Source: an uncultured Thermodesulfobacteriota bacterium (lineage in GTDB: Bacteria > Desulfobacterota > Zymogenia > Zymogenales > Zymogenaceae). Taken from it: a stretch of DNA of 46,673 nt. The notes under the pieces were generated by a model. The model was given only the letters and a program-made list of their open reading frames with translations. It was not told the DNA's origin and searched no databases. The DNA is taken from the NCBI GenBank assembly GCA_964506935.1, contig CAZDOD010000001.1, positions 1-46,673 of the forward strand, read 5' to 3'. How positions within the stretch are numbered: position 1 is the first letter of the stretch; every line of letters begins with the position of its first letter. Made by a program: the position numbers and the translations under genes. Below are positions 1 to 46,673 of this stretch, in pieces.

Positions 1-413
1 GCCCCGGCGAGCTCCACCATCGGTGGGTATGAGACCCAGTAGGGGGACGGGATTATCACCTCGTCTCCCGGCTCAAAGAATGCCATCGACAGGTTAAAAA
101 ACGAGTGTTTCCCGCCGCACGAGACTATGATCTCGGATGGTTTGTATTCGAGGCCGTTGTCTTCGCGAAACTTCTTGATTATGGCCCCCTTGAGTTCGGC
201 TATCCCCCCGACGTCCGTGTATTTTGTCTTCCCATCACGGATCGCCTTTATCCCCGACTCCTTGATCTCCTCCGGGGTATCAAAATCCGGCTCACCCGCC
301 CCGAAACCGATCACATCCTCCCCCTTCGCCTTAAGCTCTTTGGCCTTTGCGGAGATCGCAAGGGTGGCCGAGGGGGCAAGGTTTGTTACCCTCTGGGATA
401 ATTTCTTTTTCAT
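1..413 (-). CDS. aspC: Class I PLP-dependent aminotransferase (aspartate aminotransferase-like). Only the N-terminal part is present; the gene runs off the window start.
   Basis: Absent from the ORF track because there is no stop inside the window. My reverse-complement translation from the ATG at 413..411 gives MKKKLSQRVTNLAPSATLAISAKAKELKAKGEDVIGFGAGEPDFDTPEEIKESGIKAI..., the canonical AspAT N-terminus (GEPDFDTP). The plus ORFs 105..401 and 127..465 are its antisense shadows. Confidence 0.85.
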   Translation of the reverse strand, partial: MKKKLSQRVTNLAPSATLAISAKAKELKAKGEDVIGFGAGEPDFDTPEEIKESGIKAIRDGKTKYTDVGGIAELKGAIIKKFREDNGLEYKPSEIIVSCGGKHSFFNLSMAFFEPGDEVIIPSPYWVSYPPMVELAG

Positions 414-420
414 ATTATTT

Positions 421-927
421 TTACCTTTTACTCTTTTTATAGGCTTCCGGGAATTTCTCTCTTAGCTTTTGGGCCACGTAATCGGTGACCAGGTCTTCGA
501 CCGACCCACCGGCCTGGGCCGAGGCCTTGATGATATTGGAGCTTATATAAAGATACCGATATCCCGTCATGAGAAAGAAGGTCTCGATATTCCTGTTTAA
601 TTTCCTGTTCAATAGTGCGAGCTGGAGCTCCCACTCGAAATCTGATACCGCCCTGAGCCCCCTTATCAGGACGTTTGCCTTGATCTTTTCGGCATAGTCC
701 ACCAAAAGGCCCTCGAAGGAGTCGACCTTCACCCTTTTATTATGATCTTTGAAGGCATTTTCAATCATGTCGATACGCTCTTCTACTGTAAAGAGGGTTT
801 TTTTGTAGGGATTTATACCTACGGCAATGATCACCTTGTCGAAGACCTTCAGGGCCCTCTCTGCTATATCGAGATGGCCCATTGTAATCGGATCGAAAGA
901 ACCCGGTAGAATCGCAAGATTAGGCAT
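421..927 (-). CDS. coaD: Phosphopantetheine adenylyltransferase
   Basis: 'AILPGSFDPITMGHLDIAERA' is the CoaD nucleotidyltransferase signature. The start was moved from GTG 939 to ATG 927 (MPNLAIL...), which is preceded by GAGGTG. Confidence 0.95.
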   Translation of the reverse strand: MPNLAILPGSFDPITMGHLDIAERALKVFDKVIIAVGINPYKKTLFTVEERIDMIENAFKDHNKRVKVDSFEGLLVDYAEKIKANVLIRGLRAVSDFEWELQLALLNRKLNRNIETFFLMTGYRYLYISSNIIKASAQAGGSVEDLVTDYVAQKLREKFPEAYKKSKR

Positions 928-935
928 AATGCACC

Positions 936-1487
936 TCACTCTTTCATGAAAAAGGTTATACCCGTATCACCATACTTTTTTGTTTCGATCATCTTGAGAG
1001 TTCCGTATTGGGGCTTCGGGATTTTTTTTGAGTCATGTTCCCATACGACCATTCCGCCCTTATTTAAAATATCGTATTTTGAGACGGCTGTGAAAATATC
1101 CCATATCTTTGGATAGATGTAAGGGGGATCAATAAAAATAATATCGAATTTTACACCCCTCCTGTGAAGGAGTTTAAGGCCCCTTGGGACATCCAGCTTT
1201 ATCACCTTCGATCTGTCAAAAAGCGACAGCTCCCGGATGTTTTTTTCGAGTATCAGGAGGGTCTTCGGGTCGTTTTCTATAAAAAGCGAAGAGTTGGCGC
1301 CCCTGCTCAAGGCCTCGATCCCGATATTTCCCGTTCCCGAGAAGAGGTCGAGGACATCCGCCCCGATGACTCCTTCGCCGAGAATTGAAAAGAGAGCCTC
1401 CTTGACCCTCGCCCCGGTCGGCCTGACCTTGTGCCCCCTCGGGACGGTGAGCTTCCTCCCCTTGAGATTTCCAGAAATTACCTTCAT
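936..1487 (-). CDS. rsmD: 16S rRNA (guanine966-N2)-methyltransferase
   Basis: 'MKVISGNLKGRKLTVP...VRPTGARVKEALFSIL', 'LDLFSGTGNIGIEALSRGA' and 'FIDPPY' match the RsmD family layout. The coaD neighbourhood is typical. Confidence 0.9.
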   Translation of the reverse strand: MKVISGNLKGRKLTVPRGHKVRPTGARVKEALFSILGEGVIGADVLDLFSGTGNIGIEALSRGANSSLFIENDPKTLLILEKNIRELSLFDRSKVIKLDVPRGLKLLHRRGVKFDIIFIDPPYIYPKIWDIFTAVSKYDILNKGGMVVWEHDSKKIPKPQYGTLKMIETKKYGDTGITFFMKE

Positions 1488-1506
1488 TTTAAAAAATCAA
1501 TTACAA

Positions 1507-2331
1507 TTAAAGCCTCACAGACACCCCTCTCTCACTCAGATATTGTTTGGCCTCTCGGATCGAATGCTCCCTGAAATGGAAGATCGACGCCGCAAGGACG
1601 GCGTCGGCGCCGGCGAGAGAAAATCCCTCATAGAGATGTTCGAGGTTTCCGACGCCCCCCGATGCGATGACGGGGATCGTAAGAATACTTGAGACGGCCC
1701 TCGTCAGCGCAAGATCGTATCCCTCCCTCGTCCCGTCAAAATCCATCGAGGTCAGCATGATCTCCCCCGCCCCCATCTCTTCCATCTTCATAACCCACTC
1801 TAAGGCGTCAATCCCGGTTGCCTCCCTGCCGCCGTGGGTCACCACCTCCCAGGAGAGGTTGCCCTCGCCCTTCTTTCCCGGTATCCTCCTCTCACTCTTC
1901 TTGATGTGCCTTCCCCAGTCATCACCCTTCCTCCTTTTTGCGTCTACCGCAACAACGATGCACTGGGTGCCGAACCTCCTCGACGCCTCCTTTACGAAAT
2001 TAGGGTCTTTTACGGCTGCGGTGTTGATCGAGACCTTGTCGGCGCCCGCCGAAAGCAGCTTTCTGATATCCTCGATCGTCCTCACACCTCCCCCCACGGT
2101 AAGGGGCATGAAGACCTCCTGGGCGGTCCGCCTTACGACATCTATGATGATGTCCCGCTTGTCGGAAGAGGCGGTGATATCCAAAAATGTTAATTCATCG
2201 GCACCTTCCGCGTCATAGAAGGTGGCGTTCTCCACCGGGTCGCCGGCGTCGGTAAGGTCGATGAAATTGACACCCTTTACGACCCGTCCGTCTTTGACGT
2301 CGAGACAGGGTATGATCCTCTTTGTGAGCAT
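1507..2331 (-). CDS. hisF: Imidazole glycerol phosphate synthase, cyclase subunit
   Basis: '[23 protein letters not shown]', '[12 protein letters not shown]' and 'IASGGVG...AASIFHF' are present. The start is taken at Met16 of the track ORF (ATG 2331), matching the HisF consensus N-terminus. The TTG at 2376 would overlap hisA. Confidence 0.93.
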
Positions 2332-2353
2332 GGAAGTTTGTTTTATCCCCTTT

Positions 2354-3094
2354 TTATCTGGTGCCTCTTTTGGCAACCGATATCGCCTCTCCTAGATCGA
2401 GGGTCCCCTCATAGATCGCCCTTCCTACTATGACCCCGATGATCCCGTCACTTTCCGCGTCCATTACTTTTTCGATGTCACCAATATCCTTTACTCCTCC
2501 CGAGGCGATGACCGGTATCCCGGACTCCTTCGCAATCTCTCTTGCGCCGTCGATATCCACACCTGTCCCGACGCCGTCCTTTCTGATGTCAGTGTAGATG
2601 ATAGACGATATCCCGATATTTTCATAGGATCGGGCGAGCTCGACATAAGATAGGTTCGAGCTGTTTTTCCACCCCTTTGTCCTGACGACGCCGTTTTTTG
2701 CGTCGATCCCGAGGATGATCCTCCCCTCATATTTAGTCGCCGCACTGGTAACGAAGTCACGGTCACAGGTCGCGGCGGTTCCGAGGATCACCCATCTCAC
2801 CCCCATCGAGATGTAATCCTCCACAATGTCCATTGACCTTATTCCACCGCCGACCTCAATCGGGATATCTATCTCGTCTACGATCCTCTTTATTTCATCC
2901 CTGTTTACGGGAGATCCCTTGGCGGCGGCGTCGAGGTCGACTATGTGTAGCCTTTCGGCCCCGATCTCTTCCCACCTCTTTGCGGCGTCAAGGGGATCTT
3001 CGAAATATCGGGTCTCCCTAGTAAAATCCCCCTGCGACAACCTGACGGCACTCCCCCCGCGTATATCGATTGCCGGAATGACTACAATTCCCAT
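2354..3094 (-). CDS. hisA: 1-(5-phosphoribosyl)-5-[(5-phosphoribosylamino)methylideneamino]imidazole-4-carboxamide isomerase
   Basis: '[24 protein letters not shown]', 'LHIVDLDAA' and '[12 protein letters not shown]' are present. The 84 upstream codons of the track ORF (Arg/Pro-rich) overlap hisH and are not HisA-like. The start is ATG 3094. Confidence 0.9.
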
Positions 3095-3720
3095 TTTTCT
3101 ACCAACTCCCCAAAGTCCTTTAGGATCGAGAGGCCGACGGATTGGCTCTTTTCGGGGTGAAACTGGGTCGCAGAGATGTTTCCCCGCTTTATTGCCGAGA
3201 CAAACTCTATCCCGTAATCGGTCACCCCGGCTATATCCCCATCGTCTTCGGGGACAACGTAATAGGAGTGGACGAAGTAGAAATACTCCCCGTTGGATAC
3301 CGAAGAAAACGGGGGTGAGCTCTCCTTCCATCCGACACTGTTCCACCCCATGTGTGGGACTTTTAGTTTATCTGTCCCCTCAAACTTTTCCCCGGAAAAT
3401 TTTACTACCTTTCCCGGTATCACGCCGAGGCCCTCGTTTCGCCCGAATTCGAAGCTCTCTTCAAACAGGAGCTGAAGCCCGAGACATATCCCGAAGAAGG
3501 GTTTTTTGCTCGAAATGAAATCGAGGACGGGATGGACGAGCTTTTGACTTTCGAGGTTTCTCATGCAGTCACGAAAGGCGCCCACCCCCGGGAGTATCAT
3601 CCCGCGAGCGTCTTTGATAACGGCGGGATCCGAGGTAACACGGACCTCTTGCCCGACCTTGTTTAGGGCGTTCTCCACGCTCCGCAGGTTTCCCATCCCG
3701 TAGTCCACTACCGCGATCAA
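3082..3720 (-). CDS. hisH: Imidazole glycerol phosphate synthase, glutamine amidotransferase subunit
   Basis: 'MIAVVDYGMGNLRSVENAL', 'GICLGLQLL' (catalytic Cys) and 'FYFVHSY...ATQFHPEKS' are present. Confidence 0.95.
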   Translation of the reverse strand: MIAVVDYGMGNLRSVENALNKVGQEVRVTSDPAVIKDARGMILPGVGAFRDCMRNLESQKLVHPVLDFISSKKPFFGICLGLQLLFEESFEFGRNEGLGVIPGKVVKFSGEKFEGTDKLKVPHMGWNSVGWKESSPPFSSVSNGEYFYFVHSYYVVPEDDGDIAGVTDYGIEFVSAIKRGNISATQFHPEKSQSVGLSILKDFGELVEKWEL

Positions 3721-4895
3721 CCTTTGCCCCCGTAGAATTCCTTGATTTTCTCGACAACGTACTGGATCATATCTTCGGTCAGCTCGGAATAGACGGGAAG
3801 CGCAAGTGTGGTCTCGGCGGCCTTTTCGGAGACGGGGAAATCACCCTTTTTGTATCCAAGGTCTATATAGCATTCCTGCAGGTGGAGCGGGACGGGATAA
3901 TATATCTCGGTTCCGATCCCTGCGCCGGAAAGATAGTCGCGAAGCCTATCCCGCTCTTTTGCCCTTATGACAAACTGATTATATATATGATATCTCCCCA
4001 GAGCCTCCGAAGGCGGGACTATGGGCCCGTCGGCCGACGAGAGCCGGTTTTCGGAAAAAAGTCTTTTGTATATCTCGGCGTTTTTCCTCCTCCCCTCGCT
4101 CCATTTATCAAGGTGTCTTAGCTTGACCCGCAAGACGGCTGCCTGAATCGCATCGAGGCGACTATTAATTCCAACGAATTTGTGATAATACTTCGGATTG
4201 CTCCCGTGGTCACGAAGGATCATTAGTTTTTCTTTTAGCGCCTCGTTTTGTGTCGTTACCATCCCGCCGTCTCCGAAGGCGCCGAGGTTCTTGGACGGGA
4301 AGAATGAGAAACACCCCAGATCCCCAAAAGACCCCGCCCTCTCTCCATCATAGGATGCGCCGATCGCCTGGGCGGCGTCCTCGATCATGAAAAAACCAAA
4401 ATCACCTATAAGCTTCTCGATGGGTTTCATATCCGCAGTCTGGCCGAAGAGGTGGACCGGCATCACTGCCTTTACCGTAAGGCCATCCTTTGTTTGATAC
4501 CCATTTTTATTCTTGACGAGACCATTTAGGGTCTCCTCTAATTTTTCGGGATCAATATTGAACGTCACGGGGTCTATATCGCAGAATATCGGGACAGCCC
4601 CCGCCCTCGTCACAGAGCCGGCCGTGGCAAAAAAAGAGAATGGGGAGGTGACCACGGCGTCTCCACTGCCTATGCCGAGCGCCATAAGCGAAATTAGTAT
4701 CGCATCGCTGCCGGAGGCTACTCCAACCGCATATGCCGCACCGACATAGGACGCTATCTCCTCCTCGAGGCTTTTCACCTCCGGGCCCATGATGAAGCGC
4801 TGGGAGGCCATGACCCCGTCGATCGCCTCCCTTATCTTGTCCTCAATAGTGATAAATTGCGCCTTGAGATCCAAGAGCGGGACTTTCATCTCCAT
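3717..4895 (-). CDS. DegT/DnrJ/EryC1/StrS-family PLP-dependent sugar aminotransferase
   Basis: 'VPLLDLKAQF', 'FIMGPEV..LEEE' and 'FSFFPSKNLGAFGDGGMVTT' (Schiff-base Lys) are present. There is a 4-nt overlap with hisH. Confidence 0.9.
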   Translation of the reverse strand: MEMKVPLLDLKAQFITIEDKIREAIDGVMASQRFIMGPEVKSLEEEIASYVGAAYAVGVASGSDAILISLMALGIGSGDAVVTSPFSFFATAGSVTRAGAVPIFCDIDPVTFNIDPEKLEETLNGLVKNKNGYQTKDGLTVKAVMPVHLFGQTADMKPIEKLIGDFGFFMIEDAAQAIGASYDGERAGSFGDLGCFSFFPSKNLGAFGDGGMVTTQNEALKEKLMILRDHGSNPKYYHKFVGINSRLDAIQAAVLRVKLRHLDKWSEGRRKNAEIYKRLFSENRLSSADGPIVPPSEALGRYHIYNQFVIRAKERDRLRDYLSGAGIGTEIYYPVPLHLQECYIDLGYKKGDFPVSEKAAETTLALPVYSELTEDMIQYVVEKIKEFYGGKG

Positions 4896-4898
4896 GTT

Positions 4899-5492
4899 CT
4901 ATCTGCCTTCTTCCAATCTTAATCTATCATCCTCTTTTATATATCTTCTTTTACAGGCGAAACAGATGGTTTCGCCTTCTGCATCGCGAAATTTTATCCT
5001 GACGCCACATGCACACATCCACCCCTTGTGTCTTGCCGGTACCCCCATCACGAGGGAGTAGTCCGAAACGTCATCGGTGACAACACTGCCGGCGGCAACA
5101 AAACATGAGATGCCGAGCGTCACCCCGCATATCACCGTTGCGGTTGCCCCGACCGTGGCACCACGCCCGACCAGTGTCTCCATGAATTGGTCTTTTTTTG
5201 GAAATTCGCTCCTCGGATTGATGACGTTGGTAAAGACCACGGACGGCCCGAGAAAGACATAGTCATCCAATGTCACGCCCTCGTAGACCGAGACGTTGTT
5301 CTGGATCTTCACCCCGTCCCCTATGACAACACCAGGGCCGATATAGACATTCTGGCCGATGTTGCACCCCTTTCCGATCTTCGCCCCCTCCCGGATATGG
5401 GTGAAGTGCCAGACCTTCGTTCCGGGGCCGATTTCGGCACCGTCGTCAACAAAGGCGGACTCGTGAATGAATACCGTCTCTTCTCCCGACAT
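4899..5492 (-). CDS. Left-handed beta-helix sugar N-acetyltransferase (WbpD/WlbB-like), partner of the DegT aminotransferase
   Basis: Hexapeptide repeats run through 'IGPGTKVWHFTHIREGAKIGKGCNIGQNVYIGPGVVIGDGVKIQNNVSVY'. There is a Cys-rich C-terminal tail, 'CACG...CFAC'. Confidence 0.8.
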   Translation of the reverse strand: MSGEETVFIHESAFVDDGAEIGPGTKVWHFTHIREGAKIGKGCNIGQNVYIGPGVVIGDGVKIQNNVSVYEGVTLDDYVFLGPSVVFTNVINPRSEFPKKDQFMETLVGRGATVGATATVICGVTLGISCFVAAGSVVTDDVSDYSLVMGVPARHKGWMCACGVRIKFRDAEGETICFACKRRYIKEDDRLRLEEGR

Positions 5493-5534
5493 ATAAGGCT
5501 CAAATCAAAACAGACTTCAAAGGATCGAGATGCC

Positions 5535-6392
5535 CTATCCTTTTCTACCCCTGAAAATAGAAGGAACACCGAAGGAAATCCAGAATCCTATCAGTGCGTA
5601 TCTGATGAGGTCGGACTCAGGCACTTCGGGCAGAAGCTTCTTGATAAATATCTTTATGGCCAATAAAACAACAACTCCCACTATCAACTTTACGATCTGG
5701 TACCACCATACCGAACGGGGCTCAAAATCTATATACTTCTCTTCGAGGATATATCCTATGGCGAGTCCCACAAAAACCCCCACGACGCGTACTGTGGTGT
5801 CATCTATGTTTATGAAGTAGAGAACTGTTCCGATTGCAAGGACGAAAATGATCTGGGGGATCGCCTTATCGAAGGCCTTTCTGTAGATGATCTTTGCGTC
5901 ATATAGTATGTAGATCCCCAGAATCACGATTCCGATGATCCAGCCGCCCAAGACGTCGATGGGCCAGTGGACTCCAAGGTAGAGACGTGATATCCCGATG
6001 AGGAATACGAGTATCGCCGCCACAATCCACGCCCATGCCTTCCTTATCTGCCATGCACAGGCCCCCCAGAACACGGCTGAATTCTGGGAATGACCGCTCG
6101 GGAAGGAGTAGCCTCCCCCCGATTCGGGATAGAGGACCCTTACAAGATCGGCAGTGGGACGCTCTGTCGCAAAGATCGTCTTTAGAAGGTCATTTATATA
6201 TGCGCTTAGAAGAAAAACCATGCCCAGCTTGAAAGCGAATTTCTTTTCGAAACACCAGTAGAGGATCGGGATCGACAAGAGATAAAAATCCGCGTTCCCG
6301 AGCCAGGTTATTCCCATAAAAAGTTTGTCGAGGATCGGATTCGTCATTCTCTGAATAAACAGTATAATATCAGGACTTGATAGATACTCCAT
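5535..6392 (-). CDS. PAP2-family (type 2 phosphatidic acid/undecaprenyl-PP-like) membrane phosphatase
   Basis: The three PAP2 motifs are present: 'KTIFATERP', 'PSGH' and 'SRLYLGVHWPIDV'. There are multiple hydrophobic helices. Confidence 0.85.
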   Translation of the reverse strand: MEYLSSPDIILFIQRMTNPILDKLFMGITWLGNADFYLLSIPILYWCFEKKFAFKLGMVFLLSAYINDLLKTIFATERPTADLVRVLYPESGGGYSFPSGHSQNSAVFWGACAWQIRKAWAWIVAAILVFLIGISRLYLGVHWPIDVLGGWIIGIVILGIYILYDAKIIYRKAFDKAIPQIIFVLAIGTVLYFINIDDTTVRVVGVFVGLAIGYILEEKYIDFEPRSVWWYQIVKLIVGVVVLLAIKIFIKKLLPEVPESDLIRYALIGFWISFGVPSIFRGRKG

Positions 6393-6426
6393 TTTTATAC
6401 CCCTTTTTTTTGTGAGTTAAGAGTCT

Positions 6427-6455
6427 TATATACTAAATTTTTTCGTGGGAGGCAA
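6427..6455 (-). promoter_or_regulatory. Candidate sigma70 promoter for the PAP2-to-aspC gene string
   Basis: The minus strand reads TTGCCT-N17-TATATA (-35 at 6455..6450, -10 at 6432..6427), about 35 nt upstream of ATG 6392. Confidence 0.35.
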
Positions 6456-6472
6456 TGATTTTTATTGAGGAA

Positions 6473-7393
6473 TTACCATCTTACCCCAAAAAGAGAGGTA
6501 ATGTATTCGAAACTGGCGGAAATCTTGAGCCTCTCGACACCTAAAGACTCCGGGATGGGATTGAATGGTGAGGCAAATTTTATAGCATTTATGGCGGCGT
6601 CGTCTAAAATCTCATAGCCGGATGATTTGATCAGCTTAACGCTGGAAACACTCCCGTTCTCCTCTATGACAAAGACTACGTTTAATCTACCCCCCCAGCT
6701 GTTCCTCTGTGCCTCTGAGGGATAGTTCCATGCCATCTCTATCTGCTTCTTTATGTTGGAAAAGTAAGCGTAGTATTTGAACTCCTGGGTGTTTAAGGAT
6801 ACGGTCTCCTCCTTCTTTATGCCGTCAGATGACGTTCCAAGGGGTTGGTCGAGACGGGCGACATCGGTGCTGTTGGGCATTAGGTCCTCGACCGAGAATC
6901 GTTCCCTTTCGACCTTCGGGCGGGTTTCCTTGGTATAATCCTTTTTAACTCTTGTGTCCAAATAGGTCTCTTCGGGGGCCGTTTCATATTCTTTTGGGGT
7001 TTCAGGCTCGTATGCCGGGGTCCTCGGCTGTGAGGGCATGGAACTTGGATACGCGGGTCTCGAAGCCCCGCCGCCGAGAGACGAGCCCAGGGCAACGCTC
7101 TCTTCCTCAACCTCTCTGTTCTTATCGGAGAGCCTTTTGGTATCTACCTCTTTGTCGGTCTCGTTTTCCTGTGGGAAATCGTTGAACTCATAATTCTTCT
7201 GATCATTTTCGTCCTCGAACTCGACAACGATCGGCTCGTCGGTGGATTTTGTGCTCTTGATGGTGATCAATGAAAAGACAAATAGGAGGGCTACGTGAAA
7301 GACGACTGAAGCTATGAGAAACTGGTCTATTTTGCGTCCCGATCTATGGGACGTGGGGCGAAGTGAGGAAATTTTTCTCTCTTCTGTAAACAT
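6473..7393 (-). CDS. tonB: TonB-family energy transducer
   Basis: It has an N-terminal anchor 'FLIASVVFHVALLFVFSLITI', a Pro/Glu-rich linker, and a C-terminal TonB domain 'GRLNVVFVIEENGSVSSVKLIKSSGYEILDDAAINAIK'. Confidence 0.8.
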   Translation of the reverse strand: MFTEERKISSLRPTSHRSGRKIDQFLIASVVFHVALLFVFSLITIKSTKSTDEPIVVEFEDENDQKNYEFNDFPQENETDKEVDTKRLSDKNREVEEESVALGSSLGGGASRPAYPSSMPSQPRTPAYEPETPKEYETAPEETYLDTRVKKDYTKETRPKVERERFSVEDLMPNSTDVARLDQPLGTSSDGIKKEETVSLNTQEFKYYAYFSNIKKQIEMAWNYPSEAQRNSWGGRLNVVFVIEENGSVSSVKLIKSSGYEILDDAAINAIKFASPFNPIPESLGVERLKISASFEYITSLFGVRW

Positions 7394-7446
7394 CGTGAAA
7401 ATAAACCCAAGGATTGTCCGGGGTCATTAGAAATGACCTTTTTTAC

Positions 7447-7475
7447 ATTTTATGGCAAAAAAAAATTGGTGTCAA
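7447..7475 (-). promoter_or_regulatory. Sigma70 promoter of tonB
   Basis: The minus strand reads TTGACA-ccaatttttttttgcca-TAAAAT (17-nt spacer). Confidence 0.6.
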
Positions 7476-7528
7476 TGGTAAAAAGGGGTCAAGATTTTCG
7501 ATTTTCACAAATGATAGGCTCGTGATCC

Positions 7529-7557
7529 TTGACAATATCGCTATCTTCTCATAAAAT
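7529..7557 (+). promoter_or_regulatory. Sigma70 promoter of the sirtuin/acetyltransferase pair
   Basis: The plus strand reads TTGACA-atatcgctatcttctca-TAAAAT (17-nt spacer), about 32 nt upstream of ATG 7589. Confidence 0.6.
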
Positions 7558-7588
7558 TCTGATGGATCATTTTTGAGGTCTTACGAGG

Positions 7589-8365
7589 ATGCTTAAAAGT
7601 GTGAGGGAGGCCGCGAAGTTGATATTCTTCTCTGGGAGCACACTAGCGCTTACGGGTGCGGGGGTCTCGACCGAGAGCGGCATACCCGACTTCAGGAGCC
7701 CAAAGAGCCTTTTGTGGGAGAGGATCCATTCATATCAATTCATGCCGATCGAGGCCTATGTCGACGGGGACTTCAATTACATCGAGATATTCTACAAATA
7801 CTGGTTCCCGCTGCTACTACCTATGATTTACTCCGAACCCAATATAAATCACTATTTTTTGTTGAGGCTTGAGGCGTGGGGGCTCCTTTCTGATGTTGTA
7901 ACGCAAAACACCGACGGCCTTCACAAAAAGGCCGGGAGCTCGAATGTCTTTGAGATACACGGAAATGTCGGTAGGGGGCGCTGCACCAGGTGTGCAAAAA
8001 AATATCCGATAGAATTCGTCATCGAAGAAATAGAGGCCCTGAATATCCCCCCGGCGTGTAGTGAGTGCGGCGGAATCGTCGGGCCCGATATTGTGTTTGC
8101 CTTTGAGAGGACTCCGGATTATGATGAGGGATTGAAACGTGCGGTCGAGTCCGAAGTCCTCTTGGTCATGGGGTCGTCGCTTCTGGTCGACCACGTAAAG
8201 GAGGTAGTCCTAGGCTGCATCGAGGGGGGAGGAAAGCTCATAATCATCAATTCCCAGCCGACCCCCTTTGACGCCGCCGCCGAGAAGGGGGGAGGGGTGG
8301 TGATAAGGGAGAGGCTCTCTTCGGTCGTGTTTACGCTCTGGGAGCATCTATCGAGATATTTTTGA
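7589..8365 (+). CDS. cobB: NAD-dependent protein deacylase, Sir2 family
   Basis: 'GAGVSTESGIPDFRS', 'TQNTDGLHKKAG', 'EIHGN' (catalytic His) and the zinc module 'CTRC...CSEC' are present. Confidence 0.85.
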   Translation: MLKSVREAAKLIFFSGSTLALTGAGVSTESGIPDFRSPKSLLWERIHSYQFMPIEAYVDGDFNYIEIFYKYWFPLLLPMIYSEPNINHYFLLRLEAWGLLSDVVTQNTDGLHKKAGSSNVFEIHGNVGRGRCTRCAKKYPIEFVIEEIEALNIPPACSECGGIVGPDIVFAFERTPDYDEGLKRAVESEVLLVMGSSLLVDHVKEVVLGCIEGGGKLIIINSQPTPFDAAAEKGGGVVIRERLSSVVFTLWEHLSRYF

Positions 8366-8393
8366 TATTGGGTTATTTTCGGATATCCAAAAA

Positions 8394-9110
8394 ATGGGAA
8401 GAATATCGTCATATCTGTTTACGAAGGATTGCCTGAAATACGACCTCAGGGAGCTTTTGAGGTGGCCCATTGATTTTCTTTTAAATCACATTATCTTCCC
8501 GAGGCGCTCGTGGTATGCGGCGGCCCTGAGGGGGATAATCATTAACATGATTTCGGGGCAGGGCGGCGTATCCTTCGTTTACAAGAACGTCCGCGTTAGT
8601 TCCTACAGGGACTTGAAACTAGGAAAAGACGCCGTAATCGAGGAGGGGGTGGTCATTGACGGCCCGCTCACGATGGGGGAACTCTGTGTCCTCGGCACAA
8701 AGGCCTCGATCGAGGGCCCCGTGACGATGAAATACGGTTCGAGCATGAGGGATGGGTGTGTCGCGATAAAGCATACCACCCTCGAAGAATGGGTGGGTAT
8801 CTCATCCAATGTCCATTTTATTACCTTCACCCACGATATCGGCGACATAACAAGGAGGGTCGGGACGATAAAATACAAGCCGATCCTTGTGAAAGCCGGG
8901 ACGTGGATAGGGACAGACACGACGGTCCTACCCGGCGTCACCATCGGCAAGGGATGCGTCATCGGCGCGAGGTCGCTGGTCACAAAGGACGTACCCGATA
9001 ATTCCCTTGCGTTAGGGGCGCCGGCCAAGGTCATAAGGAAGCTGGGACCAGATGTCGGTGGCGGGCTGCCACCGGAGTATGATAAGGTCTGGCGCTTCGA
9101 GAAGTGGTAG
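8394..9110 (+). CDS. Hexapeptide-repeat (LbH) O-/N-acetyltransferase
   Basis: 'VKAGTWIGTDTTVLPGVTIGKGCVIGARSLVTKDVPDNSLALGAPAKVIRKL' is a typical maltose/colanic-acid-type acetyltransferase C-terminus. Confidence 0.8.
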   Translation: MGRISSYLFTKDCLKYDLRELLRWPIDFLLNHIIFPRRSWYAAALRGIIINMISGQGGVSFVYKNVRVSSYRDLKLGKDAVIEEGVVIDGPLTMGELCVLGTKASIEGPVTMKYGSSMRDGCVAIKHTTLEEWVGISSNVHFITFTHDIGDITRRVGTIKYKPILVKAGTWIGTDTTVLPGVTIGKGCVIGARSLVTKDVPDNSLALGAPAKVIRKLGPDVGGGLPPEYDKVWRFEKW

Positions 9111-9199
9111 GGGGGGTTGTGGGGGAGGGGAGTTTTTTAGAGAGGAAACTATAGATAAGCTATTCTATTCGTATTTAGAGTGGGCTTCTACATTTACGA

Positions 9200-10345
9200 T
9201 CATTCCTTCCTCATAATCACCATCACCTCCATCGGGACTAGCCCAGCGCATGTCATCTCCTGATATAAATACGGGTGTGTCTCTTCGATAGCGAGTCCCG
9301 CGGCATCGGCCATCTCTTCTAACCTCTTTTCCGAGAAAAAATTGATATGGAGTAGAAACGGAAATGTGATGCCGTCCTCCTCCTCCATGACCTTCTGCCT
9401 TATGCCGTTTGCGTTGGTCGGGACGGTGAGCAGGACCCTTCCCCCCTTCCTTATCGCTCCCGCTACGTTTTTTAGGACGGCCTTGGGGTTCGTGGTGTGT
9501 TCGAGGACGTCGGTCATGATCGCCCCGTCGAAAGGCCCGAACCCTTTAGGGAGGTCGGTTAAGTCCCCCGACCTGAAGTTGATCTCGCCGCCTGTGAGTT
9601 TCGGTATCAGGCCCCTATCCAGCTTCTGGCCGAATACCCCGGATTCCCTGTCGATGAGATCCAAGAGTTTATTAAAAAAATCAACATTCGACGCCGCCGT
9701 TTCGCAGATCGCCTTCGCCCTTTTCGCCCTCAATGTGGAAAAGTCGATATATGTAACTGGCCCTCTGACCGAGACGATGAGCCCGGCAAAGCCCGAGCCT
9801 CCGCCGGCATCGAGGATGTGACCCCCCCAGCCTTTGATTTTGGGCCAGACCCTTTCGAGAAAAGACGATTCGCCGCCCGATGAAAACCCCATGAGATAGA
9901 CGATCGAATAGAGGAAAGAGAGGATGGGACCAGTGATCTCCTCTAAAAAAACATTCTTGAAGGCGTTTCTCATCTCAACCGATTCCTTCATCAGGCCTAT
10001 CAGATTTTTCGTGTCACTCGTCCCGGCCTCGTCAAAAATCCTCCTTTGGCCCTCTTCCGAGAATAGGGAAAATATCTTTTTTACTATATAGGGATAGATC
10101 AGTGAATGCCTCTCGTTGTAGGAGAGGATGAATTCTTTTTGACTCTGTATCTCGTTTAGGATTTCATAGTAGAAAAACGAGTCCTTTATCCCATTTACTT
10201 TATCGGTCGTAAGCGAAAACTCCCAAAAATCTGCGAGGGATTTCGGGTCGTCTTTGCCCTTCAGGGCGAAATTTTCCCTGATATTTTGCGGGAGGTTTTT
10301 GAAGTAGGCGAAGAGGATATCTCTTATTTCAAAGTAGTGATCCAT
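9200..10345 (-). CDS. Class I SAM-dependent methyltransferase with an N-terminal domain of about 170 aa of unknown function
   Basis: Motif I 'ILDAGGGSGFAG' and the post-I/II region 'FDGAIMTDVLEHTTNPKAVLKNVAGAIRKGGRVLLTVP' are present. Confidence 0.75.
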   Translation of the reverse strand: MDHYFEIRDILFAYFKNLPQNIRENFALKGKDDPKSLADFWEFSLTTDKVNGIKDSFFYYEILNEIQSQKEFILSYNERHSLIYPYIVKKIFSLFSEEGQRRIFDEAGTSDTKNLIGLMKESVEMRNAFKNVFLEEITGPILSFLYSIVYLMGFSSGGESSFLERVWPKIKGWGGHILDAGGGSGFAGLIVSVRGPVTYIDFSTLRAKRAKAICETAASNVDFFNKLLDLIDRESGVFGQKLDRGLIPKLTGGEINFRSGDLTDLPKGFGPFDGAIMTDVLEHTTNPKAVLKNVAGAIRKGGRVLLTVPTNANGIRQKVMEEEDGITFPFLLHINFFSEKRLEEMADAAGLAIEETHPYLYQEMTCAGLVPMEVMVIMRKE

Positions 10346-10351
10346 AAAAAA

Positions 10352-11260
10352 CTATTTCTTTAGGGATATGACGGCCTGAAAGTAAAGGGTCTCCGGGACT
10401 ATCTTTTTTAATATCCCCTTGTCGAGGCGGGTCAAGATCCGAACTAACTTATCCGAGAGGAATTTTATCGGCCGGATGTTTCTCAAGGGGTGAAAGAACC
10501 ATTTTGTGAGGTTTCCGAGAAAGCCGTAGGTCTTAACCGAGGCCACTGAGAAAGGGATGTCGCCCAGCATGGTCCTTAGCTCCTTTGGGGCGAATGTCGT
10601 GAGGTCGGGCGGGGCGTCGAGACGCTCGACAAACTCCTCCTCGACAATCCAGATCGGCTTTTTGCCCTTCAGCCTCTCCTTTATGCCGAGCGGAATCCCC
10701 CACGTCAGGCGCATGGCCTTGAAACACAGGGCGGTGCCGTATTTTGTCGGCTCAAAAACGAGCGCCCTGCCATTCGGGGCAAGTAGCCTATACACCTCCC
10801 GAAGGACATCTTGTGGATTCGGAACGTGGTGGAGGATTGCGTGGCACGTGATAAAGTCAAAGCTTCCGTCCCTGTATGGGAGCCTTGATGCATCAGACAG
10901 GGTCAGGATGACCCTCTCCGCATCACCCCCCGCATTTTTTGCGTTGTCACGGCAGACCCTAAGCATCCCTATCGATATGTCCGATCCGTGGGCGACTCCC
11001 ACTCCGTCATAGAGCGACAGGTTGACGATGGCCGCGCCGGTGCCGCAACCGATATCGAGGTATCTATTGATATCCCCCAACCCCCCTCCGAGGTAGTGAC
11101 TGTATTCTCCGACTATTTTTTCCATCTCGGCTTTGCCATATTCCTTCCCCCACTTCCAGTCATAGATCTTCGCATCGAATTCATCGTGAAAGACAATGTT
11201 CGATTCCGTGACCTCCTCGTCGGTATATTTTCTCTTTTCGGTCATATTAATCTCAAACAC
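10352..11260 (-). CDS. Class I SAM-dependent methyltransferase (Methyltransf_11-like)
   Basis: 'YLDIGCGTGAA' and 'FDFITCHAILHHVPNPQDVLREVYRLLAPNGRALVFEP' are present. Confidence 0.8.
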   Translation of the reverse strand: MFEINMTEKRKYTDEEVTESNIVFHDEFDAKIYDWKWGKEYGKAEMEKIVGEYSHYLGGGLGDINRYLDIGCGTGAAIVNLSLYDGVGVAHGSDISIGMLRVCRDNAKNAGGDAERVILTLSDASRLPYRDGSFDFITCHAILHHVPNPQDVLREVYRLLAPNGRALVFEPTKYGTALCFKAMRLTWGIPLGIKERLKGKKPIWIVEEEFVERLDAPPDLTTFAPKELRTMLGDIPFSVASVKTYGFLGNLTKWFFHPLRNIRPIKFLSDKLVRILTRLDKGILKKIVPETLYFQAVISLKK

Positions 11261-13939
11261 CTATGCATGGGCTTTTGATGTATCTTGGTTTGCCTGTTTT
11301 ACTGGGAGCTCGACGACAAATGTGACTCCGCCTTCCTTCCTGTTTATGATGTCGATATTACCCCCGTGGCTCGTTATGATCTTGTGGGTTATGGTGAGCC
11401 CCAATCCCGTTCCCGCCTTCTTGGTGGTGAAAAATGGCCTGAAGATATTTCCGATGAGTTCGAGAGGGATTCCCGCCCCCGTATCGCTCACCTCGACCCT
11501 GACAAAAGAAACACCGAGGATATCAAAAAGGGAGGTCGTGATCTTTAATGTGCCGCCGCCTTCCATCGCCTGAAGGGCGTTTAGAAAGAGGTTCAAAAAA
11601 ACCTGTTGTAGTTGAGCGGGATCCGCCTCTATGTTCGGCAAAAGATCATCGAGCTCAGTATCAAGCCTGATTCTGTTCGCCACAAGATCATCCCTCACGA
11701 GGTTTAAGGTGTCCCTGATGACTCTGTTCAGATCCACCTCGGTGATGCTCGGCGGTATATCCTTGGGGAGGGAGAGGATATTCGACAGCGTGTTTTCGAG
11801 TTTTTGGACCTCTTTTGTGACGATGTCGCTGTACATTTTGATTTTTGCGTCTTTGGGTGTCAGGTTGGATATCTTACGCGCAAAGCCCCCGATCGATACA
11901 AGTGGGTTTCTTATCTCGTGGGCGACTTCGGCCGCCATTTCTCCAAGGCCCACAAGCTTGGCCTGTTGGAGGAGTTTGATCTGGGCCGCCCTGAGCTCCC
12001 TGTTTATCCTCTCCTGATTGGTATAGAGGATCGAGTTCTGGATGGCGAGGCCGGCCTGATTAGCGAAGGCCGACAGCAAGGCGATGTCATCCTCCATAAT
12101 CGGTTTTTTATTGAAGATATTGTCCACCAGGATGGCACCAAGAGGTCTCCCCATGACGACTATGGGGACTACGGCGAAGACCTCCTCACCCATAAGGAGC
12201 CTCAGCATACGCTTGTCGACGTTGGGATTGGCCCTCGCGTCAGTTACGATTATCGGCCTGTTTTCCATAATCGACCTGATGACCACATCATCTCGCCTGC
12301 TCAGTGGAATCTTTATCTTCCTCACGGCCCTGATCTGAATGGCTTCGTATGACGCCTGTTCATCAAAATCCCTGTCTACAAGATCGAAAAGGCTCAGCTC
12401 CTGTCGGTCGAGCTCACTCCATATCTTCCCCGCCTCATCGGCGTTCAGCGGGCCGACCCCCATCCTCCCGACTATTGCATTTTCCTCCTCATCGACAAGG
12501 AAGAGGGCCGCGCGGTTGAAGCCGAAGCTCTCTCCCATCGTGACGGCGGTCAGGACGATATATAGAAGTTTGTCGAGCTTTATTGTGGTAAGGAGTGCGC
12601 GGGAGATATCGGATAAAACGGTCAATTCCTGCACCTTTATATCCTTCTCCTTTGCGAGGGTCTCGGCCCTCTCAAGTGTAATGGCGTGCTCAAGAGCCAT
12701 TCCGATAAGGCTGCCTATCGATGTGAGTAGATTTATATCCTGGGACGATGATGCACTCAGATTGTAACCGCCCACCGACATCGTTCCGAGTGTGAGCGAT
12801 TTTGATCTTAAGGGGACTATGATTGTCTGGGCGAGTCCGTCTTTCATGATCAGGATGTTCTTGTAGTCGTCACCATCATCCCTCCTGACAAGGTGGGGGA
12901 CTCCTGTTTTTAGGACTTTGCCGGAAACACTCCCCTCCAAAGGGAGGCGGTTGTATTGATTCTGGTAGTCCTCGGTGGTGCCGATCGTGGCCTTGAGTAC
13001 GAGATCTTGGGACTTCTCATCAAAGATCCTGATCACCCCGACGTCCATCCCCGTTACCTCGAGCACTTTTCTTAGGCTGATATTTAATAGTTCATCGATC
13101 TCGATCGATTCCGACAGAGTCTTTGAAACGGCATAGAGGGCCAAGAGCTCGCGGTTTATATGCAGGAGTTCTGCGTGCATCTCTACCTCATCGGAGATGT
13201 CTCGTGTAGTCCAAACGATGGAGACCGGTTTTTCCGCCTCGTCGGTCATAATCGATGTCTTTGTCATCGCCCCGAACTCGCCCCCGCCTTTTCTCATGCC
13301 CGTGATCTGTCCTTCCCACCAACCACTCGTCTTCGTGATCTCGATAGTCTCCTTTGAGAGCCTCCCGGATTCTTTCGTGGCAAATAGAATCGAGATCCTA
13401 TTCCCCAAGAGATCTCCCTTGGTATAGCCGAATATTTTTCCCGCGGTTGGATTGGCGTATATGATCTTCCCGTCTGTGTCTGTGACGACGATTCCCTCCC
13501 TTATGTCGTCAAAGACCCACTCCGGAGTTTTTCTCATTTTTGTTTTGGCCGATTTCTCGGTTCTATAGGTGAAATTGGAAAAATCGGAGATATCCCTAAA
13601 CATGAAGAGGCATCCAGTGGGACTGTCTTTTTTCCCCAATATCGGCGAGTAGGAGAGCAGTATCTTTATCTCCCTTCCAAATTTCGCTTGGATTTTTGTT
13701 TCAAAGAAGGAGGATTTGTTATGACCTATATCTTTGAGAGTTCTTTTTAAGCCGACGTTTCCCGTGTCCGTAAAGAATCTGGAGAGGGGGAGTCCAAGGG
13801 CCTCGCTTGATGAGTATCCCAGGGCCCTCTCCGAAGCGAGATTGATATAGAGGACAAAGCCCTCCAGGTCCGCTATTATTACGGGCTCCGGAAACGAATA
13901 AAAGACGTTTTTTATTTCGGAAGGCAAAAAATGAGACAT
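11261..13939 (-). CDS. Soluble multi-sensor histidine kinase (PAS-PAS-GAF-GAF-HisKA-HATPase)
   Basis: H-box 'VAHEIRNPLVSIGGF' and the G-boxes 'DTGAGIP' and 'GTGLGLTITHKII' are present. The N-terminal segments are PAS-like ('IIADLEGFVLYINLASERALGY', 'IVVTDTDGKIIYANPTAGKIFGY'). No hydrophobic helix is present. Confidence 0.9.
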   Translation of the reverse strand: MSHFLPSEIKNVFYSFPEPVIIADLEGFVLYINLASERALGYSSSEALGLPLSRFFTDTGNVGLKRTLKDIGHNKSSFFETKIQAKFGREIKILLSYSPILGKKDSPTGCLFMFRDISDFSNFTYRTEKSAKTKMRKTPEWVFDDIREGIVVTDTDGKIIYANPTAGKIFGYTKGDLLGNRISILFATKESGRLSKETIEITKTSGWWEGQITGMRKGGGEFGAMTKTSIMTDEAEKPVSIVWTTRDISDEVEMHAELLHINRELLALYAVSKTLSESIEIDELLNISLRKVLEVTGMDVGVIRIFDEKSQDLVLKATIGTTEDYQNQYNRLPLEGSVSGKVLKTGVPHLVRRDDGDDYKNILIMKDGLAQTIIVPLRSKSLTLGTMSVGGYNLSASSSQDINLLTSIGSLIGMALEHAITLERAETLAKEKDIKVQELTVLSDISRALLTTIKLDKLLYIVLTAVTMGESFGFNRAALFLVDEEENAIVGRMGVGPLNADEAGKIWSELDRQELSLFDLVDRDFDEQASYEAIQIRAVRKIKIPLSRRDDVVIRSIMENRPIIVTDARANPNVDKRMLRLLMGEEVFAVVPIVVMGRPLGAILVDNIFNKKPIMEDDIALLSAFANQAGLAIQNSILYTNQERINRELRAAQIKLLQQAKLVGLGEMAAEVAHEIRNPLVSIGGFARKISNLTPKDAKIKMYSDIVTKEVQKLENTLSNILSLPKDIPPSITEVDLNRVIRDTLNLVRDDLVANRIRLDTELDDLLPNIEADPAQLQQVFLNLFLNALQAMEGGGTLKITTSLFDILGVSFVRVEVSDTGAGIPLELIGNIFRPFFTTKKAGTGLGLTITHKIITSHGGNIDIINRKEGGVTFVVELPVKQANQDTSKAHA

Positions 13940-13954
13940 CTTTGAGGTCTTCTA

Positions 13955-15406
13955 TTAAAGCTTTTTCTTTAGGGCATCGGCGTATAGCTTCTCATATTTT
14001 TTGGCCGAGGCCTTCCATGAAAAATCCCGGGCCATGGCGTTTTTCATCATCTTTTCCCAGTGCTCTTTCTTTTTATATAAGGATACGGCCTTTTTTACGG
14101 CAGATGAGAGTGCCTTGGGAGTATATGGCCCGAATTTTACACCCGTGCCCGTCCCCTCATTTTCCGAGTAGTCCGTCACGGTGTCATCGAGCCCCCCCGT
14201 CGCCCTCACGACCGGTATGGTGCCGTATCGCATGCTCATCATCTGGTTGAGGCCACAGGGTTCGTAGCGGGAGGGCATGAGAAACATATCCGACCCCGCC
14301 TCGATTAGGTGGGCGATTTTCGGATCGAAGGTGAGTTTTATCCCGAGCTTTGTCGGATACTCCTTGCTGAGTTTTGTCAAAAGGTTGTGATAGCGCCGCT
14401 CTCCAGTCCCCAGAATGACCATCATGAGATCCATAGACATAATCTCACTTGCGGCCTCGGCCAAAATGTCGAAACCCTTCTGATCGGCGAGGCGTGATAT
14501 TATACCTATGAGGGGGACGTCGAGTTTTTCGGGGAGGTAAAAATCACCTAGGATTGCTCTCTTGTTCTCTATCTTTCCCAAAAGGTTGTCGGAACCGTAG
14601 TTCTTTACGATGAAGGTGTCGGTCTTGGGATTCCACTCGTCGGTATCGATGCCGTTTAGGATTCCATATAGGTCTTTTTTTCTCGCCCTCAAAACGCCAT
14701 CTAAGCCGAAGCCGTGTTCGGGCATTTGGATTTCCTTGGCATACTTTTCGCTGACGGTGTTGATGACATCGGCATAGACCATCCCGGCCTTCAAGAAATT
14801 TATCTTTCCGTAAAACTCTATCCCCTCGGGGGTGAAGTATTCCCACCCCACGCCGACGAGGGGCATATCGAGGTGCCAGAAAAGGCCCTGATAACCTATA
14901 TTGTGGACGGTCAGGACTGATGACGTTTCAGAAAACAGGGGATCATCTTTGTATGTTGATTTTAGATATAGGGGAATCAGTGCCGTCTGCCAGTCGTGGA
15001 CGTGTATGATGTCGGGCTTAAAATCCAGGAGCTTTAGCGCCGAAAGGACGCCCTTCGAGAAGAAGATGAACCTCGAGGCGTTGTCGGGAAAATCGCCGTC
15101 TTTGTTGCCGTAGAGATCGTCTCTGTTGTAGTACCCGTCGTTTTCAATAAATAGGGTCTTTATTTCGTTGTCGGTGTGGATAGACACACCTCCATCGACG
15201 GTCCCGTCAGCCATCGGTATTGAGATCTTCCCATCCAACCTTTCTGCCCTGATGTTTTTTTGTCCCACTATCTTGTATTTTGGGATGATGAGCCTCACGT
15301 CGTGGCCGAGGGCCGAGAGCTCCCTCGGAAGCGTGCCGGCGACGTCGGCCAGCCCCCCGGTCTTGGCGAATGGAACCGCCTCCGATGCTGCTATGACTAT
15401 CTTCAA
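13955..15406 (-). CDS. glgA: Glycogen/starch synthase (GT5)
   Basis: 'MKIVIAASEAVPFAKTGGLADVAG', 'DIIHVHDWQTAL' and 'PSRYEPCGLNQM...VRATGGLDDTV' are present. Confidence 0.95.
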   Translation of the reverse strand: MKIVIAASEAVPFAKTGGLADVAGTLPRELSALGHDVRLIIPKYKIVGQKNIRAERLDGKISIPMADGTVDGGVSIHTDNEIKTLFIENDGYYNRDDLYGNKDGDFPDNASRFIFFSKGVLSALKLLDFKPDIIHVHDWQTALIPLYLKSTYKDDPLFSETSSVLTVHNIGYQGLFWHLDMPLVGVGWEYFTPEGIEFYGKINFLKAGMVYADVINTVSEKYAKEIQMPEHGFGLDGVLRARKKDLYGILNGIDTDEWNPKTDTFIVKNYGSDNLLGKIENKRAILGDFYLPEKLDVPLIGIISRLADQKGFDILAEAASEIMSMDLMMVILGTGERRYHNLLTKLSKEYPTKLGIKLTFDPKIAHLIEAGSDMFLMPSRYEPCGLNQMMSMRYGTIPVVRATGGLDDTVTDYSENEGTGTGVKFGPYTPKALSSAVKKAVSLYKKKEHWEKMMKNAMARDFSWKASAKKYEKLYADALKKKL

Positions 15407-16413
15407 ATCTCTATCTCCCTCAAAAAGCGGGCGGCATCCTCAGGCGGCGTCGGATTTATGTAAAACCCGGAACCCCACTCGAATCCCGCCACCCTCGTCA
15501 ATCTCGGCATTAACTCGATGTGCCAGTGGTATAGGTGACTGACGTCTCCGAGGTGGGGATCGTTAAAGGGTGTTGTGTGGATCATGTAATTATATGGTGG
15601 ATTTCTCAGCGCCTTGTTGAGCCTCCTGATGACGTCTGCGAGTATCTCGGCCAAAGACTCATAGACCTCCCTCTTCCCCTCTTCAAAGTGGGGCATGTGT
15701 TCTTTTGGGATGATCCATGTCTCGAACGGGAAGCGGGGCGCATAGGGTGCGACGGCAATGAAGATTGGATTTTCCTTGACAAGCCGCTCCCTGTGGGAGA
15801 GCTCATGGTCTACGATATCGCAGAATATACATCGCTCCTTGTATGAGTAAAAACGCCTTGCCCCCTCGATCTCCCCGTTTACGGTCCTCGGCACCTCCGG
15901 CAGGGCAATGAGCTGGCTGTGTGAGTGTTCGAGGGAGGCACCCGCGATGCGCCCCTGGTTCTTGAAGACGAGGACAAATCGAAAGCGGATGTCCTTTTTC
16001 AAGTCCGCAATCCTATCGCGGTAGGCAACCATAACGTCGGTGATTCTGTCGGGGGACATATCTTCCAGGTTTTGGTTGTGGTCCGGGGTTTCGATTATGA
16101 CCTCGTGTGCCCCGACGCCGTTCATCATGTCGTAGATTCCCTCACCCCGCCTGTCCAAGTCTCCCTCCACCATGAGGGCGGGAAATTTGTTCGAGACGAC
16201 ACGCAGCGTCCATCCGGGGGTGTTGGGGGCGGTTCCGGGCTCGCGAAGGGCCATTATCTCCGGAGGGGTTTTGTCCTCATTTCCGGGATCGAATGGGCAA
16301 AAGCCACCCTTCCTCTCCTCAACCCTGTCCTCAAATGCCATCGGCCTCTTTCCCCTTTCAGTCGATATTATAACCCAGCGCTCGATGATGGGATCCTTTC
16401 TCAGTTCAGGCAA
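15403..16413 (-). CDS. galT: Galactose-1-phosphate uridylyltransferase-family (HIT-like) nucleotidyltransferase
   Basis: 'LRKDPIIERWVIISTERGKRP', 'VVSNKFPAL' and the active site 'HSHSQLIA' (HxHxQ) are present. There is a 4-nt overlap with the glgA start. Confidence 0.8.
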   Translation of the reverse strand: MPELRKDPIIERWVIISTERGKRPMAFEDRVEERKGGFCPFDPGNEDKTPPEIMALREPGTAPNTPGWTLRVVSNKFPALMVEGDLDRRGEGIYDMMNGVGAHEVIIETPDHNQNLEDMSPDRITDVMVAYRDRIADLKKDIRFRFVLVFKNQGRIAGASLEHSHSQLIALPEVPRTVNGEIEGARRFYSYKERCIFCDIVDHELSHRERLVKENPIFIAVAPYAPRFPFETWIIPKEHMPHFEEGKREVYESLAEILADVIRRLNKALRNPPYNYMIHTTPFNDPHLGDVSHLYHWHIELMPRLTRVAGFEWGSGFYINPTPPEDAARFLREIEI

Positions 16414-16431
16414 AAGATATCCTCCTTTTTC

Positions 16432-18165
16432 TTATGATCTCCATAGAGAAATGTCTATATCGGGAAATATATTGTCCCTGTCTTCGGTATCGGCCAAAAA
16501 CTCCCACTCTCCGGGGTCGGGTTCTTTGCCGTCAGAGATCGTCTCCGCAATCTTCAACAACCTCGAAAAGTCAGCGAAATGTTCCGAAAACCTCGTCTCG
16601 GCATAGTCACGGGCGCTCCATGTGGAGATGAGAAACTGCCAATCGGAGCTCTCCATGAGGAGGAGTTCCCGCCCCATCTGTGCCGCGACCCTGGTCAGCC
16701 TCGGATCGGATTTTTCGGGTTTTGAATTTGCGATCTTTACCATCTTCCCTTCAGCCTCATAGATATGCTTCCATGTCCATGTGGTCCAGTCGTTGAACCA
16801 GATCCAGTGAAAACCTCCCTCGCCCCACGAACCCTCGGGCAAGGTGACGACCTTCTTGGAGGGGTATTTATTATAGTATTCCGAGAGTGTCATAAGCTCT
16901 ATCTCTTTATCTCTTGACAGCTCTTTTATGACGTTGTAAATGAAGCTCGGCCCCTCAAACCACCAGTGCCCGAATAGCTCGGTGTCATAGGGGGCGGTGA
17001 CTATTCCGGGGCGGCCGTATTCCTTTTGGAATTCAGAGAGGGTGCTTTTCACGAGCGATGCGAAGTGGGAGGCGTTCTCCCATAATCTACCCTTGACCTC
17101 TTCGGGATTATAGACGGCCTTTTCGCCGAGGTCGACCTTGGGGCCCGTGACCTTCCAGTATCGGTTTCCGCTGGGGAAGTGTTTCTTATGGAAGTCGAGG
17201 TAGTTTCCGTCCCCCGGGTATCCGTGCTCGCCGCTCCACACCACAATGGCGGTCTTTGGGTCCCTCGTGAAGATCGACGCACCCTTTAGCTTACTCTTGC
17301 CGCCGGCCGACGATACGAGATACGGCTCGTAGGGTGGTCGTGCCTCGTCGACCACGGTCTCAGGAAACTCCGACACGAAACGCTCCCATATCTCCCTGAG
17401 ATCCCCGAAGCGGTCGAGATAGGCCCCTATCGCTCGTCCCCCCTCGAGGAGGTGGGAATCGATGATGAAATAGTCAATCCCTTCATCGTAGAGGAATTCT
17501 TCGATCCCCTTTCTCATATATCCCTTTCCTGCGCCCTCAACCGGAAATTCCCAGAAGTAGGAGGGCCTGTATGCACATTCGGGGAGCCAGATCCCGCGCG
17601 GGGGGGTGCCGAAGTGCCTCTTATAGGTCTCCACCCCCAGCTTCACCTGCGCCCGCACCGCCTCGTCGTATCCCAGAAGCGGGAGGTAGCCGTGGGTCGC
17701 CGCACACGTGATTACCTCGATCGCCCCGTCGTCCTGGAGACGACGAAACGCCCCGATGACATCGGAGTTGTAGCGGGAGGTGAAGCTATCAAGGATCTCC
17801 GAGTAAAACGCCTCCCACATCTCCGCTAGTCCCTTCATATGAGTTTCGCCCCTTCTCGAAAAATCTTTTATGTCGTCTTTCGAGGCGTCTATCTTCTGTG
17901 TCAGATATGAGGTGAATCCACCTTTAAAGATCGGGGACGATAGCTGTTCGGCTAGTATCGGCGTTATACCTATCGTCACTTTCGGGGTGATCCCCTCCGA
18001 TTCGAGTTGGTTCAGGATATTCAAAAGCGGGACATATGTCTCGGCCGAGGCCTCGAAGAGCCAGTCGGTGCCGTGGGGCCATCTGCCGTGGTACAGGACG
18101 TATGGGAGATGGGAATGCAGGACGAAAGTAAAGGCCCCCTTCTTTTTTATTTTCTCATCCTTCAT
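16432..18165 (-). CDS. GH57 1,4-alpha-glucan branching enzyme
   Basis: 'FTFVLHSHLPYVLYHGRWPHGTDWLFEA', 'GIWLPECAY' and 'YDTELFGHWWFEGP' match the GH57 branching-enzyme (TK1436/TTHA1902-type) pattern. Confidence 0.85.
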   Translation of the reverse strand: MKDEKIKKKGAFTFVLHSHLPYVLYHGRWPHGTDWLFEASAETYVPLLNILNQLESEGITPKVTIGITPILAEQLSSPIFKGGFTSYLTQKIDASKDDIKDFSRRGETHMKGLAEMWEAFYSEILDSFTSRYNSDVIGAFRRLQDDGAIEVITCAATHGYLPLLGYDEAVRAQVKLGVETYKRHFGTPPRGIWLPECAYRPSYFWEFPVEGAGKGYMRKGIEEFLYDEGIDYFIIDSHLLEGGRAIGAYLDRFGDLREIWERFVSEFPETVVDEARPPYEPYLVSSAGGKSKLKGASIFTRDPKTAIVVWSGEHGYPGDGNYLDFHKKHFPSGNRYWKVTGPKVDLGEKAVYNPEEVKGRLWENASHFASLVKSTLSEFQKEYGRPGIVTAPYDTELFGHWWFEGPSFIYNVIKELSRDKEIELMTLSEYYNKYPSKKVVTLPEGSWGEGGFHWIWFNDWTTWTWKHIYEAEGKMVKIANSKPEKSDPRLTRVAAQMGRELLLMESSDWQFLISTWSARDYAETRFSEHFADFSRLLKIAETISDGKEPDPGEWEFLADTEDRDNIFPDIDISLWRS

Positions 18166-20284
18166 TATATACTCCTTTTTCTATCTTTGAGATCGTGATC
18201 GTAATCTCGATATTTTCCCTCGTCCCACCCCCGACCTTTATGGGAAAGGCCGGGATGATGGCGCTCCCCTGATAGGTGCGCTCCAGACCGCCCTCGGAGC
18301 GCGACGCCGTCTCCACCCCGAAGAATAAGAGTCTTGCGGGACGGGAGAGATCGATTTCGACCGAAAATCCGTCATATTCATTTACGAGAGAGAATTTCGA
18401 TACGTCATCGGCCTCGCCGCGCCCGGAGAGCTCAAACCTCTCTTTCCCAGGAAGGAGTAGATACCGCTTCGGATCTCTCCCGCCGAGGAGGGTGAGATTG
18501 AGTTCGGGGCAGAAATAGATCGCTCCCCCCTTTTCGGCCCTATCGGCAAGTGTGTATTCGACCTTAAGCTCCGGCCTCTCTGCGCATATAGTATACACTT
18601 TTTTTATCTCAAATGGAAATTTTCCATTGGCGCCGAGGACAGTACCATCCCTCAAAAGCGATATCGAGATATCGCTTTTATCTTTAGTCTTTTTTGAGAC
18701 ATCGTATGATCCGTCTGAGAAATCCCCGGCGTCGGGAAGCCTGTTATATATAATGTCATTTATATTCGGGGGCGATGTGAAGACCTTGTCTATAAAAGAA
18801 TATCGCGGATTTTTGTCATAGGTAAATAGGTCAAAGAGGCCTTCCTCTTTTATGACCATCCCCTCGTGGATGGATCTCGGCCCGTCTTGTGTATCCTCAT
18901 TGATATCATCCTTCGCCTCCTTGTGATATGCCTCGAATGTGCGGGACATGGTGTTGGTGAGGCAGAAGTCGAAATCCCTAAGATCGAAGTGAAATAGCGA
19001 TCCTCCACCCTTTGGCGATATGTAGGCCGAGAGGTGGGGCGTATTTATGAGTACCTCGTCAAATCCGTCGGCGTTGATGTCCAATATTTCGATTGAAGGC
19101 GGTTTTTTCCCATCGGCAATTTTTTCGGCCTTTGAGAGATTTTCGTATATTGCGTGTCGGAGGTAATTTAGATACAGTCCGCCGAATAGGCCGTGCCAGT
19201 AGGCACAGTTGCACTGTGCCTTAAAGAGGTATCTCTTCGCCTCGTCGGATGCGCCTTTGGTGAGGGCATTTACTTTTTTACTCACATAGAGCATCCTTTT
19301 GTGCATATTGTTGGATTCATGATATTTCGAGAGGAAGTTATTGAAAAAGCCTCCCCTGATAAATGGTCTTGCGTCATCCAACATCCCTTTTGCCTCTATC
19401 CTTTTGATGACATCTTTATATCTCAAGATAGCGTCCGGGGGGAGCGCCCATTCGGTCATCTCCTCGTAGCTTGCCGTGGGCAGATAAATCCTTCCAGTCG
19501 GGGGGAATCTATCGAGATATTCGGAGAAGGTCAAAAGATTGATCCAGTTCATGTTGTCCTCTATGGTCTTAAAAAAATCCTCCAGCCAGCCGTCTTTGAA
19601 GACCCATTCGTATGTCCCCGGCCATACCCCGAACTTTTCGCCGTCGTCGCCGTATACCACCCCGGCGCCGGGCCTCATATCGGAAACCTCTTTTAGCCTC
19701 GAAAGGGTCTCTTTCGGGTCGCGAAACGGGATGGTGTATCGGAGCACCTTGTCGATCGGGAAGACACACAGTCTGTGCCCCGAATATTCGGTGATATAGT
19801 AGCCGAAGAGGTCGATGTCCGAAAGCCCGGCGTAGCGGAAGTGAGTGTCGTCAAGCAGCGTGTATCTTATATTGAGGGGCTCGGTGATTTGGGGGAGCGT
19901 CGGCTCCCATACCCTCTCGGCAAGCCACATCCCCAATACCTCGGTCCCGAAGCGATTCTTTATGTGTTTTTTCATCATCTCTATCTGGCCGGCTGCGTCG
20001 ACCTTCGGGATGATCGAGATTATCGGTTCATAATAGGCACCGCCCAAAATCTCGACCTGACCCCGGGAGACTAGCTCACCAAGCGTGTCGAGATACTCGG
20101 GCCTGTTCTCCTCTATCCAGTCTAAGAGCGGGCCGGTGTTGTGCAGCGTTATTTTTATTTCGGGGTGTCTTTTGAGTGCTTCCAGAAACGGGCCGTAAGA
20201 GTGCTCGAAGGCGTCGGCGAAGACCCACCCAAAATTGCCCACCGGTTGGTGGTTGTGTATCCCGATCATGAGATTTATGCCCAT
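18155..20284 (-). CDS. GH57 4-alpha-glucanotransferase / alpha-amylase
   Basis: 'IGIHNHQPVGNFGWVF', 'GQVEILGG', 'WLAERVWEP', 'GDDGEKFGVWPGTYEWV' and 'KAQCNCAYWHGLFGG' are colinear with the Thermococcus litoralis-type GH57 enzyme as I recall it. The start is taken at ATG 20284 (MGINLMIGIHNHQP), 4 nt after the upstream stop. The 84 upstream codons of the track ORF overlap the previous gene. Confidence 0.85.
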   Translation of the reverse strand: MGINLMIGIHNHQPVGNFGWVFADAFEHSYGPFLEALKRHPEIKITLHNTGPLLDWIEENRPEYLDTLGELVSRGQVEILGGAYYEPIISIIPKVDAAGQIEMMKKHIKNRFGTEVLGMWLAERVWEPTLPQITEPLNIRYTLLDDTHFRYAGLSDIDLFGYYITEYSGHRLCVFPIDKVLRYTIPFRDPKETLSRLKEVSDMRPGAGVVYGDDGEKFGVWPGTYEWVFKDGWLEDFFKTIEDNMNWINLLTFSEYLDRFPPTGRIYLPTASYEEMTEWALPPDAILRYKDVIKRIEAKGMLDDARPFIRGGFFNNFLSKYHESNNMHKRMLYVSKKVNALTKGASDEAKRYLFKAQCNCAYWHGLFGGLYLNYLRHAIYENLSKAEKIADGKKPPSIEILDINADGFDEVLINTPHLSAYISPKGGGSLFHFDLRDFDFCLTNTMSRTFEAYHKEAKDDINEDTQDGPRSIHEGMVIKEEGLFDLFTYDKNPRYSFIDKVFTSPPNINDIIYNRLPDAGDFSDGSYDVSKKTKDKSDISISLLRDGTVLGANGKFPFEIKKVYTICAERPELKVEYTLADRAEKGGAIYFCPELNLTLLGGRDPKRYLLLPGKERFELSGRGEADDVSKFSLVNEYDGFSVEIDLSRPARLLFFGVETASRSEGGLERTYQGSAIIPAFPIKVGGGTRENIEITITISKIEKGVYNEG

Positions 20285-20288
20285 TTCT

Positions 20289-22469
20289 TTATGCGCTCCA
20301 GTTTTGAAGTTCAAAGTCACTGTCGGGGATCTCGGTCTCGAGGCTACCCCGATCGGGATAGCGGGAGATATTGACCCCATCCGATCTGATCTCGAAAAAG
20401 AATCTGAATGCCCGGCCCTCGCCAATGCCGAGCGCGGAGAAGGGGATGCCCAATTCTGTGATCTTTTCGATCCCGATATTCGTAAACTCGCCGATTTTTT
20501 CGTATCTCCCCTTCTCGGCAAATACGAGGAGGTCATATTTTTCCTCTCCCCTTTTTAGTGGGAAAGTTATCAAAAAGCCCCCAACTATATTGTCTTTTTT
20601 CAACTCTGTATCAATATAGAGGTGGACAAAGAGGCCCGAATCGAAAGCAGAAGACTCTTTGGGATCGAGCCTCACGTAGAAGCTATCTCGTGAAAAGCCG
20701 AAGTAGATACATTCGATCACTTTCGGCCCGCCGTGCATCGAGCCCTTGGAGTAGGAGATCTCATAATACCCGGCGTTCTCCCACTCGTAAAAGTCATCTA
20801 TCTTGCCGTTTGTGTCGGGTTCTATAAATCCTAACGGGGCTCTTGTCTCTGCGATCCTTTTATCCCCCTTTATCGGATGCGACAGGATCTCGAGCGGCTC
20901 CTTTTTGAGCGCGCGAAATACGCTTGAGAGGTGTTCCCTGAATAGAGAGTCGAACTCGTCGCCGACGTCGGTGTGAAATTCGTCGCCGAACCACCAGAAC
21001 CAGTCACTCCCCTCGGCGGCGTAGATTCCCTCCCACGCCTTTTTGAGATCCTCCTCCGAAGCCCCGGTCTCTTTTGCCTTGATCAAAAAATCCCTCGTAA
21101 GTTTAAGATAATCCCATGCACGGTTGTCCTCGGGGTGACCAATCCATATGCCGAAGTTGTGGTTTATCCACGATCCCGAATGGAGGTTGTCTATCGTGCG
21201 ATTCGGCGGGTGTTCTTTAATATAGTCTCCGATCGTCGCAGGGGCGATTCCGCTATCCCTATTGGACAGGGCCTCATAGACGCCCCTAAGGAAACCCTCA
21301 CCTCCATCGGGATACCCTTCCCATGGGTTTTCGCCGTCTAAGATCACGACGATAAGGGTGGGTTTGCCTTTGCGCCCCTTAGCGATCTCTCTTATCTGTC
21401 CGATGAAATCTGTGGCGGCCAATTTGGGATCGTTTTTGCCGTAAGAAAAGCTGATGAGGTCTGAAAGCCTTTTATCCCGAAAGACGATAGAGACTTCCCT
21501 CCCGTCGTGCACGGCCGTGTAGGGGAAGTAGATATCCTTCGGCCCTTTATCGGTGATATGGGAGTTCGCAAGGACGTCCTCGTCGGACGCTATCCACTCG
21601 ATCCCAAGATCGCAAAAGATCGGGATCACCTCGGGGGAGACCGATCCCTCCGAGGGCCACATCCCCCTTGGCCTGTGGCCTATTTTCTGGGCGAAAAATG
21701 ACAGTCCCATCTCGACCTGTGCGTGGGCGTCTTCGGGGTGGGCGAAGTCCGTCGGGAGCTTGGCATCCGGCATCGCCCTCTTTGCCGATTCCGTGTTTAT
21801 AACTAGGGGGAGGATAGGGTGATAATATGGACTCGTGGTAAGCTCGACGATCCCCTCATAGGAGGCCTTCTTATAAAGCGGGATAAGCCTTTTCATCACC
21901 TCAAAATGCGTATCGATGATAGAGGCCCTGTCGTCTTGTGAAAAATTCCTCCCCTTCTTAATAAGCTCATCAATGTGTGGGAAATCCCTTTTCACGAAAT
22001 ATCCGCACCAGCTGAGGTTGAAGAGGGCCTGTAGGTCTCCGATATCGGCGTCGGAGAAGATGGACGAAAACTTATCCATGTCGTCCTTTTTTAATATTTC
22101 CATCCTCTTTTCGAGGAGCTCGCGGTATCTCGGATGGGGATGGATTTGGGTGTCCCATCGGTTCATAAAGAAATTTTTTATGATAAAGGCCTTCTCGGAA
22201 GGGATGAGCTCCTTCGGGTCCTTCATCGTGAGATCAACAAATATATCTCTTGCCTCTCCCGAGGCGTACTCTTCGATCTGTTTTAACAAGGATGGGACGA
22301 GGTTTATCGTCATTTTCATCTGGGGATATTCGAGGGCGAGGCGCACCATGTCGTAGTATCCCTTTACCCCGTGGAGCCTCGTGAAGGGGAGGACATACTC
22401 CTCGGTCCGCGGATTCTTATAGATTGGTTGGTGCATGTGCCATAGGAAGGCCACACTGAGGTCACTCAA
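20289..22469 (-). CDS. GH57 glycoside hydrolase (amylopullulanase/alpha-amylase-like subfamily)
   Basis: 'FLWHMHQPIY', 'GMWPSEGSVS', 'ILDGENPWEG' and 'AEGSDWFWWFGDEF' are present. Confidence 0.8.
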   Translation of the reverse strand: MSDLSVAFLWHMHQPIYKNPRTEEYVLPFTRLHGVKGYYDMVRLALEYPQMKMTINLVPSLLKQIEEYASGEARDIFVDLTMKDPKELIPSEKAFIIKNFFMNRWDTQIHPHPRYRELLEKRMEILKKDDMDKFSSIFSDADIGDLQALFNLSWCGYFVKRDFPHIDELIKKGRNFSQDDRASIIDTHFEVMKRLIPLYKKASYEGIVELTTSPYYHPILPLVINTESAKRAMPDAKLPTDFAHPEDAHAQVEMGLSFFAQKIGHRPRGMWPSEGSVSPEVIPIFCDLGIEWIASDEDVLANSHITDKGPKDIYFPYTAVHDGREVSIVFRDKRLSDLISFSYGKNDPKLAATDFIGQIREIAKGRKGKPTLIVVILDGENPWEGYPDGGEGFLRGVYEALSNRDSGIAPATIGDYIKEHPPNRTIDNLHSGSWINHNFGIWIGHPEDNRAWDYLKLTRDFLIKAKETGASEEDLKKAWEGIYAAEGSDWFWWFGDEFHTDVGDEFDSLFREHLSSVFRALKKEPLEILSHPIKGDKRIAETRAPLGFIEPDTNGKIDDFYEWENAGYYEISYSKGSMHGGPKVIECIYFGFSRDSFYVRLDPKESSAFDSGLFVHLYIDTELKKDNIVGGFLITFPLKRGEEKYDLLVFAEKGRYEKIGEFTNIGIEKITELGIPFSALGIGEGRAFRFFFEIRSDGVNISRYPDRGSLETEIPDSDFELQNWSA

Positions 22470-22472
22470 GGC

Positions 22473-25028
22473 TTACCTCCCGCCGTAATTGATAAGGGGT
22501 ATCTCCCCTTCCTTCAACTTCGATTCAGGTTCAATCTCTACGATTTCTCTTTCGAGAGAAACCTTATATTCCGTGACCTTTTTTGGGGAAAGCTTGAAAA
22601 TGGGCGATATTTTTACACCTGACTGGTGATAGCCCAGCCGGGAGTGATTATCGAACACGAAGCCCTTATAGAATCGGTGAACGGCCGGAGATATCTCCAT
22701 ATCATCCATAAGGGTGGTGGTTTCGTCGACGAAGCTGTATGTGTGGACATCGTAGAATCTGCCGTAAAGGGGAGTTTTTATCGTGAGGATATATTTGAGC
22801 TGTGCCGGGGGGAAGATCGTCTCGGTAATCTCCTTTTGGTTGAAGGTTTTCCCGTCTTCGGCAAAATTGGTAACGTTGTATTTCAGGCCTATCTTTCTCC
22901 CGATATTGTTCCCGCTCACCTTTATGAAGGATTCGAGTTTCCCGTCGATATCGTCTGCGGGCGTTACCGAGTTTACGAGTTCCGGAACGAAGAAGATCTT
23001 CTCCCAGATAGGGTCGTCCTCATTATTAAGTTTCGTGACGGTAAACTTCACCGAGAAGCTGTCTTCCAAGACGGTGAAGGTCTTTGATAGAGACACCTTG
23101 AGGTCTTTTCCGTCACCCACCGCAAGTTTCTGTTCCGCAGCCATCGTGACGACGAGTGCGTCGTCTTTGACGGAGTAGTCTTTTATATCAAAAATCTGGT
23201 AGTCAAATGAACCGACCACCCTGATCTCGCCCGAATCTTCCCTCATGATGAAATTTGCCCTATATGCATCACGGCAGTATTCCACACGGGAGTCCTCCTC
23301 TTCGAGGAAGACGCAGAGCTCGCTGTCCGGCTCTGTGTGGATGAGGCACTGGCTGTAAAAGCCGGTAGCGGGAAACATCGGCATCTCGGTGACTAGTGTC
23401 TTTGCGGCGGCGAGTATCCTCTTAAAATCCATACCCTTGAAATATGGGGAGTGGATCTGGTGGTGGATGACTGTGCCGGCCAATTTGGAGATAACAAGAA
23501 ATTGCTGGTCGTTGTTGATGACCACCTCATCATTGCCGTCAAAGTCCCAGTCGACTATCTCCATGCTGGTTTTCGGGAAGTCCCCCCAGGTCTCGGATAT
23601 CTCGGCAAGCAGGTAATCCGCAAGCCTGTCTGCAACGGCGATATAGGCGAGGCCCGTGAGGTCATAGTATGTGCAGGAGCCGAAGTTCGGGTGACGCGAC
23701 GCCCAGCGGGGATCCTCCTGATACACGAGGTTCCTGATGGTATGGATCAGGTCATAGGCCAAAAGCACGTCTTCGGGGTAATATTCCGCCATGAATATCC
23801 TGATTAGATCGTACCTGTTTCGGGAAGATAAGACGGTCGAAGTGACCTCCGACATCAGGATATGAGTTATCTTCCCCTTGACATCGCTCGCCACGCGGTC
23901 GAGCACCACCTTCTCTACCAGCTCCTGAGCCTTACCCAGGCCCCTGAGACACGAGATGACCCTCCTCAGCTTAGGGTCACCGAACGTGACGCCGCGTATC
24001 CCCCGCTTCATAGTCCAGTTCTCAAACTCCTGATAGCTCGTGCTCGTCTTTATGGGGTATGTATCGAGATAGCCGTATTTATCGAAATATTCCTTCATGC
24101 TGGTAAATGAGGCCTCGCCCGATTCCATGACCAGGTGGAAGAACTCCCTCATCCATTCGCTGTCTGCCTTTGGCTCGCGGCTCCACTGTCCGAAGAGCTC
24201 GGCGTCGTTGAAGATAAACATGAGGGGAGGTGTTTTTTTGTTCGATTTCATGTAGATGAGGTCAGCCGCGGTCCTCGCCCTTTTTGCGATGAGGTCTAGA
24301 TACTCTTGCGGCGTGCAGGTCGGGTCAGAGCCGAATATCGGCCGCCTCTTTAGGAGGAAATAACGAAGCTCACTGTGAATTGGCACGACATAAAAGGGCT
24401 TTCCGATGATCTCGTCCCGGTAGATCGAAAAGAGGGCGTCTTTTCTGAAATAGGGCATGGTGGATTTCAGGGCGGGATCGACCACCCCGAAGTGCTTGAA
24501 ACTCAGGTTCTCCTCTTCAAGGTTCGAGAAGTATGGGGTGAAGAAGGTCTCCACATCGAGGTAATATATTGGAGTCGCTCCCAGATCCTCCATCGCTGTA
24601 CTGACGAGGTAGAGGAGGGCCTCGCCGGCCTCCCTCTCTACGATGTGGAAGCCGTCCCAGTCTTTGCTCGAGACGCCGAAAAACCTCTCGGTGGCGTGAC
24701 TGTATCTGACTATCTGGAAGTGTGTGTCATCCATTCGCGATGAGAGCTGGGGGAATGACTCATCAATAAGGCCGCCTACGATCTTTACCTTCCCCGCCTT
24801 GACCTCTTGTTTCATCCTTGAGAGGAAATCTTTCTCGTATCTAGAGGCGTAGTTGATGAGGGGGCCTGAGATATGGAAATTGAGCTTGAGCCCCTCGCCC
24901 TTTATCCCCTCCAGAAGTTCCATCATGGGATAGTAGCAGTTTTTAAAAACATCGTCCCGAACATGCTGGAGTTGAAAATGCGGCTGATGGAAGTGGAGAC
25001 ACAGGGCTATATAAAAATTGTCAGACAT
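22473..25028 (-). CDS. Divergent GH57-like protein (851 aa) with a long C-terminal extension
   Basis: It has the N-terminal 'IALCLHFHQPHF', then 'KVKIVGGLIDES', 'HIVEREAGE' and 'FNDAELFGQW' in GH57 motif order. The rest has no family I can name. Confidence 0.6.
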   Translation of the reverse strand: MSDNFYIALCLHFHQPHFQLQHVRDDVFKNCYYPMMELLEGIKGEGLKLNFHISGPLINYASRYEKDFLSRMKQEVKAGKVKIVGGLIDESFPQLSSRMDDTHFQIVRYSHATERFFGVSSKDWDGFHIVEREAGEALLYLVSTAMEDLGATPIYYLDVETFFTPYFSNLEEENLSFKHFGVVDPALKSTMPYFRKDALFSIYRDEIIGKPFYVVPIHSELRYFLLKRRPIFGSDPTCTPQEYLDLIAKRARTAADLIYMKSNKKTPPLMFIFNDAELFGQWSREPKADSEWMREFFHLVMESGEASFTSMKEYFDKYGYLDTYPIKTSTSYQEFENWTMKRGIRGVTFGDPKLRRVISCLRGLGKAQELVEKVVLDRVASDVKGKITHILMSEVTSTVLSSRNRYDLIRIFMAEYYPEDVLLAYDLIHTIRNLVYQEDPRWASRHPNFGSCTYYDLTGLAYIAVADRLADYLLAEISETWGDFPKTSMEIVDWDFDGNDEVVINNDQQFLVISKLAGTVIHHQIHSPYFKGMDFKRILAAAKTLVTEMPMFPATGFYSQCLIHTEPDSELCVFLEEEDSRVEYCRDAYRANFIMREDSGEIRVVGSFDYQIFDIKDYSVKDDALVVTMAAEQKLAVGDGKDLKVSLSKTFTVLEDSFSVKFTVTKLNNEDDPIWEKIFFVPELVNSVTPADDIDGKLESFIKVSGNNIGRKIGLKYNVTNFAEDGKTFNQKEITETIFPPAQLKYILTIKTPLYGRFYDVHTYSFVDETTTLMDDMEISPAVHRFYKGFVFDNHSRLGYHQSGVKISPIFKLSPKKVTEYKVSLEREIVEIEPESKLKEGEIPLINYGGR

Positions 25029-25089
25029 GAGAAATCTCTGCCGTTAAAAAGTTTTTTAAACTGTGTCTATCCATTTAAGACAAACAATA

Positions 25090-25118
25090 ATTATACTTCT
25101 TGATTATATGTGTGTCAA
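25090..25118 (-). promoter_or_regulatory. Consensus sigma70 promoter of the GH57-glgA array
   Basis: The minus strand reads TTGACA-cacatataatcaagaag-TATAAT (both hexamers perfect, 17-nt spacer), about 60 nt upstream of ATG 25028. Confidence 0.7.
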
Positions 25119-25223
25119 TGGTAAAAGGAGGCTCGAGTCTATGTGTTGATGTGTTTTAAAAATATCTTTCATAAATATCATAGTTGCTTTTTTTAGAAAT
25201 TAAGATATTTGTATAATAAATGT

Positions 25224-25252
25224 TTGACTTTTATTCGGTGAAACTCTAAAAT
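25224..25252 (+). promoter_or_regulatory. Sigma70 promoter of the acylase gene
   Basis: The plus strand reads TTGACT-tttattcggtgaaactc-TAAAAT. AGGAGGG lies 5 nt before ATG 25294. Confidence 0.6.
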
Positions 25253-25293
25253 TTTACATTATTAATTAATTATGAGAAAGCACAGGAGGGTGT

Positions 25294-27684
25294 ATGAAGG
25301 TTATAAAGTGGATTTTGTCGGTTTTTATAGTGCTCATAGTAGTACTCTTTATAGTCGTATACGGCTGGCTCAGGTCGACGCTGCCCGACTATGACGGCGA
25401 GATGACGGTCTCGGGAATAAATGGAGAAATTGAGATAATACGGGATTCATACGGTATGCCCCACATATACGCCGCGACAGATGAGGACGCCGCCTTCGCT
25501 CTTGGGTACTGCATGGCACAGGACAGGTTATTCCAGATGGATTTGACAAGGAGGGCCATCAGGGGGGAGCTTTCCGAGATTTTGGGAGAGTCTCTAGTGC
25601 CTGTCGATAAGCTTTTCAGAACTATAACCGCAGGGAAATCCGTTGAGGATTTAATGTCGATATATCCGCCGGAGATAATCTCCATCGTCGAGGCCTATGC
25701 CGCCGGTGTCAACTACTTCCTTGAAAATCATGACGGACCGCTTCCTGTAGAGTTTGCGATCCTCGGTTATGAGCCCGAACCGTGGGAGGCCTCAGACGGC
25801 ATCGCAACCCACTACTACATGGCGTGGGACCTGAACAGTGCCTTCGATAACGAAATGCTCAATGACAGCATTATAAAGAAGGTCGGGGAAAATCTGGGGA
25901 GTGAGCTCATGAGCGATTATCCCAAGGGCTACCCAAACATCATCCACGGGAGCGAGACCTCCTCCATAGAGGGGAATATTAAGTTTCTTGAGACCCTAAA
26001 TCTCGCCCGCAATGTCCTCAACACAGAGGGTGGAGGTGCGAGTAACAACTGGGTGATATCGGGTGGTAAGTCCGAGACGGGGGAGCCGCTGCTCGCAAAC
26101 GACCCGCACCTGGGGCACGGGGCACCCGGAATCTGGTACGAGGCACACATCTCGACCCCGTCAATGAACGTTTCGGGATCGGTGCTTTCCGGAATACCAT
26201 TCATTATAATAGGTGCAAACGATAACGTCGCATGGGGATTCACCAACGTGATGGTGGACGACGCCGATTTCTATATCGAGAAAATAAATCCCGATAACCC
26301 GAACCAGTACGAATACATGGGGCGCTGGGAAGATATGGAGGTAAGGGATGAGGTCATCAAGGTAAAGGGGGCCGACGATGTAACAACCCAGGTAAGGCTT
26401 ACTCGCCACGGCCCAATCATTGATGATGTCAACGAGTACGACGAACCCGAGGGATATGCCGTCTCGATGAGATGGACGGCATACGAGAGCCTCCAGGCGC
26501 TTGAGGCCTTCTCTATATTAAACAAGGCGAAGGATATCGACGACGTCGAGAGGGCTGTCGAATATTTCAAGTGCCCGGGCCAGAACTGGGTCTATGCAGA
26601 CGTCAATGGGAACATCGGCTACTGGGCGGCCGTCGGGATACCGATAAGGGTCGGATTTGACGGAAAAGTCCCCGTCCCGGGGTGGGACGGAAGGCACGAG
26701 TGGCAGGGGTATGTCCCGACAAAACTCCAGCCCCACATGAGAAACCCGAAGGAGGGGTGGATCGCCACGGCAAACAACAAACACGTCGGCGACGACTACC
26801 CATATGTAATCTCCCACTACTACGGCATGCCCGACCGTTATGTCAGGATAAAAGAGATGATAACCGAAAAGGATAAGCTCTCGATATCCGATTTTGAGAG
26901 GATGCAAGCCGATTTCTACGTAGTACTGGCCGAGGAGTGGGTCCCAATGATGGTAGAGGCGCTCAAAGATGCGGAACTTACCGACAAGGAGAAAGAGGCG
27001 CTGTCAGAGCTCGAGGCGTGGGATTATGTCGCAACCCCTGAGGGTGTGGCGCCCACAATCTTTCATGCCACGATCAACAACATGGTCGAAAATACATTCA
27101 AGAAGAGGCTCGGCGACGATCTATACATGCTCTACATCGATAACTACTATGTGACTTTCAATAGCATGAGGGATATGATCTCGCGCGGCGGATCGGAATG
27201 GTTTGACGATCCCGATACGCCCGAGGTCGAGGGTCTAGATAATGTCATCAAAAAGAGCTTTGTCGACGCCGTGGCATATCTCGACGACGAAATGGGCGGC
27301 AAGGTCAAAAACTGGGTATGGGGGGATCTCCACACCCTTACCCTTTACCACGCCTTCGGGAAGAAGTCGTCCCTAATGGGATTCTTCATGAACATCGGGC
27401 CGTACCCTATGGGAGGTAGCCTCGCCACTGTAAATCCACAGCCCTATAAACTAACAAATCCATGGGGTGGATATCACGGCGCATCGCTTCGCTACATCTT
27501 CGATATGGGCGACATGAAAAACTCGATTCGGGTGATCCCCGCGGGTATATCGGGAAACTTCATGAGCCCCCACTACGATGATCAGATCGATATGTGGCGC
27601 ACCGTGACGTACCGGCCGTTTGTCCTTGACAGAGAGAAAGTCGAAGAGGATACGCGGTATTTACTCAAAATGAGCCCAGAATAA
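25294..27684 (+). CDS. Penicillin acylase-family (peptidase S45) Ntn hydrolase with an N-terminal membrane anchor
   Basis: Anchor 'ILSVFIVLIVVLFIVVYGWL', alpha-chain 'IIRDSYGMPHIYA...GYCMAQDRLFQMD' and the autoprocessing/nucleophile site 'GGGASNNWVISGGKSETGEPLLANDPHL' are present. Confidence 0.9.
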   Translation: MKVIKWILSVFIVLIVVLFIVVYGWLRSTLPDYDGEMTVSGINGEIEIIRDSYGMPHIYAATDEDAAFALGYCMAQDRLFQMDLTRRAIRGELSEILGESLVPVDKLFRTITAGKSVEDLMSIYPPEIISIVEAYAAGVNYFLENHDGPLPVEFAILGYEPEPWEASDGIATHYYMAWDLNSAFDNEMLNDSIIKKVGENLGSELMSDYPKGYPNIIHGSETSSIEGNIKFLETLNLARNVLNTEGGGASNNWVISGGKSETGEPLLANDPHLGHGAPGIWYEAHISTPSMNVSGSVLSGIPFIIIGANDNVAWGFTNVMVDDADFYIEKINPDNPNQYEYMGRWEDMEVRDEVIKVKGADDVTTQVRLTRHGPIIDDVNEYDEPEGYAVSMRWTAYESLQALEAFSILNKAKDIDDVERAVEYFKCPGQNWVYADVNGNIGYWAAVGIPIRVGFDGKVPVPGWDGRHEWQGYVPTKLQPHMRNPKEGWIATANNKHVGDDYPYVISHYYGMPDRYVRIKEMITEKDKLSISDFERMQADFYVVLAEEWVPMMVEALKDAELTDKEKEALSELEAWDYVATPEGVAPTIFHATINNMVENTFKKRLGDDLYMLYIDNYYVTFNSMRDMISRGGSEWFDDPDTPEVEGLDNVIKKSFVDAVAYLDDEMGGKVKNWVWGDLHTLTLYHAFGKKSSLMGFFMNIGPYPMGGSLATVNPQPYKLTNPWGGYHGASLRYIFDMGDMKNSIRVIPAGISGNFMSPHYDDQIDMWRTVTYRPFVLDREKVEEDTRYLLKMSPE

Positions 27685-27701
27685 GGATTGGCATCTTTTT
27701 T

Positions 27702-27746
27702 ACACCCCTCCTAATTGCGATTTTTTTTAGGAGGGGTGTTTTTATC
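27702..27746 (+). terminator. Rho-independent terminator after the acylase gene
   Basis: A perfect 13-bp stem, ACACCCCTCCTAA (27702..27714) paired with TTAGGAGGGGTGT (27727..27739), has a 12-nt loop and is followed by TTTTAT. Confidence 0.8.
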
Positions 27747-27758
27747 TCTATCATCTAC

Positions 27759-27788
27759 TTTGACATGACGGGGAAAAGCATTTATGAT
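27759..27788 (+). promoter_or_regulatory. Candidate sigma70 promoter placed almost on top of the next start codon
   Basis: It reads TTGACA-N18-TATGAT. The -10 ends 11 nt before ATG 27800, and no GGAGG lies in between. Confidence 0.45.
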
Positions 27789-27799
27789 ATAGACTGTAT

Positions 27800-29377
27800 A
27801 TGCGTAAAAGACTCAAAATAGCGTTCATCGCACTACTTTCGGTTGTCGCGGCATGTGTCCTCATCTATATTATCTTTGTGCCCAAAAGGCCTGCTTTTGC
27901 GCCAAGAACTATAGAAGGTGTCTTCCCCGGCGGGGAGGCGGCCTATATAAAGACCTCCGGGATGGTCGATATCTGGGAATCCATAAAAGAGACCAACTAT
28001 TACAAGTCGGCGGGATATAAAAACCTCCTTAACCTCCCGCCGATCTTTGACATCATTAAGTTTCTGGAAGACAAGGATGAGATATATAAAAGGGGATCCA
28101 GTCCTGATATCCTGATGTATCTTCTCGGATATGAGTCGGCCCTCGGGATATATGTCAATGACGGGGTAGGGGCTAGTGATGGAGGGGGACGGCCGAACTA
28201 CCTCTTCGTCTCGATCGTCCATCCGAATTTCCTCCTTATGGAGCGTCTCTTCGCCTTTTTTGATGAGGGAAAGCATACAAGGGAGACGACCTATATGGGC
28301 CTTCCGACGGTAGAGGTCGATACGGACGAGACCGGAAAGATACAATATATTCTGGACGGCGATTTTCTGATTGTCTCCGATGACCCCGATATCTTCGAGC
28401 GGGCCGTCACGAGGTATATCCATGGAGAGCGAAGGCCCAAAGACGATACACTCCGCCTCTTGGGAAAAGGTGTCAAAAGTAACACGATTATATCAGGCTT
28501 CATCTATCCTGAAAAATTTGGTGGCGAAATAGGTCTCCCTTTTCCGTTCGGGGGTGAGATAAAAGAATATATCCCCGAAGAACTCGTCGCCTTTGCATTA
28601 GATTACGAAAAGGATGAGAGGTTACTCTCGCTTGAGGCTAGAGGAGGTCTAAAGCCGTTTCCGATTGATACGGGAAGAGCAAAAAAGTCAACTGGCGACC
28701 TAAAGGACGATGAGCTTGCCTTGATATACTACAAGGAGATTCCACTCATAACGCCACTGTTTGGAGATCTTATCGTCGAAGATAAAAATTCCAATCCGAG
28801 TTCCGAAGTCATTGAAAATGATTTTTTTGTCGGGCTTTTCTGTGATCAAGGAAAATCCGAGGACCCGGGGGTCTTTCTATTCGGGGCCTCTAATTCGGCA
28901 TTAAACGGTAATATTGAAAAAAATTTGTCGCTTGAAAAATACGATGTTGTTGAGGGGATAGAGGGGGGAAACACCATTTACTCTGCCGAGAGGGATGGTG
29001 TCGAGGAGTTCGCTTGGGCATATTTTATTAAAGGCGATACTATTTTTTTGATATTGGGGAAGGATTTTGAGTCAGTCGCAAATGCCCTAAACGATATACC
29101 GGAGACGGCGGTACATTACATGAAGAATGCAAAACCGGGGTTTTATATCGAGGCGTCACCAAAGAAGGTCTGGGACGAGGTTTCTACGTACCCCGAATAC
29201 TTCAATCGGGTATTCAATGATCTTATCCTCCCCCACACACAACCTGAAGGCGCTCCTTGGGATCTTCAATTTATCGAGGGGCTATATCCGATAAAATCGC
29301 TATCGGCTTCTGCCAAGATCGATAGGGGCGAGGCAGCCCTTACGATCACAATGAAGATTGAAGATAAAGTTCAATAA
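27800..29377 (+). CDS. Hypothetical protein with an N-terminal signal-anchor helix (family not recognisable by eye)
   Basis: It is a long uninterrupted ORF with the anchor 'IAFIALLSVVAACVLIYIIF'. It has its own promoter and lies downstream of a terminator. Confidence 0.75.
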   Translation: MRKRLKIAFIALLSVVAACVLIYIIFVPKRPAFAPRTIEGVFPGGEAAYIKTSGMVDIWESIKETNYYKSAGYKNLLNLPPIFDIIKFLEDKDEIYKRGSSPDILMYLLGYESALGIYVNDGVGASDGGGRPNYLFVSIVHPNFLLMERLFAFFDEGKHTRETTYMGLPTVEVDTDETGKIQYILDGDFLIVSDDPDIFERAVTRYIHGERRPKDDTLRLLGKGVKSNTIISGFIYPEKFGGEIGLPFPFGGEIKEYIPEELVAFALDYEKDERLLSLEARGGLKPFPIDTGRAKKSTGDLKDDELALIYYKEIPLITPLFGDLIVEDKNSNPSSEVIENDFFVGLFCDQGKSEDPGVFLFGASNSALNGNIEKNLSLEKYDVVEGIEGGNTIYSAERDGVEEFAWAYFIKGDTIFLILGKDFESVANALNDIPETAVHYMKNAKPGFYIEASPKKVWDEVSTYPEYFNRVFNDLILPHTQPEGAPWDLQFIEGLYPIKSLSASAKIDRGEAALTITMKIEDKVQ

Positions 29378-29417
29378 AGTTTTGTCAATTTTATAGTTTT
29401 ATAGGTAAAAAAATCAG

Positions 29418-30377
29418 ATGGCTAAAAAAACTGTAGCAAAGAAAGGCTCAACGAAAAAAGGAACGAGGAGGGTCCGAAAAGACCCGGCCGTGAGGTACAT
29501 CTTCGTTTTGGGCGGGGTCGTTCTGGCACTCGGTCTGATATCGCTTTTTTTCGATCTTCTGGGGAAGTGGTTTTTCACATCGATCATCTTGACCGTGCTT
29601 TCTCTGGGGGGATTTATATGGGGAAACCGCCTCTACGACTCTGGAGACGGGCCGTCCCCGGCCTTCGGGGGTGTTGTGATATTCGTAAGTGCGGTTCTCC
29701 TCGGACTTGATATCGTGAGCATAAATAAGATGCTCTCAGAACCGCTCCCTACGGCATCCTACATACTGTTTATCGCCACGGCCCTCTATTTCACCCTAGC
29801 GTATATATATGACAACCATCTGATTTTGATCCTCGCCCTTATCTCGCTATTTGGATATCTCGCCTACGTTGGAGGTGGTTTTTGGGGATGGCTCCCCTTC
29901 TTCAAGGGGGGGGTGAACTCCCATATATACATCGCCGTGGCATCCCCCTTTGTGATCCTGATGGGCCTTCTCCATGAGAGGTTCATAGATCGCTTGGGCA
30001 AAAAAATCGCCGATTTTGAGTTTTTCAGCCGCACATACTATTTCATCGGTTTTCTGTTTCTCAACACATCTCTTTGGATGCTCTCGCTTTTTGGCAGGAA
30101 TCCGAAGCTCTGGAACAATCCCCCATCCCAATCGAGGGAGGAGCTCGTCTTCACGATACTCTTCTTTGTTGCCAATATCGCAACGGTTGTCTTCGGCGGG
30201 GTGAAGAGGGACAGGACCTTTATCACCTTCGGTGCGATATTTTTGACGATCAATATCTTTACACGCTTTTCCGATGTCTTCTTCAAGGACCTTGGGAGCT
30301 CGGCGACATTTATCATTGCGGGCGGGATACTCATAGCACTGGGCCTTATTCTGGAGAAGATGCTCAGAAAGAAATAG
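29418..30377 (+). CDS. Polytopic integral membrane protein of unknown function with a Lys/Arg-rich N-terminal tail
   Basis: 'MAKKTVAKKGSTKKGTRRVRK' is followed by about 8 hydrophobic helices. Confidence 0.75.
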   Translation: MAKKTVAKKGSTKKGTRRVRKDPAVRYIFVLGGVVLALGLISLFFDLLGKWFFTSIILTVLSLGGFIWGNRLYDSGDGPSPAFGGVVIFVSAVLLGLDIVSINKMLSEPLPTASYILFIATALYFTLAYIYDNHLILILALISLFGYLAYVGGGFWGWLPFFKGGVNSHIYIAVASPFVILMGLLHERFIDRLGKKIADFEFFSRTYYFIGFLFLNTSLWMLSLFGRNPKLWNNPPSQSREELVFTILFFVANIATVVFGGVKRDRTFITFGAIFLTINIFTRFSDVFFKDLGSSATFIIAGGILIALGLILEKMLRKK

Positions 30378-30470
30378 AGTTATCTGGGGTTATCTCTCGG
30401 TTCGACTAGGGCGGGATTTATAAGATACAGAAAAACCACCGATTCGATAAGGTCGGCAAAATTCCTTTAT

Positions 30471-31154
30471 CTATTTTAGGAATTTATATAGTTCGAAGGC
30501 CAATAGATATAGAGGATCTTCGTCTTGATCTATCTCGGAAAAGCGGGGGATCTCCTGATAGAAGTAGTTATCCGAAACATCGTCGTTGACCCTTGACACC
30601 TCGCCACACAGGACGTCTTTCCCCTCGGCCCAAAAAGAGTGGTAGAGGTGTGAGGGGATCGTGAGGCTCTCGCCGGGCGTTAGCTTTATGACCTCTCCAG
30701 GACGGCACTTTTGGACACTTCCATCCCTTGAAACGGAAAAATCGTCTGATGAATAAGACCTCCCGTCGCTATCCGCCACATAAAGCTCAAAACACAGCGT
30801 CCCACCGGATCTATTTATGATATCTTCCATCTTCGACTTGTGGTAGTGGGAGGGGCAGGTCTGATCGTGCCTCAGATGGATCACCTTTTCGCAGTAGTCC
30901 TTGCCCCCGGTTTCTCTCTTTTTCGGGTCTCCGTTTCTTAGGGTAAAGAGCAAAAGCCCCGTTTTTTTAAAATCACCTAGTCCGAAGTCGGTGATGTCCC
31001 AGCCCAGCCCCACCTCGATGACCTCCCTTAGTTCATCTGCCCTCTTTTTCCACTCATCGGGCCTTATCCATGCGAATGGGGGGAGGTGAAAATTCTCCCC
31101 CCTGAAAAATTCTATGCTCTCTTCTATGATTCGGTTTATCTCGGAGCGCTTCAA
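30471..31154 (-). CDS. D-lyxose/D-mannose ketol-isomerase (cupin)
   Basis: From TTG 31154 the protein reads (M)KRSEINRIIEESIEFFRGENFHLPPFAW...LGWDITDFG...LLLFTLRNG...EDIINRSGG...PGESLTIPSHLYHSFWAE...GEVSRVNDD. This is colinear with enterobacterial D-lyxose isomerase as I recall it (MKRSAIN...HLPPFA...LGWDVTAFG...FTLRNG...EDIINRGGG...LYHSFWAE...VNDD). The longer track ORF (to 31388) would overlap the upstream gene. Confidence 0.88.
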   Translation of the reverse strand: MKRSEINRIIEESIEFFRGENFHLPPFAWIRPDEWKKRADELREVIEVGLGWDITDFGLGDFKKTGLLLFTLRNGDPKKRETGGKDYCEKVIHLRHDQTCPSHYHKSKMEDIINRSGGTLCFELYVADSDGRSYSSDDFSVSRDGSVQKCRPGEVIKLTPGESLTIPSHLYHSFWAEGKDVLCGEVSRVNDDVSDNYFYQEIPRFSEIDQDEDPLYLLAFELYKFLK

Positions 31155-31222
31155 AATATCACCATTTTTATTCGAGGGCGATTGCTCCCCCACACAAAAT
31201 ATCCCGAAAGAGACATCAAGGC

Positions 31223-31954
31223 TCAATATTTTTCGACGTCTTTTAAGACCCGTGCGAGATTTTCCGCCCAGACGGTGTAGCGATCCATCTCCTCGGGCTT
31301 TTTCATCATCGGCTGGATATCTATCCCGAAACCCGATGGTGATAGGGCGATATTCACAGGGTTCTTTCCGGGGTATGTCATCAGGCATGACATCACACCG
31401 GGGGACAGGACGATCCTTTTGGCCCCTTCCTCGTCCTCGGTAAATACGTTATAGATCTTTGCGAAGTCGGGGAAGGCTTCTTTAATATCTAGGATGGTGA
31501 TGTTGCGTGCGCCGAATACGCGCTTCAGGATAAACTCGACCATCTTTTTGCCGAATTCCCCCCCTATAGGGACCCTGGGGGCGATAAAGGTTCGGCCGCT
31601 TGCCGGAAGCTCCATAAAGACGGTTATGAAGTGGTGGGCGTTGCCGGAAGTCGAACTTGATGAGGATGTCTGCTGTGGTTGCGGAAGTTGAGTATAGAAG
31701 TATGCCTCGCCGACCGAAAGCGGGAGCCGGACGATATCTTTATACCTCCCACCCGAAGGCACACCCAGTTTTTCTGTCAACTTGGTCTCGAGATCGCTTC
31801 CCGCATCATCGGGGAGGATGATGAGTCCTCGTGATTGGACAAACGAAGAGAAGGCCCTCTTCGATCTCTTCGAGAGATAAAAGACGAGATACAGGGCGAA
31901 AAGGAAGATGACCAGTGCGGCGATGAAAATAATCGATGGATTTAAATCTGCCAA
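31223..31954 (-). CDS. Hypothetical N-terminally anchored protein with a Ser/Gln-rich linker
   Basis: Anchor 'IIFIAALVIFLFALYLVFYL' is present. The start is placed at TTG 31954, 9 nt after GGAGG. The GTG at 31963 abuts the SD with no spacing. Confidence 0.65.
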   Translation of the reverse strand: MADLNPSIIFIAALVIFLFALYLVFYLSKRSKRAFSSFVQSRGLIILPDDAGSDLETKLTEKLGVPSGGRYKDIVRLPLSVGEAYFYTQLPQPQQTSSSSSTSGNAHHFITVFMELPASGRTFIAPRVPIGGEFGKKMVEFILKRVFGARNITILDIKEAFPDFAKIYNVFTEDEEGAKRIVLSPGVMSCLMTYPGKNPVNIALSPSGFGIDIQPMMKKPEEMDRYTVWAENLARVLKDVEKY

Positions 31955-32075
31955 AATAAACACCCTCCGACTTTTTTGAGTTTTTTTGAATATCTAATTA
32001 AAAATCGACGAGCACAGATTCACTTTGGATTTTCGGGCACCTGACACCGATACATCTCCCCCCTGAAAACCTTTT

Positions 32076-32930
32076 TTACTTTGCCACCTCGGCCCAGGCG
32101 TCCTTTATAACGACATCGCCCCGGTCGACCACGGATTCGAGCCCCACGATCATGGAATTTCCCTTGTCCTCTTTGAGCCAGCCCGTGGTGGTCACGGTAT
32201 CGCCGGGGAGGACGTTTCTGGAAAACCTGACCTTCAGCTTCTTGAGCTTATTCGGGTCGCCGCCGTTGACGTTATCGACGACCGACTTCTGGACGAATGC
32301 CATTGTGCAGAGGCCCTGGAGGATTATTCCGGGAAGTCCCACCTTTACCGCGAAGTCGGGATCTATGTGGATGAGGTTGTGGTCGCCGGAGGGCTCGGCA
32401 TAGATATATGTCTGGCCCTTCTTTACCTTCATGTCCTCGGTAAAGAGGATCTTTCCCCTGTCGTCTTTTTCTTCTTCGGTTTTTTTCTTCTTGGGGGCCT
32501 CGGGATTTCGCTCGAAGAGGCCTATGACCTGGCTCACCACGAGGTCTCCCTTCTCGTCAACTGAATCAATCTTTACCTCAAGGAGCTCACCCGTCCCCTT
32601 GTCGATGATGTCCTTTACAGTCGACGTGATTTTGAGCTTCGTATCCGGGATCAGGGGCTTTTCCCATTCAAAGAGGTGTTCGCCGTGGACGACATAGGCC
32701 CAGTTGATTCCGAGATCCGGGTCCTGAACTGCCTGCATGACACCTTTGCCGCCGATATCCTTGCTCACCGCATAGAGCGGCGGGGCCACGATGCCGCCGG
32801 GCCTGGCTCCATCGATATATGCCTCGTTCGGGTCGTTTGTGGCAAGTGCGTAAAACAACGCCTCCCTTTTGACCACCTCTCCTTCCGTCGGTCCATATTT
32901 CTTTCCGATCAGGTCTCGATTCATCGCCAT
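32076..32930 (-). CDS. MaoC-family double-hotdog (R)-specific hydratase/dehydratase
   Basis: The C-terminal hydratase motif 'YAEPSGDHNLIHIDPDFAVKVGLPG' is present, and the N-terminal half is hotdog-like. Confidence 0.85.
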   Translation of the reverse strand: MAMNRDLIGKKYGPTEGEVVKREALFYALATNDPNEAYIDGARPGGIVAPPLYAVSKDIGGKGVMQAVQDPDLGINWAYVVHGEHLFEWEKPLIPDTKLKITSTVKDIIDKGTGELLEVKIDSVDEKGDLVVSQVIGLFERNPEAPKKKKTEEEKDDRGKILFTEDMKVKKGQTYIYAEPSGDHNLIHIDPDFAVKVGLPGIILQGLCTMAFVQKSVVDNVNGGDPNKLKKLKVRFSRNVLPGDTVTTTGWLKEDKGNSMIVGLESVVDRGDVVIKDAWAEVAK

Positions 32931-32978
32931 AATACCACTCCTTTTATTTTCCTATATGTAATTAATACTCCGCCATAA

Positions 32979-33007
32979 AATTTATCAAATATCGATTTGT
33001 GTGTCAA
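32979..33007 (-). promoter_or_regulatory. Candidate sigma70 promoter for the MaoC gene
   Basis: The minus strand reads TTGACA-cacaaatcgatatttga-TAAATT, overlapping the stop of the upstream hydrolase gene. Confidence 0.5.
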
Positions 33008-34704
33008 GGAGAAGGGAGATTATCCTCGTTTGTCCCAAGCTGTGATTTGAGCCAATTGAGGATGTCGCCTGTGACTCTATGGTCGATCTCGATCGATGAG
33101 GCCCCTTTTTTCTCCCCCTCCGGTTCGGCCGCCCCGAGATTGTGGCCGAGGTCGGGATATGTTATGAGGGTAACGTCGATGGTTCCCGATTCATTTAAAA
33201 TATCGAATATCAGCTTTGCATTGTAATCCCCAACGACGAAGTCTCTTTCGCCATGGAGTATGAGGACGGGGATAGATATATCATCGATGTAGTCTTGTGG
33301 GTCCAATTTCGCGTGTCCCCTAAAGTGTCCGAGATAAATCTCTCTCGATGGGCCTTCGCATCCGGAGAAAAGATAGGTGTCTTCCGGGTTCTTTTCTATT
33401 TCGGAAAACATCTCCTCATATGCCTTTACATATTCTTTCTTTTCTTTTAGGCCGAGCGGCAGGTTTTTCGCACCGACCATTGCATCATGGATGAAGATCT
33501 CGGATATCTTATCTCCCGGTGAAGACAGGAGGACGAGCCTTTTTACTTCGCTGTTTCTTGCGGCGGTGATGATCGACAAAAGCCCTCCCTCGCTGTGCCC
33601 TAGGAGGACTAGACGTTCGGGATCGGAGCCAGCTATTTCCAGTGCCTGTTCAATTGCGGCATTTATATCCTCGAGGAGGAGACCGGGCGTCCTGTCGTAG
33701 TAGCTCCCGCCGCTGTCACCACAACCGCGCTTGTCCCACATAAATGATGCGATGCCGATTTCTGAGAGTCGTTCGGCGAGCTCGGAATATATCCCCATGT
33801 AGCTCCACCTGTGGGGGCCGATGCCGGCTACCATGACCACGACGGGAAATTTATCAGCGGAAGCGACGTTTCCGTCTATATCCTGTGGCAGAAAATAGAC
33901 TCCGTTGAGCCTCGTCCCATTTCCGCCGAAGAATTCCACTTTTTTTATTTCTGATTTTTCCGGGACATCCCGAAAGAGTCTTGATGGGATATCGGGCGTT
34001 TCATCCGCGAGGACATAGAGGGTACGTGTGTTTGGAAACCAGATTCTCACGGGATAGTCGCTCCCCTTTTTCCCGTAGATTGTTGCGTCAATGAAAAAAT
34101 CTTTCGACTTTTCCCCGGAGATGTCAATCTCTATCTCCCCGTCGTTCTCATCTACATTGATATCTACCCCCTCACAAAAAAGATAGGGCGATAGCGTCGT
34201 GACGAGGGCTAAAATGTCGTCCGTGTCACCGAGGTTAACTCTTCTTGCGACCTCAATCATCGCCGAGACCTCTTCTGGAAAGATGATTATGTCGGGGATG
34301 TCTTCGATCTCCCCGAATTTTTTAAAACCGATTGCCGAGTCGTAGATGAAGGCGTAACTGTCACCCCCGCAATCTGAGAGATCATCGACAATAAACGATT
34401 CAAAGTATCTGTCTTCGGGATTCATCACGAGGCTCTTCGCCTCAAAGCTGCAGGTATCGAGTTTTTCTCCATCGTAGATGATATCGCAAAAGATCTCTTT
34501 TGGGTTTATCGCAAATGGGAAAAATGATTTGGAGGATATCTTCTCACCTCCGGAAAAGGTTGATATTTCTACCTCCTCGTAACCGACGATATTTCCACCG
34601 CGATAGATTTCATAGGTCTCAGAGAGTGAATTTCCGGGACGGTAAAAAACCGAGACCGAGATTACAAGGATTGCGATCAAACAGAGATAAAAATTTCGTT
34701 TCAC
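33004..34704 (-). CDS. Secreted alpha/beta-fold serine hydrolase (S9/dienelactone-hydrolase-like) with an unknown N-terminal domain of about 270 aa
   Basis: Signal peptide 'MKRNFYLCLIAILVISVSVF', nucleophile elbow 'LLGHSEGG', 'VLILHGERDFVV' and 'PDLGHNL' are present. Confidence 0.8.
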   Translation of the reverse strand: MKRNFYLCLIAILVISVSVFYRPGNSLSETYEIYRGGNIVGYEEVEISTFSGGEKISSKSFFPFAINPKEIFCDIIYDGEKLDTCSFEAKSLVMNPEDRYFESFIVDDLSDCGGDSYAFIYDSAIGFKKFGEIEDIPDIIIFPEEVSAMIEVARRVNLGDTDDILALVTTLSPYLFCEGVDINVDENDGEIEIDISGEKSKDFFIDATIYGKKGSDYPVRIWFPNTRTLYVLADETPDIPSRLFRDVPEKSEIKKVEFFGGNGTRLNGVYFLPQDIDGNVASADKFPVVVMVAGIGPHRWSYMGIYSELAERLSEIGIASFMWDKRGCGDSGGSYYDRTPGLLLEDINAAIEQALEIAGSDPERLVLLGHSEGGLLSIITAARNSEVKRLVLLSSPGDKISEIFIHDAMVGAKNLPLGLKEKKEYVKAYEEMFSEIEKNPEDTYLFSGCEGPSREIYLGHFRGHAKLDPQDYIDDISIPVLILHGERDFVVGDYNAKLIFDILNESGTIDVTLITYPDLGHNLGAAEPEGEKKGASSIEIDHRVTGDILNWLKSQLGTNEDNLPSP

Positions 34705-34803
34705 CTTTTCACCTTAAATATCTCATGTGATAATTAATATTAGCATCCAACTTTATCGGTAAAAAGTCAAGGATTCTCGGCTCCAACCGATTTTTTTGTG
34801 AAA

Positions 34804-34832
34804 TTGACATAGATTTTGCGCTGTGTTAATCT
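34804..34832 (+). promoter_or_regulatory. Sigma70 promoter of the lipoprotein gene
   Basis: It reads TTGACA-tagattttgcgctgtgt-TAATCT. The -10 lies downstream of the track's GTG 34823 start, which argues against that start. Confidence 0.55.
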
Positions 34833-34870
34833 GGATCCTAGAGTTTCATCCAATAGAGGAGGTGTTTTCT

Positions 34871-35347
34871 TTGAACAGGGTAAAGGTAGGCTATCTATTT
34901 ATTCTCATCCTGGTCTCGGCGGCCTTGGTTATATCATGCAAAAAGCCCATGACCGATGAGGAGGTAATCAAACAGATCATCATCGATACGGGAGATCTTG
35001 CCGAAAAGAAGGACATCAAAGGGATCCTGTCATATGTCTCCGAATCATACAAAGACGCCGAGGGATATGGCCGAGACGACATAAAGGGTATCCTGTTTGT
35101 TTACTTTAGGCAGCATGAGAGGATTGGGGTCTATGTGAGGCACGTCGATGTCGAGGTCGGGGGGGATTCGGCCGAGGCCATCGTCAAGCTCATCTTCACC
35201 GGCGGGGAGGAGCCGGAGGGCGTCGGTGATGTCGTCCCGAGTTCGGGAAGTGGCTACCAGCTTGATTTGAAGTTAAAGAGGGAGGATGGAGACTGGATGG
35301 TGGTGAGGGCTAAATGGACCGACATCGGATTTGTGGAGGCGCTTTAA
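34871..35347 (+). CDS. Small lipoprotein, probably NTF2/SnoaL-like fold
   Basis: The start is TTG 34871, 8 nt after GAGGAGG. The lipobox is 'AALVISC'. Confidence 0.65.
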   Translation: MNRVKVGYLFILILVSAALVISCKKPMTDEEVIKQIIIDTGDLAEKKDIKGILSYVSESYKDAEGYGRDDIKGILFVYFRQHERIGVYVRHVDVEVGGDSAEAIVKLIFTGGEEPEGVGDVVPSSGSGYQLDLKLKREDGDWMVVRAKWTDIGFVEAL

Positions 35348-35417
35348 ATCTCCGTTGTTTATTTGATATGAATCTGTCTTAGTCAGGGGTGGGATTTTAA
35401 AAAATCGAAGAGGCCCC

Positions 35418-36392
35418 TCACACTTTATCGCGCCTCTTTTCGCTCCCGTCTATGGTCGATCCAAACCTCAGCTTTCTGGGATCGGTCTTCTTGTCAAATT
35501 TTTCGGGGTCGCAAAAGACGTAGGGGAGCTTATCCAATCGGGCCTTAAAATCGACGCCTGACGCTCCCCCTTTAAGTATCTCGCTCTCTGCGTTATCGCC
35601 GAAACGGCTCTCGTCTGCAACCTCGACCTTTTCCTTGATTAGTTCGAGATATTTTTCGTTTATCTCATAACCGATCGAGTTTCTATTTAGCATCCTTGCC
35701 GCCAGCGTGGTTGTGCCGCTGCCTAAGAAGGGATCAAGGACGGTATCCCCGACGAAGGAAAACATCTTGATCAGCCTCTTCGGGAGCTCTGTGGGGAATG
35801 CCGCGATGTGACCGTCCTGCCTCTCACCCGGAAAATTCCAATGGCCGTAAAAATACTCGTTCCATTCCTCGATCGTGAGCCTTGACTCTTCCTTTGTCTC
35901 TTTATCTACCTTCGGGGAAGTTCCGATCTTTTTGAAAATCAGGATGAATTCGTAGTCCAGTTTTATTATCCCGTTTCTCGGATATGGATAGGAGCCCATG
36001 ATTGTAGCACCGCCCGTGGTGTTGGTCGTGGTGACCTTCTGCCATATAACGGCCCCCATGTAGTCGAAGCCCTTTGCCTCGCAGAATTTTATTATCTCCG
36101 TCCTTATCGGGATAACCTTGTATCTCCCGTAATAGACCGATCGGGCGAATTGGTCGCCGATGTTGATACAGAGCCTGCACCCCGGATGGAGGACTCGGTG
36201 ACATTCAGACCAGACTAAGTTGAGGTTATTTATATAGTCTTCATATGTGTCATTGAAGCCTATCTGGCCGTCGTGGCCGTAGTCCTTGAGTTGCCAGTAT
36301 GGCGGAGATGTTATCACGAGGTGGACGGAGGCGGATTCGACCTCCCCCATCTCCCTCGAATCTCCGATAATTATCTTATGATTGGTTGTCAT
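35418..36392 (-). CDS. Beta-class amino-DNA methyltransferase. The SPPY catalytic motif suggests N4-cytosine specificity.
   Basis: Motif IV 'VHLVITSPPYW' precedes motif I 'VLDPFLGSGTTTLAA' (the IV-then-I order defines the beta class). No endonuclease-like neighbour is present. Confidence 0.85.
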   Translation of the reverse strand: MTTNHKIIIGDSREMGEVESASVHLVITSPPYWQLKDYGHDGQIGFNDTYEDYINNLNLVWSECHRVLHPGCRLCINIGDQFARSVYYGRYKVIPIRTEIIKFCEAKGFDYMGAVIWQKVTTTNTTGGATIMGSYPYPRNGIIKLDYEFILIFKKIGTSPKVDKETKEESRLTIEEWNEYFYGHWNFPGERQDGHIAAFPTELPKRLIKMFSFVGDTVLDPFLGSGTTTLAARMLNRNSIGYEINEKYLELIKEKVEVADESRFGDNAESEILKGGASGVDFKARLDKLPYVFCDPEKFDKKTDPRKLRFGSTIDGSEKRRDKV

Positions 36393-36512
36393 TTTTTAGT
36401 GAATCTTAAAGGAAAAAAGCTGTTTCGGCCCGATCGGCTTTTCCGACTCTAAAAACTCGAATGGGTAAAGGGGCTAAAAGGCCGCCTGACCCCGATTCAA
36501 TCAACCACCCCG

Positions 36513-37874
36513 TCACTTCCCCGGATCGATCTTGTAAGACCTCATCTTCTTGTGTAGGTGGCTCCTCTCTATCCCGAGGGTTTTTGCCGTCTGGGAGATG
36601 TTGAAATCGTTCTCTTTGAGCTTCTTTTCAATGAAGATGCGCTCAAATTTCTCCCTTGCCTCCTTTATGTCGTCAAGGCCGAAGAGGTCTTCTCCAATAG
36701 ACGGGGCAGTTTTGCTTTTTATATATGCGGGGATGTCTTCTGTTCCGATTACGCTGTCGGGGCACATGATTATGAGTCGCTCGACAATGTTTTTGAGCTC
36801 CCTTATATTCCCCGGCCAGCGATAGAGCTTGAGGACATCCATAGCCGAGTCATCGATTACCTTCTGTCTCCTTTTATCCTCCTTGGCCAATTCATCGATG
36901 AAGTGGCCGATGAGTAGCGGTATGTCTCCGGCCCTCTCCCTTAGGGGCGGTACGAGTAGCGGGATGACATTAAGGCGGAAGTATAGGTCTTCCCTGAAGC
37001 TCCCCGCCTCTATTCTTTTTAGGAGGTCCTGGTTCGTGGCGGCGATGACCCTGACATCGACTTTGATCGTTTTTGTCCCCCCAACCCGCACGAAGCTCTG
37101 CTCCTGGAGTATCCTTAATATTTTTGCCTGGGTCTTGAGGCTCATATCGCCGATTTCATCGAGAAATATCGTCCCACCGTCCGCGGCATCAAATTTCCCC
37201 GGTTTTTTTGTAGACGCTCCCGTGAACGCCCCCTTCTCGTGCCCGAAGAGCTCGCTCTCGATCAGCTCTTCCGGTATGGCTGCGCAGTTTACGTCAACGA
37301 AGGATCCATCGCTCCTCTTGCTCATGGCAAATAGGGTCCTCGCCACCAGCTCTTTGCCTGTGCCGTTCTCCCCGCTGATCAGGACGTAGCTGTCGTTGGG
37401 CGCCGCCCTCTTGATATCTTCCTTAAGGGCCTTTATGGGAGGGCTCTCGCCCACTATCTTGTAGCTTATATCGAAGCGCTGGCGGTAAAGTGAGACCTCC
37501 TTTTCGAGGCTCTTTTCCTTCAAGGCGTGGTCGATCGTGATAATAACCTTTTCCAAGGATAGCGGTTTCTCGATGAAATCATATGCCCCGAGTTTTGTCG
37601 CCTTTACGGCGGTCTCGATGTTTCCGTGTCCTGATATCATGATTACGGAGACATCCGGAAATTCCTCCCTGACCTTCGTCAGCACCTCCATCCCGTCCAT
37701 CTGGGGCATCCAGATATCCAAGAGCAACAGGTGAGGCCTCTCGGTCTCGACAAGCTCCAGCGCCTTTTCACCGTCTTCTGCCGTGAGGACGATATATCCC
37801 TCGTCGGTTAGAGCGCCGGAAAGGGATTTTCTGATGCTCTCCTCGTCGTCTACTATGAGAATCCGCTTTTTCAT
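36513..37874 (-). CDS. ntrX: Sigma-54-dependent response regulator (receiver, AAA+, Fis-type HTH), partner of the NtrY-like kinase
   Basis: 'ILIVDDE...LLLLDIWMP', Walker A 'GENGTGKE', 'GAFTGA' and the C-terminal HTH 'ISQTAKTLGIERSHLHKKM' are present. There is a 4-nt overlap with the kinase gene. Confidence 0.85.
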   Translation of the reverse strand: MKKRILIVDDEESIRKSLSGALTDEGYIVLTAEDGEKALELVETERPHLLLLDIWMPQMDGMEVLTKVREEFPDVSVIMISGHGNIETAVKATKLGAYDFIEKPLSLEKVIITIDHALKEKSLEKEVSLYRQRFDISYKIVGESPPIKALKEDIKRAAPNDSYVLISGENGTGKELVARTLFAMSKRSDGSFVDVNCAAIPEELIESELFGHEKGAFTGASTKKPGKFDAADGGTIFLDEIGDMSLKTQAKILRILQEQSFVRVGGTKTIKVDVRVIAATNQDLLKRIEAGSFREDLYFRLNVIPLLVPPLRERAGDIPLLIGHFIDELAKEDKRRQKVIDDSAMDVLKLYRWPGNIRELKNIVERLIIMCPDSVIGTEDIPAYIKSKTAPSIGEDLFGLDDIKEAREKFERIFIEKKLKENDFNISQTAKTLGIERSHLHKKMRSYKIDPGK

Positions 37875-40105
37875 AGAGTGCTCACTGGGAGTTCTATCGT
37901 AAACTTCGTGCCTTTTGGTTCATTATCGGAAACCCTTATGTAGCCGCGATGATCCGAGACGATGGTATTCACGATGGTAAGGCCGAGCCCCGTCCCCGTC
38001 TTTTTCGTGGAGTAATAGGGTTCAAAGAGGCGTTCCTTTACATCCGTTGGTATGCCGCGGCCGGTATCGGATATGACGAGATTTGCCGTATTCAAATCCT
38101 TCCTAAAGGAGGTCTCTATTTCTATTTCACCATCTCCGTCCACCGCCTCCACGGCATTCTCCAAGAGGTTTATAAGCGCCCTCTTTATCTGCTCCTTGTC
38201 GAGTTTCATCTTCGGGAGATTTTTGTCTTCAATGAACCGATAAGTAATGTCTTTGTGGGCGTCCTTATAGAGGGAAAGGGTCTCTTTTACGATTTTGTTG
38301 AGGTGGTTTAATACGGGCTTTGCCGCCGGGAGCCTTGCGAAGTGGGAAAACTCATTGACCAGAGTCTTCATCTCATCAACCTGTGTAATGATAGTCCTTG
38401 TGCACTCATCCAAGACCTCACCGTCATCTACCAGCTTATCGAGGTATTTTTTCCTTATCCGTTGGGCCGATAGCTGTATGGGTGTTAAGGGATTTTTGAT
38501 CTCGTGGGCTATTCGCCTCGCCACTTCACGCCAGGCGGCCATCCTCTGTGCCCTCATCGCCTCGGTTATATCGTCGAAGACCGCCACTATGCCAATGTAA
38601 TTTCCATCCTCGTCAACAAGGTTGTTGGCGTTCGCCATCAGGATGAGTATCCTGTCTTCGAGTGGGATCTCGACCTGACGCTGGATGTAGCCGTCCTTTG
38701 ATCTCTTTAGCTCTTCCATTAGACCAATGATTATATGGTAGTGTTTCGGCTTGAGGACCTCCGTGAATGGGCGGTTCATTACCTTCTCGGTCTTGATCCC
38801 GACCATCCTCTCGGCCGATCTATTGATTGTAGTGATGATTCCATTCTCATCAATAGATATTACACCTGCGGCGACATTTTTCAGGACTATCTCCATGTAC
38901 ATTCTTCTCTGCTCAAGCTCCAAGTTCGATCGGGATAGTTCGTTGTATGCCCTCTCGAGCCTCCTCGACTGGGTCTTGAGATCCTGGGTCATCTTGTTGA
39001 AGGAGTCGACGAGGGTCCCGACTTCGTCGCTGACGGAGACATCGACAAAGACTTCGAGATCACCGCCGGCGACTTTCCTTGTGCCTTCGGCAAGGAGTCC
39101 GATCGGACCAGTTATACCCTTGGCAAGGTAAAAACCGAGCCATGTTGCGGTGAAGACTACCAGTAGCGCGATGGCTGAAAGCGTGATGAGATAACTCACG
39201 ACGATGGATTCCTTAAAGAGCTTATTCCTCTTATATTCCTCGAGGAAGCGGCTTGTCTCAATCATCTTTGCCATCATCGACTTCGGCACAAAGTTGGCGG
39301 TCATCACCACGGCTTTCACCCCTTCCTCCGCGGTCAAGGGGTAAAGCGCCCATACTACATCTCCGTATCCTGTCGTCTGGATCGTCGATACCGGCTTTCC
39401 ATCCAGTGCCTCTTTGAAGAGGCTCGAATTCAGATGTTCGAGGGCCATCTTCGGGATATCTTCACTGACCGATGATGTGAGTTCCTCCATTTCCGGGGAG
39501 AATATCTTGATCAGCCCGAGACCACTTATATTTCTCTGCTTGTCGACATAGCTCTTGAGGTTTTTTCGATTCTCACTTTTGAGGAGACCTGAATTTGCCA
39601 CCTCATTGCCTATTTCTTTGGCGGCGCTTAGGGCCTTGTCTGTGGACAGGGTGTAGTAGGTCTGGGCTATATCCAGCGAGCCTTCGAGGGAGTTCTCGAC
39701 CTGAATGTTGAAAAACTTATCCATGCTGCCGGAGAAAAAAAGCATGGCGGCAAGAAACATTACGAGGGTGGGAAAGAGTGTGAGGCCGGCGAAACTCAAT
39801 ACGAGCTTCGTCCTGAGCTTCGCTCCTTCAACATTCTTCCTCCTCTCAAATATGAGCTTTACGAAGTTCCTGATGACGAGAAATATCACAAGTATCAGGA
39901 GGATGATATTGATATCTATCAGGGCGATCAGCAGGATGTTTTCGCCGACACCTATGTCGAGGTCCTTCTGGGTGAGGACGGTACCAAGGATTGTCAAGAC
40001 TACGATGACTACGGTGGCGACGACTATTATAAATCTCTCTCGTCGCCACTTAGCTTCCTCGGAGGGAGATCTCGGATGCTCCCTTTTTCTATCTATTCTT
40101 TTCAT
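37871..40105 (-). CDS. ntrY: NtrY-like membrane sensor histidine kinase (TM, HAMP, PAS, HisKA, HATPase)
   Basis: N-terminal helices, HAMP 'GDLEVFVDVSVSDEVGTLVDSFNKMTQDL', H-box 'AHEIKNPLTPIQLSAQRI' and 'GTGLGLTIVNTIV' are present. Confidence 0.8.
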   Translation of the reverse strand: MKRIDRKREHPRSPSEEAKWRRERFIIVVATVVIVVLTILGTVLTQKDLDIGVGENILLIALIDINIILLILVIFLVIRNFVKLIFERRKNVEGAKLRTKLVLSFAGLTLFPTLVMFLAAMLFFSGSMDKFFNIQVENSLEGSLDIAQTYYTLSTDKALSAAKEIGNEVANSGLLKSENRKNLKSYVDKQRNISGLGLIKIFSPEMEELTSSVSEDIPKMALEHLNSSLFKEALDGKPVSTIQTTGYGDVVWALYPLTAEEGVKAVVMTANFVPKSMMAKMIETSRFLEEYKRNKLFKESIVVSYLITLSAIALLVVFTATWLGFYLAKGITGPIGLLAEGTRKVAGGDLEVFVDVSVSDEVGTLVDSFNKMTQDLKTQSRRLERAYNELSRSNLELEQRRMYMEIVLKNVAAGVISIDENGIITTINRSAERMVGIKTEKVMNRPFTEVLKPKHYHIIIGLMEELKRSKDGYIQRQVEIPLEDRILILMANANNLVDEDGNYIGIVAVFDDITEAMRAQRMAAWREVARRIAHEIKNPLTPIQLSAQRIRKKYLDKLVDDGEVLDECTRTIITQVDEMKTLVNEFSHFARLPAAKPVLNHLNKIVKETLSLYKDAHKDITYRFIEDKNLPKMKLDKEQIKRALINLLENAVEAVDGDGEIEIETSFRKDLNTANLVISDTGRGIPTDVKERLFEPYYSTKKTGTGLGLTIVNTIVSDHRGYIRVSDNEPKGTKFTIELPVSTL

Positions 40106-40120
40106 CGTTAGAATCTAAAA

Positions 40121-40678
40121 TTAATATACAAATTCCTCCACATACCATTTGGTCTCGAACCTCCAGAGATTCACGAAAAATAGGACATAATGCAAAGACT
40201 CCGGTATATCAACCTTGTCCAGCTCTCCCTTTATCCCAAGGTGGTATGTCTCACCCTTTTCGAGCATATGAAGGGAGACCAGAGGATAGAATTTGACCCT
40301 TGCCATTATCCTCTTGGCATTCTCGAGATCCTTTACCACAACAGGTTTTTCCCCCTCCTCTTCCTTTATGATTGTGTACTCCTCCATGAGGGTATCATAT
40401 TTAATGGTATGCCTGAAGGTTTTGCTCACTACATTTGCGTCAAACCATATACCTTTTAGCTTCTTCATATTGACATTAAAAGTAAAGGTTGTGGGTATGC
40501 CGCTCTTTATCACTTCATCTATCTCGGCCGTGTAACATCCATTAATGTTAAAATAGATATAGACCGTGTTCTGGTATGTCGTGATAACGACATCCGTGAT
40601 CGAGGGCTCCTGGGCCTTGGCAGTGCTTGCCAAAAAGAGCACGAGAAGTATTGTTAAGACAATGTGTCGAGGTTTCAT
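40121..40678 (-). CDS. Secreted DUF4390-like protein (the family commonly precedes ntrY)
   Basis: Signal peptide 'MKPRHIVLTILLVLFLASTAKA' is present. Size and position upstream of ntrY fit. The family assignment is from memory of the synteny, not from a motif. Confidence 0.5.
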   Translation of the reverse strand: MKPRHIVLTILLVLFLASTAKAQEPSITDVVITTYQNTVYIYFNINGCYTAEIDEVIKSGIPTTFTFNVNMKKLKGIWFDANVVSKTFRHTIKYDTLMEEYTIIKEEEGEKPVVVKDLENAKRIMARVKFYPLVSLHMLEKGETYHLGIKGELDKVDIPESLHYVLFFVNLWRFETKWYVEEFVY

Positions 40679-41523
40679 AGCTCGACTATCTCATATGGTT
40701 TTTGTTCGGCCAGCTTAGAAACAAGTTTGTGGTTTAGGCGGTGTCCTGATTTATATGCCGTAAATTTTCCGACAATCGGCATGCCGAATAGTGCCAGATC
40801 CCCAATGGCGTCGAGGCACTTGTGTCTCACACATTCGTCGGGGAACCTGAGCCCCTCGGGATTGAGCACACCTTCGTCATCGATCACAACCGCGTTTTTT
40901 AAGGATCCGCCCTTGGCGAGGCCTTTTTTGCGCATTTCGTCGACATCCGCGAGTAGGCCGAATGTCCTGGCGGGCGCTATTTCGATTTCAAAGAAATCCG
41001 GGGTGAGCTCAAAGGCGAAGTGCTGTGTTCCTATATGGGGATTTTCGTAGACGATCGTATAGTCGATAAAAAGCCCTTTTTGTGCGGGTTCAAACTTCGC
41101 CCACGAGTCACCGGATTCTACCCTTATCTCCTGTGTGATCCTTGCAGCTAGTTTTTTCCCGCCGGCATCAACGATCCCATCTGAGTTTATCAGGTGGACA
41201 AAAGGGGCGGCACTTCCGTCGATTACGGGCACCTCCGGGCCGTTAATCTTGACCGTCACGTTATCTATGCCAAGGGCATATAACGTCGCCATGAGGTGCT
41301 CGACGGTCGAGACGCTCGCCTCACCCTCTATAATCGTTGTGGCGAGCACCGTATTCTTAACCCTCGAATGGTGGGCGGGTATCCTGATATCCCCGAGATC
41401 ACCACGTATAAATATGATCCCATCTCCCGCATCTGCGGGTAGGATGGTTATTTTGACTCTGCTCCCTGTATGTATCCCTACATCTTCTAAGGAAATCTCT
41501 TTTTTTATAGTCCTTTGGTGCAT
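40675..41523 (-). CDS. lpxC: UDP-3-O-acyl-N-acetylglucosamine deacetylase
   Basis: 'MHQRTIKKEISLEDVGIHTGSRVKITILPA', 'VSTVEHLMATL' and 'ECVRHKCLDAIGDLALFG' are present. Confidence 0.95.
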   Translation of the reverse strand: MHQRTIKKEISLEDVGIHTGSRVKITILPADAGDGIIFIRGDLGDIRIPAHHSRVKNTVLATTIIEGEASVSTVEHLMATLYALGIDNVTVKINGPEVPVIDGSAAPFVHLINSDGIVDAGGKKLAARITQEIRVESGDSWAKFEPAQKGLFIDYTIVYENPHIGTQHFAFELTPDFFEIEIAPARTFGLLADVDEMRKKGLAKGGSLKNAVVIDDEGVLNPEGLRFPDECVRHKCLDAIGDLALFGMPIVGKFTAYKSGHRLNHKLVSKLAEQKPYEIVEL

Positions 41524-41530
41524 TTGAGAT

Positions 41531-41559
41531 ATTATATATCTCTTGATTTGACCTTACAA
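41531..41559 (-). promoter_or_regulatory. Candidate sigma70 promoter abutting the lpxC start codon
   Basis: The minus strand reads TTGTAA-ggtcaaatcaagagata-TATAAT. The -10 ends 7 nt before ATG 41523, and there is no SD. Confidence 0.45.
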
Positions 41560-41576
41560 GCCTTTTTTCCTGTAAA

Positions 41577-42254
41577 TCAGGGCGTGATTCTAACCGGCCT
41601 TTCCGTAAAAGAATTTGCATGGATGGATATAAAGCGCTGGGGGTCTCGGTAATAGCCGCTGTCTTCCAAAAAGGGGATAAATGTTAAGGTGGGGTTTTTA
41701 AGGGTCAGATTTATTTTTGATACGAATTCTATCGATCCTTTTCTCGCCTCAGACAGGGTGGAGATGAAAATCACCTTTGCGTAATTTCTCGCCGATGCCT
41801 CACTGATAACGGGACCCCAGATATAGCCCCGCATAGGATCTGAGGGGGAAAGAAAGGGCTGATTGTGGGTGAACCTTTCGGACAGGTTCAACCTGTGCTG
41901 CTCGATCTTGAGGGGAGGGGCGGCCATGTATAGGGTAAGGGGCATTTTCTCTTTGGATTCTGTCGCCTCGCTAAAGGCGATGTGATGTGCGTAAGATTCA
42001 AGGTCGTCTATCTTCCCGAGGGGGGTCTCGGCCGAAATGTGAAATGTCCAGAACGGTATGTAATGGGGGTTTTTAACATCCCCCGAATAAAAGAGTACCC
42101 GCATCGGTTTTAATCTTCCGCCGCTCTCCTCCCAGAGATTAAGGCACATCCTGCACAAAAAAACCTTATCCTCCCTCCCGATGCCGACATCGCCACCGCA
42201 GCGGGGACATCTGAGCGGCAGGAGCGAAAGCGAAGGCCGATTAGCCAATGACAA
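41577..42254 (-). CDS. Zinc-ribbon-headed protein, soluble (paralog 3 of 3)
   Basis: 'CPRCGGDVGIGREDKVFLCRMC' (CxxC-N14-CxxC) is present. The start is TTG (42254 or 42248) behind GGAGGAGGAGG embedded in the upstream gene's last codons. Confidence 0.7.
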   Translation of the reverse strand: MSLANRPSLSLLPLRCPRCGGDVGIGREDKVFLCRMCLNLWEESGGRLKPMRVLFYSGDVKNPHYIPFWTFHISAETPLGKIDDLESYAHHIAFSEATESKEKMPLTLYMAAPPLKIEQHRLNLSERFTHNQPFLSPSDPMRGYIWGPVISEASARNYAKVIFISTLSEARKGSIEFVSKINLTLKNPTLTFIPFLEDSGYYRDPQRFISIHANSFTERPVRITP

Positions 42255-43251
42255 TTTCCTCCTCCTCCCATGGCCTGATAAAGAACCTGTTGAGTGATGA
42301 CAAAAATTGTTTTTTCTTTCCTAAAATCAGTGGGGCGGTTATTAGAAAAAGGAACACCAGCATGCTTATCATCGGAAACAGGGTCAAGAAAAAGGCAAAA
42401 ACAGATAGGATTAATATCCCCGGAACTATGTTTGTCCTTTTTCTCTTCGGGAGTCTCGCCTTGATGATGTTTCCCCTTATCCCGTCCACGACCACCCGTA
42501 TGGCTTCGCTGCCGTAGAGAAACCGTACGATCCAGAGGGGATAATAGATTTGGGAGAGATCTTCAGATATCTTGTTCGCCTCAAAATATGTCAGTGGAAA
42601 TCCCGTGGGCCTTGCCGATGAGGAAAGCGCCGCCCACGCCTCTCTTGAGGCCGCTCTCGGGTCTTTGACCGCATCGAAGACCATCCATTTCGGGCTTATC
42701 AGGGCTGGGTTGAAGATGTGAAGCTCTAGGACGCTAGACTGGGTGGAGACGCCGAACATTCCGAGCTCGGTGACGTTGAGGGCGGGGGTGAAATAGTTTA
42801 TCTCTTTAGAGTAGCATCCCGTTACCTTCTCCCTCGGAATCTTGGGAATGATGACCTCTCCATCTTCGGTCTGCATCCCGCCGGAAAGGACTTTTGCGGG
42901 TTTTTCGCCTATATACCACCCGCCCCCCTTTATCTTTACCTTGTAAAAGGGGACATAGACGAGTTTTGCATCGATGAGGCGGACGACCATTCTCGCCATC
43001 TCATCGGTCTCCTTTTTCTTTACGAGGTTTTTGACAACGCCGATTGCCTGAGGGCGCTCGATCATTTTGGGGATGTAGAAATTTTTCAGGCCACCGCTTC
43101 CCACCACGATGTGGGAGAGCCCACAGTGTTTGCAGCTTACCTTTGTGTATCCCTCGATAAAAGATATCCCGGAGCCGCACGAAGGGCATATGACCGCTAT
43201 CGTGAAGTTTCTGTTCTTCTTTCCCTGTTCGGTGATTTCTGTTTCTTTCAA
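42241..43251 (-). CDS. Zinc-ribbon-headed protein with two C-terminal TM helices (paralog 2 of 3)
   Basis: 'CPSCGSGISFIEGYTKVSCKHCG' (CxxC-N14-CxxC) and the C-terminal 'ILILSVFAFFLTLFPMISMLVFLFLITAPLIL' are present. TTG 43251 is the only start codon upstream of the ribbon. Confidence 0.7.
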   Translation of the reverse strand: MKETEITEQGKKNRNFTIAVICPSCGSGISFIEGYTKVSCKHCGLSHIVVGSGGLKNFYIPKMIERPQAIGVVKNLVKKKETDEMARMVVRLIDAKLVYVPFYKVKIKGGGWYIGEKPAKVLSGGMQTEDGEVIIPKIPREKVTGCYSKEINYFTPALNVTELGMFGVSTQSSVLELHIFNPALISPKWMVFDAVKDPRAASREAWAALSSSARPTGFPLTYFEANKISEDLSQIYYPLWIVRFLYGSEAIRVVVDGIRGNIIKARLPKRKRTNIVPGILILSVFAFFLTLFPMISMLVFLFLITAPLILGKKKQFLSSLNRFFIRPWEEEEIVIG

Positions 43252-43283
43252 GGTAAAGGAAATTCTATTGATTATCTAAAAAA

Positions 43284-44036
43284 TCAGTTATTTTTGCCCT
43301 TCTCGATTATCCGTCTTGATATCAGAATGAGTATGGCGGCCGCAGCCCCGATCGCAAAGCCTTTTATCAGAGGAGAAGAAAAGATGGTTCCGAGTGTGAT
43401 AAATATCCCGAAGGCGAAGGTGAAAAAGATAATCGGCCTGTAATCGACTTTATCCCCACCGACGGCGGGGAGGGTATCGGAATATATCCTCGTGGATTCC
43501 CCGGCAAGTAGTGCGTGATGGACGGCCCCATCGAGCCCAAAATCGATAAAGTAGATCGGGAGATAGACTAGCCATAGTCTCTCCACGTTCCTATCAGACT
43601 CCCCTTCATCTCTCGTCCATAGCGATGCCATCTCAGGCTCTATTGTCGGGGGACTTACCTTCTCACCCGGAAATATCCCCTCCTCGAAATATTTCAGGTC
43701 TCCGGCGGGTATCTTTACAGAAGATATCTCGGTGTGGATGGTCTTTGCGCCGGGCTGGGTCTTTGTGGTCCCGTCATGAAAGGTGATGTGCCAGACGGGA
43801 AAATATCTGAAGTCTATCTTTATGTCTTTCGGGGCGGATCTTATTTTGTTTTGCTTTAGCCTTGCCGAAAGGGCACCGGACGCCCAAATGTCGTTTCTGG
43901 CGTGCTCCAAAAAAAAGCATTGAAAGGTTCGATCTCGCTCGAGGATGAGGGAAGACCTACAGTGCGTGCATGTCAGAAACCTCTTGTCCTTGTCTATCTT
44001 TATCTTTGCCCCGCACTGGGAGCACGTCACTATCAT
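43284..44036 (-). CDS. Zinc-ribbon-headed protein with two C-terminal TM helices (paralog 1 of 3)
   Basis: 'MIVTCSQCGAKIKIDKDKRFLTCTHC' (CxxC-N14-CxxC) and the C-terminal 'IIFFTFAFGIFITLGTIF...FAIGAAAAILILI' are present. Confidence 0.75.
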   Translation of the reverse strand: MIVTCSQCGAKIKIDKDKRFLTCTHCRSSLILERDRTFQCFFLEHARNDIWASGALSARLKQNKIRSAPKDIKIDFRYFPVWHITFHDGTTKTQPGAKTIHTEISSVKIPAGDLKYFEEGIFPGEKVSPPTIEPEMASLWTRDEGESDRNVERLWLVYLPIYFIDFGLDGAVHHALLAGESTRIYSDTLPAVGGDKVDYRPIIFFTFAFGIFITLGTIFSSPLIKGFAIGAAAAILILISRRIIEKGKNN

Positions 44037-44077
44037 CTGTTCTCAAGACTCGGCATGTAAAGAAAAGGGTTTTTTGC

Positions 44078-45259
44078 CTACTTTTCGACCTTCTCGCCGC
44101 ACTCGGTGCAGAACTTTGTCCCGTCGGGGAGCTTGGCCCCGCACTTCGGGCATTTCACCTCCTCGCCCACCTTTTTCCCGCATACGGAGCAGAATTGGGC
44201 CTCGGGCGGGAGGTCCTTTCCGCAGTGCTGGCACTTGTTCACGACGACCATCTGAGTTCCGCAGCTCGGACAAAAGCGTGAGTTCAACGGCACCTCGGCA
44301 TGGCACTTTCGGCAGTTTACGTATCCCTGCTTCTTGATTTTTTCCGGCGACGCCTCACCTTCCATCATCGTTTTAAAAAGCATCCCCGGAACCATCATCC
44401 CGAGGCCCGCTCCAACGCCGACGCCCATTCCGGCGGCCGCCCCTGACGCCACCGTGCCTGGTGCTGCTCCCGTCCCGGCGCCCTCGGCCCCCGGCGCACC
44501 GGCGCCCGTGCTCAGGGCACCCATGGCCCTTGCCGCCTCGAACTTCAGAAACTGGTTCATGTCGCCGACGACGCCCATGCCTGTCTTTTCATCGATGACC
44601 TTCTGCACCTCGTCGGGCGGGGTAATCTCGTTGATAAAAAAATCAATTAGCTCTATTCCGTATTTATCGTAGTCTTCTTTGAGCCTGACTTTTGCAACCA
44701 CCGACAGCTCGTCATAGCTCTGCGGGAGGTCGAGGATGCTCTTCATGTGCTCTCCCAATAGGTCGTTGAGGCGAGAGACGATGACGTCCCTCAGATACCC
44801 CGATATACCCTCGGTCGTCATCATCCCTTTTGTGGCAACGAGGGTGTTGATGAAAAGCAAAGGCTGGGTGATCCTCATCGTGAAGTTCCCGTATGCCCTG
44901 AGCCTTACAAGCCCGAATTCGGAATCCCTGAAGGCGACGGGGTTCCTCGTGCCCCACTTCATGTCGGTGAATATCCTCATGTTTATAAATAGCACCTCAC
45001 ACCTGAAAGGGCTCTTAAACCCGAAGGGGAGCGACAGGACTTTTGTGAGTATCGGGAGGTTCATCGTGGTGAGTGTGTGTCTTCCTGGTCCGAAGACGTC
45101 GAGCCCTTTTCCGTCCCTGAAAAACACCGCCGTCTGGTTCTCCCTGACTACGAGCTGGGATCCCAGCTTGGTCTCCCCGGAGCCGGACTCCGGGACGCGG
45201 TGGACCATTTCGGTTTCATCCTCAAAGAAATATTCAATGACATCTAAAAACTCGGCCAT
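44078..45259 (-). CDS. SPFH/Band-7 protein of the YdjI/COG4260 type with a Gly/Ala-rich hydrophobic linker and three C-terminal zinc ribbons
   Basis: The N-terminus 'FLDVIEYFFEDETEMVHRVPESGSGETKLGSQLVVRENQTAVFFRDGK' is as in stomatin/prohibitin-family proteins with C-terminal Zn-ribbons. The tail carries 3x CxxC-N10-CxxCG. AAGGAGGA precedes the ATG. Confidence 0.8.
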   Translation of the reverse strand: MAEFLDVIEYFFEDETEMVHRVPESGSGETKLGSQLVVRENQTAVFFRDGKGLDVFGPGRHTLTTMNLPILTKVLSLPFGFKSPFRCEVLFINMRIFTDMKWGTRNPVAFRDSEFGLVRLRAYGNFTMRITQPLLFINTLVATKGMMTTEGISGYLRDVIVSRLNDLLGEHMKSILDLPQSYDELSVVAKVRLKEDYDKYGIELIDFFINEITPPDEVQKVIDEKTGMGVVGDMNQFLKFEAARAMGALSTGAGAPGAEGAGTGAAPGTVASGAAAGMGVGVGAGLGMMVPGMLFKTMMEGEASPEKIKKQGYVNCRKCHAEVPLNSRFCPSCGTQMVVVNKCQHCGKDLPPEAQFCSVCGKKVGEEVKCPKCGAKLPDGTKFCTECGEKVEK

Positions 45260-45277
45260 ATATTAAATCCTCCTTGT

Positions 45278-45832
45278 TTATACGCTTTCATCTTCCCCGC
45301 CCGCGCCCTTCGTCACGGCATACTTCCTGTCCTCAAAGACGCTCTCCATGTCCTCGGCGAAGGCGGAAAGGGCGGCTATCTCCCCCTTGGTCTTATCATC
45401 GTCGCCCAAAACATCCTTTATTCCCTTAAGTCTCTTATCCATCTCCTCGATCCTTCGCAGTATATCGAGGTCGTAGTTGTAGAGTGCCCTAAGCTCCTCA
45501 TCGAGGATCTTCACTCGGTCGAAATAACCGGAATATCCGTGGGAAGTGAACTTGATGGTATCCCTCAATTTGTCGAGCTTTCTCGATAATCTATCGAGCT
45601 TGTCGAGGCCCTCGAGGCTTTTCGACTCGGCCTTTTCCTCCATCACCTTCATGACGGCGCCCTTTAGGTGGTCGAATCGCTCGGCGATGTGCTCCCTGAT
45701 GATTTTGTCCCGCTCCCGGGCATTTTCCCTTTTTAAGTAGTGGCCGATCCCGGGAACATATTCCACGACCTCTTCGAGTGTCTTTGCCAGCCCGCCAGAT
45801 ATCCCCTCCCAGAATACACCCTTCTCAGGCAT
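45278..45832 (-). CDS. Coiled-coil protein of unknown family (184 aa)
   Basis: The sequence is charged and heptad-like throughout ('LDKLDRLSRKLDKLRDTI', 'LDILRRIEEMDKRLKGIKDV'). The start was moved to ATG 45832, 5 nt after GGAGGA. The track start at 45844 is a TTG. Confidence 0.7.
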   Translation of the reverse strand: MPEKGVFWEGISGGLAKTLEEVVEYVPGIGHYLKRENARERDKIIREHIAERFDHLKGAVMKVMEEKAESKSLEGLDKLDRLSRKLDKLRDTIKFTSHGYSGYFDRVKILDEELRALYNYDLDILRRIEEMDKRLKGIKDVLGDDDKTKGEIAALSAFAEDMESVFEDRKYAVTKGAGGEDESV

Positions 45833-45847
45833 GTTGTCCTCCAATAA

Positions 45848-46078
45848 TTATTTTCTAAACAGCATAAATATCAGGCTTATGATTACGCTGATAATTATCA
45901 TACTTACGATAGGAAAGTAAAATGTAAAATTCCCCTTTTTTACAAATATATCTCCGGGGAGCTTTCCGAAGAGGGGTATCTTGTCGTGAAAGGTGAGCAT
46001 TACGCCCAAAAACAAAACAACGATGCCGATGACGATTAGGGCCTTTCCTATCTCGTTTATCTCCCCGAAATCTCCCAT
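45848..46078 (-). CDS. DUF2905-family small membrane protein
   Basis: 'FGKLPGDIFVKKGNFTFYFPIVSMIIISVIISLIF' is the family-defining GKLPGDI...FYFP core. Confidence 0.85.
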   Translation of the reverse strand: MGDFGEINEIGKALIVIGIVVLFLGVMLTFHDKIPLFGKLPGDIFVKKGNFTFYFPIVSMIIISVIISLIFMLFRK

Positions 46079-46105
46079 CGGTGTCTCCTGTATCCTTCAG
46101 GATTT

Positions 46106-46504
46106 TTAGATTCCCTCAAAGGCGACCCAGAAGGGGGAAAGCTCCCCCCTGTGGCTTATCGGGACGGCAACGGGGTGGCTGAGCGGGAGGTCCACTTCGG
46201 CGAAGAACGAGCTCCCGTCGTACATAAAGATATAGGCCCTGAACTCATATGGCACCCTCCTCCTCTCGAGGCCGATCACCAGGCTCTCGCCGGGCTCGAC
46301 CCTACCCATGAATATCTCATCGACGACGATGTTTAAGGGAACCGGGCCTGATGACGGCGGGGCGACGTCGGTGTCGTTGTAGACCCTGCCGAGGACCAGG
46401 TTATCGCCGTCCTGCGTGACCCCTACGAAGGGGTGGATTAAAAGGATTGCTAAAGTAACTATTGCAGTAAAGGATGTGATAAAGGCTTTTTTTGGTATCT
46501 TCAT
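46106..46504 (-). CDS. Small secreted/anchored hypothetical protein (132 aa)
   Basis: The start was moved to ATG 46504 (MKIPKKAFITSFTAIVTLAILLI...), preceded by AAGGAGA. The upstream part of the track ORF overlaps the queH 3' end in another frame. Confidence 0.6.
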   Translation of the reverse strand: MKIPKKAFITSFTAIVTLAILLIHPFVGVTQDGDNLVLGRVYNDTDVAPPSSGPVPLNIVVDEIFMGRVEPGESLVIGLERRRVPYEFRAYIFMYDGSSFFAEVDLPLSHPVAVPISHRGELSPFWVAFEGI

Positions 46505-46527
46505 CTTATCTCCTTTTTTTAAATTCG

Positions 46528-46673
46528 CTATTTTCCTAAAGACATCTTTTGGTCTCTTTGCTCTTTCTCGTAAAATTTTTTCAGGCTCGATATCTTTTTT
46601 TGGTATCTCTCGGCCTCGCTTATGATGCACCCGCAGTATTTCTGGCGGTAGATTCCGGCCTCGCGCGATACCC
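46528..46673 (-). CDS. queH: Epoxyqueuosine reductase QueH (DUF208), C-terminal 47 codons only
   Basis: My translation of the minus strand from the window end gives VSREAGIYRQKYCGCIISEAERYQKKISSLKKFYEKEQRDQKMSLGK*. 'YRQ.YCGC..S' is the conserved QueH C-terminal cluster motif as I recall it. Confidence 0.55.
   Translation of the reverse strand, partial: VSREAGIYRQKYCGCIISEAERYQKKISSLKKFYEKEQRDQKMSLGK

Follow-up and report, generated by a model that had tools for sequence, protein, structure and literature searches.

The five-gene locus

The window analysed here, a stretch of DNA of 46,673 nucleotides, carries between positions 41577 and 45832 of its minus strand five tightly packed genes in the order A-B-C-D-E:

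Gene A: 45278..45832, minus strand, 184-aa all-helical protein of a LIMLP_15305-like family, conserved upstream partner of the SPFH gene
Gene B: 44078..45259, minus strand, 393-aa soluble SPFH protein of the YdjI/SamI type (Band_7_1)
Gene C: 43284..44036, minus strand, 250-aa YdjG-family paralog with zinc ribbon, cytoplasmic alpha/beta region and C-terminal TM hairpin
Gene D: 42241..43251, minus strand, 336-aa YdjG-family protein with zinc ribbon, two helix-plus-beta-sheet modules and TM hairpin
Gene E: 41577..42254, minus strand, 225-aa soluble YdjG-like paralog with zinc ribbon; its start overlaps the end of D

The spaces measure 18 nt between A and B, 41 nt between B and C and 32 nt between C and D; D and E overlap by 14 nt. 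No terminator-like site was found in the spaces between the five genes, which are predicted to be one operon. The arrangement is not a chance juxtaposition, since it is conserved across phyla (see below). Zinc ribbons total six in four consecutive proteins, three in B and one each in C, D and E. A first-pass annotation had described the locus in the same terms, i.e., five co-directional genes with gaps of 41 nt or less or overlaps, an SPFH protein of 393 residues with three C-terminal ribbons, and three proteins that open with a ribbon, two of them ending in a pair of TM helices. Spacing, domain matches, CxxC positions and hydropathy bear this out.

On the same strand, lpxC begins 53 nt past E and is followed by DUF4390 and an NtrY/NtrX pair, an order that is maintained in all close relatives. 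The presence of lpxC immediately downstream also agrees with the earlier view that the host is a diderm.

The SPFH protein

B matches PF13421 (Band_7_1), the Pfam profile of the YdjI-type SPFH proteins (COG4260), over the full length of the profile (E 3.7e-65; 219.9 bits at a cut-off of 24). Its parts are the following:

SPFH (Band_7_1) domain: 44570..45202, minus strand, residues 20-230, profile positions 2-211 of 211
Gly/Ala/Met-rich low-complexity linker: 44360..44524, minus strand, approximately residues 246-300, from translation and alignment
Three tandem CxxC-N10-CxxC zinc ribbons: 44084..44320, minus strand, residues 314-392, Pfam DZR and Zn_Ribbon_1

The C-terminal ribbons, with CxxC pairs at residues 316/330, 343/357 and 370/384, are recognised by DZR (1.4e-24) and Zn_Ribbon_1 (4.6e-23). 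An HMM of the B family matches Bacillus subtilis YdjI at 2.1e-39, and B is classified by these profiles as a YdjI/SamI homolog. YdjI has the same layout of SPFH domain, low-complexity region and zinc finger (PMC8581546).

B has no TM segment; no hydrophobic 19-mer exceeds 1.6. Past residue 230 only about 25 residues are left until the Gly/Ala linker, which implies that B is devoid of a long helical wall segment. A solved structure for the Band_7_1 branch was not detectable by sequence, the PDB matches being to the ribbons only.

The zinc-ribbon paralogs

The ribbons of C, D and E are of the CxxC-N14-CxxC type. They span residues 3-28 in C (5/23), 20-45 in D (22/40) and 14-39 in E (16/34). By hydropathy, C has a TM hairpin at about residues 200-245, and that of D lies at residues 275-309 (about 272-313 by hydropathy). 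Both hairpins have K/R-rich flanks on either side in the sequence. No TM segment is seen in the hydropathy of E, which thus departs from the YdjG architecture.

Profile comparison identifies C, D and E as distant paralogs of one another. C aligns with D at an hhalign probability of 93% (E 3e-7, 201 columns) and with E at 92.6%, the latter across ribbon and YxPFW strand; the D HMM matches E at 1.3e-5. The family HMM of D matches B. subtilis YdjG at 1.2e-22 (hhalign 98.6%, E 7.6e-16, 257 columns), and C is recovered at 6.9e-26 by jackhmmer started from YdjG. Of the three, E is the least securely placed, because its link to the YdjG family is indirect: hhalign gives 72% with YdjG itself. The ribbon partner had been described as triplicated, which is in line with these alignments.

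The YdjG-like D family comprises 1150 clusters at E<=1e-3, and no Pfam model covers it. The AF2 model of D (pLDDT 66, i.e., moderate) displays two modules, each a helix packed on a beta-sheet. The central domain of YdjG has been described as a YpeB/NTF2-like fold (PMC11237479). Foldseek with the D model placed the YpeB C-domain (5boi) at rank 16 with E 0.75, and there was no significant match overall.

The helical partner

The start of A was placed at the ATG at 45832 (GGAGG-N5-ATG), which yields 184 residues; the longest reading frame opens with a TTG at 45844 and has 188. Two motifs stand out in the family alignments:

Motif 1: 45704..45757, minus strand, residues 26-43, consensus IPGxxGYxxRExRRxxDK, here VPGIGHYLKRENARERDK
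Motif 2: 45518..45553, minus strand, residues 94-105, consensus RFAxYGYxGxFD, here KFTSHGYSGYFD

In motif 1, P27 and D42 are invariant, G28, Y32, E36 and R39 nearly so; in motif 2, G99 is invariant, and A96, Y100, G102 and F104 are nearly invariant. The AF2 model (pLDDT 71, moderate) consists of four long helices, about 20-32 residues each, arranged as two hairpins, and motif 2 sits in the low-confidence loop that joins helices 2 and 3 (pLDDT <50 at residues 99-109). The first description of A as a 184-aa coiled-coil protein was thus right in length, but the model has two helical hairpins instead of one long coiled coil. Hydropathy reveals no membrane segment.

Pfam recognises neither A nor any of 30 diverse members of its family. 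The sole database family that does so is NCBIfam NF047596 (LIMLP_15305 of Leptospira), which A matches nearly over full length (E 2e-11, profile positions 26-172 of 175), with 44 bits and thus far under the equivalog cut-off of 210 bits. All 30 diverse family members match NF047596 at E<=1e-3, the best at 1.4e-18. A is therefore classified as a homolog of the LIMLP_15305 family, not as an equivalog member. The LIMLP_15305 family is uncharacterised; the literature yielded a single mention, as a locus tag in a table of sRNAs (PMC7567364). Foldseek with the A model gave no significant match and, in consequence, no fold-based clue to function.

Is the cluster an ordinary Psp operon, in which A is a diverged PspA or Vipp1 and the ribbon proteins are plain YdjG and YdjH orthologs? 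B does match YdjI, D does match YdjG, and A is helical and PspA-like in size. Yet PF04012 and Snf7 are absent from A and the 30 family members, and the A family aligns with B. subtilis PspA at an hhalign probability of 0.6%. A search of PDB profiles with A up to E 10 retrieved no PspA, Vipp1 or ESCRT-III protein. In Foldseek, the top ESCRT-III-type chain, CdvB, ranked only 35th (E 2.3, TM 0.27). In the ESCRT-III fold, a long hairpin of alpha1 and alpha2 precedes alpha3 to alpha5; the helices of A, paired in two hairpins, do not conform to it in the moderate-confidence model. The TPM protein YdjH has no homolog here either (see below). The Psp operon reading is already largely refuted, and we regard it as extremely improbable. 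By all these comparisons, A is assigned to an uncharacterised family distinct from PspA.

Nor is A a simple PspA substitute. In two Chloroflexota loci (L055 and L075) a true PspA coexists with A as a separate gene: a PspA_IM30 gene (7e-47) is found between A and B. The earlier picture of an unrelated-looking coiled-coil protein in the place of PspA holds as far as the lack of relationship is concerned, but not as a plain replacement.

Comparison with the Bacillus system

The closest described relative is the pspA-ydjGHI (pspA-samGHI) operon of B. subtilis. Common to YdjI and B are the soluble Band_7_1 SPFH domain, the linker and C-terminal ribbon(s). YdjG and its TM-bearing relatives here have in common a zinc ribbon at the N-terminus, two alpha/beta modules of the YxPFW type and a TM anchor at the C-terminus. 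In both systems a small helical protein heads the operon, and all components would work from the cytoplasmic side.

The differences are equally clear. Bacillus has PspA, whereas here the unrelated helical family A is found directly upstream of the SPFH gene. One YdjG is opposed to the three paralogs C, D and E. YdjG has two ribbons and one C-terminal TM segment; C, D and E have one ribbon each, C and D a TM hairpin and E no TM segment. YdjI has one ribbon, B has three. The gene order is pspA-G-H-I in Bacillus and A-B-C-D-E here, and the present host is, unlike Bacillus, a diderm. Finally, YdjH lacks a counterpart: TPM_phosphatase (PF04536), which matches B. subtilis YdjH at 3.1e-23, is absent from all five proteins, and jackhmmer from a YdjH seed found nothing in the window or in 90 loci. 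No PspA or TPM gene occurs across the whole 46.7-kb window, and a pspA-ydjGHI-type Psp operon was accordingly rejected as a description of the module.

The first-pass annotation had stated that the module resembles but does not match pspA-ydjGHI and lacks a recognisable PspA. The latter was confirmed by every search made with A. The former can be refined: with the ribbon proteins in the YdjG family, YdjI and YdjG each have a counterpart here, and of the four Bacillus components only PspA and YdjH do not.

Conservation and partners

A census was taken of the 80 loci that encode the nearest relatives of B among species-representative genomes; at least 12 phyla contribute to it. An A-like gene lies upstream of B in 67 of these 80 loci, mostly within 150 nt, a number that overstates the generality of the pairing across all Band_7_1 proteins, since only the closest relatives were sampled. 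Of the 63 loci with complete copies of A and B, 50 have a gap of <=150 nt, and start/stop overlap is frequent. The pairing holds even for a homolog with 19% identity to A. In many phyla, A is thus the conserved neighbour of the gene for this SPFH subfamily, and conservation of the module extends far past its own genome. B without a detectable A nearby was found in 8 loci, 5 of them in Gemmatimonadota. One of the A-less loci, L032, has only 853 nt of upstream sequence.

The further partners vary. YdjG-like genes lie beside A-B in 35 of the 80 loci. The full set of C, D and E is found again in at least three named phyla; Vulcanimicrobiota and Gemmatimonadota have it with two 2TM proteins and a soluble E, so that the triplication is ancient and not a local event. 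In other phyla, E-like sequence forms the C-terminal half of fused D+E proteins. A fused YdjG-like partner without TM segment was found in 14 loci; membrane anchoring of the ribbon proteins is therefore not universal. In Actinomycetota and Chloroflexota, A-B has a further companion, a small TM protein with a YdjG-type ribbon at its end. A zinc-ribbon/TM/Toastrack (DUF4097) gene is inserted between A and B in 8 loci.

Such variation of the A-B partners between phyla could speak for an anti-phage defence or conflict system with an SPFH protein and zinc-ribbon sensors as its components. Indeed, SPFH/Band-7 and zinc-ribbon domains occur in conflict systems (cited in PMC11237479). However, PADLOC returned for A only a weak, sub-threshold match to ZorA in the coiled-coil region (E 5e-4) and for C and D matches confined to the zinc ribbon (E 0.002-0.01), and otherwise nothing for the five proteins. 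PHROG matches were weak or restricted to ribbons. A distant Band_7_1 gene was seen on only 5 viral contigs, none of which had an A-like gene. The module contains no nuclease, protease, NTPase or toxin domain, and it is embedded in housekeeping genes with a synteny that is stable across the lineage (queH, DUF2905, lpxC, ntrYX). A role in defence is, hence, very improbable.

The gene directly downstream suggests something else. In E. coli, FtsH degrades LpxC, and HflK/C modulates FtsH. Because lpxC follows the module directly, and does so in close relatives as well, the operon might serve LPS or outer-membrane biogenesis, e.g., by scaffolding or regulating an LpxC-controlling protease as HflK/C does with FtsH. 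The lpxC/DUF4390/kinase neighbours are, however, restricted to the window's own lineage (8-13 of 90 loci), no protease gene is linked, and the module is also present in predominantly monoderm phyla without LPS (Actinomycetota, Chloroflexota, a Clostridia MAG). We consider this role very improbable.

Possible function

SPFH systems are expected to act as oligomeric scaffolds that delimit a membrane patch. This mode of action is also taken up in the discussion of a recent preprint (bioRxiv 10.64898/2026.02.06.704340). As in HflK/C-FtsH, stomatin/flotillin-NfeD and QmcA-YbbJ, the SPFH protein is here encoded with dedicated partners in an operon. Unlike the SPFH proteins of the HflK/C, flotillin and stomatin systems, B has neither a TM segment or hairpin of its own nor a long coiled-coil wall, and the module differs from HflK/C-FtsH and flotillin-NfeD in lacking an NfeD or protease partner. 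Genes of the Psp/Lia network, i.e., PspA/IM30 and Toastrack proteins (DUF4097, e.g., LiaG and YvlB), interrupt the A-B pair in other phyla, which places the module in a Psp/Lia-type envelope-stress network. The window itself has no gene for PspA, a Toastrack protein, PspB/C or a LiaF-like protein.

On balance, we lean towards the view that the operon represents a widespread version of the YdjGHI/SamGHI-type SPFH membrane-stress scaffold, with A as a new obligate partner. B would be the organising centre of a complex that works at the inner membrane, on its cytoplasmic face. C and D would be inserted via their TM hairpins, which would leave ribbon, alpha/beta modules and tail in the cytoplasm, and would dock the B oligomer onto the membrane. 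The soluble paralog E may be an adaptor or a cap. A would bind B directly, probably via its two invariant loop motifs. It may make up in trans for the long helices missing from B after the SPFH domain; alternatively, it may be an effector or regulator which B concentrates at stressed membrane patches. Insertion, docking and A-B binding are proposed by analogy with the recruitment of YdjI by YdjG and YdjH in B. subtilis: there, YdjI foci at the membrane require YdjG and YdjH, and recruitment of PspA requires YdjI (PMC8581546). The complex would sense membrane integrity or fluidity, or repair the membrane, rather than catalyse a reaction. With A next to such a scaffold in over a dozen bacterial phyla, this may well be an undescribed branch of the membrane-stress machinery.

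The same proteins could also make up a signalling device instead of a scaffold or repair system. C and D would then be SamGH-type stress sensors with a transcriptional output, which B and A only restrain. In B. subtilis, SamI has been proposed to restrain SamGH signalling, and PspA to be dispensable for that phenotype (bioRxiv 10.64898/2026.02.06.704340). The small TM protein with its terminal YdjG-type ribbon beside A-B in Actinomycetota and Chloroflexota would fit as well. Yet the B. subtilis phenotype depends on SamH, the TPM protein that is absent here, no output domain is recognisable in C, D or E, and the partner is fused and TM-less in 14 loci. A pure signalling device is therefore rather unlikely. 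It overlaps with the membrane-stress scaffold that we prefer, and the two are not fully exclusive of each other.

The module and its layout

Five co-directional, tightly packed reading frames had been described at 41577-45832 in the first-pass annotation. All factual elements of this description are correct, and the five lie on the minus strand:

A, 45832..45278, minus strand: helical protein, 184 aa; ATG 5 nt after GGAGG
B, 45259..44078, minus strand: SPFH (Band_7_1) protein, 393 aa
C, 44036..43284, minus strand: YdjG-family protein, 250 aa
D, 43251..42241, minus strand: YdjG-family protein, 336 aa
E, 42254..41577, minus strand: YdjG-like protein, 225 aa

The longest reading frame for A starts with a TTG at 45844. 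The gaps A-B, B-C and C-D are 18, 41 and 32 nt, respectively; D and E overlap by 14 nt. A promoter and terminator scan detected no terminator-like hairpin between the five genes and no signal exceeding shuffled expectation.

The zinc ribbons and membrane segments, too, are as initially read. B carries three CxxC-N10-CxxC ribbons, and a single CxxC-N14-CxxC ribbon opens each of C, D and E. Two adjacent hydrophobic segments are found at the C-terminal end of C and of D; A, B and E have none. Stretches rich in lysine and arginine lie on either side of the hairpins of C and D, which would place the N-terminal domains and the tails of both proteins in the cytoplasm.

The C-terminal tail of D, PWEEEEIVIG (42241-42270, minus strand), is encoded by a run, GGAGGAGGAGG, that doubles as the Shine-Dalgarno sequence of E. 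The apparent conservation of this tail may in part be due to translational coupling instead of protein function.

Relation to the Bacillus operon

B covers the full Pfam model Band_7_1 (3.7e-65) and additionally matches the DZR and Zn_Ribbon_1 models. For A, C, D and E, searches of Pfam, PADLOC and PHROG yielded no significant match. Profile-profile comparison reveals C and D as paralogs (93%, E 3e-7, 201 columns); C and E match at 92.6% over the ribbon and the next, YxPFW, strand. The AF2 model of D (pLDDT 66) comprises the ribbon, two helix-on-beta-sheet modules and a helical transmembrane hairpin. Foldseek found no significant match to it in the PDB, the C-domain of YpeB being at rank 16 with an E of 0.75.

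As a reference of the B. subtilis type we used a metagenome locus, L092, fetched via the published ydjG primer sequence (PMC8581546). Its proteins behave as the literature describes: PspA is PspA-like, the only Pfam domain of YdjG is a ribbon of the TFIIB type, YdjI combines Band_7_1 with a ribbon, and YdjH belongs to the TPM proteins. The HMM of the D family hits YdjG with 1.2e-22 (hhalign 98.6% over 257 columns), that of B hits YdjI with 2.1e-39, and a jackhmmer search started from YdjG recovers D (4.3e-39) and C (6.9e-26) of the window. Started from PspA or YdjH, jackhmmer finds nothing in the 46.7 kb, and the hhalign probability of the A family is 0.6% against PspA and 0.2% against YdjH. 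From these comparisons it follows that the module shares two of four components with the Bacillus operon, YdjI as one copy and YdjG as three, while PspA and YdjH are both missing. The early remark that a recognisable PspA is absent thus holds.

An ordinary Psp operon, to which the two common components might point, is excluded: A is not PspA, a TPM protein is absent, and at other loci A and PspA coexist. The five genes are a new variant of the YdjGHI/SamGHI-type SPFH module. Its hallmarks are the uncharacterised and widely conserved A and a YdjG-like component that split in three long ago. The initial view of a real SPFH module distinct from pspA-ydjGHI is supported.

The YdjG-like family is large. 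Run exhaustively with HMMER, the D profile matched 1150 representative clusters at E<=1e-3, of which 237 remained at E<=1e-10. Most of the matches are 320-380 aa long and share the N-terminal ribbon; some, of 450-520 aa, carry another ribbon internally. In 65 diverse members no Pfam domain beyond ribbon fragments was seen. One match, P0164, contains the peptide SYTHLDVYKRQ near each end, which is the translated Nextera transposase mosaic-end adaptor; its source contig is accordingly adaptor-contaminated or chimeric.

The A family

The sole family match of A is NCBIfam NF047596, "LIMLP_15305 family" (2e-11, near full length), with a score far under the equivalog cut-off. All 30 tested members of the A family match this model, likewise under its cut-off, and none has a Pfam family. 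Among 73 distinct sequences two motifs are conserved: IPGxxGYxxRExRRxxDK, close to the N-terminus, and, in the loop that joins helices 2 and 3, RFAxYGYxGxFD. The AF2 model (pLDDT 71) has four long helices that pair into two hairpins; residues 99-109 form a disordered loop. A Foldseek search of the PDB yielded no significant match, the best ESCRT-III-type chain appearing at rank 35 with an E of 2.3, and a PDB profile search revealed no solved structure related to the A family by sequence. Sequence and profile searches of the PDB with A and B returned designed helical bundles or zinc-ribbon matches only.

When A, D and the A-family profile were used in word-indexed homology searches, only close relatives came up besides a single distant match, P0067, an A homolog of 19% identity. 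Directly after it comes a three-ribbon Band_7_1 protein, and next a protein opening with a zinc ribbon. In the literature we came across LIMLP_15305 only as a locus tag listed in a table of sRNAs (PMC7567364); searches on COG4260, LIMLP_15305 and SPFH plus zinc ribbon gave no description of the A-B pairing or of the module.

Neighbourhoods of B relatives

With the B alignment as query, one genome per GTDB species was scanned, which gave 547 confirmed relatives. The best 80 of them (42-80% identity) were analysed with local HMMs for the neighbours. They belong to Thermodesulfobacteriota, Methylomirabilota/NC10, Nitrospirota, Binatia, Acidobacteriota, Gemmatimonadota, Vulcanimicrobiota, Zixiibacteriota, Fermentibacteria, Actinomycetota, Chloroflexota, Caldisericales, a Clostridia MAG and others. 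Within this best 80 of 547, an A-like gene lies upstream of B on the same strand at 67 loci and YdjG-like genes occur at 35; both partners are thus conserved outside the host genome, the point that the first-pass annotation had proposed to check. Where A and B are both complete, the gap between them is mostly short (<=150 nt at 50 of 63 loci), and start/stop overlap is frequent. The loci devoid of A despite adequate flank are mainly from Gemmatimonadota, which retain B-C-D-E.

The YdjG-like genes come in three forms. The triple of C (2TM), D (2TM) and soluble E is seen at 11 loci, Vulcanimicrobiota and Gemmatimonadota included, and a partial set at three more. At 14 loci the partner is a two-ribbon fused protein, about 460-550 aa long and devoid of transmembrane segments, so that the whole module would be soluble in those lineages. 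At seven Actinomycetota loci the YdjG-like genes lie upstream of A. The fused protein consists of a D-like and an E-like half (L015-L026, L034, L038, L054; e.g., L018:8196-9635). The idea that B has 2 or 3 ribbons according to how many ribbon partners accompany it was discarded: C-D-E triples go with 2- and 3-ribbon B alike.

Other partners recur as well. Eight Acidobacteriota or Clostridia loci have a zinc-ribbon/TM/Toastrack (DUF4097) protein gene between A and B; two Chloroflexota loci have a genuine PspA_IM30 gene (7e-47) there. Both Toastrack and PspA are well-known components of the Psp/Lia envelope-stress network (PMC11237479, PMC9239133). A DUF2207 membrane protein accompanies B at nine loci, mostly of Actinomycetota; its gene directly follows B in most of them and lies upstream of A in L086. 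A small 2-TM protein ending in a YdjG-type ribbon is found at nine loci. The recurrence of this ribbon on different membrane anchors beside A-B suggests that it may be the docking element. De novo clustering of all other neighbours disclosed no further broadly conserved gene.

In the A-PspA-B loci of Chloroflexota (L055:5228-6178, L075:271-1287) the A homolog is extended at its C-terminus by a domain of about 150 aa, for which Pfam has no match. Pyrinomonadaceae have another ribbon-only companion shortly downstream of B, a two-zinc-ribbon protein of about 107-128 aa:

L045:7131-7454, two-ribbon companion
L059:1192-1578, two-ribbon companion
L072:2016-2339, two-ribbon companion
L088:2934-3266, two-ribbon companion

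Possible function

Cage-forming SPFH proteins have a long helical wall segment. In B, only about 25 residues lie between the SPFH domain and a Gly/Ala linker, which implies that this segment is lacking. A might either supply the wall helices in trans or be an effector that B concentrates at the membrane; it would bind B via its invariant loops. In B. subtilis, YdjG and YdjH bring soluble YdjI to the membrane, and YdjI then recruits PspA (PMC8581546). By analogy, C and D would anchor a B oligomer on the cytoplasmic face of the inner membrane, and E could be a soluble adaptor. The insertion of PspA and Toastrack genes between A and B points to a role in membrane stress or maintenance. We consider such an SPFH membrane scaffold somewhat better than an even bet; the statements on homology and conservation are much firmer. 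A function confined to SamGH-type signalling is conceivable and overlaps with this scaffold explanation; SamI restrains SamGH signalling, according to a 2026 preprint (bioRxiv 10.64898/2026.02.06.704340).

A more daring idea, which we rate as rather improbable, is that the A family is a new structural subunit or effector of Band_7_1 SPFH assemblies, spread broadly over the phyla, and forms, with YdjG-family ribbon anchors, a hitherto unrecognised envelope-maintenance machine. A would then give the truncated SPFH protein its wall or be a PspA-independent membrane-stabilising effector. At least 12 phyla would possess the machine, which would act upstream of PspA or in parallel with it.

Both the SPFH proteins of bacteria and the Psp response are subjects of active research. 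To our knowledge, the YdjI/SamI branch has so far been known from B. subtilis alone. It now turns out to be widespread in both diderm and monoderm phyla, and its usual partner is not PspA, it is the uncharacterised helical A with its two invariant loop motifs. The YdjG family, with more than 1000 sequence clusters, lacks a Pfam model and exists in TM-anchored, soluble and fused forms; PspA or Toastrack genes are inserted into the A-B pair in some phyla. This provides a comparative framework and testable predictions on how soluble SPFH proteins get to the membrane and what they organise there, and names three protein families that deserve curated models.

Genomic surroundings

All close relatives of A and D belong to a single deltaproteobacterial (Thermodesulfobacteriota) lineage, in which the synteny is kept whole: queH, a small gene, DUF2905, A-B-C-D-E, lpxC, DUF4390, an NtrY-like kinase and NtrX. 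After E there follow:

36513-41523, minus strand: lpxC, DUF4390, NtrY-like PAS/HAMP histidine kinase, sigma-54 NtrX-type regulator

The gaps in the run from E to NtrX are <=53 nt, with 4-nt overlaps at three of five junctions. A role of the module tied to lpxC, as this closeness may suggest, is nevertheless unlikely, since the lpxC linkage is lineage-specific; lpxC, DUF4390 and NtrYX were rejected as parts of the module, their linkage being confined to the window's own lineage. A defence system, or a viral origin, is also to be considered unlikely. PADLOC and PHROGs are negative, the surroundings are housekeeping and syntenic, and the module has no enzymatic effector; only five viral contigs have Band_7_1 genes, all distant and none with an A-like gene.

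The DUF2905 gene (45848-46078, minus strand; 5.6e-23) encodes a small membrane protein of 76 aa and ends 15 nt upstream of the A start. Its position is retained in most close relatives, and it may therefore be co-transcribed with A; it was not found next to A-B in other phyla. Upstream of it, a reading frame for 174 aa (46106-46630, minus strand) has one hydrophobic N-terminal segment and no match in Pfam or NCBIfam.

Positions 1-37874 are occupied by housekeeping genes, among them those for four GH57-family proteins, a starch synthase, 4-alpha-glucanotransferase, two histidine-biosynthesis proteins, penicillin amidase, a DegT-type aminotransferase, a Sir2 protein and a DNA methylase. Since the reading frames 18155-20536 and 20289-22469 have 248 nt in common, the TTG start assigned to the second is apparently too far upstream.
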